From the NCBI RefSeq assembly GCF_964213995.1, contig NC_135804.1:67766001-67830000 (forward strand): DNA of 64,000 bases, given 5' to 3'. Below, piece after piece: positions 1 to 64,000 of this stretch. Position numbers and translations under genes: made by a program. Origin of the DNA: Mustelus asterias. Its lineage: Eukaryota. Within the stretch, counting starts at the first letter, position 1; each line of letters begins with the position of its first letter. A model generated the notes under the pieces. The model was given only the letters and a program-made list of their open reading frames with translations, made no database searches and was not told the origin of the DNA.

Positions 1-685
1 TTGCTTTCCTCTTTCTCAGCTGTCTCCCTAATTCCCTGTACTCCCTTTTCATGACCCCTTCTCCCTTCCTACCCACATCAGCGGTACCAATATGTACCGC
101 TACCTCAGGCTCCTCGCCCTCCCACCTCAGGATTTCCGGGACGCGACAAGCGACATCCTGGATCCCGGCCCCAGGGAGGCAGACCACCATGCGAGAATCC
201 CGCCTACCTCCGCAGAAACGCCTGTCTGTCCCCTTCACCATCGAGTCCCCGATTAATACCGCCTTCCTCCTCTTTTCCTTAGCCCTCTGAGTTACAGGGC
301 TGGACTCCACTGCGGAGACACGGCCACTGCTGCTTCCCCCAGGCGGGCTGTCCCCCCCAGCAGTACTCAAGCAGGAGTACTTGTTGTGCAGGGGCAAATC
401 CACTGGGGTGCTCTCAACCACCCTAGCCTTACCCTTCCTGGCCATCACCCACTTGGCCTCCTCCCGTTGCCCTGGTGTGACCACCTGATGATAGCTCTTG
501 TCTATCACCTCCTCATTCTCCCTCATCAGCCTAAGATCCTCGAGCTGCAGTTCCAGCTCCCTAACACGGTCCCTCAGGAACCGCAGCTCGACACACCCCT
601 CACAGATGTGGATGTCCGGGAGGCCAGATGCCTCCAGGACCTCCCACATCCTACACTGGGAACAACACACTGGTTTCACACTCAT
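1..685 (-). CDS. CR1 ORF1 protein (zinc finger/coiled coil + SGNH-esterase-like domain), open to the window edge
   Basis: ATG at 685 (-) reads MSVKPVCCSQCRMWEV...HICEGCVELRFLRDRVRELELQLEDLRL...AVLIGDSMVKGTDRRFCGGRRDSRMVVCLPGA...VAVHIGTADVGR with no stop before position 1. CxxC..CxxC, heptad leucines and the GDS motif fit CR1 ORF1. It is absent from the ORF track, presumably because there is no in-window stop. Confidence 0.85.
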   Translation of the reverse strand, partial: MSVKPVCCSQCRMWEVLEASGLPDIHICEGCVELRFLRDRVRELELQLEDLRLMRENEEVIDKSYHQVVTPGQREEAKWVMARKGKARVVESTPVDLPLHNKYSCLSTAGGDSPPGGSSSGRVSAVESSPVTQRAKEKRRKAVLIGDSMVKGTDRRFCGGRRDSRMVVCLPGAGIQDVACRVPEILRWEGEEPEVAVHIGTADVGRKGEGVMKREYRELGRQLRKRKA

Positions 686-1016
686 ACTGGACACTTTATG
701 TCAAGTAAGACAGTGAAAAGTTAATAAGAGTGTAAGGAAACAAAAACTCACCCCTGCTCGTCCAAGCCCTGTGAGCCAAAGCCCTGACAGCTCACTCAAC
801 TTCCCACTCACTCTGCTGCCCGCTACGATGCTGCCCGCTGTATACTTTGGTGCGCTTTTAAACCCTCCAAAAACTTCCCCAGGCCTCTCCTGGCCCGACT
901 TCCGGTTTTGAAAAAAACCTCCGATTTTAAACCCAAAATTAACTGAAAAAATAATTAATTAATTAAAGTCAGCAAACCCACTCTCTTACCCTCAGCCTGC
1001 TCCTGGGAACAAATCC
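1..1016 (-). mobile_element. CR1-clade LINE, 5' portion (5'UTR + ORF1); runs off the left edge of the window
   Basis: The minus strand carries a CR1-type ORF1 similar to the ORF1 at 60802-61341, preceded by ~330 bp of 5'UTR-like sequence. Confidence 0.85.
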
Positions 1017-1019
1017 CTG

Positions 1020-2040
1020 ATATTAACAACTGATATTAAACCCAAACAACTGAGATTAAACCCAAACAACTGAGATTAAACCCAGAACAACTGATATTAA
1101 ACCCAAACAACTGAGATTAAACCCAAAACAACTGAGATTAAACCTAAACAACTGATATTAAACCCAAACAACTGAGATTAAACCCAGAACAACTGATATT
1201 AAACCCAAACAACTGAGATTAAACCCAAACAACTGATATTAAACCTAAACAACTGAGATTAAACCCAAAACAACTGATATTAAACCCAAACAACTGTAAT
1301 TAAACCCAAACAACTGAGATTAAACCCAAACAACTGAGATTAAATCCAAACAACTGATATTAAACCCAAACAACTGTAATTAAACCCAAACAAATGAGAT
1401 TAAACCCAAACAACTGAGATTAAACCCAAACAACTGTAATTAAACCCAAACAACTGAGATTAAACCCAAACAACTGATATTAAACCCAAACAACTGAGAT
1501 TAAACCCAAAACAACTGATATTAAACCCAAACAACTGTAATTAAACCCAAACAACTGAGATTAAACCCAAACAACTGAGATTAAACCCAAACAACTGTAA
1601 TTAAACCCAAACAACTGAGATTAAACCCAAACAACTGATATTAAACCCAAACAACTGAGATTAAATCCAAACAACTGATATTAAACCCAAACAACTGTAA
1701 TTAAACCCAAACAACTGAGATTAAACACAAACAACTGATATTAAACCCAAACAACTGAGATTAAACCCAAACAACTGATATTAAACCCAAACAACTGAGA
1801 TTAAACCCAAACAACTGAGATTAAATCCAAACAACTGAGATTAAATCCACACAACTGAGATTAAATCCACAACAACTGGGATTAAACCCGAACAACTGAG
1901 ATTAAATCCAAACAACTGAGATTAAATCCAAACAACTGAGATTAAACCCACAACAACTGGGATTACACCCAAACAACTGAGATTAAACCCAAACAACTGA
2001 GATTAAATCCAAACAACTGAGATTAAACCCAGAACAACAA
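1020..2040. repeat. 20-bp tandem minisatellite, consensus TTAAACCCAAACAACTGAGA, about 50 copies
   Basis: Directly visible array with variants (GAGA/GATA/GTAA; CCC/TCC; occasional 21-mers). Confidence 0.97.
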
Positions 2041-2041
2041 T

Positions 2042-2915
2042 ACCATGCGGTACCTTGTCACAGGCCTTGCGAAAGTCCATGTAGACAACATCAATTGCAT
2101 TGCCCACATCTAACTTCTTGGTTCGCCATTCAAAAAACTCAATCATGTCATAGTGGACATGCCACATTTCGTTCACCTTCCGAGAATGTAGGGAGGATGT
2201 TGGGCTTTCTTATCTATAGCATCGGCGTGGAAGCACCAGGACAGGTTGCTGGTGATCTGGACATATAGAAACTTGAAGCTCTCGATCATTTCCACTTCAT
2301 CCGTGTTGATGGAGGCAGAGACATGTCTTCCTGAGGTAAATGATTATTTCCTTCACTTTGAGGAAGATTTTTTTGTCATCCCACGAATCTGTCAAATTCT
2401 CTATCTCTTTCCTGTATTCTGTCTCAGCATCGCTTGAGATCTAATCCATATGTGTGATCGCATTCTTTGTGCTGATGATACAATTCCTTTCTGATATTTT
2501 GATGAAATAAAGGTTTGAATATGTGATATTTATGAAATTCATAAACCTGTTCCTCTGTGCTCACTCATTTTCTGCAATTGCTTAATAAACAAAATTGTTT
2601 CGTGGGAGTTAGTCCGAGGTCACCAAATAAAATGTACCATTTACTGTGAGTACTGTTTTCGCCAGTGGAGATAGTAACGTAGGGACAAATGTTTCCAGCA
2701 GACGATTGGTCACGTTGAGACAACCAAACACACAAAAATTAATGCAGATGAAATCGAGAAGCTTATTGCCAATAATGAGCAATTGAACAAAAATGTGCTC
2801 AGTGTCGAGAAGCAACTTCCATGCACAAAAGATCAATTTGCCAGTGAAAAGCTGGAATTGATATGAACAATTTCAAATGTGTCGCATCAATGATAATCTG
2901 GATGAAATAAATGCA
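2042..2915 (+). repeat. Segmental duplication copy 1 (matches 63127-64000)
   Basis: Colinear match at offset 61,085 with about 10 substitutions. Identical 75-aa ORFs at 2609-2836 and 63694-63921. The block spans CR1/Rex1/unique junctions. Confidence 0.95.
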
Positions 2916-3265
2916 ACAACAATAAATCTTCCGTTAAAATTAGATTAACTGCAATATCAAAAAATTCCAGAATGTGTTGTGCAACAAAATATTTGAACAG
3001 GGAAAATGAATGGCCAGTGAAGCATAAGAGGTGCTTAAAAATCAAGACTGATGGACGGTTTGAACTTCGTCGTGAGACGGTTAAGAAGATTTTTGAACTT
3101 TGATGCAATCCTGAAATATACTTGAAGGATCGATGATCATGGATACTTATATACAGTTGCATGTTCGGCTGACACAGAGTGTGGAGCAGCCGGAATCCTA
3201 CCAATGGTTGAGTTTACAAGAGACCATTTGAAACAAACATATCAGTTTCATTTTCATGGCGGGTG

Positions 3266-4010
3266 TTTTACATCCTGTTGCACTGGTCAAGTAGCATAGC
3301 GGGGAGGGAAATTTAGCAGAAGACAAATTACTTGAAATGTGCGTGGTCTTCCACGATACGCCCAGGCCGTTTTGTCGAACGCAATCTGCATCGCACCCAA
3401 TGTGCCCGATGTGAATTAAAATGTTTGTGACATCGTTACCATATCATTCGTGAATTCAGCATGGCCGGTTCCTCTTCCTGTACCTCCTGCCACCCATCTC
3501 CCACCCCCACAGCGTGACGTAATGTCGGCATTATTTACACATGAGACAGAATTTTACGAAAAAAATTCTAAGTGCCAAGCTGGCGTGAAAATGGGAGAGT
3601 TTTATTTCCGTTTATTGGCCGAGGCCAAATCAATACCTTACAGACGTAGAGAAGTGGGCATCGTGGGCAACACGGTGGCATAGTGGTATGCACTGCTGCC
3701 TCACAGCGCCAGGGACCCGGGTTCATTTCCGATCTCGGGTTGTGTATGAGTGGAGGGTGCACATTCTCCCCGTGTCTGCGTGGTTTTCCTCCGGGTGCTC
3801 TGGTTTCCTTCCACAGTCCTAAGGTTTTACACCCTGTTGCACTGGTGAAGTAGCATAGTGGGGCGGGAAATGTTAGCAGAAGCCAAATAACGTGAAATGT
3901 GCCTAGTCTTCCACGATACGCCCAGGCCATTTTGTCGAGCGCAATCTGCATCGCACCCAGAGTGTGCCCGATGTCATTTAAATTTTTGTGACATCGTTAC
4001 AATGCCATTC
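3266..4010 (+). repeat. ~185-bp direct repeat pair (about 3266-3450 and 3826-4010)
   Basis: CCTGTTGCACTGGT...CTTCCACGATACGCCCAGGCC...GTGACATCGTTAC occurs twice. Confidence 0.9.
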
Positions 4011-4170
4011 ACCGGTTAGGTCGATTGGCCACGCTAAACTGACCCTAGTGTCAGGGCATTCGTAGAGTAAATACGTGGGGTCACGGGAATAGGGCCTGGA
4101 TGTGATTGTGGTCAGTGCAGACTCAATGGGCCGAATGGCCTCCTTCTGCCTGTAGGGATTTTATGGATTC
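3666..4170 (+). mobile_element. HE1/V-SINE-type tRNA-derived SINE, interrupted by the 185-bp duplicate
   Basis: GGGCAACACGGTGGCATAGTGGT...CACAGCGCCAGGGACCCGGGTTC head; the body resumes at ~4014 (GGTTAGGTCGATTGGCCACGCTAAA); tail ATGGGCCGAATGGCCTCCTTCTG. Confidence 0.8.
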
Positions 4171-4199
4171 TAAGAAGTTTTTAAAAAACTGCTAGGTCA

Positions 4200-6680
4200 T
4201 TTCTCGCCACGATGTGAAGTGGGCGGGACCTCGCCAGGAAGCCTGCAGTTCAGATCGGAGCCACAACATGCACAGGCGTCAAAACTGGACGAAACGGAGA
4301 GCTGGCCCGATTGCTGGGGACGTTGGCCCACGGAAAGGGACGGCAGAGCAGCCTGGGAGGCGGTGGCATTGGCTGTCAGTGCGAGGGCACTGACACAGAC
4401 AACCAGAAACTAGTACAGGAAGAAACTTAATTAGCTGCTCCATGCAACAAGGGTGAGTATGATCATAGAAACCCGACAGTACAGAAAGAGGCCATTCGGC
4501 CCATCGAGTCTGCACCGACCACAATCCCACCCAGGCCCGACCCCCATATCCATACATATTTTACCCACTAATCCCTCTAACCTATGCATCTCAGGACACT
4601 AAGGGGCAATTTTACCATGGCCAATCAACCTAACCCGCACAACTTTGGATTGTGGGAGGAAACCGGAGCACCCGGAGGAAACCCACGCAAACACGAGGAG
4701 AATGTGCAAACTCCACACTGACAGTGACCCAAGCCGGGAATCGAACCCAGGTCCCTGGAGCTGTGAAGCAGCAGTGCTAACTACTGTGCTACCGTGCCGC
4801 CCAGTGTTAAACCTGATGTAGCTTTTTCCCCTATGTTAACCCCAGATTCCCCAACCCCAAGCACCCGACATGATTCCAGTCCCTGATGCCCTTGCAACTC
4901 CCTCCGCCACCGAACACCAAACGGCTCACAGACCTTGCCCTCTGACACCCCTGACACCCTACAGACATCCTGACCTCAGACTCAACATGGATCCTCCTGT
5001 CCCCACAGGAGAAGAACGCCAATAACCATCGGGAGAAGACTAAGGCAGGGGTGTCTGCCCAAAATCTGGGTCCTCACCCAATTTGAGGAGTGGCCAGTGG
5101 AGCCGATGGGAGAGGAGTGCAGACCATCGCTGATAGCCAAAATGGGCTGGAGCACTGACATGAGCACTTGCCAATCTTCCACTCTTGGAGATATCTCAAG
5201 CAAGTTGCATGCAGCTCAGAATCCTGTCCCACTCCTGCACTCAACCATGTGTCCTGGGTTGCAGGAAAGTACCCAGCCCGGCACATCTGGCATCACCATC
5301 CGCCCCCCCCCCCCGCGCCCCCGCCCCCCCCCCCCCCCGACGCCCCACGCCCCTCCCCCACCCCCCACGCTTTGCTGCTCCCACCCATCCTCCCCACGAC
5401 AACTCGGAAGACAGCTGGGATGAAGGCGATGATGGGACCTCCTGTGTTGGCACAAGTCTCGTATCAGCTTCCACTTCGTATTCCCATCCCATCGACGATC
5501 ACACTGGTGTTTCAAGTTAATGGTAGGCATCTGGGTCACTCTCTGGGGGACAGCACACACCTGCTGACGTACATCGGATGGAGGAAGGAAATTCGGAGGC
5601 CGCTGGCACGTGGAACCCTGCCAGTGAGTGAGGACTCAGCTGACCCCAGGCAACATGTTGGGCCTCTGCGGACAGTTCTCCCTCAGCTGCTGGAGATGCA
5701 GCAGCAGAGACCAGGAATGTAGGAGGGGCTGACAGCAACACTGGGCCAACGACGAGGCTGCTGGGAGGAGTCCCAAATCTTTCAGGTCCAGCTGCTATTG
5801 CTGATCTCATGTGGTTCCCAGGTCCAAAATGAAAGTGGGGTGTCAGCGGTGGAAAGCCTGGGGTAGGAAATGATCACTTGAGTGGCAGGGTCCAAGCGAT
5901 GGCTATGTCACAGCTGTCCACAGACGATTCCCAGAGGGCCACAGCTGAGTCACAGCAGGCCACAGCTAAGTCGGAGTGGGCCATACCTGAGGGCCTCAAC
6001 AAGCTTATCGAGATTCTGCAGCTGGTGGCTGAGAGGCTCGAGAGCTTGCAGGAGACCAGTGGGACAGCGCCGAGCCACAGCGGGCTATGGCAGCAGCCCT
6101 TGGGAATGTGGCCCACTCTTAGTAGGTCATGACTGAGGGAGTGCAGAGTATGGTCCAGTTTCAGAGGGCAGGTGCTGCTACCCTTGTCGGGTGCCCTCAG
6201 ACTCAGAGCGCCATCGCTGACCACTGAGCAGGAGGCCGAACGCAGGTGGGCCTCCAGAACTGGCAGGGCCCGGTGATGGTGGAGCTTCTGCAGTTCAGTG
6301 CAGAAGCACCAGCATCCCATTGAGTGACCCAGGGGCCCACAGGAACCCCGAAGGAGGAGGAAGGTCTGGGGCCCGTGTCGGGGCATTGCACCCCAGAGAT
6401 GCAGCTGTGACTATAGCTTCTGACTCCCTCCTTCCTGACACCTTCCTGACTATCTCAGGGGCATTGTGATGAACAAGATGACATGGATACGTTTGTGACA
6501 TCTGAAAGCCAGACGGGGTCCTCAATGTTCAGGCCCTCCAGAGGACGATTGCCAAAGGGCATCACAGAGCAGAGCACAGGGCAAGGTAGGCAGCTGCCCT
6601 CCTCCTCCTCTGGCGTACATCCTGGGGAGACACCGAGACACAGTGCTAGACCATGTAGAGTTAAGAAGCTATAACGTCAC
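4200..6680 (+). mobile_element. PIF/Harbinger Myb/SANT-like gene relic (spliced, decayed)
   Basis: AAWEAVALAVSARALTQTTRN..RKKLN resembles the Harbinger Myb/SANT helices. It is followed by a GT donor, low-complexity and coiled-coil-like segments, and AATAAA near 6796. It lies convergent with a Harbinger transposase. Confidence 0.55.
4463..4802 (-). mobile_element. HE1/V-SINE-type SINE, full length
   Basis: Reverse complement starts GGGCGGCACGGTAGCACAGTAGTTAGCACTGCTGCTTCACAGCTCCAGGGACCTGGGTTCGATTCCCGG (A/B boxes), with the conserved central domain and a CR1-like tail. Confidence 0.9.
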
Positions 6681-6979
6681 CAAAATGGCATGGGTAAAGG
6701 ACCGCAACTGTGAAATTGAGGAATTAGGCACTGTAAAGTTTCACTTCCACTTATTATATATGAGCACTTAGTTTGAGGGCCCAGTTATTGACAGCAATAA
6801 ATGTTGCTGCCCCCACAGCTGTTTCTAAATTGTCTGTGATTAGCCTCCAATAGGGATGACCATACCCCGATCTTCACCAGAGGGACTATGCATGTTGATG
6901 TTCATGGAGGAGGGCCCTCAGTGCACCACATTTTGAAAATCAACGCATTCCAATCATCCACTGGCGACAGCATGTGGCA

Positions 6980-7233
6980 GAAAGAAGTCTCACAACACCA
7001 GGTTAAAGTCCAACAGGTTTATTTGGGAGCAAACACCACTAGCTTTCGGAGAGCTGCTCCTTCGTCAGGTGAGAGGGAGTTCTGTTCACAAACAGGGGAA
7101 ATAAAGACACAAACTCAATTTACAGAATAATGATTGTAATGCGAATCTTTACAGCTAATCAAGTCTTAAAGGTACAGACACTGTGAGTGGAGAGAGCATT
7201 AAGCACAGGTTAAAGAGATGTGCATTGTCTCCA
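6980..7233 (-). mobile_element. Penelope-like element terminal fragment with flanking direct repeat
   Basis: Flanked by GACAGCATGTGGCA at 6966-6979 and 7234-7247. Carries a hammerhead core followed by AATAAA, an arrangement typical of Penelope-like termini. Confidence 0.7.
7037..7071 (-). ncRNA. Minimal type I hammerhead ribozyme motif
   Basis: Minus strand CAC-CUGACGA-A-GGAG-CAGCU-CUCC-GAAA-GC-UA-GUG: CUGANGA and GAAA cores, stem II GGAG/CUCC, palindromic AGCU minimal stem III, stem I CAC/GUG. Confidence 0.7.
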
Positions 7234-7649
7234 GACAGCATGTGGCAAGCAGGGCACCGACTCACAACATCTCCAATGACGTCCCCAGAATCAAGGAGAC
7301 ATACTCCCATGCCACCCTTGCATGCCACAAGGTCCTGCATTGGTATTTATTCTCCCTTATCCCCACCCTGTTCTGGACCCAGGTGCGAGCGGGCATGCAG
7401 AGCTCAGATAAGAGTCACACCTGTTTGCACAATAGCAGCGTCACATAGTGTCACATAACGAGTCTTGATCACCCTCCTGTCTGCCACAGAAACATGCCAA
7501 CAGAGCTTATAGAGGCCCACCACTCTGGTGTAAATTTGGCGCAGGGTTGACTCGGGGTACACAACGGGGGGCAGGTGGAATCCAGCAGCAGCAACACAGG
7601 CCCCCTAGTTGGCGAAGCTCGTGTTGCTGAGGGCCTCCCTAGCTGCCCT

Positions 7650-8870
7650 TACATGCCAGATTCTTGCTGCTGCCAACCATCCAGCACCTGGGTGGTTGTG
7701 GTTGTGGTGGTGGTGGTCATCGTCACCTTCCACTTCCTCCACATCCTCCTGGGTAGCCTCCTCCCCACCTCCCCAGCATTGTCCATCTGGTTGTGCTTGA
7801 CATCCTCGTCCTCAAGGGAGTTTCCCCGTTCATGTGACAAGTTGTGCAGGGCACAGCAGACCACCAAAATATTGGACACTGTCAGGGATCTATACTTTCA
7901 GGGCATTGCCAGAGTAGATACCTGATCAGCATTTTCAGGAGCCCTGTGTGCTGCTCCATGATAGACGACATGGCAGCATGGCCGTTATTGCATTGGGTGT
8001 CCGCCTAGGTCTCAGACCTCCACACAGGCATCACCACCGAAGCCTGAATTGTGTCCCCCATGTCTCCCACCAGCCATCCCTGAACCCTGGGTTCCTCCCC
8101 AAAGCCCCTGGCATATCAGGGCTTCCCAAAGTGAAACTACTGTGCATGCTTTCAGGATGTCTGGCACACATGTGCATGACGCATAGCTCATGGTCGCACA
8201 CCAACTGCACATTGATGGATTTTCCTGTTAGTGAAGTGGGCTGAGTTCTTCTCAGGGACCTCATGGTGCTATGTAAGCACTCGAAAGCCCCCTGCACGTT
8301 CTATATCCCCACAATGGCAGCAAATCCTACAGCCTGGGCTTCTTGCTGATCCTGTCCCACACCAAATTTAATGTACTGGGCTGCCAGAAATACATGGCAT
8401 CTGTGACTTCGTGTACACATTTGTGGACAGAGGACTGGGAGATGCCACAAAATTTCCTGCTGGCTGTCTGGAAGGATGCGGTTGCATAGACATTTCGGTC
8501 TGCCATCACCTTTATAACCACCGGTAGTAGGTGCTCCCCTGTGCTCAGTGGTAACAAATCCTTCAGTAAATGTCACAGGTGGCACACTGTCCCTTCTGTT
8601 GGCAAAGATGTCACAGGATGCGACATCCGAGAGTTGTTAAAAAGGCACTCGCATCCTGAACTGCCAGGGTCTCAGTTCCGTTATTCTGTTGCCCTTCTCC
8701 TCCTGGACTGTCAGCCAACCTCCTGCCTCCGATGGGCATCTCCGTCTCCTGCAGCAGCCAGTGGCATTGGCTGGCCGTGTTATGCCTGCAGTTCATGCTA
8801 TTTTTCCTCCACTGCTCCAGCAACCACTAAAATGCGTGCAGCGTCTGTAAGTTGCATCTCTAATGAAATT
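7650..8870 (-). mobile_element. PIF/Harbinger DDE transposase (HARBI1-like) pseudogene
   Basis: Frameshifted motifs ATASFQTASRKFCGISQSSVHKCVHEVTDA, GFAAIVGI, SINVQLVCDHELCVMHMCARHPESMH and VVCCALHN, followed by an acidic tail. Confidence 0.8.
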
Positions 8871-8899
8871 AATAATCTGGTGGAGTGGTGCGGTGGCTT

Positions 8900-9685
8900 G
8901 TGGAAGGTCTAATACAGATAGGACATATACAGTAAATGGCAGAACCCTTAAGAGTATTGAAAGGCAGAGGGATCTGGGTATACAGGGACACAGGTCACTG
9001 AAAGTGGCAACACAGGTGGAGAAGGTAGTCAAGAAGGCATATGGCATGCTTGCCTTCACCGGCCAGTGCATTGAGACTTAAAATTGGCAAGTCATGTTGC
9101 AGCTTTACAGAACCCTAGTTAGGTTGCACTTGGAATATAGTGTTCAATTCTGGTCAGCACACTACCAGAAAGATGTGGAGACTTTGGAGTGGTACAGAAA
9201 AGATTTACCAGGGTGTATCCTGGTATGGAGGGCATTAGCTATGAGGAGAGATTGAAGAAGCGTGGTTTGTTGTCACTGGAACGACGGACGTTGAAGGGCG
9301 ACCTGATAGAAGTCTACAATTTTATGAGGGTCATGGACAGAGTGGATAGTCAGAAGCCTTTTCCCAGGGTGGAAGAATCAATTACTAGGGGGCATCGGTT
9401 TACGGTGCGAGGGGCAAGGTTTAAAGGAGATGTACCAGGCACGTTTTTTCCACAGAGGGTGATGGGTGCCTGGAACTCGTTGCCAGGGGAGGTAGTGGAA
9501 GCAGATACGACAGTGAGTTTTCAAGTGCGGCTGGACAAATTACATGAATAGGATGGTAATAAAGGGATATGGTCCATCGAAGGGTAGGAGGTTTTAGTTC
9601 ATTCGGTCAGCATGGTCGGTGCAGGTTTGGAGGGCCAACGGCCCTGTTCCTGTACTGTAATTTTCTTTGTTCTATGTTCCTTCTT
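8900..9685 (+). mobile_element. CR1 LINE 3' fragment inserted in the Harbinger relic
   Basis: RDLGIQGHRSLKVATQVEKVVKKAYGMLAF and YEERL..LLSLERR..GDLIEVY..TRGHRF; 3' tail TTCTTTGTTCT. Confidence 0.9.
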
Positions 9686-10479
9686 TAGGGGAACGGGAGA
9701 GAGCGATGGATATGCAATAGACCTCTGGCCTCCCAAAACAAGTCACACAAACCCTCCACTCACCACCCCAAATCACAGACCAGCCACACACATTCCACAC
9801 TGATCTTCAACACCCAAACAAGACGCACACAATCCCCACCGTCAACCCACCTCCGAGGCAAGCCACACGCACACACACACATAGAACCCCTGGAGTAGTG
9901 ACCCGAGTCATGACTGTTTTACAAGACCCGAGGATGCAGCGAAGCCCGTTAGGATGCTTTTCCCCATCTTCACATCAGCTTGCTTGCTGCCTCTAGTGCC
10001 AGGACCAAGTGTCAGCACTGTGATACGAGTTCAGCGCTAACATCTGAGTCAGCTGTGAGATCCTGCGGTCCGATCCCATAGCCAACAATACACATGCAGT
10101 ACCCTCCCCCCGCCACCCGAAAAGCAACGTGGCCGCCACTAATCAACCACCACTCTGCAACACGGAGCCCTGTGGACCTACTGCCTGACCGCACTTCGAT
10201 ACTGTTGCAAACTTTGTTCTAACAGGCTAAATGTTTTATTCCCCGATTGCAGTTGCCACGAATGAGGTCGTTAAGGCAAGTAAAACCGGTCAATGACATT
10301 CAGATGAATGCAAAATTTTTAAAAAATGACGTCTCACCCGTTTTGTGCGAGTTCCCGATTATGGTCACTTTTTCGCTGGAATGTTGGGAACGGCGCGAAA
10401 ACGGGCGCCATTCGCATTCGTTGAATCAGTCCCGATTTTACGAAATCAACTCGCAGAAACTCGGGCCGGATGAAATCGG

Positions 10480-11740
10480 TAATGCCGCGGTCTCTATGTC
10501 TGAGACAGGTGCAGCAGTAGCGAACCGTAGCGTGGAGGTAAGACTCATGGGCCACGCCCGCTTTCTCAACTCTCGTGATGTTACCTACAAAAGATTCTCG
10601 GCGTGATCAACCTCCCACCCATTTCCGGCAACTGGCTCAATATTTTTGTTAATTTTATTAAGATGCTGAATTCCATATGATTAGTGAGCCGGGAGAGGTT
10701 CTCTGCGGCAAGGAAAACACCTGCTGCCCATGAACGAGGAACACTGATGTTCCCCACGCCGGTATAAGCGGAGGCCATTGAGGTCCACCGGGAAGTCGAG
10801 GGCAAGTTCCAGCCTCTCAGTGTTAGCCTGGCACCTTGGCATTTCCCAGGGGCACGGGGAGGGGGGGGGGGCTGGAAGGGGGGGGGGGTGCTGCCACAGA
10901 CAGCCAGGTGGCATTGGCTGCCAGGCGTCTGGGCCGTCGCCAGTCTCGGATGCAATAATTGTCTCTCTCTGCTCTACAGCATCCAGCAGACTGGTTAGCT
11001 CGGCATCAGTAAGACATAGAACAGTCTTCCTTGGTGTCATCTTCGGGACGTGACTGCCTGTCTGTCCATCCTTGGCGCTCATATAGAGCTGTCCCTACTT
11101 AAAGTAGTTTTGACGAGCCATGCGCTCGTTCAGTCTATTTCAGCGATAATCATGTCAAGGCTGTTTGTTTTCAACAGGGGGGTGAGGCAAGAGCTACTCT
11201 GCAACGGAGCTGATGATGTTTACTCTGCAGAGGGGACGATCAGGTTGGGGGGCGGGGGGGGGGGGAATTATGGGATGAACTCTACATGGGACGATATCCG
11301 GCGAGTAGGTTGATTCTGATGGGGTGTACTCTGCAAGCAGGGCTGACCAGTGAGGGGGTGTAATACTGATGTGGTGAACTCTGCAATGGCCTATGTCCGG
11401 GGTGGCTGAGGCTGTCGATGTGGGACGCAGAAGTTGGGGGGTCGTCCCGCCATTCCCATGGTGGGGAGGCCATGTCCGTGGGGCATAGGGCGTGCTGGAT
11501 ACATAAACAGGAGATCTCCTGGTATGTTGGGAGATCATACACATTCGCACTGATGTCCTGTGCGGTGTTTCGCCGGCCTCTGTGGTGGGATTAGGCTGCG
11601 ACCATCCACTACTAGCATGAATCTCCTCGCGGCCTTTGTATTGCACGGAGCAGTAAATTATCAAAACTCAGATTGCTCAAAAAACCGACGAGGAAACCTG
11701 CCGTTTTCATTCCATTTCATTTAATAGTCATTGCAAAATT
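10480..11740 (-). mobile_element. Second Harbinger-type relic (Myb/SANT N-terminus and possible transposase fragment)
   Basis: 10681-11082 gives TPRKTVLCLTDAELTSLLDAVEQRETI, resembling a Harbinger Myb/SANT start; degenerate transposase-like sequence lies at ~11400-11600. Confidence 0.5.
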
Positions 11741-11759
11741 CTAACTGTATTAGAAAATT

Positions 11760-13680
11760 GATCAGGCATTTTCCCAAACAATTTTAAGCGCTAAACGGAA
11801 ACATAAAAACTGATTGTAAAGTTTAGATAGGTGTGTGCAGAGAGAAGAATTGTGACACAAACATATGTAGGCCCCTTACACTCAGAAAGGGGAGAATTTA
11901 TAACGGAAACAAAGAAATGGCTGATGAACTACATTTCTCGTTTGTTTCTGTCTTCACAAAGGAATACATGAATAATGTACGAGATGTTCCGAGAGAAAAA
12001 CGTTTTAGATAGGAGCTGAAGGAAATCAGTATGAATAGAAAAATAATTGTGGGGAAATTGACGGGATTAAACGTGGATACATCTTCAGTTCCTGATAAAC
12101 GTAATCTCAGAGTAGTTAAGGAAGTGGTCCTGGAAATAAAGCATTCGCTGGTGGTTATTTCCCAAGATATTTTGAATTCTGGCCTAGATCGTACAAATTG
12201 GAGGGTAGCTAATGTAAGCCCACTATTCAAAAAGGGAGGTAGGCAGCAAACAGGGAACTAGAGACCAATTAACCTATTGTCAGTTCTGGGGAAGTTGATA
12301 GATTCAATTATGTAAGTTTTCACAGCTCAGCATTTAAAAAGCAGTAGCATAATCAAACAAAGCAACACGGAATTATGAAGGGAACCATACTTAATGAACC
12401 TATTGGAATTCTTTGAGGATGTACCGAATGGATTTGATGATGGAGAAACGGTGCATCTGGATGTTGTCACGTTAAAACGGGTGGCATTGTGCTTGCGTCC
12501 TGAGGTGGATAGAAAGCTGGTTAGCAGGTGTGAAGAATGTACTTGGCATAAATGTATCTTTTTCCGACTGACAGGAGTGACTATTAGGTATTGAAGATAT
12601 ATGTGCTGATCATGTTATATATTAATGATTTACAAGAGAATACTAAATGTTTTATCTCCGCGTTATCCAATAATACAATGTTGGGTTGGAGGGTGAGCTG
12701 TGAGGAGGATGCAGAGATGCTTCTGCATGATATGGAAAGGCTCAGTGAGTAGGCATATGCATGGCAGATGCAATATAATGTGAATGAAAGTGAGGTCATC
12801 CACTTCGGCAGCGATAACAGGAAGACAAATTATAATTTGAATGGGTGTAAATTGAGAGATGTGGATAATTATTGAGGCCTTGCTGCCCTTGTGCATCAGT
12901 CACTGAAAGTAAGCACAGTTACATCCAGCTTGCAGTAAAGAAGTCAGATGTTGTGTAGACTTCCATAGCGAGAGGATTTAAATTTAGGAATAGAGATATA
13001 TTCCTGCAATTTTACAGGGCTCTGGTAAGTTCCTTACCAGGGCCCTGTAAAATTGCAGGAATATATCTCTATTCCTAAATTTAAATCCTCTCGCTATGGA
13101 AGTCTACACAACATCTGCCTTCTTTACTGCAAGCTGGATGTAACTGTATGCTTACTTTCATGTCTGGAATATCGTGTGCAGTTTTGGTGTTCTTATCTGA
13201 GGAAGAATGCCCTTGCTATGGGGAGTGCATCCAAGATTTATCAGGCTGATTCCTGGGATGGTTAAGATTATATTCATTGGAGTATAGAAGAATGAGAGCG
13301 AATCTCACAGAAACGTATCAAATTCTAATGGAATTTCTGAATGGTAGATTCAGAAAGAATGTTTTTGATAGGAAGGAGGTTCAGTACTAGGGGTGAGAGT
13401 TTTAAGTTAAGAGCTAAACCTTTTAGAATTGAGGACATGAGACCGTTTGCCATACAACGAGTAGTGAATCTGTGGAATTCACTGCCAAAGGTAGTAGAGA
13501 CCAACACATTGAGTGATTTCAAAAATAAATTAGAAATAGCTCTTGGGTTAAATGGATCAAGGGATTTTGGGGAAGTTGGGATCAGGATATTGAATTCGAT
13601 GATGATCTATGATCAAAATAATTGGCAGGGCAGGTTGGAAAGGCCGACTGGCCCACTCTGCTTTCACATTTCTAAACTTC
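11760..13680 (+). mobile_element. Old CR1 LINE ORF2 relic containing an inverted duplication
   Basis: WRVANVSPLFKKGGRQQTGN, NLLEFFEDV and QRVVNLWNSLP motifs with many stops. Confidence 0.85.
12904..13160. repeat. Near-perfect palindrome, ~126-bp arms, 3-nt loop (13030-13032)
   Basis: TGAAAGTAAGCA...TTACAGGGCTCTGGTAAG-TTC-CTTACCAGGGCCCTGTAA...TGCTTACTTTCA, with a few mismatches and one 2-bp indel. Confidence 0.95.
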
Positions 13681-13849
13681 TAGGTTTTTATGTTAACATG
13701 GCAAGATGGCGCACGGCACTGGTCATGGTGTCGGTTTTCTACCGTCCAGACGCATATGGACCTTTGTTGCTGGGTTTGCCCCTTGCCCTCCCCCATCCAG
13801 AGCAAATAGATTTTTTTGCTTGGAGCCATTAGGCCTGCCATTCATTCTT

Positions 13850-14630
13850 GCAGTTGCTGCTGTGGAGGAGGAAGAGTAGTAGTGAATCGTCCACGCACTT
13901 CAAGGCACGCGGGGGTCAGAGGCTGCAGCAGGAGGCCAGGGTTCCGTCGGTCTGGGTCAGGAGGCGGCCACTCATCTGTCGATTCGGGCGCCAGAGGATG
14001 GATGAGATGGAGACCCTGGCAATTCAGGACACATATGTCCTTCAACGAGCTGTTGGATGCCATGTGCAGGCTCCGGCTCGGCTCCGTGAGGAGATGGTAC
14101 GGTCCTGTGTCACGTGCTCGCAGAATGGTCACCTTGAAGGATAGGGGGACACATGCTCCCAGTTGCGGCGGAGGTTGCGGTGTGCCTGAGGTGACAAAGG
14201 TCTTGTTCGTCTGGGCAGGCCCTTACATCTAATTCGACGGAGCCAGGCCCAGCCAGAAGCCCGGGCCACAGGCTTTGCCGCTATCGCCAGGATACTGAAT
14301 GTGCACCTGGAGTATTGATTGCACACACAGCAACCTGTGATTCCCCAAAACAACAGACACCGCAGTTCGTGCACAGCAAGGAGTTCCAGATGAAAATCAT
14401 GCATGTGTGTGCACGCCACCCGGGTAGCGTACATGATTGCTACATCTTCATGCAATTCTTCTGGCGTTTTATCATAGAATCTCTAACTTGCGGAGCTCCA
14501 TCATCCCTGGCGAATTTGAGGAGCAGCCAAGGCTACCGGGATGGCTCGTGGGGGACAAGGTCTACCCGTTAATAACGTGACTGTGGCATGAGTGTGGAGG
14601 TCAGAGACCGATACAGAGACCCCTTTCATT
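13850..14630 (+). mobile_element. PIF/Harbinger transposase relic
   Basis: SFNELLDAMCRLRL, VPEVTKVL, ARATGFAAIA, MKIMHVCARHPGSVHDCYI and GWLVGDKVYPL motifs. Confidence 0.75.
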
Positions 14631-16399
14631 GCACTGAGTGTATACGATGCATTTTCAAACTCGCCCATAAAACAGATCTGAATCTGTCCCGTTTCCTCAA
14701 TGGTTCGGCATTTTATTTTCGCTAAGTCGTGTCCTTAAAAATGTTTCCATCAGATCGCCCCTTTAGGCTGAACGGCCTGTACCTGCCCCAATTACTTTGC
14801 TCATGACTTCAACAGTTTGTAACGAGGAGAAGTCCCAGTTGCAAGTTAATTGAACAAGAATAATAGCCAAGTAATCAACTAATAATTTATGCGGGAGCGT
14901 TGTTTGGAGATGGGGAAGGAGGGACGAACAAACGAGTTATTATGAGGCTAAAATCACGAACGTTTTCATCTGTTGCTGAAGATTAAAGCTTCGATTAAGA
15001 TTACCTGGAGAAATACTAAACAAGTAAAGAAGAAATCGAAACATGGATGTTGCTGTGTAGTTGGTTGGTTATCAATTGATCTTGGTCGGGGACGCAAGGG
15101 TTACTCATGGTAGCGTGGGAACCAACTTTTATTGGTGACTTCTACACTGGCTGTTAGTCGCAGTCACACACAACACAGACAGTAAATAAAAGGGCCATGA
15201 AGGAAGTTAGTGCAGTGCAATATTCCAAAAATCAATCATGAAAAAGATGAAATTAAAGCAGGGTTGTGATGGCGCTGGCAACATGCATTTGACACATCCT
15301 CACGAACGCCTTAACTTTCATTTAGTTCAAAACTATTTCCAAGTTTTTCACGTGCCTTGTGGCACGTGATGTTGATAATAGATTATAATGCCAGAGATGA
15401 CGTCTAACCATTGAGTTGGAAAATGTTATCTTACCTTCCTCATTCCGTATGCCATATATCTGTTCATAAAGCAAATAGTGGGCAGATTTATTTATAATGA
15501 CTCTCAATTTGACCTCCACTTACGAATTTCCACCAATACTATCACACGCAGGTTTCCTCACGACATCTACCTGTACGCACGCATCTGTCCTCCTGAAAGT
15601 GAAGGTTTTGCTCTCAGTTCTTTATATAAATCTAAGGAGAAGGTATCGCAAACTCGCTCTCAACGAAACGGTCCCACTTCTCAAATATGAGACTATGTAA
15701 GTTCCAGGTATAGCCCTACCAGCGCTACCTGCAGTTATGGAGAATTTGCTGCTTAGCCAAATCTCTGGCTGGCATTCTCTGACCTCGTGTGTGGCTCGGA
15801 GTCTCCTTCTGCAAGTGAATGAAGGATTGGCTGAGCTCCATTCACAGCATCAGCACCTGAAAGTCCCAACCGCCGATGCCGTTGGGGACTCCCGGCCGAA
15901 GTGTCTGTTCTCTCTCCGTAACTTCTGCTGCACAAATTGATCAGCGAGATCTTCTACTTATTAACGTATTCGAAACCACAATCCGCAGTGTGACCCTTGA
16001 TATCATTGTACTCCAATTGGTGTTAATGAGGCGATGCTAATTCGTAATTGGCTGAGGGATTGTGTGATCGGTATGAGAGTCCAAACCGGTACGATCAATT
16101 TCTAATGGACTTCTCGAGTATGATGGTCATCCGCTGATATTATTTCCAAATTTCCCCTGACGGAACCACTATGTTGTCAATTTGCTTGCTGGATCATCCC
16201 TCTCAGTATTGAATGTCTTTGTTACTTCCATCATCTCTGTTAAGATGAAAGAAAGTTTCTTGGCAATTTCCTTGGCAGTTTGTTCAGGAGAGAACACATT
16301 GCTGGCCATGCCACCATGATAGATATGTTGAGCTGATAGTTTCAAATCTCATTTGATCGGCATTGATTCAGGCGTTTGGCATTATCACTTTGAATCTTT

Positions 16400-17450
16400 T
16401 GAATCTCTTCAAAGTGTGCACGCCATCGGGAAAACAGGAATGTTTCCCGGAGGCAAATGCAGCGCTCGTCAGGCCCCATTCAGTCTATGCTAATGGTAGA
16501 TAACTCCTCTCCTTCCCCACGGGTATGTCTCTTATGTTCCGGTCCCAGCGGCGCCTAGTTCGCTGTTGTCGGGATTCAGCACTCAGACCAAATAAGAGGG
16601 AGCACCATTTTAAGCCCTCCCACCAGCACCCAACATATTTTCAGCCAGCACCAGTTTTTTTTTCCGAAGAGTTGCCCCAAGTTTCTTGGACGATGTTCGA
16701 AACCGTGGAGGAGAAGAGGGCCATCCTCTTTCCAAATGTCATGCCATGACCACTTCGTGTTCTAGCAGAAGCCTGTGATGACATGGCAGAGGAAGTAAGC
16801 TCTAACATCATTAACAGGCGGACCTTACAAATGACACAGGTTGATGAATGCCCTCCTCCGACTGTGGTTAGTACCCACCTGCCTGCTGCTGGCATCACTC
16901 CCGTCGGTATCATTTGACATTTCACCTTATATCCCTAAAAAACATCAAACGCACGAACTCCACTCCTCTCCCTCAGACTCCTGCCAAAAAATCAAAGGTT
17001 CGGCGCAGTGCTCACACGTGTATGCCATCGGCTGCCTACCTTAGTATCCTCGTCATACCGCAATCTGATAATGCCGTTCGTGTGTCTCCATCAGCTAAGA
17101 TATCCCGCAGCTGCAAGGAACACAGGAGGCGGGTATTGGTATAGCTGTGCTTCGGGCCCTTACTCCCTTTGAGGAGAGGAGCCTGGAAATAGTGGGCCCC
17201 AAAGCGAGATGTGGTAAGATGTTAGTTCGAAATGCCCCGCGGAATTTGAGACTTCCATCCACCTTTATCCACTATCTCAAGTGAATCTATCATTTCCCAC
17301 AAACCTGATATACGCCAACGGTAACACCATGTATTTACTCTTCCAGGATCTCCATCAGTGACACAGAACCATCTGATGTATTTGTCCCGTTAAAGCCGTG
17401 CTCCGGCTATCTGGCGATCGAACTCTCGACTCCAGAATTTGAAGAATTTG
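16400..17450 (+). mobile_element. Degraded Harbinger Myb/SANT-type relic
   Basis: APVFFSEE...MFETVEEKRAILFP resembles the Myb/SANT N-termini seen elsewhere in the window; heavily decayed. Confidence 0.4.
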
Positions 17451-18010
17451 AAGTTAATGGACATTTAAACCAGGCGTGACAATGGTCATGCTTAACAATA
17501 TAAAGCTGTGATATCAGATTGTCATCCATTAAAATAGAGGCAGAATATCCGGGAGGGAGTTGGAGGTGAACGGTGGTAGTAGAAGGACAGTGTGAACAGT
17601 GGAGATATAAGATGCTGAGATAGGCAGATAAATGATTCAGTCAGCCCAAAAAAATGAGATTTGGCATTTAGCTTGGCTGGGAGTCAATTTAAAAGCTTGA
17701 TATTTCAATATGATTACTTATACGAGCATAAATCTGGAACAATATCTGGACGCAGGAAAGGCAAGAGGAAATAATGTTTTCTGACGAATTAGCAGACTGC
17801 TGACTCGCCATTTCGGAATATCCAGAATGAGTGAACCGCTTTGGAGGAAATCAATGGACTTTGGAGGAAATCAATGGGCTCAGTCGTGAAATGATGTGGC
17901 ACCTGCCCCAGACGTGCTAAATCGTTTCGCAACGATATCACAAGCTGAGCACGAGAAGGATCAAGGATGGAAAACCAATTTTAAAAACCTGTGAGGTCAG
18001 AAGGCGACTA

Positions 18011-18016
18011 TTTATT
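18011..18016 (-). promoter_or_regulatory. Candidate polyadenylation signal of the IgSF receptor gene
   Basis: AATAAA on the minus strand ~520 bp after the stop codon, followed by a CA and a G/T-rich tract. Confidence 0.5.
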
Positions 18017-18538
18017 GAAAATGTTGCATTTTGAAAAATGAAAGATACATGGATATTTTCACGTCACATATCAAAGGAGGAGTTGGGAGAGGCGGGTGGT
18101 GGTGACAATGATAGCACACATAGAGATTTAAACGATTCCTGGAATGATAATCGAATGAAATCCAAATTCATGTGAGAAAATAAGATGAAACATTAGCAAA
18201 TTAAGGAGCGAATCAAGCGTATCACGTCTGGATATTGGGTAGAGCAAAGATTAGCCAATCTATTAAAATTAAAAGTAAATTAGAGTAGAAAATGACGCAG
18301 TCTTTCTTTCATGTTATCCATATATGTGGAATGGCTAGAATTCGGAAATCCGACGACGGATGAGCATGGTCAAAAGCGATGGAGTGCCTTGCGTGGAGTG
18401 AGTTTCAAGGCAAACAGGAAATCCACAAGATATATTTGGAGAAAAAATCCACCTGCGATTTTCGAAAATGTCAAAGGCCTGATGTAAAGGCAGTTACCGA
18501 GGAAAAGATACACGAAGGTGAATACATCGATTATGCAG

Positions 18539-18697
18539 TCATCGCGCAACACTTCCTTGTTTGCTTAATTTAGCTTTCGTTTTCACGGCTGCGTATGTTA
18601 ACCTTGTTTCTCCGAATGTCGTTTTTGACGATGACCTGGAACCTGCCAGATTCAGAGCAACGTAAGTCAATTTGCTCTCAGCGGTGTTCTGTCTGGT
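18539..18697 (-). CDS. Last coding exon: TRQNTAESKLTYVALNLAGSRSSSKTTFGETRLTYAAVKTKAKLSKQGSVAR*
   Basis: Acceptor TTGATTTACAG|ACC, phase 0; two consensus ITIMs (LTYVAL, LTYAAV); 159 bp to TGA. Confidence 0.85.
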   Translation of the reverse strand, partial: TRQNTAESKLTYVALNLAGSRSSSKTTFGETRLTYAAVKTKAKLSKQGSVAR

Positions 18698-21600
18698 CTG
18701 TAAATCAACGACAGGGAGTATTTTACTATTTATTAACTTAAATGTATCGAAATTGCATCAAGTTGATTTTCAATACAATCTCAAAAGCAAATTATAGCAG
18801 ACAAGATTAAAGTTTCCACGTGGGAACTGAGATTTACCTCTGCATATACCGTGTGTTCTCTGTGTTGTTTCGGCATTTCGCCACGCTTGGAACCGGTCAG
18901 ATAAAGAGCAGCGTACATCAGTTTGCCTTCGGCTGAATTTAGTTCCTTCTAGGAATTCAATGTTTAGTATTCAGTAAGTTTCATCTTTCGGACACAAAAT
19001 CTTGCATACATACATACAAATTAGAAACCGAAGCAGGCCGCTCAACCTCTAAAACCATTTTGCTATTCCTTAAGACATGTTTGATCCCCGTGTGGCCTCA
19101 ATTTCACTGTCCTTTCTGCGCCCTGAATCTCCAAGCCTTACAAACTGCCCTAATTCAGTAAGCTCCACAAACATCTACGAATTTCCGTATCGCTCTAACC
19201 TCCTACAGTTCCTTGGCATTTCCCAGCCATTATTCACAGTAGTTCTTTACTTTGTAAAAATAACAAATCAAATTAGTGTTTTTTCAGTTTTCTCTCCTGT
19301 CAATCAAAAAGTGATCGAAGTCAACCTTGAAGTAATTGAATGAATTTGCCTTCACCGCTCTCTGATTAAATCAGTTCTACAGATGCGTGGCCCACTGAGA
19401 GGGAAATAAATCAAATCTCCTCATCCTTGTCTTAAATGGTAAATCATGCTTTTTCAAACGGCATCACGTATTTTTACCCTTTGCTACAAAGTATCACATT
19501 TTTGCAACGTCCATTCTGTCAAGACGACTCAGCATTTTCTACTTTTCAAAAGATCACTTAGTCTTCTAAAGTGGAGGAGGGTACAGGCCCAATCTGTTAA
19601 AAATGTCCTCATTAAATAACACGCTCATCCCAGCAATCAATCTGGTGAAACTTCTCTTAATTATTTGAACTGAAGTTATTTTATTTCTTCATGAAGGACC
19701 AAAGCTGCGTACAATACGTTTGGGCGGGAATTTTACCGGCACGCCCACGCCGATTCCGGGGGCGGTCGCGACTCGGAGGACGGCTTCCTCCGAAGGCCTC
19801 GGGCGGGATAGTACAGACCTCGGGCGGAGGTGCCGGTCAGATTCTTCCTTCGGCACCAATTCTCAGCTGCAGCACTACACTTTATAATCCACTCCTCTTG
19901 CAATGAACGGTAACATTCCATTGGGCATCCCAGCCACTTATGCGCCTTCTCAACCATATATTTCGGTTCATATTATTGTGTTCTGATTCATGTACCGGGA
20001 CATCCGTATGTCTCTGTACATCAGAGTCTAAAATATCTTCGCATAAAAAAAATATGTTTTTTATTCTGACTGCTAAAATGGACAAATTCGCGATCTCTCA
20101 CGTCATCTGTCATTTTTTGCACACTCTTTACCTATCCGTGACCCTCTGCAGACTCCATATTTCCCCCTTGCCACTTACTCACCCATCTACTTTCTTTCAT
20201 CAACATCTTTAGCAACCATGCGTATAGTGTTATCATCCAAGTCGTTGATATCAATTGTAAATAATTGAGGATCCAAGACTGATACACATGACACTACAAT
20301 TGATACATATTTTTCCAACCAGATAAAAGGCCAAAATGTGCCTACTCTATGTTTCCTGACAGCTAGATAGTCCTTGATAGATGCTATCACCTGTGTCATG
20401 TGATCTTGCTATGTGTGGAACCTTTGATGTCGAACATGATGGAATGTCTTTTCGAAATCCACAGGATCCACAGTAACTCCACAGGTTCGGTTTTATTCAC
20501 TTTGCTTCTTACTTTCTCAAATAACTCATACATTATGTAATAATAATTTCCAGGTTACAACGCCATGTTTACTCTGCTAACCTCCATCAGATGTCCCAAG
20601 TGCCCTGTTACAACTCCTTTATTAATGGATTCCAGCATTTTCCCAATGGCAGAAGTTAAGCTAATTGGCCTGTAGTTTCTGGAATACTGTTTCCCTCCTT
20701 TCTTGAACAAAGGAGCTACATTCCCTGTTTTATTCAAATCTAATTTGTCGCTGCCAGAATCTAGGACGTTTTGAAAATTTTAATCCAAGTCATCCATTCT
20801 CTCAGCAGTTACTTATTGTAAGACCCTCGTAACAGTTGCATCATGCTTGGGAATTTTCAGATTTTTCGTTATATTATTTTTTCAGCAGCATCATCCTGCT
20901 GAAAGTAATCGTTTTATGCTCTTGCTTCCGTTTCGCATCGCGATATCCAATTATTTCTGGTATGTACTTTGTATCCTCTACAGCGATATATGTTCCGTTG
21001 ATTCTGCTTTCGCTTGATTGGCAATACTAATTCGTCAGACTCGCTCTTTGGAGGAGCAGCATATTATAAGTAGTTGCTTTTACAACACCTGTGGAAACTC
21101 TTCCGATGTGTGCTGCATATTAATAGCTAACGATCGGTCCTGCTCTGATGTTTCACTTCATTTTTAGCCATTATTCGCTGTAATTTATGCAACTTGTTCG
21201 TCTAACCTGCCAGTGAACTTCAGGGAATTGATTTTGTTTATTTCAATTTGATCCTGTTGATAACTTCCTTAGTAAGCCGCGGATAATATGTCCGTCCCCT
21301 CGAGATGTTTTGTTCTTTCTGACTCAAATGGCTGAGAATTAGAAAACATCTCCTTAAGTTTCTGATAAAAGCACGACAGCTGTGGATGCTGGAATAACAA
21401 CAGAAAATGCTTGAAAATCTTAGCAGGTTGACAGAGAAAATAGAACGAAGTCCAGACCACCCTTCGTCAGAGCTTCGTCAGATCCCTTGTCAGCATTTTG
21501 CAATGACAAAGGATCGAGTATGGAAGTAGCAAAGATCAAAGACCATTACAGCACAGAAACAGGTCGTTTGGCCCTCCAAGCTGAAATGTCAGCTTGTGAA

Positions 21601-24600
21601 AGAGAAAGACGGGCTGCCTGAACAGTATAAATAGATTTTTTTTTCTGAATCGCCTGGTGGACACATTTTTTTATTCTTAAACAAAGAATAACGGGTGATC
21701 TCATTTTAAACCGCGTAAGAAGGATAGGCAACAGTGTTGCTCTCTATTTTCGTTACCGATTCTACACTGAGATTAGAAATTTGAATTTTATTTGTAATAT
21801 AAATGCCGTGGCACGTTTTCACCATGCTGCAGCTTGGTTTGCACAACAAGAAATGCAAATCTGCGAACCTTATTCTCACTATCTTTAGTAGCCGAAAAAG
21901 GTATGTCATTTTAGCTAATATAGATGGAAAGTTAAAACTGTATTGAACTATTCAAAAAGCTGGCAGAGTTTGCAAACGCTTCGACCATTTTTCTAATTTT
22001 ACTTGTTTATACATAAAGTTGCGCTTTTACAGAAAAGGGGAAAAGTCAAGTCCAAATCCCCACATGTTTAAAAGAGATTTATTTAATGTGATGTCATTCA
22101 CCTGAACTTGAGAACACAAGTTCAGGATTGAGAACAAAATGTGCTTACCTCATCTGTACGCTGTGTAGTATTTATTGATTTTTTCTTTGCACCTGGTGAA
22201 ATTCGAAAAGGATAACGTATAAATAGCGGGCATATTTGCATTTGACCCGATGTCAATTAAGTAAAATGCAATTCATGCCAGCAAGTTATAGTGATACGCT
22301 GATTTCGTAATATATCACAAAATGTTCAAACCAAACGAATTTGTTTCGCTATCGCTTCTGTATTAAAGCTACGCAGGCACCATTGCACTATTTAAGCTAC
22401 ATTTTTATGGTTAGATAATGCAGTTCGGAAAATGAAGCTGTGAGCATTATAATGTCAGATGCTCATGTAATACTTGAGTTGAAGCAACATGTAAGTGTGA
22501 AGGTATTTTTCCGTCAGCTAATTATGCGAATTATACCAATAAGCAGCTTTGCTCCCGCTTATAGTTACTCGAATCGGATATTTTAAGATTTCGCCTACCA
22601 GTAAATTATTTCCTTCAGTGTGAAAATTCTCATTCATACCTTTGCACTTTATGACTCCAATCACTAGCATTAGGGTCAAAAATAGAATTGCAAGTACACC
22701 ACCGGACCATCCACCGACCATAAGAACATTGATTTTAGAGGGATTAGCTATCAAAATTAGAAAATGTCATGTCAGCCATATGTACACAGCTATCAATATC
22801 AAATGCATAATTTTCAATTACGCTGTGAATCGAACATCATGATACAAAATATAAAACTTCAGTACATCATTTTCATTATCGATATTTATGCAGCTGTTTT
22901 ACGAATAGTTCGAAAAAACGTGGTTGAAACATATAGATCATAGAATCCTTGAGTCGTAGAATCCCTACAGGGCAGAAGGAGGCCATTCATCCCATCGAGC
23001 CTGCACCGACAAAATTCCCACGCAGGCTCAATCCCCGCAACTCCACGTATTTACGTTTCTAAGGCCCCTGACACCAAAGCACAATTTAGCATTGCCCACC
23101 TAACACACACATATTTGGAGTATGGGAGGGAACCGGAGCAGCCGGAGGAAACCCGCGCTTTCGCAGGCAGAATGTGCAAACTCCACACAGTCATCCGAAG
23201 CCCGAATTGAACACGGGTCCCTCGCACTGTGAGGCAGCTTACCTCTGTGCAAGCCTGTTGGAGAAATAGCAGCAATGTTGAAGAAGGTGCCCATTGAATG
23301 GGCACATTCCCATTCATGACTATACAGAATGCAATCGTTTTCAACTGATTGTGCCAATCAAAAAACAATTAAAATGTTGTTCCAAGTTTCATTGCACCAC
23401 ACGCAGAAAAGGTCCAAACAAATCGCTTGAGATCATCTTTCAAGGAAAGATGCATTACCGTGTATTTACTCATCTTCTCACAATTACCTGTGACCCTATT
23501 TTTAGTCGCATTACGAGTGAGTAACAACTTTATAAATGAGGAATCAAGTTGGTTTAGTTCGTATCTGCAGCGAGATGAAAAGATTCAATTGTTCGATTCC
23601 ATAGCTCAGCGATCCATTATTTTTCAGTGCCTCGATTGAACATCGATGCTGCATCATTTTCTAAGTTGCAATTTTATGCGGTTAATCTGATTTATGGGAG
23701 CAATACTGAAGACTCAAACCCATTATTGGTTAGGTTGCATGATGCAGTCTACAACATATCCTATTTTAAAACCAAATGATTGGAAACCTTCGCCCAAAGA
23801 ATACAATAAGTTTCATCAATATATGAGCATGAAGCTACTCCAGTAATCACTTCCTATGCACCACCGTTTTTCATGCATTTTTGTGAAGGGCGAAAGACTA
23901 AAAACTATCATATTTCATATAAGATTACCTTCATCAAAAAACGTATAGCTGGCATTTGCTGGCATTGAGCTTGAAACGTGATAAACTTGACAGATATAAA
24001 CTGTGCCTTGTTCGATCGCCTGCTGTTTCAGGTTGCTGACAACTTCAAAAAGCCCCTCGGAATTTGCTTGTTGTTCATTTTGGAATCCGCTGAGAATTTG
24101 AGCACCGTTTTTATGCCAGGTGAGGTTAAATCCTTTCGGGTAAAAAGCTGCAGTTTTGCACTGGAGCCTAATAGTAGCAGATGAGATCTCTTCGGATGAT
24201 ATGGACATAATTTTCAGGGGAGCCGCTGGAGCTAAATTCAAGATAACAAGACAGATAAATTGAAAAAGTGAGCTTCTGCTCTAAAAAATTGTAATTTTAT
24301 TAATTACGTACAGCTTGTTCTTGGCAAGCAAGTTTCTTTAATAATCAGTATTTTTATATTGCTGCGCGGTGTTTTTCATAGATTTTCTAGGTCCCTCCAC
24401 CCGTACGCTATTAAAGTACTACCAGCATGTTTAGCAAAATTGACTTGCATAATTTGTCCCTCTTTATTTAAACCTATGTGTTACAGTCGGTATACTGCAT
24501 TTAAGGATTTAGCGATTGGGAGAAGGGGGAGGGCCGGGGGTAGAGGAAAGGTGATAGCGTAGCGATATTATCGCTTGGCTACTAATCCAGAAAATCAACT

Positions 24601-27600
24601 AACATTCCGGGAACTGGCAAGTGGTGGAATTTGAATTCCATTCGCAATATCTGGAACTAAGAACCGACTGACCACCATGAAACCATTGTCGATTGCCTGG
24701 GGAAAAACGCGCATCTGGTTCAGTAATGTATTTTGAGGAACGAAATCTGCCGTCTTCTCGGTCTGGTCTACACGTGACTCCAGATTCACAGCAATGTTTA
24801 TGGAGTGCTGATACTTCAGTGCAAGGAGCGTAGAAGGTAAGACAGACGAAGTTAGGGCCTTAATGCTCACGAGGAATTTGGATGTGGTTGCGGTGACAGA
24901 GACTTGGTTGAAAGAGGGACAGGACTCGCAGCTGAATATTCCGGGGTACAAGTGTTTTAGGCGAGACAGTGGAGGGGCCAAAAGAGGTGCGGGGGGGGGG
25001 GGGGGAGGTAGCAGTATTAGTTGGAGAGCATATTACTGCGGTGCAGAGGGAGGACAATTCAGAGGGGTCGTGTAACGAGTCACTCTGGGTGGAGCTTAGA
25101 AACAGGAAGGGCGCAGTCACTATGTTGGGGGTGTATACTACAGGCCCCCCAACAGCCCAAGGGAAGTGGAAGAACGGGTATGTCAGGAGATACTGGATAG
25201 GTGCAGGAAAAATAGGGTTGTTGGAGTGGGAGACTTCAATTTCCCCGGTATAGACTGGAAATCGCTGAGAGCTGGGACTCTGAATGGGGAGGAATTTGTA
25301 AAATGCATACAGGAGGGTTCTTTGGAACAATATGTAGATAGCCCGACTAGAGAGGGGGCTATACTGGACCGAGTACTGGGGAATGGGCCTGGTCAGGTCT
25401 TCAAAGTTTCCGTAGGGGAACATGTGGCAAATAGTGAACAAAATTCTGTTAGCTTTAGGAAAGTGATGGAAAAGGATGAGTGGTGTCCCAAGGGTAAGGT
25501 GTTGGATTGGGGAAGGTTAACCTTAGTGGGATTAGGCAGAAATTGGCAGCTCTTGATTGGGAGAGGCTGTTTGAGGGTAAATCCACATCTGGCATGTGGG
25601 AGTCTTTTAAGGGACAGTTGTTAGGGCGACGGGACAGGCATGTGCCTGTAAAAAAGAAGGATAGGAAGGGTAGGATTCGAGAACCGTGGATAACCAGGGA
25701 AATTGAGGGACTGATCAAAAAGAAAAGAGAGGCGTATGTTCGGTCCAGGCAGCGAAAAACGGAGGGAGCTCTGGAGGAGTACAAAGGAAGTAGGAAATAA
25801 CTCAAACGGGGAATTAGAAGGGCAAAAAGGGGTCACGAAATGTCCTTGGCAGACAGGATTAAGGAGAATCCCAAGGCATTTTATTCATACGTTAGGAACA
25901 AAAGGGTTGTCAGGGAAAAAATCGGACCTCTCAGGGACAAAAGTGGGGAATTATGCTTGGAGCCCAAAGAAGTAGGGGAGATCCTAAATGAATACTTTGC
26001 GTCGGTATTCACAAAGGAGAGGGATGTGTTGACTGGGAGTGTCTCGGAGGGGAGTGTTGAACAGTTGGAGAAAATCTCCATTACATGTGAGGAAGTGTTA
26101 GGTTTGTTGGAGAATATAAAGACTGACAAGTCCCCAGGGCCTGATGGAATCTATCCAAGGCTGGTCAGGGAGATGAGAGATGAAATCGCTGGGTCTCTGG
26201 CGCAAATCTTTGTCTCGTCACTGGACACAGGTGAGGTCCCAGAGGATTGTAGGATAGCTAATGTGGTCCCGTTATTTAAGAAGGGTAGGAAGGATAACCC
26301 GGGTAATTATAGGCTCGTGAGCTTGACGTTTGTGGTGGGGAAGTTGTTGGAGAAGATTCTTATGAAAAAGATGTATGCGCATTTAGAAAGGAATAAACTC
26401 ATTAACGATAGTCAGCATGGTTTTGTGAGAGGGAGGTCATGCCTCACTAACCTGGTAGAGTTTTTTGAAGAAGTGACTCGAATGGTTGACGAGGGAAGGG
26501 CCGTGGATGTCGTCTATATGGACTTTAGTAAAGCGTTTGACAAAGTCCCTCATGGTAGGTTGGTGAAAAAGGTTGGATCTCATGGGTAAAGGGGAAGGTG
26601 GCTAGATGGGTGGCGAACTGGCTTGGTCACAGAAGACAGAGGGTGGTAGTGGAAGGGTCTTTTTCCGGCTGGAGGCCTGTGACTAGTGATGTTCCGCAGG
26701 GCTCTGTATTGGGACCTCTGCTGTTTTTGATTTATATAAACGATCTGGAAGAAGGTGTAACTGGGGTGATCAGTAAGTTTGCGGACGACACAAAATTGGC
26801 AGGACTTGCAGATAGTGAGGAGCATTGTCAGAGGCTACAGAAGGATATAGATAGGCTGGAAATTTGGGCAAAGAAATGGCAGATGGAGTTCAATCCTGAT
26901 GAATGCGAAGTGATGCATTTTGGTAGAAATAATGTAGGTAGGAGCTATACGATAAATGGCAGAACAATAAAGGGTGTAGATACGCAGAGGGACCTGGGTC
27001 TGCAAGTCCACAGATCCTTGAAGGTGACGTCACAGGTGGAGAAGGTGGTGAAGAAGGCATATGGCATGCTTGCCTTTATAGGACGGGGCATAGAGTATAA
27101 AAGTTGGGGTCTGATGTTGCAGATGTATAGAACGTTGGTTCGGCCGCATTTGAAATACTGCATCCAGTTCTGGTCGCCACACGACCAGAAGGACGTGGAG
27201 GCTTTGGAGAGTGTACAGAGGAGGGTTCCCAGGATTTGCCTGGTATGGAGGGGCTTAGTTATGAGGAGAGATTGGGTACACTGGGGTTATTCTCCCTGGA
27301 AAGAAGGAGGATGAGGGGAGACTTAATAGAGGTGTATAAAATTATGAAAGGCATAGATAGGGTGAACGGTGGGAAGCTTTTCCCCAGGTCGGTGATGACG
27401 TTCACGAGGGGTCATAGGTTCAAGGTGAAGCGGGGGAGGTTTAACACAGATATCAGAAGGAGATATTTTACACAGAGAGTGGATGGGTCCTGGAATGCGC
27501 TGCCAGGCAAGGTGGTGGAGGCAGACACACTGGGAACGTTTAAGACTTATCGAGATGGCCATATGAACGGAGTGGGAATGGAGGGATACAAAAGAATGGT

Positions 27601-28757
27601 CTAGTTTGGACCAGGGAGCGGCACGGGCTTGGAGGGCCGAAGGGCCTGTTCCTGTGCTGTATTGTTCTTCGTTCTTTGTTCTAATGTTGTTTACTCTGAG
27701 CAAGGACAACTCAGGATGGACATTAAATGCTCGCCAGCCAGCGAAGCCCAAGTCCCACGAAGAACTAAAAAAAGAAACAATTGTTGACACCAGCCATTCA
27801 GGAATAAACGTGGATGATTGAAGCTTGAAAGGCGCCTCCAAACGTTTGGATTGTGAGCCCCACTCGCTTGTAATTCGCGAAAGGGCATTGAAAATGCAAA
27901 TATTGCGAGCGACTATAAAATTATTCATCCCGTTACAACGTTCCCACATTGAAAACGAATTTTACTTATTAGTTTTGCTTGCGTTTTGCTTGGCGAACTT
28001 CAAGTCAAGTAGCATTTTTTTAAGATAGGGATTTGATATACTTTGCAGTGTCGTTGCAACTGCAAGTTTTCCACTTTGTTGAACATCTGTTCTTCTAATC
28101 AAGTGAATGTGCTTTCAGCGCTCTGCATTTATTTATTTTAATGGTCTATTAACCTTCGTTGATTGACTCCATCTACTAAGCATGACATATTTTCAACTTA
28201 CCATATATGAGTACTTGCACCGCAATATCGTTCACAATCGTCCGACGCTGAATTTTGACTGCACAGTGATATGTTCCGGCATCCGGTATGTTGACATTCA
28301 GGAGTTGAAGGTACGCTCCACCTTTCATTATCTGGAAGCGTTTTCCGCTGTCCTCCTGCAGCAACCTCTTATTACCATCTTTCCACCAGAAAGCCGTTGC
28401 GTTTATAAAGTCGGTATGGAAAGGGAAAGGACATCGCAAGGTTACGTTTGTGCATCTGAGCGCCTTTATTGGTTCAATATCCGATGTGCCCATAGCAACT
28501 ATAAACAAAAATGAACACACACATACTAAATCATACATATGCAATAAAAGTTGATGTATACTACGAAAATAACATCACCCGTTCAGTCCACATATACCGT
28601 AACAATTTAATGTGCCTCACTGCTAGAATTATTCTCGAGTTCCAGCATTTGTATTTCGACTTGAGATTTCTAAATATGTTTTACTCACCCAGGCCCTTCC
28701 GACCACTAGGAACACGTGGCATGGCAATAAACACAATTTAAAAAAAAATAAAGACAT
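18539..28757 (-). CDS. SIRP-like inhibitory Ig-superfamily receptor (leader-V-C1-TM-cytoplasmic tail with 4 Tyr motifs), 7 coding exons, 340 aa plus leader
   Basis: Exons 28689-28757 (uncertain), 28202-28498, 23929-24231, 22640-22747, 22149-22192, 18838-18948 and 18539-18697. All introns are GT-AG. Junction phases after V, C1, TM and the two following exons are 1,1,1,0,0, keeping the frame to TGA at 18539-18541. Confidence 0.85.
18838..18948 (-). CDS. Cytoplasmic exon: KELNSAEGKLMYAALYLTGSKRGEMPKQHREHTVYAE
   Basis: Acceptor TTCCTAG|AAG, donor GAG|GTAAAT; 111 bp, phase 0-0; ITIM LMYAAL. Confidence 0.85.
18995..21360 (-). mobile_element. Old degraded CR1 LINE in an intron
   Basis: NVAPLFKKGGKQYSRNYRPISLTSAIGKMLESI and VLDPQLFTIDINDLD motifs. 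Confidence 0.75.
19721..19852. mobile_element. Short GC-rich MITE-like element with terminal inverted repeats (Harbinger-type)
   Basis: GGGAATTTTACCGGCAC ... GTGCCGGTCAGATTCTT imperfect inverted ends, inserted in the AT-rich CR1 relic. Confidence 0.55.
22149..22192 (-). CDS. Short cytoplasmic exon: (G)AKKKSINTTQRTDE
   Basis: Acceptor CCTTTTCGAATTTCACCAG|GT, donor GAG|GTAAGC; 44 bp, converting phase 1 to phase 0 as the next exon requires. Confidence 0.8.
22640..22747 (-). CDS. Transmembrane exon: (A)NPSKINVLMVGGWSGGVLAILFLTLMLVIGVIKCK
   Basis: Acceptor TTTTGATAG|CT, donor AAAG|GTATGA; 108 bp, phase 1-1; uncharged hydrophobic helix followed by basic residues. Confidence 0.9.
22945..23245 (-). 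mobile_element. HE1/V-SINE-type SINE
   Basis: Same family as 4463-4802 (GGAAACCGGAGCA..CCGGAGGAAACCC, AATGTGCAAACTCCACACAG). Confidence 0.8.
23929..24231 (-). CDS. Ig C1-set domain exon
   Basis: LQCKTAAFYPKGFNLTWHKNG...NSEGLFEVVSNL...VYICQVYH shows the C1 signatures (CxxxxFYP, W, YxCxVxH). Acceptor TTTAG|CT, donor GAAG|GTAATC; 303 bp, phase 1-1. Confidence 0.93.
24555..24798 (+). mobile_element. Ancient tRNA-derived SINE (SacSINE1-like), 5' part, split by a CR1; 3' part at ~27683-27775
   Basis: GGTGGAATTTGAATTC...CCATGAAACCATTGTCGATTG...CATCTGGTTCA...AAATCTGCCGTC...GTGACTCCAGA. Related copies lie at ~40230-40540 and ~48820-49030. The family name is from recall. Confidence 0.55.
24799..27682 (+). 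mobile_element. Young CR1 LINE (ORF2 endonuclease + RT, 5'-truncated at the ORF2 start) in the V-C1 intron, antisense to the gene
   Basis: [45 protein letters not shown] and KFADDTK motifs with several frameshifts/stops. Candidate TSD AATGTT at 24793-24798 and 27683-27688. Confidence 0.95.
28202..28498 (-). CDS. Ig V-set domain exon
   Basis: NVTLRCPF...AFWWKDG...KRF...AYLQLLNVNIPDAGTYHCAV: B-strand Cys, C-strand Trp and DxGxYxC. Acceptor TTTTTGTTTATAG|TT, donor TATG|GTAAGT; 297 bp, phase 1-1. Confidence 0.93.
28689..28757 (-). CDS. Candidate leader (signal peptide) exon
   Basis: Strong donor GG|GTGAGT 190 bp upstream of the V exon. The ATG at 28757 gives hydrophobic MSLFFFKLCLLPCHVFLVVGRAW but in phase 0. 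The ATG at 28722 (MPRVPSGRKGL) is in the correct phase 1 but is not signal-like. Confidence 0.5.
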
Positions 28758-29859
28758 TCACTTTTCCGCCAACTATGAGATCAACTTACTGTTGCGTCTG
28801 GCTCGCGAATAGTCATAGAAAACAAAATGAAAACATAAAACAGAAATCTACCTGGAAGGAAAATCGACAAAGAAACTTTGCCCCAAAGCGAACAACCCAT
28901 GACCATATGGACGCAGAGACAATGATAGATAATACGCTGAGATTATATACCGAACAGACGGATATCCGTCGGATGGGCGGCTCCGATTTGATTATAAACG
29001 ACTACTGATCAGTAAGCAAATGACAAGATAATGCTGAGTAAAACAAATGCATATCTTTTCGAACAAGATATTCCGGCGTGTGAGTGAGCTGAAGTAGTAA
29101 TGGGAAACAGAAGGCAACGATATCAAAACAGACTGGTGAGGGAGGGGCGTGGTGAATGGGACTGGTCCCGGGCGGTATCGATGAACAAATGGTAAATGAC
29201 ACGTCAAGTCCATGAATCGCCATTTTGTCAGCCACCATGGGGGAATAATATTGCAAGTCTTCACAAGATAGGTTCCCCAAATATTTGTGTTGGGTTCACT
29301 GTGGGCCTACGTTGATCGTTTAAAGTGCCATTGGTCCGAACCGTCTGGTTGATTCAGGCAGCAAACAGGTGAGAAGTGAGTAGAGCCTGTCGGATAAATA
29401 TTAATTATATTGCTTGATGCACAATTAGATTGTGGGAGATGACGCAATTTCCCGGTAATGGAATATCTGTGGAAATTTCCGAATGTGACTTCTAGTGGTT
29501 TTTGCTATTTTTCTGCGCGGAGTGTAGACTAGGGTTTTATTGAATTATGCGCGCAGTTGGAGGTGGGGCCGAGCTGGTGCTAGACCTCGCCAGTTAGCTT
29601 TTAAGCTGTCTTCGTTTCCAACTGCAGGCCTGCAGCGTCAGTTTAAGACACTCTTCTCCAAGTATCCTACGAATGAGAATAAATCCGGGACAATATACAA
29701 ATTGCTGGGTTAAAAATGAGATGTACACTTCTCACAAATCAATCAATTTAATACATTTTGCTGATACATTATATTTTCCTCTGGAGAAATTCGAACACTA
29801 TCACTAACAAGAAACTGATCTTAACATGGACTATAGATATGAAAATCAGGTATCAGGTG

Positions 29860-32800
29860 AAAGTCACAGCCAACGACACCAAAGTAGCATTTGACCGAGT
29901 GTCAAGGAGCTCTAACTTAACTGGCGTCAATGGGAATAAGAGGGAAAACGCTCCGCTGACTGGAAGCATACCGCATACCTGGCACAACAAAGGAATTTTT
30001 TGGTGAATTTAGGTCAATTATCTCAGTTCCACGACAACACTGCAGGAGTTACTCGGTGTGATGTCCTGGACCCAAACATCTTCAGCTGCTTCTTCGATGA
30101 CCTTCTTTTCATCATAAGGCCGGAAGTGTGGATTTGTTTTCAGGTGACTGCTGAATATTGACAAGAATTTGCGACTCATCAGATACTGAAGCAGTCTATA
30201 GAAAAAAATACAGCAAGGCCTACACAATATTCAGGCATTAGCTGAAAACAACAGAAAAAGAACATTCACGCCACACAAGTGCTGAGCATCTCCAAAAAGG
30301 GACTATCTAGCCTGTCAACGGTGCATGACGTTAACATCGCTGAGTCTTCCACTGTCAACATCCTGGGGGTTACTATAGAATAGAATTTGAACTGGTCTAG
30401 CCACATACAAGAGTGCTTTGCGTGGCAATTCAAAGGCTAGGTATCCTGCGGCGAGAAACTCTCTTCCTGGTTCCCCAATGCTTGCCCTTCATTTATAAGG
30501 CGCAGGTCTGGAGTGTGATGGAAGACACACCGCTTGTCTGGGTGAGTGCATCCGCAACAACATTCAGTAAGTTCCACATATTCAGGCCAATGCAGCTCGC
30601 TGGATTGCTACACCCTCCGCATCATTTCGTCCTTCTACCAGCGACGAATGCTTGCAGCCTTGTGCAGCAACTGTAAAATGCACTGCACTACAAAATGAAC
30701 GAATGTTCCTGAGGTTGTAGTGTCATCGAGAAGGCAAGAGTTGCAGATATATGCTGGAGCAGAAAAGTTCCAAGTGACTTTGGCAAAACACAAGAACTAA
30801 ACAATGATCATCTGCAATGCAAAATAATCCAACCATTGATTCTTGACATTCAATGTCATTCCCCTCAGTGAAAACCACACGACCAACATCCAAAGGGTTT
30901 TCATTTACCAGAAACTTAAGTAAACCATCCATATAAATAGTTGGCATGCACATGAAATCTGTAAAATAAAGGGGTTCATAATTTGAAGTCATACCCAGCA
31001 CAAAGTAATATGGTTGCGGTTGCAGGAGGTAAATAATCTAATCTCCTGGATATCACTGCAGAAATTCCGCAGGGCAATGTCCTCCGATGAACTGCTTCAT
31101 CAATAAGCTGTCTTCCATCATCAGGTAAGAAGTGGGATAGTTCTTTGATGTTTGCAAAAGATTCAAAATTATTCGAGGTGCTTCAGACTTTGAAGCAGCT
31201 AATGTCAAAACGGAACAGGTCCTGCACAATATCTGGGCTTGAGCAGACATCTGCCATTGGCAATACACAAGTACTAACCAATGCCCAGCTACAATAAGCG
31301 ATAATCTAACCATTGTGTATTGACATTCAATGTCATTTACTTCACCAAATTACACAGAATCAACATCCCAGGGGTTACCATTTACGAAAAATTTAAGTAG
31401 ACTTTCGTTTCAAATATTTTGGCTCCAGAAACATTTAAGAAGCTCGGGATGCTGCAGCGAGTTACTCACATGCTGACTTCCCAACGCCTGCCCACTATCA
31501 ACAAGGCATAGCTTAGGAGTGTGATGGAATATCATTTATGAACTGGATGAATGAAGCTCAAATATTACTAAAGAAGCTCAGAAACACATCCTGGAAGTTC
31601 CCCTCATCAGTCACTTTGCAGACTTGGAAATCTATTGCCATTCGGTCAAAATCCTGGATCTTTCGTCTCCCCCAGACCCAACGGCGCTGTTGGTGCACAT
31701 GTAACTTGGGGACTGCAGCCTTGCAAGAGGCAGTTCACCACCACCTTTTGAAAGGCAACTCGGGATGGTCAATAAATTTTGGCCTAACTATCGATGTCCG
31801 CAAAGCATAAGTTAAGTTACAAACTGACCTATGGTCTTCAAAGCCAGCATGAAATGTTGATGGATGCATGCTTCTCGACAACGCACTCCCAACCTCGGTC
31901 GTTGTGTACTTGAAACAACATTGATTGGAAATGCCCCAAATTGCATTGCTTATTGTTTTACCAGTTCCATCAGCTCACCGTAATTTTGACACCAGTTAGT
32001 TCAGACACTCTTTGCACAAGGCTCAATTATGTGTTATAACGTAGGCAGTTGCATGAAATCTGGAAACTAAAAGTGTTCATTATTTGTAGTAATACCCAAC
32101 ACAAAGTAATATGGTTGCGGTTGCAAGAGGTCAGTCATCTAATTTCCAGAACATCACTGCAGGAATTCCGCAGGGCCGCGTTCACAGGTGAACTGCTTCA
32201 TCAATGCCCTGTCTTCCGTCATAGGATAAGAAATGAGGAAGCTTTTTGATGTTTGCAAAAGGTTCAAAATTATTCGTACTTGACTTTGAAGCACCTAATA
32301 TCTACACAGAACAGGCCCTGGACAATATCCAAGCTTGGGCAGCGAAGTGCCAGCTGACGTTGGCAATACCCAAGTGCGAAAAAATGACTGGCTACACTAA
32401 GAAGTAATCTAATAATTGCGACTTCACATTCAGAGTAATTTCCATCAGTGAATCTCACACTATCAATATCCGAGAGGGTTACGATTTAATGGAAACTTAA
32501 GTAGACTATCCATATAAATATTTTGGCTGCAAGAACAGTTCAGAGGCTAGGGATGCTGCGGCGAGTTACTCGTCCGCTGTGTCCAGAACACCTGTCCGCC
32601 ACCAAAAAGCCATACGTCATGTGATGGAGTATCTTCTATGGTCTGGATGAATGTAGCTCAAGTATGGCTAAATAAGCTAATCGGATTCAAAAACGAACTG
32701 CCGCTTAAATTGCATCGCGTCCACAAATATTCCATCCTTCTAACATGGACGAACAGTGCAGCAATCTGTACCATGCAAAAGATGCACTGCTGTAAATTCC

Positions 32801-33125
32801 CAGAGTCTCTGAGACAGCACGTTCCAAGCTAATCACTGCTCCGATCTGGAAGGAACAGGGAAGCAGGAATATGTAAGCATCACCATCTGACAGTTTCCCT
32901 TCAAGTCACTCACCATCCTGACGTGCGACTATATCACCGTTCCTTCACTGTCGCTGGGTCAAAATCCAAAAACTCCCTCCATAACCGTACCGTGCCTGTA
33001 AATGCACCACATGGACTACAACAGTTCAATAAAGTCATTAAATCCCAAATTCTGAAGGACAATAAAGATGGGCAATAAATCCTGGACTTGCCAATTACTC
33101 CCACATCGTGTAAACTTATCAAAAA
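29860..33125 (+). mobile_element. Tandemly arranged decayed CR1/L2-type LINE 3' fragments (3-4 units)
   Basis: ACAAAGTAATATGGTTGCGGTTGCA..ATCACTGCAG.AATTCCGCAGGGC occurs at ~30999 and ~32101; ACATCC..GGGGTT and AACTTAAGTA blocks recur. Confidence 0.65.
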
Positions 33126-33479
33126 GATTTATGAAGTTCAAAGAGCTCTTGAATAACTGGTAGATATAGCAAATTTAGACTTCACAATACTTGTCCTGAA
33201 TTTTGGATTAATGGTCTGGAGGCTAAAATAAAATAGTATTTGTATTGATCGTAACTGGTGACGTTGTTTGTTGAAGTAATGTCGGAGAAAATCTGGTTAT
33301 TGAGCGGTTTTGGTAGTCAATTGCTCAGGTGTTTTGGTAGCGTTCCTTCCGTCCTTCCGCCTTAATCCTGAATATTTCATGCACACATGAATATATCAAT
33401 CTGGCAGCATCACGCAGTCATATAAAACGTAAAAAAAAGTTATTGTTAATTAGCAATAATCTTCAGTCTGATTCAGCAC

Positions 33480-34290
33480 TTTATTTGATTTGGTTTGATT
33501 TGATTTGTTATTGGCATATGAACTGGGGGAAAGTGAAGAGTTTTGTTTCTTGTGCCCTGTTCAGGCAGAACATACCGTTCATAAAATACATAGCATAAAA
33601 AGGAATAATAGGGTGCAGAATATATTGTTGCAGTTACACGTAGGGTGAAGAGAAAGATCACCTTAATAAATGATGGGCCATTCAAAAGTCTGATGATTCT
33701 GTTAATATGTGCTTTCAGACAGTTGTATCCATTTTACCGACGGAGAAAGGTGAAAAAGTGATTATCTTTTGTGTGCGGCTTCTTTCCCGAGGGAGAGCGA
33801 AGTATACAGGGAATCAATGGACAGGAAAATTGTTTGCGTTGTTGGCTAGGCGAGGGTCACAATCCTTTGTAGTTTCTTTCGGTCTTGGGCAGAGCAGAAG
33901 CCACAACAAGCAATGAAACAACCGGAAAGGATACTTTCTATGGTGCATCTGTAAAAATTGGGAAACGTCGGAGTGGAGCTACCAAATTTCCTTAAGCATA
34001 TGAGAAAGTTGCTGAGCTTTCTTAAATATAACGTCGGCTGGAGGGACCAGGACATATTGTTGATGATCAGACCACCTCGAAACCTGAAGCTCTCGACTAT
34101 CACCGCTTCATCATCGCTGATGTAGGCATGGTATATCTTCCACGACTTTCCAGAAGTCGATGACGGGCTCCTTCGTTTTTCTGACAGTGGGGGAAAGCGG
34201 AGAACAGCAAAGAGATATAGAATTTGGTGAAATGGTGCAACGACCATAACCTCGCCCTTAATGTCATTAAAACGGTGGTAATCGACTTCA
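33480..34290 (-). mobile_element. Rex1/Babar-type LINE 3' fragment
   Basis: LRKFG...NFYRCTIESILSGC...CSAQDRKKLQRIV motif; (ATTTG)n tail. Confidence 0.75.
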
Positions 34291-34599
34291 GAAAAAGATA
34301 ATAGCTAAGAAACCGACCTAAAGGAGTGACTTGAGGACAGTATTCAACTAAAATGTCGAAGCTAAGTGAATGTCAGAGGTATATCGTGTCCGCAAAATAA
34401 GTTTACTTGGTTTAAATACTGCGTGTTGTAATTATCTGGACCATTTTGTTGTCTTCTTGAAGTTTCATGATTAGCGTGGTAATGCGATTTTGTTTTGCTG
34501 TGATGTCTGTCAAATTCACTACTTTCATGCATTTGCTTCATTATTTCACGTTATTTGGGGGCCACCTGCTCGTCTAAGTGAGGTTATCAATCCCTGATT

Positions 34600-35630
34600 G
34601 TCTTTTCAAACATGGTAGTGACACATTTTCTTATAATGCCGCAGTACATGTCCTGCAGTTGCACCTACAGCGCTGGCAGGAAGAGAGTTCCAGATTTGTG
34701 ACGGTACAACAGCAAGGGAATGGCAATGTTCCATGGTAGCATGGTGTGTGGTTTAGCGGGAAACGTTCAAGTAGAAGTTGTTGGAACTGAACTCATTCAG
34801 GCATGTTAAGGGTATTCCATCGCATCAATCTCCTGCATTGTTTGGTGCTGGTGTTGGACTACATTTGCAGAATGACAAGGTGAGTTCCTGGCGAAGTATC
34901 CGCAGCGTCTGACTTGTAACTGTAGCCACAGTAAGTATATGGCTTGTTTCGTCAGTTTTCGGTAAATTGTATCTCTTAGGATGTTGGTAGTGGGGCGCAG
35001 TAAGTAAAGGTGAGATTGTTGGGTTATTTTTTGTCGGAGATGGACATTGCTTGGCACTGCAATGGTGCTCGAGTTCCTTGCAATTAATCAGACTTAATCT
35101 AAAAGTTACCCGATAAATTTTGCACATGGGCACGAATAGCTTCAGTATCCGAATAGTTGATGGTGCGGGAATAGTGCTGAGCTGCCGCAATCAGCGGAGA
35201 ATATTTGAACAACTGACTTAAATTGGAGGAAACGTCATTGATGAAACGTCTGAAGATGGTTGGGCCCAGAACGGAACACTGTCACCTCCCGCAACTCCAG
35301 CCAGCTAACGTTCTGTTGGATGTGAGCGTGACAATCAACCCCACCCTCCAATTCCCAAACCCTCAATTCGTCTTAACTCAGATTAGGTGGGGCTAATGAT
35401 AATGCTCTCGCAGAAATGATGCCCTGATGTCAAAGGCATTCACTTTCACCGCGTGTCTCGAATGTATCTATTATATCCATACGCATAGCAAGTCTGTAAT
35501 GAGGTACGGACATGAATGTTTCTGGTGGGAAACAAAATGGACGCCAGCGATCTGGTTATTGCCATCAAAGTGCTGCTCGATCGCATTGTCGAGCAAATCT
35601 CCCATTTCTTTGTTGATGATCTGAACTAGA
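34600..35630 (-). mobile_element. Decayed ancient CR1/L2-type LINE fragment
   Basis: Reverse-complement similarity to the 29860-33125 fragments. Confidence 0.45.
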
Positions 35631-37389
35631 AAATAGACGAACAATTAATTTCTGAGAAACGACGTGAATCGCATGCCTGAGAATAACAAGAATCCGACCT
35701 GCTTTGAAAAGAACGCTCGTGATTCTGCAGTGTAACCATAATATATGCAGATAGACCAGAGCGAAATGTTTCCAACACCGGCTTGGAACATGAAAAATAT
35801 GTGCATAGCAGTAAAAGTTTACATAGCAGTAAAAGTATAAAAGTTACAAACAAAAATGAACGTCATGACCATATGTCAGCTCGAGACTCTGTCCATTTTC
35901 CATTGTGCGGCTGAAAGGACATGTTTCGCAATAAACTGACATTCTGATGTTCCTGTGGTTACCTTATGTCAGTAGAACCAGAAGCTCATCCGGTGGATAG
36001 CTTTTTTTGCGAGAAAAATGCAAAGGGGCAGTTTCATTTGAAAAAAAAATCATAAATTTATTGAATTTAATCATGTTACTGATGTAAGAATTTAATGATT
36101 GTTTTTGTTTCAGCTTGCTTACAGTTTATCTCTCAAAATCAACTTTGAATACAGAGATGCATTGATGGTTACGAGGTGGCGCTTCTTGATCCGGAACATA
36201 TTTCCTCGATATCGGGTGAGTACACAACTTGAAAGCCAAGAAATAAATTATGCCGTTCAAGTAAACAGACGGGAATTGTGTGTTATTCATTGACAAACTA
36301 AATATGCACATTCGTCCGGTGAAAATCCTGGAATTTCCTCCCCTACGGCATTGTGGGTCAACCCACATCACATGGAATGCAGCGATTCAAGAAGGCAGCT
36401 TTCCACCACCTTCTCAAGGGCAATTCGAGATGGGCAATTAATACTGTCCAGTCAGCGACGTCCATGTCCCACGAATAAATAACAATTAACGACTGTGTTG
36501 AATTTGTAGGAGATGTGAATTGAGTCATATTTGGTGCTTTGCAGGCTACTCCGGCTAACCAATTACGCACCATATGTTCATCCCATGACGGAATGCATTG
36601 GAGTAATGTGAGGAATAAAAATGGTGATCCATTCAGCTGGACTGTTCCTCTTGTGAAACATAAAATATTTGTGAGGAACCAGTGAAGTCTTTAAGCTTCC
36701 AATACCTCTTTGGCAATGACATTAATAGGGTCTTTCATTTGATACGGCGGAGAAATGTTTTGTAATTGTCATTAAAAGAGCACGGATACTGTATTCGGAC
36801 GGCTGTTTTAAGGCCTGATGCGTACCGACTGTCTAATACTTTACGGAAAGCGATTAATAATTTGAGCCGACTCCTAAAATGGAGACGCCTGCGGGGAAAT
36901 ACATATTTTGAAAATAAAAGATTCGCAATCGATAAATCGGAAACTGAATTTGCATTAATCCCCAGGATGCACACGAGCGTGGTGACGACAGATTCTCTGC
37001 GCCGAACTGAGCACGTTATATAAATATGGGCATGATAAGTGGCGAGTTTTAAAACAGATGACCCAAGCACGGAACCGGAGTTTTATCAGTGCTCAAATTC
37101 TTTGTTGCATCTAGTGTGTTCTCTCGTTAGTTGATATCTCATTGATTCAATCGAACTGCACGAATATTGACATCTACCATGCGGAGTCACCGTTATGGGC
37201 GGACGTCCATCTCTTGACATTTCCAGATGAACGTTGTTGCCAACTTTTAAACCTTGTCATTTGCACTCAGCTTTGCCGAATCCGTTGATAAAGGTACTCT
37301 CTCTTCACTCTGTTCGTTGTGTAATCGTCCACAGCAAAGCAGGACTGAAAAGAAATGGCACTCCCAGCGTGCGGCATATAGTTGCTTAA

Positions 37390-39172
37390 AAATAGAGCAT
37401 AGAACAGTCCAGCACAGAACAGGCCCTTCGGCCCACGATGCTGTGCCGAGCTTTATCTGAAACCAAGATCAAGCTCTCCCACTCCCTCCCATCCTGGTGT
37501 GCTCCATGTGCCTACCCAATAACCGCTTAAATCTTCCTAAAGTGTCTGACTCCACTATCACTGCACGCAGTCCATTCCACACCCCAACCACTCTCTGAGT
37601 AAATAACCTAGCTCGGACATCCTTCCTATATCTCCCACCATGAACCCTATAGTTATGACCCCTTGTAATAGGTCCAACCACCCGAGGAAATAGTCTTTGA
37701 ACGTTCACTCTATCTATCCCCTTCATCATTTTATAAACCTCTGTTAAGTCTCCCCTCAACCTCCTCAGCTCCAGAGAGAACAGTCCTAGCTCCCTCAACC
37801 TTTCCTCATATGACCTACCCTCCAAACCAGGCAGCATCCTGGTAAATCTCCTTTGCACTCTTTCCAGTGCTTCCACATCCTTCTTATAGTGAGGTGACCA
37901 GAACTGCACACAATATTCCAAATGTGGTCTCGCCAAGGTCCTGTACAGTTGCAGCATAACCCCACGGCTCTTAAACTCTAACCCCCTGTTAATAAAAGCT
38001 AACACACTATAGGCCTTCTTCACAGCTCGATCTGCTTGAGTGGCAACCTTCAGAGATCTGTGGATATGGACCCCAAAATCTCTCTGTTCCTCCACAGTCT
38101 TCAGAACCCTATCTTTGACCCTGTAATCCACATTTAAATTAGTCCTACCAAAATGAATCACCTCAAATTTATCAGGGTTAAACTCCATCTGTCATTTTTC
38201 AGCCCAGCTTTGCATCCTATCTATGCCTCTTTGCAGTCTACAACAGCCCTCCACCTCATCCACTACTCCACCAAGCTTGGTGTCATTAACAAAGTTACTG
38301 ATCCACCCTTCAGCCCCCTCCTCTCAGTCATTAATAAAAATCACAAATAGCAGAGGACCACGCACTGATCCTTGTGGCACTCTGCGAGCAACCTGCCTCC
38401 AATCCGAAAAATGTCCATCTGTCTGTGATCAGATAGCCAGTTACCTATCCAATCGGCCAACTTTCCCTCTATCCCACACCTCCTTACTTTTATCATAAGC
38501 TGACCATGGGGGACCTTATCAAACACCTTACTAAAATCCATGTATATGACATCAACTGCCCTAACTTCATCAACACACTTAGTTACCTCCTCAAAAAATT
38601 CAATCAAATTTGTGAGGCACGACTTGCCCTTCACGAATCCGTGCTGACTATCCCGGATTAATCCGTATCTTTCTAATTGGTCATAAATCCCATCTCTAAG
38701 GACCGTTTCCATCAACTTGCCAACCACCGAAGTAAGACGAACCGGCCTATAATTACCAGGGTCATTTCTATTCCCTTTCTTAAACAGAGGGACAACATTC
38801 ACCACTCTCCAGTCCTCTGGCACCATCCCCGTGGACAGTGAGGATCCAAAGACCAAAGCCAAAGGCTCTGCAATCTCATCCCTTGCCTCCTAAAGTATCC
38901 TAGGATATATTTCATCAGGCCCAGGGGAGTTACCGACCTTCAGTTTATTCAAAACTGCTCGTACATCCTCCATTGGAACATCTACTTCCTCCAAGTTATT
39001 AGCCTGTAACACCTTCTCACCCTCAAAAACATGGCCCCTCTCCTTGGTGAACACTGAAGAAAAGTATTCATTCATCACCTCCTATCTCTACTGACTCCAT
39101 AAACAAGTTCCCACTACTGTCCTTGACCGGCCCTAACCTCACCCTGGTCATTCTTTTATTTCTCACATAAGA
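37390..39172 (-). mobile_element. CR1 LINE ORF2 RT/3' part
   Basis: ORFs 37469-38188 and 38341-38862 with NYRPV.LT, QHGF, DFSKVFDKV and RPHLEYCVQFWSP. Confidence 0.93.
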
Positions 39173-39264
39173 ATAATGTAAAATACACCGCCAAAATGTC
39201 TGTATGGTGGTAGTAAGTCTCAGATACGCAAACAAACCTCTATAATCGATGCGCCTCATGCAGA

Positions 39265-39965
39265 TATTATGGTTCAGGTTAGAAACTCCAAAGTGTTTTA
39301 TGAGGCCCTCCTGAGCCAGACGTTTTGCATCTTGAACATAGCTAGGATAAGCACGAGATGTTTCATTCTAGGTATTATTCAAGTGAGCCCACAAGGGAGC
39401 TTTTATGAGACAAAATTTAATTAATTATTTAATCAAAATGTATAGCAAGAAAATTGCCAAGAACGTTTATCAATTAGAAACAAGATCAAAACAGTCACAC
39501 CAGTATTTAACCCTTAATGCATCTATGTAATGATGTTCCAATCAAAACCAAAATCCAATAAACAAAATCCCTCAGACAGATTTATCACTGCACAGGCTAA
39601 AGCTCACATGATACTAGAATCCAGTGTGTTGAATTCTGCTGTCAAATGATCTTGAAAACTCAGAGCACCCTGCAGTCGCATGAGCTCCGCAACGCACCAA
39701 ACCACAGATTGATTACTGCAGCATGGCTATAAGCCTTTCTTTCATTAAACTGGTAAAATTTTCAAAGCAGAACTGGGAGAGAAACTTATTTTCTAGCTTG
39801 CTGCTGAGACTGCTTCGAAGACTGCAGCCAGACCTACCCATAGCTTTTTTCTCCACCCAACAATGACATCACCTAAGGCTGTGAGCATGAAATCATTTTT
39901 TAAAAAACATCTCTTAAAGGGACACTAACCTCACACAGTAAAACTATAAATGTTCCTGCCATTAC
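39265..39965. mobile_element. Possible solo LTR
   Basis: ~700-bp block from (TA)TTATGG to CCATTACA that resembles Gypsy-type LTR ends; no clear TSD seen. Confidence 0.3.
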
Positions 39966-41483
39966 AAAAACAAGACAATATTCGCTCAGCAACTCTGCAG
40001 TAGCAACTGCTGATCGAATATCCCGTCATCAATCTTCTGTTATGGCTGATCATCAGCACCTTCGGCAGTAAAGTTACAATGTAATGAAAAAAAACCGATT
40101 GTTCGAGCAGTATAATTGCTGAACACGTTATACACGTTGGCTATGTTTCACATTACTTTATTTTTTTTCAAAATTTGCTGCATTGTTTCTTCTAAATTGA
40201 TTACATAGTTCACTTTCCTAGTTGGAGAGCTGATGGCGCAGTGGGAATCCAACTTCTACCAATAATTCAGAGACTCAGGATAATGGTTTGGGAACATTTG
40301 TTAAATGTCATCGTGGGAACCACTGGAAATTTAATTAACTCAATATAATTTGCAATTGAAAGCTAGTCTTATTAAAGTTGATCATAATTTGAAAAAAAAA
40401 TTGATTGTTTTGCACACAGCCTATGCATCACCAAAGGTTTCCAGGAAGTAATTCTGCCATCTTTGCATTGTCTGACATACAAGTGATTGCACACCGACAG
40501 AAATATTATTAGTTACTAATTGTCTTCTGAAGTTACCGAAGAAAGGCACTTGTGGCATGCGGCGTGCAGTTTTATAATGTACAATACACGGCCAAAATAT
40601 CTGTGTGGTGGTAGTAAGTCTCAGTAATGCGAATTCAGTTCATGAAGAATTACGGAAGGGTATCAGATTCAGACGATGCAAACAGCACCACCATCCCGTG
40701 AATTAACTGGGATAAATGAGAAACTGCTGGAGTTCTGATCTTACAAGGGTAAAACTCCCCGAAATTAAAAATTATTTTTCGATCAGGTCTATCATCTTAT
40801 CGTTCGGCTACAGGTGTCATCCACATTAAGTGTTGTATTGGTGACTGAATACATTCACACTGAAGCGAAGTACATAAAGTAAGCGGATTTTAACTTCTGG
40901 TTGCAAATGCGGAGGTAAATAAATCGCATTTCAAAACTACATGCAAATTAAACAAAAACAAACACGTAATACATTTTATGAACAGGTATTCCTGAGCAGC
41001 ATCACAGCAAAGCAAAAATCTTTGCAAAACGTTTCTCGTGGAATATGGGAGAGGCTGCCAAAACGTCACTGTTGCCCATATATATTTCCTTTTGAAAAGT
41101 TCGTCGTGGTCGCTTTCTTGAATGCTATTATAATTCTGCTGCGGGAAAGCCCGTTTTGTTCGAGGGAAAGGAATTTCAAGATGTTCATCATGTTCGGCGG
41201 AAACCTTCTTTCGTTTCCTCTGCCAATGTGCCAGCGTCGGTGAACGATTCTTTCAAAGTTCATACAGACTAAGGACTAACAAACCATTGCAAACCATAAG
41301 CCACTGCCGCAAAAATGGACAGCATTACTGTTTGATGTGTCAAAGATTAATATTGCCACGAATGGATATCCACTTCTTTTGCAGTTGGTGTGCACCTGCA
41401 AATTCATTGACGCCAATCTAGTCAACACAGTATCAGGATGTGACATCAATCTCCAAGTGTTACGCCAGCAGGATTCGACTCAT

Positions 41484-43730
41484 GGAGCCCGATTTTACCA
41501 TTGCGTCGCGCCCATTTTCGGACGCAAAAACGTGGTAACGTCGGGTGTGAGGCCATTGCGTCTGCGCAGATGCCCACTTTACCAAGGCCGGAAAATGGCC
41601 GCGATCCAATTCGCGCCCGAAACGGGCGCAACGGCGATTTAAATGAATTTGCATTCATTTAAATTGAATTAATGGGCTGCCCGCCCACGTTTATCAGCAT
41701 TTTCCCCTTTACCATCAAGTTCATAAGTCCAGATATGGCGTGAAACAGACATGCTCGGCCAAGGTCTGTCTCGAGAGCTCCAGCTTCTGAAGAGGTGAGT
41801 TCAGAGCTTCCAACGGCTGTCTGACTCAGATCGGTGCTGGGAAGGGTGGGTGGGGGGGGGGGGGGGGGGCTTGGCGGGGCGGTGGAGAGAGGCGGGACAG
41901 ATCATTCTGATCATTCTCTGGTCAGGCGGGGAGGGATGTCAGATCGTTTTCTGGTGGATGGGGAGAGGGAGGAATGCCCGATGGTGTCTGGTTGGGGGGA
42001 GGGCGGGGACGGGGCGTAGGCAGAGAGAGGTCAGATTGTTGTCTGGTGGGGGGGGAGGAGGGAGACCTGATCATTCTCTGGTGGGGGGAGACGGAGAGGT
42101 TGGGGGGGGGGCGTTGGCAGGGGGTCACCATTGGGGGGGCGGGGTGGATTGATAAGGGGTACAGTTATGTTGTGGGGATGGGGTGATGTCTGTGGGGACC
42201 ATCGCTCCTGCTTCCCACTCCCGAGCCGCAAAAAGTGGACAAAGTGGCCCGGGAGCGATGTGACATGGGCACATGTTTAATATTTTTCTCACTGCGCATG
42301 CACAATTCAAAGCTCCGATCCTTGCAACAGCGTTTCCGGCACGCTAAGCCCCGCACACATCGCAATTCAAGCTTTTTTGTCAGGCTAAGTGCGTATGGGG
42401 GCGCTTCGGAACAGATTTCCCAAGGGGCCCGACTTTAACATTTTGATTCGACATGCTGAATTTGGGCGCAATTCAGATCTGTACTGTAAAGGCGTTCTCA
42501 GGCGCCCCCATACGCACTTAGCCTGAAAAAAAAGTCATGAGTCTGAATTGTGCTGTGGGCGGGGCTTATCGCTCCAAAACGCTGCTGCTGCGATCGGAAC
42601 TTTGAACTGCACATGCACAGTGAGAAAACAATTTGCAAAATGTGCCCCTGTCACATCTCTCCCAGGCTGCAAAAAGCGGATAAAGCAGCGGGGGAGTGAA
42701 AAGCGTGAACGATGGCCCCCACAGAGATCACCCCACCCCCCACAACCCGACTGTCGCCATTATCCAGCCAATCCCCTCCACTACCCAGATCGATCATGAC
42801 CCTGTGCCCCCTTCCCCCTACCGATTGCCCGCAGAGTGGCAGCAGACCCCTCCCTTACTTGTCACCCCCCAACCCCCCCACCAGAGATCCATCTGGCCTC
42901 CCTCCCACCCCACCAGTGAGCGATTGGGCCTCCCTCCCACCAGAGAATGATCGGGCATCCCCCCCACCAGAGGATGATCATCCTCCCCCAACCAGATAGT
43001 TTTCTGGCCTCCCCTCCCGCAACTAATGATTGGGCCTCCCCCCGCCAGCCCCCCCCCACCAAATAGTGATCGGGCCTGCCCCCGAGAGAATGATCGGGCC
43101 TCCCACCTCCCTCCCCCCTCCAGTAAATGATCAGGCCTCCCTCCTTCCACCCTCCCCGAGAACGATCTGGCCTCTCCCCACCCCACCAGAGAATGATCGG
43201 GCCTCCATCCTCCCTCCATTCTCTCCCCAGCAGCCCCCCCCCCCCACCCCCCCTCCCACCAGAGATGCATTTGACCCTCCTCCCTCACCCTCACCAGAGG
43301 ACGATTGGGCCTCTCTCCTCCCCTCCTTCGCCCCCGCAACCAGAGAATGATCTGACCCACCTCCCTTCCCCCCAACCCAACGATCTGAGTCACAGAGTCG
43401 CTGGAAGCTCTGAACATACGTCTTCAGAAGCTGAAGCGCCCGAAACACTCCTTTGCTGAACATGTCTGTTTCACGCTGAATCTGGATGGGCGAACACAAT
43501 GGTAAACGGAGAAATGCTGGTAAAGGTGGGCGGACAGCTCATTAATTCAATTTTAATGCATGCGAATGCATTTAAACCCCATTGCGCCTGTTTCGGGCGC
43601 GATTTGGATTGTGGCCATTTTCGGGTCTTGGTAAAGTGGGCATCTGCGTGGACGCGGGCATGGATCGTGTTAATGGCCTCACGTCAGACTTTACCAAGTG
43701 TTCGCGTCCGTACAATGGTAGAATCGGGCC
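41484..43730. mobile_element. Palindromic (foldback) non-autonomous DNA transposon, Harbinger-like ends
   Basis: Ends GCCCGATTTTACCATTG / CAATGGTAGAATCGGGCC. Arms 41484-~42415 and ~42490-43730 are reverse complements along their length. Both contain G/C-rich minisatellite units (CCACCAGAGAATGATCGGGCCTCC). Confidence 0.85.
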
Positions 43731-43732
43731 TA

Positions 43733-43990
43733 CAGAATCAAAGAATCCATACAGTCCCAAAGGATGCCATTTTGGCCTGTCCAGTCGGCACTGGCAGCAA
43801 TCCCACCCAGACCCTCCCCCTGTAACCCCACGTCGTCACTCTGCAAGTCCAGCTGACACGAAGGGACAATTTAGTATGGCCAATCAACGTAACTCACACA
43901 CGTTCGGAGTGTGGTATGGAATTGGAGCAAGCGGAGGAAACTAACGGAGACACGGGGAAAACGTGCAAAATCCACAGAGACACAGATCCG
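43733..43990 (-). mobile_element. HE1/V-SINE-type SINE, degraded
   Basis: GGACAATTTAGTATGGCCAATCAAC and GGAGGAAACTAACGGAGACACGGGGAAAACGTGCAAA. Confidence 0.7.
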
Positions 43991-45989
43991 CATTTAACTC
44001 TCCACAAAAACATAACTTAGCCTGGTGTGGTGGAGCGAAAGTAGCGGCTCGTGACCAGAGATGTATCTGTGGTATTGGCTGAAGACGCGTCGCTTTGCGT
44101 TTAATGCATTTCCACTTTCCCAGTAAATTCGCATGAGCTTTTGTAGTGGAAATAGGTATTACGAGAAGAGTTAAACATATTTATCTCCATTTGCAAGAGA
44201 TATAAACAGCAAAATTGAAGAATAATTTCTCAAAGGATCAAACCTCAAAATCCTTATTGAGACAGCAGCGACCGAATAAAATCTTGTTCGTTTGAAAAGT
44301 TATTACAGTGGCCCGGATTTTGTTACCTGAATAGAAGTGTTATTTAAGGTTATTCATTGTTTTTTGGGGGAGGGAACTGTACAGCAAGATATGCCGAAAG
44401 ACATAATTTCCTATGTTTCCTAATGGTCATCGAAACAATCTTCAAGAATTGTCGCAAGTGGTCGATTTCTAAAGCGGCAGTGCCCAGAGCTGCGCCAATT
44501 TGTGAAGATTGCTAACAAGCTGCAGAGGTTTTAGCGATCTTTGGTTTGAAGCTGTTATGAGGAGGTGCAATACACAACGTACAGGGACGTTGGCAGTAAT
44601 TGCATGAGATGGACACAATCTGTACTTTGTAATCCAAGACAAAAAACATTCCGATTTGGAAATGTGTCCCTTTCTTCCATCTTCTTGCGTAAAATTCTTG
44701 GAAAGCACTCTCGCCGAGTGGTCCAGATGCTATATTCAGTGCCGCAGCTCAAAGACGCTTTTTGCACCGTATTAAGCTCAGTTGAGGATGGTCATCAAAG
44801 TTTGCTCTTGTCAGTGACATTCTCATGCCATTAATGTCACGCACAGGTAACTTTGCCCTTGGATACAAACATAAGTAATCACGCAGGACCACACATACAA
44901 AGCAACTTCTGAAAGAGAGGGGGACGCAGGTAGACATATAGACTAACAGATATGCTCTTTGAGAGATGCAAAGGCAAATAAAGCAAAATGCTGCAAATGC
45001 TGAAAATATGAAGCAAAAATACAAAATTATGTATATGTTCACGCGGAGAATGAAACAGAACTAGCGTTTCGAATCGGACGTTTTCCTGTCCTGAGTTTAA
45101 GAACAAAATCCAGGCCTTTGAATTGAAAAATTCTAACGCACGACATGTTATTCAGTCTCTGTTGTCTCACTAAGGATTCTAAGGTCTGAACCTTAGATTC
45201 TCTCCAAATATAAGTCAAGATCTGCTGATTATTCCGAACATTTCATGCATTGATTAAAGGGAGGGGCGAACGTTAAATCAAAACATACAAATACCTTTAT
45301 AGAAAGATAGAAGCAGGAGTTGGCCATTCGGCCTTTCGAGCATGTTCAGCTGTTCACTGTGATCAAGGCTGATCATCAATCCAACACCTTAATCTCGCCT
45401 TCCCTCATGTCTGCTGATCCGTCTAGCCCTAAGAGCATTATCTAATTCCTTCTTGAAATCACACAACGTATTGACCTCAAATACTTTCTGTGGAAGTGAT
45501 TTCTGAAGATTTACCACTCCCTGCGTGAAGAAATGTTACTTTACTCACTCTTAACAGGTTTATCCATTATTCTCACACAATGCTCTCTCGTTCTGAGCAC
45601 CTCCACCATCGAGAACAATATTTATTTATCAACATAATCTAATCCTGCAAGAATTGTATAGGTTTCTACGAGATCCTCTGTCATTCTTCTAAGGTTCAAT
45701 GGGTGTAATCATATCCGATTGAACCTTTCCATATATGGCAGTCCCACATTCCAGGAAACAGCTTCGAAGAACGTTTCTGCCCTCTATCACAGCACAAATA
45801 TCCTTCCTCTGATAAGGAGGCCAGAACTGCACAGAATACTTCAGATGTGACCTCAGCAACGTCATATACAATTGCAGCAACACATCCCTCCCGACTTCTA
45901 CACCAAAATCCTTTTGCTGTGAAGTCCAGCATACATTTTGTCTTCGGCACTGCCTGCTGTAGCAAAACGTTTACTTGAATTGATTGATG

Positions 45990-46935
45990 CACAATTTGAT
46001 TTGATTTGATTATTATTGTTACATGCATTTGTATTCAGTGAAAAGTATTGTTTCTTCTGCACTATATAGACAAAGCATACCGTACATCGAGAAGGAAAGG
46101 AGAGAGTGCAGAATGTAATGTTACAGTCATAGCCAGGGTGCAGAGAAACATTAACTTTATGCGATGTAGGTCCATTCAAAAGTCTGATGGCAGCAGGAAA
46201 GAAGCTATTCTTGATTTAGTTGGTATGTGCCCACAGATGTTTGTATCTTTTTCCCGAAGAGAGCCTGCCCGGTGTGCGTGGGGTACTTAATTATGCGGGC
46301 TGCTTTTTCGGGAAGGCTGCCCTGACGTCTGCAATGGTGACCTCGCATACAAGTTCGTTTCAAGGCTTCTGGGGTGGAGAGCGTGGCATATATTGCATTG
46401 AGCTCATCGGGGAGGGTTGCGTTGGTAATGGCAATTTTACATGCCTTCATCTTGTACGCCTTGCAGAGCTTGCCATAGTCGTGGGGAGTCCGTGTTGCAA
46501 GCCTCGGACTTACGTTCGTCCTGTACTGGCTTTTGGCATCATTGTTCGATCTCCTTCGGTCATATTTGACTTTGTTGTATAGGTCAAGGTCGCCTGACTT
46601 GAATGCTTCAGACCTGGACTTCAGCAAGCCGTGCATATCGCTGTTCACCTATAGGTTCCGGTTGGGAAACACGCGATTTGTTTCTTTGGCACACAGTCTT
46701 CCAGACATTTAGGAACAAAGTCAGTTACCGTAGTGGCGTAATCGTTGAGGCAGGTCGCAGAATTTTTTAAATACTGACCAGTCTTCGACTGTACACTGTC
46801 CCGGAGGAGATCATCCAATTCCTCAGGGCAACATTGCACGGCTTTCATTGACGGATTCTCCCATTTCAGTAAGCCAGGAGCAGGAGCACAGCCTTGTGGT
46901 CTGAAATGGTCTCGGTGATTATCCACCTCTCTCAA
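45990..46935 (-). mobile_element. Rex1-type LINE fragments
   Basis: (ATTTG)n tail at ~45995; LLKSRSEAFKSGDLDLYNKVKYD and LNDYATTVTDFVPKCLEDCVPKK. Confidence 0.75.
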
Positions 46936-47149
46936 TTGACCCCCTGACAAATAATAACATGTCTTCTTCTTATTTCTACTGAAGGGATAAACTCATATTT
47001 ATCCACATTATATTGCACTTGCCATGCATCTCCTCACTCACTCAGTCTGTTAAAGTCACACTGAAGTATCTCTACTTTCCGTCTGATACATCACTCGCCA
47101 TCCAACATTGCATTACCTACAGATGTTGAGATAATGGATTTAGAATCGC

Positions 47150-48790
47150 CAATACAAATGCACCCCTCCCCGATTAGCTCAATACATTTTATGCCCGTAT
47201 TGAGCAAGAGATCAGCGAGAGCATGCCTCCTACTCCAGAAGTCTCGGCCAAACTGATGTCCGAGTTCACCATCACATACGTCAGATCAACTTTCTCGAAA
47301 GTCTACCCTCGGAAAGCAAATCGTCCGGATGGGATACCCGGATGAGCACTCAGATCCTGTGCAGACCAGCTGGCGGATTATTCCCAGGCATATTTAACCT
47401 CTCTTTCCGCCAATCTGACGTCCAAATCTGCTTCAAGAAGACGACCCTCATCGCTCTCCCAAACAAAAGCCAGGCAGCTTGCCTTAATGACTGTCATCCG
47501 GTGCCTCTGACATCCATCATTATTAAGAGCTTCGAAAGTTAGTCATGGCACAAATCAATTCCAGCCTCCCAGATTACCCAGATCCATTACAGTTCACCTA
47601 TCGCTGGAACAGGTTCACGGCAGAGGCCATCACCTTGGTGCTGCACTCAACATTGGAACACCTGCATAAGAAATTCACATATGTCAGACTCCTATTTACT
47701 GACTACAGCTCAGTCTTCAACGCCATCATTCCTACAATATTCATCTCCAAACTCCATAGTCTGGGGCTCGTCTCCTCCTTCTGTGACTGGATCCTAGCCT
47801 TTCTAACTCACAGATTGCAATCAGTAAGGATAGGCAACAGCACCTCCTCCACGATCATCCTCAACATTGGTGTCCTCAGCCGCTTCGCTTACTATGCTTC
47901 GTATAAGCTGTGTGACCAAATTCCCCCCCGACTCGACTTTCAATTTACTGATGATACCACCATCGTGGGTCGGATACCACCGTAGTGGGTCGGATCTCAA
48001 ACAATGATGTGATGGATAATAGGAAAGAGATAGAGATACTGATGAATTGATGCGAAGGCAATAATCTCTCCCTCAATGTCAAAAAATTGAAGGAGATAGT
48101 CATCGACTATATCAAGGGGGATTAAGCGGAAATGGTCGCAAGGTTCAAATTTCTCGGTGTCCAGATAACCAAAAAACCTTTCTAGTCCCTCCACTTTCAT
48201 GCTGTAGCTAAGAAAGCACAACAACGCCTCTACTCTCTGAGGAGGCTAAATACATTTGACATATCTGCTCAGACTCTCACCAACTTTCAAAATTCACCAT
48301 AGGAAACATTTTTTTCTGGTTGTTTCACAGCTTGGTGTGGCTTCTGCTCTATCCAAGACCACAAGAAACTACAAATGGCCGTCAACGACGCCCAGCCAAT
48401 GTTGCAAAGTAACCTCCCATCCATTGACTCAGTCTACACTCCCTGCTGCCTTGGAAAAGCAGCCAGCATAATCAAGGAGCCCACGCACTCCCGACATACA
48501 CTCTTCCACCTTTTTCCATCAGGAAGAAAGATATAAAAGTCTGTGGTCATCGACCAACCGACTGAAGAACAGCGTCTTTCCCTCTGCCATCAGACTTTTG
48601 AATAGACCTACCTCGTATTCAGTTGATCTTTCTCTGCACCTTACCGACGAGTGTAACATTACATCCTGCGCCACCTCCTTTCCTTCTCTATGTACGGTAT
48701 GCTTTGTCTGTATAGCGCACAAGAAACAATAGTTTTCACTGTATAATAATACATGAGACAATAATGAATCAATTCAAATCAAATCAGACC
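47150..48790 (+). mobile_element. Rex1/Babar-type LINE RT + 3' end
   Basis: CLNDCHPVPLTSIIIKSFE, DPLQFTYR, YVRLLFTDYSSVFNAI, CDWILAFLT and FTDDTTIVG; tail AATCAAATC. Confidence 0.85.
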
Positions 48791-49534
48791 AAATTAGTTC
48801 CCACTTCCAAATCATTAACAGTCTAATGATGACCATGAAACCATTGTCAATTGTTGTAAGAAATCATCTGGTTCACTAATGTTCATTAGGGAAGAAAATC
48901 TGCCATCCGTAACTGGACTGGCCGACATGTGACTCCAAATCCACAGCAATGTGGATTAAATCGCCTTAAGTTTGTCAATAATCGCTGGCCCAGCAAGCAA
49001 TGCCCACATCCTGTGAATGAATGAAAGGAATGTATCCACATTGAACTGCATGTGTGTGTATATGCCAACTCTATCAGTCTGTCCAAACCACACTGAAGCA
49101 TCATTGTATCCTCCACAATGCTCACCCTCTCACCTGGAAATCATCATCTGTAAATTTCGAGATATTGCATTTAGTTCCCAAATCCAGATCATTCATACGC
49201 AATGTGTACAGTTGAGGTCCTAGCATTGATCGCTGCACTGCCCTACCAGTCACTGCCTGCCAACTGATAAGAGACCCATTTATTCCAAACTTTGATTTCT
49301 TCCTGCCAAACAGCTTTCCCTCCATGTCAAGACACTACCCGCAATCCTAAGCATCTCAACTTTATATTGTAGTCTGCTATTTGTGACCTTGTCACAAGAT
49401 CTCTGAAAATTTAAATAAGCCACTCCCACGTGTTCACCTTCTTCAATTCTACTCGTGCCATCTTTGAAGAATTCCAGTAGATTTGTCAAGCATGATTTCC
49501 TTTCATCGATTCAAGTAAGGTTTATTTATTTGTC

Positions 49535-49790
49535 AAAAGTGGGCTTACATTCACACTGCAATAAAGTTACTGTGAAAGTCCCCGAGTCGCCACACGCTGG
49601 CTCCTGGACACTGAGGGAGAATTTAGCATGGCCAATTCACGTAACCTGCACACCTTTGGACTGTGGCAGAAAAGCAGAGCACCCAGAGGAAACCCACACA
49701 GGGAGAATCCCTGAAAGTGCCCTAGGCCGGAATCGAACTCCGATCCCTGGCGCTGTGAGGCAGCAGTGCTAACCACAGTGCCACCGTGCT
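49535..49790 (-). mobile_element. HE1-related SINE
   Basis: Reverse complement CACGGTGGCACTGTGGTTAGCACTGCTGCCTCACAGCGCCAGGGATCGGAGTTCGATTCCGG. Confidence 0.8.
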
Positions 49791-50599
49791 TGCTTGACAA
49801 CATCACTGTTTTCCAAATGCTGTGCTATGAAATCCCTGATAATGAATTCTAGTAACTTCCCGACTACCAACGTTATCCTCACTTATCTATAATTCCCTGT
49901 TTTTTTCTCTAACTCTCTTCTTGAATAGATTGGTTAAACATTCTCTCGCCTCCGACCTGTAGGAACCATGCCAGAGTCCAAAGAATTTTGTAAAACGACT
50001 AAAATTGATTTCTATTTAAAGTCCCACTTCCTTAAGTATTCTGAGCTGACGAGTATCCAGCGCTGCAGATTTTTCCGCCTTCAGTCCCATAAATTTCCAC
50101 AAAACCATTTCTCTATTAATACTGATTTTCTCCGGCTTCTCACTAAAATTTGTGTTGCGAAGAACTTCCGATACATTATTTCTGTCTTCCTTTGTGCAAA
50201 CAGAAGCAAAGTACATATTTATTTCCTCAGCCAATTTATTGTTCCACCTTATGAAATTCCCCCTAGCTGAATGCAAAGGGCCTACATTCGTTTTTGTTCA
50301 TCTCTTTTTTTTTGTTGCATACATTAAAAAACGTTTACAGTCAGGTTATATGTTCCCCATTAGCTTGCTTTCACGTTATAATTTCTTCCTCTTCATCAAT
50401 TCCTTGGTCCGCCTTTGCTGAAAGTTTAAACTGCTCCCAATGCACAAGTCTATTTGTTTTTCTTGCGAATTTTTAAGTTTGTTATTTGAATATAAAACAA
50501 CCTCTAATTTCCCTTGTTGGACATGGTTGGCCACGTTCCATTTGTACTCTCGCGCAAAATGGGAATACACAACTTTTGGAGTTAACCTGTTCATTCCTT

Positions 50600-50890
50600 G
50601 CATACCTACGATTCTCGCCAATTTTTACAGATGCACGATAGAAAATGTGCTTTCCGGATGTATCACAGCTTGCTACGGCTCCTGCTCTGAGCAAGACCGC
50701 AAGAAAATATAATGGGTTGTGAACGGAACCCAGTCCATCACGCAAACCAGTCTCCCATCCATTGACTCTGGCTACACTTTCCGTTGCTACAGAAAATCCG
50801 ACAGCATAATTAAGGAGCCCACGCACCCCGGACATACTCTCTTGCAACTTCTTCTGTCGGGAAAATGATGAAAAATTACTGTGGACCAGG
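50600..50890 (+). mobile_element. Rex1-type LINE 3' fragment
   Basis: LANFYRCTIENVLSGCITACYGSCSEQDRKK. Confidence 0.75.
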
Positions 50891-52670
50891 CACAGATTGC
50901 TGAGGCACAACGCTGATCATAGGTTTCCAGTTTGAACAAACAAGCGTCTATTAGCAAAGTCTGTGTTCTGTCGTCAACCAATTTAGTATCCATCTGGCTA
51001 CCTCACCTGGATCCTGTAAGATTTAACCTCATGCAACAACCTACCACGTGGTACCATATCAAAGGCCTTGCTAAAGTCCAAGTAGACAACATCCACTGCA
51101 CTGCCCACATCTACCTTCTTGGTTACCCCTTCAGAAACTCAATCAAATTCATGAGACATGACCTTCCACTTACAAAGCCAAGCTGGCTGTCCCAAGTCAA
51201 TCTTTGCCTCTCTAAATACCTGTTGATCATGTCTCTCAAAATACCTTCTAACAACTTTACCAATACAGGCATTAGTCTCACCGGTCTGCAGTTCCCAGAC
51301 TTTTGAATACATCCCTTCGGAAACAAGGGCACTATATTTGCCATCCTCCAATCTTCAGGCATCTCACCTGGGACTGCTGATAATTCAAATGTGTTTTCTA
51401 GGAGACCTGCAAATTAGTCCCTAGCCTCGCACAACTTCCTGGGGTACACTTCACCAGGTCCTTGGGTTTACCTACCTTGATGCGCTTTAACACTTCCAAC
51501 ACCTCCTTCTCTGTAATATGTTGGCTCCTCGAGGCATCACTATTTATTTCCCCAAGTTCTCTAACAGTAAATACTGATGAGAAATAGTTCTTAATGATCT
51601 CACCATCTCTTGTGGATCCACACATAGATGGTCTTGAAGATCCTTAAGAGGCGCTATTCTTTCCCTAGTTACTCTTTTGCCCTTTATATATTTGTAGAAG
51701 CTCTTAGAACCATAGAACCATAGAAACCCTACAGTGCAGAAGGAGGCCATTCGGCCCATCGAGTCTGCACCGACCACAATCCCACCCAGGCCCTACCCCC
51801 ACATATTTACCCGCTAATCCCTCTAACCTACACATCCCAGGACTCTAAGGGGCAATTTTTAACCTGGCCAATCAACCTAACCTGCACATCTTTGGACTGT
51901 GGGAGGAAACCGGAGCACCCGGAGGAAACCCACGCAGACACGAGGAGAATGTTTTGATTCTTCTTTGCCTTATTTGCCAACGCAAGGCCGTGTCCCCTTT
52001 TTGTCCTCCTGATTCTCTCTTAACTCAATGTCGACACCCTCTATACTCTTCCAGGGATCCACCTGACCCCAATTACCTATGCATGTTACATGTCTCCTTC
52101 TTCTTTTTGACCAGGGCTTCAATATCCAGTGTCATCCAGAGTTCCCTAATTCTACCAGCCATGCCCGTCACTCGAAAAGGAATGTGCTTACCCTGAAGCC
52201 TGGCTAACACAATTTTGAAGGTCTCCCACTTACCGGACGTCCCATTGCGTGCCAACAGATCCCCAATCAACTTCTGAAAATTTCTGTCTGATAATATCAA
52301 AATTGGACTTGCCGCAATTTAGAATTTTATTTTTTGGACCAGACCTACCATTCTTCTTAACTATTTTAAAACTAATGGAATGATGGTCATTGGTCCCAAA
52401 GTGATCCCGCACGAACACTTCTGTCACCTGACTTTCTTTATTTCCTCAGAGGAGGTTACGTTTGGCCCCCAATCTCCACCTCTTGTCGGGCCATCCACAT
52501 ACTGAAGGAGAAATTCCTCCTGAATACACACAAAAAATTTCTCTCCATCGAAGCCGCTAATGATATGGCTGTCCCAATCAATTTTGGGAGGTTAAAGCCC
52601 CCTACCACCCTACCTTTCTTGGAGTTTTCTGGAATCTGCTTACATATATGTTCCTCAATTTCCCGCTGTC
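50890..52670 (-). mobile_element. CR1 LINE ORF2 relic with a nested HE1-type SINE (~51712-51952)
   Basis: PEDWRMANIVPLF, SCLMNLIEF, KSFYKYIKGKRVTRERI and HFGTNDHHSISF motifs. Confidence 0.85.
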
Positions 52671-52677
52671 TTTTAAA

Positions 52678-52805
52678 GGATGCAAATTTTGAGCCAACAG
52701 CCAATCAGATTCACTGCTCTGCTTGCTCTCTGCTGGATTCTGAAAGGATGTCTGCGTCGAAGATGCAAATTTCGTGCCGACAGCCAATCAGATTCACCGC
52801 TCTGT
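52678..52805. promoter_or_regulatory. Duplicated octamer (ATGCAAAT) + CCAAT-box module
   Basis: ATGCAAAT-N13-CCAATCAG at 52680/52701 and 52763/52784, inside a ~45-bp direct repeat. Function is unproven. Confidence 0.4.
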
Positions 52806-53177
52806 TGTTCTTTTCTGGATATTTACGCTTTGAAACTCCGAGTGTGTCTTGTTCAGGTCCTCTATTTGGAAAGGCTGACTGCGAAAAGTATGCCAATTTT
52901 CAGCATTATTTTTCTCATAGTTAATTGCGTTCGTGAAGGTGAAAGTTATTGATCTTTTCTGTCTTGAATAACACCATGTAGAAGGTGGCTTATCTAGTGG
53001 GAGATGAAAATCAACCGGACTGCTGTGCTCGACAATCACAGAAAGGATAAAGTGGGATTAAATAAGATCCCGGTCGCTAAATAAAACCACTTTGTTAATG
53101 AAACAACTTGACAGTTTCTTGGTAAATTTAAGTGTTCTTCTGTATACCTAATATCATTCCAGGTTTATACAACGAAG

Positions 53178-53440
53178 AGCACGGTGGCACAGTGGTTAGC
53201 ACTGGGGCTGGGGTTCAATTCGGCCTGGGGTCACTGCCTGTGCAGAGTCGATTCATTCTCCCTATGGCTGCGTGGGTTTCCTCCGGTGCTCGGGTTTCCT
53301 CCCACTCTCCAAAGATATGGGCGGTACGTTGATTGGCCATGCGAGGTTGCCCCTTACTGTCGGCGGGATGGGGGGAGGGGGAGGGGCTAGCAAGGTAAAT
53401 AATCGGCTTGCGGGGATGCAATGTAGGATTCTCGGATTCT
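53178..53440 (+). mobile_element. HE1/V-SINE-type SINE, degraded
   Basis: GCACGGTGGCACAGTGGTTAGCACTG...GGGTTTCCTCCGGTGCTCGGGTTTCCTCCCAC. Confidence 0.75.
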
Positions 53441-54419
53441 ACGATTATTTAAATAGCACCCTATTGTGGAATATGTTTCCGCATGAAAGTGCTCAGGCCC
53501 TTGGTTTACAAGGCCGGTAAGAGGAGGAGAGTGCTGTAGTGTTTATATTTGTACGATGAATTTATCTTTGTATCTCTGTGGGGGCAAGGGTGAATTACCT
53601 ATCCCGATTGGTGATAGTAAGAAAACGTCTTCAACGGCTGAAATCCATGTGATGCACATTGACCCACAATGATTTTACGGAGGGAGGTATAGAATCTTGA
53701 CCTGATAACAGTGAAAATAATTTCATTCCAAGTCAAAATAGTGCGTGACATGGAATAGAACTTGCACGAACATATACCATGCATATGTCTTTCAAGCTGC
53801 TAGATTTCATGGGTGTAGATGACACTTTCAGTTGATTCTTATAAATGTTTCACAATGCTGCTACTTGCGATGTTAATTTTTGTATTGCTTTTAATGGAAA
53901 CTTGGAGAGCAGTCTTCAGTCGCCTCAATTGCAGCTTATGTTAGCAGGTTCATGTTATATGCTGAACATTTTCCTGCACTTCCTGCGTATGCAAACGAAG
54001 CATTCCCGTATCTAAAAATGGTGGACTGGCACTCGGCATCATGCAACCATCTGAAATATTAACAATTTTGACCTTAGGGAGGAGGAAATGTCATGGATGG
54101 AGCAGCTAAAGGTTTTTGGGCCTACGCTCCTGCACTAAGCAACACCTACAAATTGACTGGAGCTCATTAGCTACAAACAGTAACCTGTGGAATGTTACCC
54201 GACTCATATTGCCTTCAAAGTTGTTAGGACTCCTTGATGCAAAACACTGACAAGTTTAAAATTATATCCAATGCAGTCACTGTCACGTCATTGCTTGAGT
54301 TCAGTTGATCTCTCCATACTTTGGACAAGTAAACTGCTACTGTGTAGTGAAGAATTGCATTCATCTCATGTTTCTTGTGTCGGGTATGTTTAAAAATTTG
54401 AGCTGTTTTGCTTGCTATT

Positions 54420-57400
54420 GGAGGAGATAGTTTGGGATAATGATGTGGTTAAACAAGCCATCATAAGCGCCTATGGACTTGTGCCAGAGGCTTACAGATA
54501 GAATTTTAGAAATCTGAGCAAGAGACAAGGTCAAACATACGTTGCAATAGAAACAAAATCAAACAAAGTAACATTTTCAGGTGGGTAGGGAAACTGAAGG
54601 TAACATAGAAGTATGACACTCATAGGGAAACGGATATCTTGGATGAGTTCAAAAAATCACTTCCCGACGTAGTGATAACTCATGTGGAAGAACAGAGGGT
54701 AAAAACTGCGAGACTGGCACCAGAAATACCAAATGATTATCTGTTAGATGGTTAAACATGATTTGTGTTTCAAAATCTATTTCAATATGTGAGTGATAGA
54801 AACTGGGGAAAGAGAAATCATCAGGTCTCAACGGCAAAGTGTAATTCTTTGGAGACAGGAATGAGAATTTACCTCAGTTCAAATAGGGAATATGCGAAGG
54901 CGGGGTAGAGATAAAAAAGCCTCAGATGTTTTCATTGTGATAAAGTGGGAAAAACGATGTCACAGTGTTGGTGGCTTATTAAAAGCAGCAGGAAGATAGA
55001 CTTGGCAAAATAGCCAGTGGTGTTTGGTTCAGAGTCAAAGGAAATAATGGTTAAGGATAAATTTGTGCACATCATATTTGCTGTCCAGTGATTGTCCGAT
55101 CTCTTTCAATAGTTTCCTTGTCTGGATCAGGTTTACTCGTGTACAAGGAGGACTAGGTGAAGACGTTAAAGTTTTCAGGATACACAAGAAAGTCTATCTT
55201 CGATAGTGAGACCTATATAGTTCAGAAGGGGTATTGCCAGAAAAGGTGGTAAAATGTGAAATTCATGGTGAAGGGTGTTCCATTATATGTCCAAGGTTGG
55301 AGAGTGCAGTCAAATAAATAAAGTGGTCGTAGGAGTAATAAAGAAATTAATCTTTTCTGGAATACAGTTTATCCTGTTTAAAGACATGGCTGGATCACAG
55401 GTGGGAGTGATGGATACTGCGTTTGAAACGCCAGTGCAAAATGAGCTGTTGCAAGAAGCCATCATGGCATTTTTGCTGTCGGTGCAGTAACAAGATCAAA
55501 AAGCCACAGCTTGAGCCAGGAGGAGAAATCAAAGAGTAAAAATAAGGAGATTGAGGTTCAGTTATCATAAACCATTGTTGACCAAGTGACTGAGAAGAAA
55601 CAACAACAATGGGAGAATGAAACAAATATATTTAGGCCAGCAGAATTGGTCGAATGACAACGGAAGGATGCAGATGTAAAGTAGTTGTAACGGAAAGGAT
55701 ACCCAGAAGGAAAATCTGCGTGTATACCACAGTATTACATTAAAAATGACGTCTTGATGAGGAACGGGAGAACTTTACACGTTCAAGTAGACGAAAAATG
55801 TGCAGACGTTCATCAAAATGTATTAGTGGTGGGTTATATAAAGGAGGTGTTGCAGATGGAGTACGAGGTTCCAGTCGGAGGTCATGTAGGAGTAAGAAAA
55901 ACTTAAGCAACTGTACAGAAACGTTTTTCTTGGACTGGATTACATGATGATGTAATTTCATTTTGCCATACCCATGTCAGGCAATAAGAAAACCTCAAGC
56001 AGTCATCAAAGACGCACATTCAATAGAAATTTCAACATTTGAGGAACATTTTACGGGTGTCCCAATTGATTGTGTGGGACTCCTTCCGAGACCGTGTATG
56101 TTGACTATGATCGGTATGTCTACTAATTTCCAGCGGCCACTCCATTAACCGATAACACAGCAAATATTGTTGCTGAGGAGAGTTACTGCTTTTGACCAGT
56201 TAGGGACTGCAGACAAAAGAAAAACAATCAAATCATTGGTCAAATTTTATGTCAAAGCTGTTCAGTGAAGTATGAATAGCTTTGGAGTAAAACAATTCCA
56301 TAATCACGGGGAACGTCAGAACGGTGGCATTGGACATTAAGGTCAATGTTGAGGGTGTATCGAAAGGATTACCCAGAAGTTGGGATAAAGAATTCCATTT
56401 GTAAATTTTGCAATTAGGGATGTAATTATTACATTTGAATAGTTTGTTGGTCATGATTTAATGAGAACGACTTAACTTTATCAAGCATACATTGGTGAGT
56501 CAGCGTTCTGAGACTGCGTTATTAGACTATGTGTCAAACATTAGGGAGAGATTAGCTATACTTGGTAAGTTGGCCAGGCGCCATTTAAAAGTGGCACAGC
56601 AAGCGATCAACTTCTAAGCAGATACGAGATCAAAAAAATCATATCGTTGCTAGTGGAGGGAAAGAATAAGTTTTGTTAGCGCGGATAGGGAAACTCTTAA
56701 AAACAATGTTTAGTGGCTCTAATCAAATGAAAAGAAAATTGAGTGAGAGGAATTATTTGAAAATAATGCCAGAAAAAAGAACCATCACAGAGTATGTCAT
56801 GTGAATATGATCAAGTGGCATTTTGTAATGAAGGAAAGCAGAAGCAGCATGTGTTGCTTGTTACAACTGGGATAGAAAAAACAAGTAAATATATTATGAA
56901 TATGAAATTCCTCCAATTAAATTGGATGAGCAGGTAGATTTGATTTGAATTGATTAGATTTATTATTGTCACATGTATTAACATACAGTGAAAAGTATTG
57001 TTTCTTGTGCGCTGTACAGACACAGCATACCGTTCATAGAGAAGGAAACGAGAGAGTGCAGAATATAGGGTTACAGTCATAGCGAGGGTATCGAGAAAGA
57101 TCAACTGATGTAATAAAATGCAAGGTAAGTTCATTCAAAAGTCTGATAGCAGCAGGGAAGAAGCTGTTGTTCAGTCGGTTGGTACGTGACCTCAGACTTT
57201 TGCATCTTTTTCCTGATGGAAGAAGATGGAAGATAGAATGTCCTGGGTGCGTGGGGTCCTCAATTATGCTGGCTTTGCCAAGGCAGCGGCAAGTGTAGAG
57301 AGAGTCAATAGATGGGAGGCAGGTTTGCGTGATGGATTAGGCTACATTCACGACCTTCTGTAGTTCCTTGCAGTCTTGGGCAGAGCAGGAGCCATAGCAA

Positions 57401-57700
57401 GTTGTGATACAACCAGAAAGAGTGATTCCTATGGTGCATCTGTAAGAGAGTCGTAGCTGACATGGCTAGATTTCAGTAACTGGAACAAATTGTTGAGGTA
57501 CCTTCCGGAGTTATTAAAATCACATGGAGAAAAATGTGGGAATAAGCAAGTAAATACTATGAATACTGCTCCAATTCAGCATTATCTGTGTTTATATAAT
57601 CCTCTCAAATTCGCACAGGTTGAGAAAGATAAGTTGATGTTTATTCATCTGAGAAGCAGCAAACAAAGGTCTCCATCAGCCATGTAAAACGAGTGAAGGT
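54420..57700 (+). mobile_element. Gmr1-like Gypsy LTR-retrotransposon internal relic (SCAN-like gag, integrase before RT)
   Basis: VVKQAIISAYGLVPEAYR*NFRNLSKRQGQTYV (SCAN-like) at ~54420-54545; integrase-like FEEHFTGVPIDCVGLLP at ~56040; RT-start-like APIQHY..YNPLK at ~57570. Heavily decayed. Confidence 0.7.
56935..57475 (-). mobile_element. Rex1-type LINE 3' fragment inserted in the Gypsy relic
   Basis: (ATTTG)n tail plus TTATTATTGTCACATGTATTAACATACAGTGAAAAGTATTG, shared with the copies at 45990 and 48700. Confidence 0.8.
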
Positions 57701-57814
57701 GGAGAATGAAACCCCGTGACAGGACAATGATGAGAATAAAGAAAGTGAACAGGTAGGGAGACAGGAGCAAGACAAGTTGACAGAATTGTAACCTGTTCCT
57801 GAATTTTTGAAATT

Positions 57815-60800
57815 GCAAAGAACAAAGAACAATACAGCACAGGAACAGGCCCTTCGGCCCTCCAAGCCTGTGCCGCTCATGTGCCCACGAGAACATTCTT
57901 TTGTATCACTCTATTCCCAGTCTGTTCATGTGGCTATCGAGATAAGTCTTAAACGATCCCAGCGTGTCCACCTCAATCACCTTGCTTGGCAGTGCATTCC
58001 AGGCCCCCACCACCCTCTCTGTAAAATACGTCCCCTGACATCTGTGTTGAATCTTGCCCCCTTCACTTTGAACCCGTGACCCCTTGTGTTCGTCACCTCC
58101 GACCTGGGAAAAAGCTTCCCACTGTTCACCCTATCTATGCCCTTCATAATTTTATACACCTCTATTAGGTCGCCCCTCATCCTCCGTCTTTCCAGGGAGA
58201 ACAACCCCAGTTTACCCAATCTCTCCTCATAGCTAAGATCCTCCATACCAGCCAACATCCTGGTAAACCTTTTCTGTACTCTCTTCAAAGCCTCCACGTC
58301 CTTCTGGTAGTGTGGCGACCAGAACTGGATGCAGTATTCCAAATGTGGCTGAACCATCGTTCTATACCGCTGCAACATCATATGCCAACTTTTATATTCT
58401 ATGCCCTGTCCAATAAATGCAAGCATGCCATATGCCTTCTTCACCACCCTCTCCACCTGTGCTGCCACCTTTAAGGAGCTGTGGACTTGTACACCCAGGT
58501 CCCTCTGTGTGTCTATATTCTTGATGGTTCTGCCATTTATTGTATAGCCCCTCCTTACATTAAATCTACCGAAATGCATCACTTTGCATTTATTTGGATT
58601 AAATTCCATCTGCCATTTCTCCACCCAATGTTCCAGCCTATCTATATCATGCTGTATTCTCTGAGAATGTTCATCACTATCTGCAACTTCAGCAATCTTC
58701 GTATTGTCCGCAAACTTACTGATCACACCAGTTACATCTTCCTCCAAATCATTTATTTAGATCACATAGAGCAGAGGTTCTAGTACAGAGCCCTGCGGAA
58801 CACGAGTAGTCACAGACCTCCAACCGGAAAAAGACCCCTCCACTGCTACCCTCTGTCTTCTATGGCTAAGCCAGTTCTCCACCCATCTAGCTAGCTCACC
58901 TTTTATCCCCTGAGATTTAACCTTTTTCACCAGCCTGCCATGAGGGACCTTGTCAAACGCTTTACTAAAATCCACACAGACGACATCCACGGCCCTTCCC
59001 TCGTCAATCGTTCTTGTCACCTCCTCAAATAACTCAACCAAATTTGTGAGGCATGACCTCCCTCGTACAAAACCATGCTGTCTCTCGCTAATGAGATTAT
59101 TCAGTTCTAAATGCTCATATATCCTATTTCTAAGAATCTTCTCCAACAACTTCCCTATCACAGACGTCAAGCTCACCAGCCTATAATTATCCGGGTTATC
59201 CTTCCTACCCTTCTTAAATAACGGGACCACATTTGTTATCCTCCAATCCTCTGGCACCTCACCTGTGTCCAGTGAAGAGACAAAGATTTCTGTTCGAGGC
59301 CCAGCAATTGCATCTCTCGCCTCCCTGAGGAGTCTAGGATAGAAGCCATCCAGCCCTGGGGATTTGTCTGCCTTAATGTTTCCTAAAAAACAAAACACAT
59401 CCTCCCTTGTAAGTGAGATTTTTTCTAACGGGTCAACACATCTCTCTGAGACAATACCAGTCAACATGCCCCTCTGCTTTGTGAATACTGATGCAAAGTA
59501 TTCGTTTAGGATCTCACCTACTTCCTTTGGTTCTAAGCACAATTCCCCTCCTGTGTCCCTGAGAGGTCCGATTTTTTCCCTAACAACCCTCTTGTTCCTA
59601 ACGTTTGTATAAAATGCCTTAGGATTCTCCTTAATCCTGTCTGCCAAGGACATTTCGTGATCCCTTTTTGCCCTTCTAAATCCCTGTTTGAGTTATTTTC
59701 TACTTTCTCTGTATTCCTCCTGTGCTCCATCTGTTTTTAGCTGCCTGGACCTCATGTATGCCTCTTTTTTCTTTTTGATTAGACGCCCAATTTCACTGGT
59801 TATCCACGGCTCCCAAATCCTACCTTTGCTATCCTTCCTCTTTACAGGCACATGCCTGTCCTGCAGTCCTATCAACTGCTCCTTAAAAGACTCCCACATG
59901 CCAGATGTGGATTTACCCTCGAACAGCCTCTCCCAATCAACAGCCACCAAATCCTGCCTAATCCGGCTGTAGTTAACCTTCCCCAATTCACTACCTGTAG
60001 GACACCACTCATCTTTTCCCATTACTATCCTAAAGTTTACAGAATTGTGGTCACTATTTGCCACATGTTCCCCTACTGCAACTTTGATGACCTGAGCGGA
60101 CTCATTCCCCAGTACTAGGTCCAGTATAGCCCCCTCTCTAGTTGGACTGTCAACATATTGTTCCAAAGAACTGTCCTGTACACAATTTATAAATGCTTCC
60201 CCATCCAGGCCCCCAGCCCTAAGCGATTTCCAGTCTATTTGAAGGAAATTAAAATCTCCCACTACAACAACCCTATTTTTTCTGCACCTGTCCAGAATCT
60301 CCTTACATATCCGTTCCTCATCTTCCCGTGGGCTGTTGGGAGGCCTGTGGTATACCCCCAGCATAGTGACTGCGCCCTTCCTGTTTCTGAGCTCCACCCA
60401 CAGTGACCCGTTACCTGACCCTTCCATATTGTCCACCCTCTGTACCGCTGTAATATGATCCCGAACGAGCATTGCTACTCCCCCATCTCTCCTCGCCCCT
60501 CCTCCGTCTCATCTAAAACACTTATACCCCGGAATATGCAGCTGCCAGTCCTGTCCTTTTAACCAAGTCTCCGTCACTGCAACCACATCCAAGTTCTGCG
60601 CAAGCATTAAGACTCTAAGCCCTTCTGTCTTGCCCGTGACGCTCCTTGCATTGAAGCATATGCATTCCAGACTTCCAGGCCCACTCAGGTCATCATCCCC
60701 CAGAATGCCCTTCCTCTAAGATAGCCTTGTCTTGGCCCCAACCTCGTCCCCAGCCTCTATGCTTATTGACCTATTGGTCTGATCCCCACCCCCCTGCCAC

Positions 60801-61405
60801 ATTAGTTTAATCCCATCCGAACCACACTCGCAAAACTCCCAGCTAGGATATTCGTACCCCTCCAGTTTACGTGCAACCTGTCCTTCTTGTACGGGTGCCA
60901 TCCTCTCTTGAAGACTTCCCAGTGGTCCACGAATTCGAAACCCTCCCCCCTGCACCAGTCCCTTAGCCACGCGTTCAGCTGTGCAATCTCCCTGTTCTTA
61001 GCCTCACTGGCTTGTGACACTGGGAGTAGTCCAGAGATCGCTACCCTAGAGGCCCTGCTTTTTAGCCGAATACCCAACTCCCTGAATTGCTCTTGCAGGA
61101 CCTCCCTGCTCTTTCTGCCGACGTCATTTGCACCAATGTGGACAATGACGTCTGTCTGGTTACCCGCCTTCTTTAGGATGCTTCCTACCCGCTCAGTGAC
61201 ATCCAGGACCCCGGCATCAGGGAGGCAGACTACCATCCTGGAGTCTCGGTCACGCCCACAGAACCGCCTCTCTGTGCCTCTAACCATTTCATCCCCCACT
61301 ACTATTGCTCTCCTCGTTCCCCTCTGTCTCTTCTGAGCCACAGGGCCCGATTCCGTGCCAGTGAACTGGTCACCGTGGCTTACCCCTGGAGGGTCATCCC
61401 CCAGC
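57815..61405 (-). mobile_element. Near full-length CR1 LINE (partial ORF1 esterase domain + ORF2 EN/RT)
   Basis: ORF1 60802-61341 (AIVVGDEMVRG, VHIGANDVG, DRLHVN); ORF2 pieces 59693-60472, 58757-59653 and 57977-58747. Same subfamily as 24799-27682. Confidence 0.95.
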
Positions 61406-61519
61406 CCCCCCCCCCCCCCCCCCCCCCACAGTATACTTACCTAAATATAAATAGCGGGGTTGTCAAAAACAGCTGACCAACTATGCGAAGGAAAATGCAG
61501 ATCAGTCAACAATCATGTT

Positions 61520-62000
61520 TTTAAAAATTTATTAATGTCACGTGTAATGCAGTGAAAAGTATTGTTTCTTGCATGCTATACAGGCAAAGCATACAGTGCA
61601 TGCAGAATAAAAGGAAGAGTGCAGAATTTCGTGTTTCAGCCATAGCTAGATTGTAGAGAAGGATTAACTTACTACGAGGTAGGTCCATCCAAATGGCTGA
61701 TGGCAAAAGGGAAGAAATTATTATTGATTGGTACATGACCTCAGACTTTTGTATCTTTTCCCCAACGGAATAAGGTATGTCTGAGTTTCACAGGGTCCTT
61801 GATTATGCTGACTGCTTTTCCGAGGAAGTGCTAAGTCTAGACAGAGTCAATGGTTGGGAGGCTTGTTTGCGTGATGGATGGGGTGTCGTTCATGATACTT
61901 CGGACTTTCTTGCGGTCTTTGACAGAGAAGTAGCCATACCAAGCTGTGGTACAGCCAGAAAAATGCTTTCTATGGTGCACCTCTAAAGCTTGGTGAGTGT
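61520..62000 (-). mobile_element. Rex1-type LINE 3' fragment
   Basis: Homologous to 56935-57475. Confidence 0.7.
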
Positions 62001-62004
62001 CATC

Positions 62005-63230
62005 GAGTCATAGGGTCATAGAGGTTTACAGCATGGAAGGAGGCCCTTCTGCCCAACGTGTACATGCTGCCCTTTTTTAAAAATCCCTGAACTAATCCCA
62101 ATTGCCTGCATTTGGCCCGTATCCCTCTATACCCATCTTACCCATGTAACTGTCTAAATGCTTTTCTAAAGTCAAAATTGTAACCCGCCTCTACAACTAA
62201 CTCTGGCAGCTTGTTCCAGACATTCACCACCCTCTTTGTGAAAACATTGCCCCTCTTGACACTTTTGTATCTCTCCCCTCTCACCTTAAACCTATGCCCT
62301 CTAGTTTTAGACTCCCCTATCTCTGGGAAAAGATATTGACTATCTAGCTGATGTGTGCCCCTCAATATTTTATAGACCTTCATAATATCACCCCTCAGCC
62401 TTCTATGCTTCACGGAAAAAAGACTCAGTCTGTCCAGCCTCTCCTTATAACTCAAACCATCAAGTCCCGGTAGCATCCTAGTAAATCTATTCTGCACTCT
62501 TTCGAGTTTAATAATATCCTTTCTGTAATAGGTGACCAGAACTGTACACAGTATTCCAAGTGTGGCCTTACCAATGTCTTGTACAACTTCAACAAGACGT
62601 CCCAACTCCTGTATTCAATGTCCTGACCAATGAAACCAAGCATGCTGAATGCTTTCTTCACCACTCTGTCCACCTGTGACTTCACTTTCAAGGAGCTATG
62701 AACATGTACCCCTATATCTCTTTGTTCTGTCACTCTCCCGAGCGCTGAGTAAGTCCTGCGCTGGTTCAATCTACCAAAATACATCACCTCGCTTTATCTA
62801 AATTAAATTCCATCTGCCATTCGTCAGCACACAAGCCCAATTGTTCAAGATCCCGTTGCAATCGGAGATAACTTTCTTCACTGTCCACTATGCCACCAAT
62901 CGTGGTGTCATCTGCAAAGTTACTAACCTCCTATATTCTGATCCAAATCACTAATATAAATGACAAATAACAGCGGACCCAGCACTGATCCCTGAGGCAC
63001 ACCGCTGGTCACAGGCCTCCAGTTTGAAAACCAAACCTCTACAACTACCTGTCAAAAATACCAATTTTGTATCCATTTGGATACCCCTCGCTGGATCACG
63101 TGAGAGTTAACCTTATGCAACAACCGACCATGCGGTACCTTGTCAAAGGCCTTGCGAAAGTCCATGTAGACAACATCAATTGCATTGCCCACATCTACCT
63201 TCTTGGTTCGCCATTCAAAAAACTCAATCA
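62005..63230 (-). mobile_element. CR1 LINE 3' fragment
   Basis: VVYMDFRKAFDKVPHGRL, RPHLEYCVQFWSP and YKERLDRLSLFS motifs. Confidence 0.9.
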
Positions 63231-64000
63231 TGTCATAGTGGACATGCCACATTTCGTTCACCTTCTGAGAATGGAGGGAGGATGTTGGGCTTTCTTATCT
63301 ATAGCATCGGTGTGGAAGCACCAGGACAGGTTGCTGGTGATCTGGACATATAGAAACTTGAAGCTCTCGATCATTTCCACTTCATCCGTGTTGATGGAGG
63401 CAGAGACATGTCTTCCTGAGGTAAATGATTATTTCCTTCACTTTGAGGAAGATTTTATTGTCATCCCACGAATCTGTCAAATTCTCTATCTCTTTCCTGT
63501 ATTCTGTCTCAGCATCGCTTGAGATCTAATCCATATGTGTGATCGCATTCTTTGTGCTGATGATACAGTTCCTTTCTGATATTTTGATGAAATAAAGGTT
63601 TGAATATGAGATATTTATGAAATTCATAAACCTGTTCCTCTGTGCTCACTCATTTTATGCAATTGCTTAATAAACAAAATTGTTTCGTGGGAGTTAGTCC
63701 GAGGTCACCAAATAAAATGTACCATTTACTGTGAGTACTGTTTTCGCCAGTGGAGATAGTAACGTAGGGACAAATGTTTCCAGCAGACGATTGGTCACGT
63801 TGAGACAACCAAACACACAAAAATTAATGCAGATGAAATCGAGAAGCTTATTGCCAATAATGAGCAATTGAACAAAAATGTGCTCAGTGTCGAGAAGCAA
63901 CTTCCATGCACAAAAGATCAATTTGCCAGTGAAAAGCTGGAATTGATATGAACAATTTCAAATGTGTCGCATCAATGATAATCTGGATGAAATAAATGCA
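63127..64000 (+). repeat. Segmental duplication copy 2 (matches 2042-2915; runs off the right edge)
   Basis: About 99% colinear identity by eye up to the last base of the window. Confidence 0.95.

What the first reader, a model, noticed from the sequence alone, without database searches (positions are those of the whole stretch)
18539..28757. Hidden non-rearranging V-C1 immune receptor with four inhibitory tyrosine motifs
Seen: six exons splice in frame (GT-AG) into V-set + C1-set + uncharged TM + a ~105-aa tail with LMYAAL, TVYAE, LTYVAL and LTYAAV. The three tail exons are absent from the ORF track. Known: C1-set domains are largely limited to Ig, TCR, MHC, B2M, tapasin, SIRP and B7-H6-type proteins, and ITIM pairs recruit SHP-1/SHP-2. 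Inference: this is a cartilaginous-fish SIRP-like checkpoint receptor with a compact light-chain-like V-C1 ectodomain (mammalian SIRP-alpha is V-C1-C1). It may belong to an uncharacterised family relevant to the ancestry of antigen receptors.
Basis: partly seen in the sequence, partly recalled or inferred. Interest (0 to 1): 0.85.

Follow-up and report, generated by a model that had tools for sequence, protein, structure and literature searches.

The report
Shark SIRP-like inhibitory Ig receptor gene
This is an intact-looking gene for a cell-surface immune receptor of a shark-like fish, one member of a large family of inhibitory and activating receptors that public genome annotations already label as SIRP-alpha-like but that no paper I could find describes.

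Summary
The exons are real. On the minus strand I find seven exons with GT-AG borders: leader, N-terminal Ig, C1-set Ig, uncharged TM and three tail exons. The Ig and TM exons are all in phase 1. All exons from the N-terminal Ig exon to the last tail exon align in order with a 357-aa Heterodontus francisci RefSeq model, at 40-60% identity per exon where BLAST aligned them.

- The likely start is a leader exon at 28906-28852, outside the given range. The MSLFFF ORF at 28757 lies in the leader intron.
- The N-terminal domain misses Pfam's V-set cut-off, folds like an I-set domain without a C'' strand, and has lost the J-like motif that the wider family keeps.
- Only three of the four tyrosine motifs fit the ITIM consensus.
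- The last 11 residues depend on a one-base homopolymer difference from the DNA of two other samples.

The gene belongs to a cartilaginous-fish family of V(J)-C1 receptors. Some members have ITIM tails; others have short tails and an Arg-bearing membrane segment. NCBI names many of them "PTPNS1 (SIRP-alpha)-like". Tail tyrosine spacing (23/14/23) mirrors rodent SIRP-alpha (24/17/24). The C1 tree cannot separate SIRP affinity from Ig/UrIg affinity.

No RNA data were available. The scan noted similar genes elsewhere in this genome. I rate it a new variant of a known kind, of moderate interest.

The parts
28852..28906 (-). Probable leader exon: 18 codons (MVMGCSLWGKVSLSIFLP) plus 1 nt, donor CAG|GTAGAT, phase 1.
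   Evidence: it is third-ranked of all ATG-to-GT phase-1 candidates in 28499-42000, and the only high scorer near the Ig exon. The two higher scorers share a poor donor 7 kb upstream. It has the same length as the P0012 leader, 8 of 18 residues identical, and the same terminal Pro. The junction codon gives Val, as in P0012. A TATATAA sequence lies about 35 nt upstream. There is no RNA support.
28499..28851 (-). Leader intron (353 nt).
   Evidence: The ORF's strong donor TGG|GTGAGT is in phase 0, while the Ig-exon acceptor needs phase 1. The ORF shows no similarity to homologue leaders (mean z -0.51).
28202..28498 (-). N-terminal Ig exon (V-derived, I-set-like). It carries the Cys22-Cys78 pair, a WW motif and a decayed J-like end (NDIAVQVLIY). 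Cys replaces a nearly invariant Gly at exon residue 15.
   Evidence: Pfam Ig_3, V-set and I-set are all below their cut-offs; 47-57% identity to 10 homologues (44% to an eleventh, P0158). for the invariant columns; pLDDT 89.5, strands A B C D E F G with only single-residue bridges where C' would lie, and no C''; best matches are I-set domains and the PD-L1 V domain, TM about 0.7. for the alignment.
24860..27604 (+). LINE reverse-transcriptase remnant on the opposite strand, inside the 3970-nt intron between the two Ig exons.
   Evidence: ORFs with RT-type sequence (for example YMDFSKAFDKVPH). Similar ORFs occur at 37469-38862 and 57977-60472.
23929..24231 (-). C1-set Ig exon, phase 1/1.
   Evidence: PF07654 E 1.7e-11, 44.8 bits against a cut-off of 21. 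Ig constant domains are the best PDB sequence matches; pLDDT 87.9. MHC class II beta2 and Ig kappa CL, TM 0.80-0.85; 53-68% identity to homologues.
22640..22747 (-). Connecting peptide and uncharged transmembrane exon, ending in KCK, phase 1/1.
   Evidence: collinear hit to P0012 residues 229-258 (E 8e-5).
22149..22192 (-). Tail exon 1 (44 nt, about 15 codons, basic juxtamembrane stretch). It changes phase from 1 to 0.
   Evidence: best splice score, 10.8 against 4.3 or less; acceptor ...tttcaccag|, donor GAG|gtaagc; mean similarity 34.8 to the linkers of 5 homologues, against 14.4 or less for 7 other candidates.
18838..18948 (-). Tail exon 2 (37 codons, phase 0/0), carrying LMYAAL (ITIM consensus) and TVYAE (TxYxxT with the next exon's first residue).
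   Evidence: 51-61% identity to the P0012, P0156 and P0157 tails; it is related to tail exon 3 (E 0.002-0.003), which indicates an exon duplication.
18539..18697 (-). Tail exon 3 (52 codons plus TGA), carrying LTYVAL and LTYAAV (both fit the ITIM consensus).
   Evidence: 55% identity to P0012 residues 317-354.
18575..18577 (-). Homopolymer in the last exon whose length differs from other individuals. With the extra base a stop follows two codons later.
   Evidence: table 4: 'put in behind 18574: T' at full depth in X1, X2 and X3 (2 samples). X4 does not cover the site. The shifted frame was read by hand.
18011..18016 (-). First AATAAA downstream of the stop codon (about 520 nt); a possible polyadenylation signal.
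   Evidence: This is a motif match only.

Best explanation
The locus encodes a type I membrane protein of about 350 residues. It has a signal peptide, a shortened V-derived (I-set-like) Ig domain, one C1-set Ig domain, an uncharged transmembrane helix, and a roughly 95-105-residue cytoplasmic tail built from two duplicated modules. Each module carries an ITIM ([L]xYxxL) followed 23 residues later by a second tyrosine.

The gene is one inhibitory member of a large multigene family restricted to cartilaginous fish. The family consists of non-rearranging V(J)-C1 receptors. It also contains short-tailed members with an Arg-bearing membrane segment, which are presumed activating partners. This is the same paired layout as SIRP-alpha and SIRP-beta.

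Inferred mechanism: when the ectodomain binds its unknown ligand, Src-family kinases phosphorylate the tail tyrosines. Each tyrosine pair then docks the tandem SH2 domains of SHP-1 or SHP-2, which dampens activation of the cell carrying the receptor.

Shown here: gene structure, domain types, family membership, motif content and motif spacing. Inferred only: expression, phosphorylation, phosphatase binding, ligand and cell type.
For: Gene model:
- GT-AG borders and phases fit.
- Five exons (the N-terminal Ig, C1, TM and tail exons 2 and 3) hit one 357-aa Heterodontus francisci model in collinear order. Tail exon 1 is supported separately and the leader. My model sums to 358 aa.

Domains:
- C1-set by Pfam and by fold.
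- Ig fold of the N-terminal domain at pLDDT 89.5.

Family:
- The C1 exon searched against 1.84 billion representatives gave 543 hits at E 0.001 or better.
- With a family HMM, 79 of 184 held proteins score 90 bits or more, and the rest score 57 or less.
- The family plus the window form one clade with support 100.
- Of the 79, 34 have at least one ITIM-consensus motif after the C1 domain. Five have an R...(D/E)H membrane segment and no ITIM (sequences).

SIRP likeness:
- NCBI names.
- Rodent SIRP-alpha is the best hit outside cartilaginous fish.
- Human SIRP-alpha ranks fifth among PDB chains. It is the best that is not titin, an antibody chain or UrIg2. It scores 59.5 bits over the V end plus d2, and 39.0 bits over d3.
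- Tail tyrosine spacing is 23/14/23 against 24/17/24.
- Short matches link TYVALNL to TYADLNL, HTVYA to HTEYA, and LTYA to LTYA.

The locus is present in the DNA of three samples of the organism, and no stop or frameshift is listed in the C1, TM, tail-1 or tail-2 exons (50 further differences were not shown).
Against: - No RNA run holds the stretch. The four runs laid are DNA, so no exon junction is observed.
- The homologues used as guides are themselves predicted models.
- The leader exon rests on 8 of 18 identities and position alone.
- Signs of relaxed constraint in this copy: Cys in place of a nearly invariant Gly, loss of the GxGT J-like motif, and a 3' homopolymer difference.
- TVYAET fits neither the ITIM nor the ITSM consensus.
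- By ectodomain alone, Ig light chains score as high as SIRP-alpha: 66.7 and 65.7 bits against 59.5.
- In the C1 tree, the SIRP-type sister group has support of only 80. Rodent, lungfish and coelacanth SIRP rows fall elsewhere.
- Forcing the family together with all SIRP-named rows is rejected (p-AU 0.0008; this group was badly posed). Forcing it with Ig/UrIg2-like rows is not rejected (p-AU 0.21).
- ITIM plus a second tyrosine about 23 residues later is common to many inhibitory receptors and is not specific to SIRP (recalled knowledge).
Confidence: 0.72

Rival explanations
1. The copy is a decaying or silent member of the family, an unexpressed young pseudogene whose reading frames are still open.
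For: - Cys replaces a nearly invariant Gly before strand B.
- The J-like GxGT motif kept by most of the family reads NDIA here.
- The reference differs from 3 of 3 covering runs by one base in a coding homopolymer. It also differs from all four runs at a nonsynonymous site, 18843.
- The locus is full of LINE remnants.
- There is no RNA evidence.
Against: - All seven exons are open with canonical splice sites.
- Both Ig cysteine pairs and the core Trp residues are kept.
- Both domains fold with high confidence.
- The closest subfamily members, which are RefSeq models, also have weakened J motifs, so that change is a subfamily trait.
- The homopolymer difference only alters the last 11 residues, downstream of every tyrosine motif.
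Confidence: 0.15
2. The family is a branch of the antigen-receptor/UrIg lineage (non-rearranging VJ-C1 genes) rather than of the SIRP lineage, and its SIRP-like tail arose by convergence.
For: - The family profile scores Ig lambda and kappa chains (66.7 and 65.7 bits over V plus C) at least as high as SIRP-alpha V-d2 (59.5). UrIg2 also ranks among the top PDB chains (E 1.5e-31 summed).
- A clade of the family with Ig/UrIg2-like C1 domains is not rejected (p-AU 0.21).
- Most family members keep a canonical GxGTxLxV J-like motif.
- NCBI names one member 'T cell receptor beta chain-like'.
Against: - In the free tree the nearest neighbours are SIRP-type C1 domains of turtle, lizard, frog and a characiform (support 80).
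- The best named hits outside cartilaginous fish are SIRP proteins.
- UrIg and UrIg2 have three or more C domains and no ITIM is reported for them. The word ITIM is absent from PMC12227049.
- The N-terminal domain lacks the C'' strand.
Confidence: 0.18
3. It is a B7/butyrophilin-type ligand (an IgV-IgC1 ectodomain presented to another cell's receptor) rather than a signalling receptor.
For: - Pfam C2-set_3 (butyrophilin Ig-C) matches at E 3.8e-6, 27.2 bits against a cut-off of 27.
- PD-L1 and CD276 are among the sequence and fold matches of the N-terminal domain.
- NCBI names some relatives 'NCR3 ligand 1-like'.
Against: - C1-set scores much higher (44.8 bits).
- The tail carries three ITIM-consensus motifs conserved across the family.
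- Paired short-tailed forms with a charged membrane segment are a receptor trait.
- The family consensus has a J-like motif.
Confidence: 0.05

Closest known systems
SIRP-alpha / SHPS-1 (PTPNS1) and the SIRP paired-receptor family of bony vertebrates
   Same: - Non-rearranging Ig receptor with an N-terminal V-type domain followed by a C1-set domain and an uncharged TM.
- Tail with four tyrosines in two tandem modules at nearly the same spacing (23/14/23 against 24/17/24).
- Sister genes with short tails and a basic residue in the membrane segment.
- Best named hit outside cartilaginous fish.
   Different: - One C1 domain instead of two.
- The N-terminal domain is shorter, without a C'' strand, and in this gene without the J-like motif.
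- The second tyrosine of module 1 reads TVYAET rather than TEYASI.
- Sequence similarity in the tail is limited to the motifs.
- Orthology is not shown. CD47 binding is unknown.
Predicted cartilaginous-fish proteins such as Heterodontus francisci XP_067905931.1 (P0012), Stegostoma tigrinum 'PTPNS1-like' (P0157) and Rhincodon typus XP_048462082.1 (P0003)
   Same: Same exon order and domain layout. Identity is 48-55% in the N-terminal domain and 60-68% in C1. The tail modules match, and the total length matches (357 against 358 aa).
   Different: They come from different species and may be paralogues. The window's copy has LMYAAL where P0012 has LMNASL. It also has an extra Cys and a more decayed J region.
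UrIg and UrIg2 (non-rearranging shark VJ-C1 genes; PMC12227049, abstract, section 7 and term searches read)
   Same: Germline-joined V-type exon, C1-set domains, found in elasmobranchs. The family profile matches the UrIg2 crystal chain 9dmx.
   Different: The paper describes nurse shark UrIg2 as a VJ domain plus nine C1-type domains, and UrIg as having several C domains. The term ITIM does not occur in the paper. Here there is one C1 domain and an ITIM tail. Per-domain scores are lower than for SIRP-alpha (46.4 against 59.5).
Immunoglobulin light chains and TCR chains
   Same: V-C1 two-domain ectodomain. The family keeps a GxGTxLxV J-like motif. Profile scores are as high as for SIRP, and the C1 fold matches Ig kappa CL.
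   Different: - There is no recombination signal. The G strand is encoded in the same exon and the exon ends in a splice donor.
- The tail has ITIMs.
- The N-terminal domain is I-set-like.
Teleost novel immune-type receptors (NITR)
   Same: Multigene family of non-rearranging V-type receptors with J-like motifs and with inhibitory and activating forms (recalled). Grass carp NITR13 is a profile hit at E 7.6e-16.
   Different: As I recall, NITRs lack a C1-set domain; I did not check this here. The hit covers about a third of the query.

Membership tests
Cartilaginous-fish V(J)-C1 paired-receptor family (RefSeq models named 'PTPNS1-like', 'SIRP beta-1-like' and similar) | C1 domain scoring at family level against the family HMM, and falling inside the family clade | tested here: met
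   The window's C1 exon is 53-68% identical to members. The family plus the window form one clade with SH-aLRT 100. Family scores are 90 bits or more, against 57 or less for all 105 other proteins with a C1 hit.
Cartilaginous-fish V(J)-C1 paired-receptor family | Collinear leader, Ig, C1, TM and modular tyrosine tail | tested here: met
   Every exon aligns in order to P0012.
SIRP family (SIRP-alpha type) | V-C1-C1 ectodomain | tested here: not met
   Only one C1 exon lies between the N-terminal Ig exon and the TM exon. There is no further Ig-like exon in the window.
SIRP family (SIRP-alpha type) | N-terminal V-set domain with a J-like GxGT motif | tested here: not met
   Pfam V-set scores 22 bits against a cut-off of 26. 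The model has no C'' strand. The motif reads NDIA in this gene, although most of the wider family keeps GxGT.
SIRP family (SIRP-alpha type) | Cytoplasmic tail with four tyrosines in two ITIM-containing pairs | tested here: met
   The motifs are LMYAAL, TVYAE(T), LTYVAL and LTYAAV. Their spacing is 23/14/23, against 24/17/24 in rodent SIRP-alpha P0169. The second motif is not canonical.
SIRP family (SIRP-alpha type) | Orthology (tree or synteny with the SIRP locus) | tested here: inconclusive
   The sister relation to some SIRP C1 domains has support 80. The clade with all SIRP-named rows is rejected, but that group was badly posed. The alternative grouping with Ig/UrIg2-like rows is not rejected. 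No neighbouring marker gene lies in the window, and homologue loci could not be fetched.
SIRP family (SIRP-alpha type) | Binds CD47 and recruits SHP-1/SHP-2 | not testable with these tools
   This needs binding and pull-down experiments.
Pfam C1-set (PF07654) | Score above the gathering cut-off and a C1-type fold | tested here: met
   44.8 bits against 21. Foldseek finds MHC II beta2 and Ig CL at TM 0.80-0.85.
Pfam V-set (PF07686) | Score above the gathering cut-off; C' and C'' strands | tested here: not met
   22 bits against 26. Only 12 residues lie between strands C and D. The best fold matches are I-set domains.
Rearranging antigen receptors (Ig/TCR) | V exon ending in a recombination signal, with separate J segments | tested here: not met
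   The exon runs through strand G and ends in G|GTAAGT. The only CAC[AT]GTG match is inside the YHC codons at 28268.
UrIg / UrIg2 | VJ domain followed by several C1-type domains | tested here: not met
   There is one C1 exon. The description of UrIg2 is taken from PMC12227049 section 7.

The most novel reading that the evidence does not exclude
The family is the cartilaginous-fish survivor of an ancient lineage of non-rearranging VJ-C1 receptors. That lineage stands between SIRPs and the Ig/TCR/UrIg antigen receptors. In it, paired inhibitory (ITIM) and activating (charged-TM) signalling was already attached to a light-chain-like VJ-C1 ectodomain before or around the time of the RAG invasion. 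If so, the family would be a living model of how a pre-rearrangement antigen-receptor precursor signalled. The equal profile scores to light chains and SIRP-alpha and the unresolved C1 tree leave this open.
Probability: 0.15. Interest if true: 0.8.

Novelty: new variant of a known kind. Interest (0 to 1): 0.42.

Why it matters
SIRP-type receptors have long been discussed as relatives of the ancestor of antibodies and T-cell receptors, because they combine a V domain carrying a J-like motif with C1-set domains (recalled background). Sharks are the oldest lineage with rearranging receptors.

A large shark and ray family with a light-chain-like V(J)-C1 ectodomain would be useful in two ways. It has both inhibitory and putative activating forms, and its tail is laid out like that of SIRP-alpha. 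First, it gives comparative immunologists a concrete set of genes for testing whether paired signalling on a VJ-C1 scaffold predates the split of cartilaginous and bony fish. Second, it could show what such receptors recognise.

This single gene adds one member, and it shows how the N-terminal domain can drift (J motif lost, extra Cys) while the tail modules are kept. In eight literature searches I found no paper describing the family. The proteins are, however, already in RefSeq under automatic SIRP-like names, so the surprise to a specialist would be moderate.

Tried and rejected
Its strong donor is in phase 0, and it does not resemble homologue leaders.
- In-exon ATG (MYDLVCVCSFLFIV...) as an unsplit leader: considered, and not supported beyond composition (mean z 0.08). 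It was superseded by the 28906 exon.
- Direct TM-to-tail-exon-2 splice at an internal cag|cc acceptor: considered. It was rejected because tail exons 2 and 3 are homologous from three codons upstream of N(S/T)AE, which fits the phase-0 acceptor, and because tail exon 1 matches the homologues.
- Paralogues inside the window: none. tblastn of each exon gave only self hits, plus the match between tail exons 2 and 3.
- RNA evidence: the look-up of sequencing runs listed no RNA holder. Read laying on 18500-24300 showed DNA contigs covering introns and exons alike. Its joints fall in repeats, not at exon borders.
- Rfam on 17000-30000: no match.
- Tandem repeats: only a 20-bp minisatellite at 1025-2038.
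- AU test of the family plus all 22 SIRP-named rows: rejected (p 0.0008). The group was badly posed. It left out frog and characiform rows that nest among the SIRP rows, and it included weak first-domain hits that are probably V domains. I therefore do not read this as evidence against SIRP kinship.
- Literature searches found no paper on SIRP-like V-C1-ITIM genes of cartilaginous fish. Searches (term PRARP; loose min_terms) were poorly designed and returned noise.
- Fu et al. 2019 (PRARP genes, pmid 30770416) and the 2023 UrIg paper (PMC10530332) are not held. What I say of PRARP and NITR is recalled.
- I did not ask for supplements. The supplementary gene tables of PMC12227049 and PMC10751288 might list such genes, and I did not see them.
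Every search and fold used single exons by reference, or natural homologues.

Full report
**What is in the sequence**

The finding lies on the minus strand. Reading the DNA and checking borders and phases by script gives seven exons.

| Exon | Coordinates | Length | Phase in/out |
|---|---|---|---|
| Leader | 28906-28852 | 55 nt | 0/1 |
| N-terminal Ig | 28498-28202 | 297 nt | 1/1 |
| C1 | 24231-23929 | 303 nt | 1/1 |
| TM | 22747-22640 | 108 nt | 1/1 |
| Tail 1 | 22192-22149 | 44 nt | 1/0 |
| Tail 2 | 18948-18838 | 111 nt | 0/0 |
| Tail 3 | 18697-18539 | 159 nt, ends in TGA | 0/- |

Every internal border is AG...GT. The lengths sum to 1077 nt, or 358 codons without the stop. I built no joined sequence and searched with none. 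Every search and fold used single exons or natural homologues.

The intron between the two Ig exons (3970 nt) holds a LINE reverse-transcriptase remnant on the other strand.

**Is it more than chance?**

Yes.

- The C1 exon passes Pfam C1-set at E 1.7e-11, 44.8 bits against a cut-off of 21.
- Searched alone against 1.84 billion representative proteins, the C1 exon found 543 proteins at E 0.001 or better. Among them are single-domain matches of 60-68% identity in proteins of 212-412 residues.
- The N-terminal Ig, C1, TM, tail-2 and tail-3 exons hit one of these proteins, P0012, in the same order at residues 28-122, 126-225, 229-258, 279-315 and 317-354. P0012 is Heterodontus francisci XP_067905931.1, 357 aa.
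- The 44-nt tail exon 1 is the best splice-scored phase 1-to-0 candidate between the TM exon and tail exon 2 (10.8 against 4.3 or less).
- Of 8 candidates tested, tail exon 1 alone resembles the homologues' juxtamembrane linkers (mean score 34.8 against 14.4 or less).

**The start of the gene**

Its good donor is in phase 0, but the Ig exon's acceptor needs phase 1. Neither this ORF nor an in-exon ATG resembles the homologues' leaders beyond composition (mean z -0.51 and 0.08).

I scanned all ATG-to-GT phase-1 candidates up to 42000. The exon at 28906-28852 ranked third.

- The two higher scores share a poor donor 7 kb upstream.
- Its 18 residues have the same length as the P0012 leader, with 8 of 18 identical.
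- It ends in the same Pro, and the junction codon gives Val as in P0012.
- It contains the SLWG motif of P0162 and other homologues.

I take it as the leader exon. This rests on similarity only.

**Domains**

C1 exon:
- Its model has pLDDT 87.9.
- It superposes on MHC class II beta2 and Ig kappa CL domains at TM 0.80-0.85.

N-terminal exon:
- Its model has pLDDT 89.5, with strands A, B, C, D, E, F and G, only single-residue bridges where C' would lie, and only 12 residues between C and D. There is no C'' strand.
- Its best structural matches are I-set domains (myosin light-chain kinase, titin, obscurin-like, IgLON) and the PD-L1 V domain, at TM about 0.7.
- Pfam V-set, I-set, Ig_3 and ig all fall below their cut-offs.

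In the family alignment most members end this domain with a canonical J-like N-G-T-G-x-x-L-x-V. The subfamily nearest the window has weakened versions, and the window reads NDIAVQVLIY. The window also has Cys where 90% or more of members have Gly before strand B.

The exon runs through strand G into a splice donor. The only heptamer-like match lies inside the YHC codons. The gene therefore does not rearrange.

**The tail**

Tail exons 2 and 3 are related to each other (E 0.002-0.003).

- LMYAAL, LTYVAL and LTYAAV fit the ITIM consensus.
- TVYAE is followed by the first residue of the next exon, T, giving TxYxxT. Relatives have TVYAET, TVYAQT, TVYAKI or TEYAGI at that place.
- The four tyrosines are 23, 14 and 23 residues apart.
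- In rodent SIRP-alpha (P0169) the four tyrosines are 24, 17 and 24 apart (hand count).
- Sequence similarity to the SIRP-alpha tail is confined to the motifs.

**Variation in other individuals**

No RNA run holds the stretch. The four runs that hold it come from three samples. They cover introns as well as exons, so they are DNA, and they show no joints at exon borders.

The runs do show the locus in other individuals, with several differences from the window:

- All three runs covering the site (two samples) have one more base in a coding homopolymer at 18575-18577.
- With that base, a stop follows two codons later. The protein then ends at the same distance after the last ITIM as P0012 and P0157 do.
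- The window's last 11 residues are therefore an allele or an assembly slip.
- Nonsynonymous differences occur at 18687, at 18843 (all four runs), and at 18918 and 18941 (one run each).
- One synonymous difference occurs at 23945.
- Fifty further differences were not listed.

**The family**

With a family HMM, 79 of 184 held proteins score 90 bits or more on C1, and all the others score 57 or less.

Named members come from Heterodontus, Stegostoma, Hemiscyllium, Chiloscyllium, Rhincodon, Cetorhinus, Scyliorhinus, Heptranchias, Pristis, Hemitrygon, Mobula, Amblyraja and Callorhinchus.

NCBI's automatic names vary widely:
- 'tyrosine-protein phosphatase non-receptor type substrate 1-like'
- 'signal-regulatory protein beta-1-like' and 'gamma-like'
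- 'tapasin-related protein-like'
- 'natural cytotoxicity triggering receptor 3 ligand 1-like'
- 'H-2 class II ... beta chain-like'
- 'T cell receptor beta chain-like'
- 'uncharacterized'

Of the 79 family-level proteins:
- 34 have at least one ITIM-consensus motif after the C1 domain, and 17 have two or more.
- 5 have an R...(D/E)H membrane segment and no ITIM.
- 10 are cut models.

Short-tailed forms (P0160, P0162, P0163) sit in the same C1 subclade as the window (support 94). That pattern is expected for paired inhibitory and activating receptors.

Earlier unchecked notes of this scan report similar genes 15.5 kb beyond this window, about 0.8 Mb and 8-9 Mb away, and on other pieces of the genome. 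I did not verify those.

**Relation to known families**

Evidence pointing to SIRP:
- Rodent SIRP-alpha is the only hit outside cartilaginous fish for P0012 at E 1e-10 or better.
- It is also the best such hit for the family profile (E 1.6e-31). A frog Ig-like protein and grass carp NITR13 follow.
- Of the 20 non-family hits I had named, 7 are SIRP-like proteins of lungfish, coelacanth, turtle and lizard.
- In the PDB, human SIRP-alpha ranks fifth for the family profile.

Evidence against a specific SIRP link:
- Per-domain scores are no better for SIRP-alpha (59.5 bits over the V end plus d2) than for Ig lambda or kappa chains (66.7 and 65.7). UrIg2 scores 46.4.
- In a quick ML tree of 78 C1 rows, the family is one clade (support 100) on a long stem.
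- Its sister group is eight C1 domains of turtle SIRP-alpha, a lizard SIRP-alpha-like protein, a frog protein and a characiform protein, at support 80 (not starred). Rodent, lungfish and coelacanth SIRP rows fall elsewhere.
- Holding the family together with all SIRP-named rows is rejected (p-AU 0.0008). That group was badly posed.
- Holding it with Ig/UrIg2-like rows is not rejected (p-AU 0.21).

The SIRP resemblance therefore rests on architecture, on the tail and on hit ranking. It does not rest on a resolved phylogeny.

**Literature**

UrIg and UrIg2 are the published non-rearranging shark VJ-C1 genes. I read the abstract and section 7 of PMC12227049, and passages of PMC10751288. These genes have many C domains. 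The terms SIRP and ITIM do not occur in either paper.

Searches combining SIRP or 'signal regulatory protein' with shark, cartilaginous fish, ITIM or C1-set found no paper on this family. Searches for non-rearranging C1-domain genes returned only the UrIg papers.

The PRARP paper and the 2023 UrIg paper are not held. I did not see any supplements.

**Verdict**

The gene is an apparently intact inhibitory member of a cartilaginous-fish family of V(J)-C1 paired receptors.

- It is not a strict SIRP: it has one C1 domain, an I-set-like N-terminal domain, and unproven orthology.
- It is not hidden at family level, because RefSeq models exist.
- Its function is inferred from motifs only.
- I rate it a new variant of a known kind, of moderate interest.
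- The open question worth pursuing is where this family stands between the SIRPs and the antigen-receptor lineage.

Noticed in passing
window 18575-18577 (and 18687, 18843, 18918, 18941): The reference differs from DNA contigs of other samples by one base in a coding homopolymer of the last exon, and at four nonsynonymous sites in the tail exons. Two of the alternative residues (Ser at 18687, Arg at 18941) match what P0012 has at those places.
   Followed up: partly
window 22768-23349: An intronic stretch with summed contig depth up to about 360,000-450,000 in runs where neighbouring bins have about 50. This indicates a very high-copy repeat, perhaps a SINE. Rfam at the gathering threshold found nothing there.
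   Followed up: partly
window 24860-27604 (+), 37469-38862 (-), 57977-61341 (-), 62138-62787 (-), 9189-9551 (+): Several LINE remnants of one kind, with closely similar reverse-transcriptase ORFs. The copy at 57977-61341 has long open frames, including an upstream ORF at 60802-61341.
   Followed up: no
window 1025-2038: Minisatellite of about 50 copies of a 20-bp unit (91% matches).
   Followed up: no
window 42818-43499: GC-rich stretch (57% G+C) with long overlapping open frames on both strands, rich in Gly, Trp, Pro and Ser. It looks like low-complexity repeat DNA rather than a gene. Tandem Repeats Finder at score 150 did not report it.
   Followed up: no
proteins P0018 (Amblyraja), P0004, P0159 (Hemiscyllium), P0156 (Heterodontus): Family members vary by recent internal duplication. 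P0018 has two nearly identical C1 domains (V-C1-C1). P0159 and P0004 look like fused tandem genes. P0156 repeats the two-tyrosine tail module twice, giving four LTYAAL motifs.
   Followed up: partly
window 28941-28947: TATATAA about 35 nt upstream of the proposed start codon at 28906. It is a possible core promoter element and would imply a very short 5' UTR.
   Followed up: no
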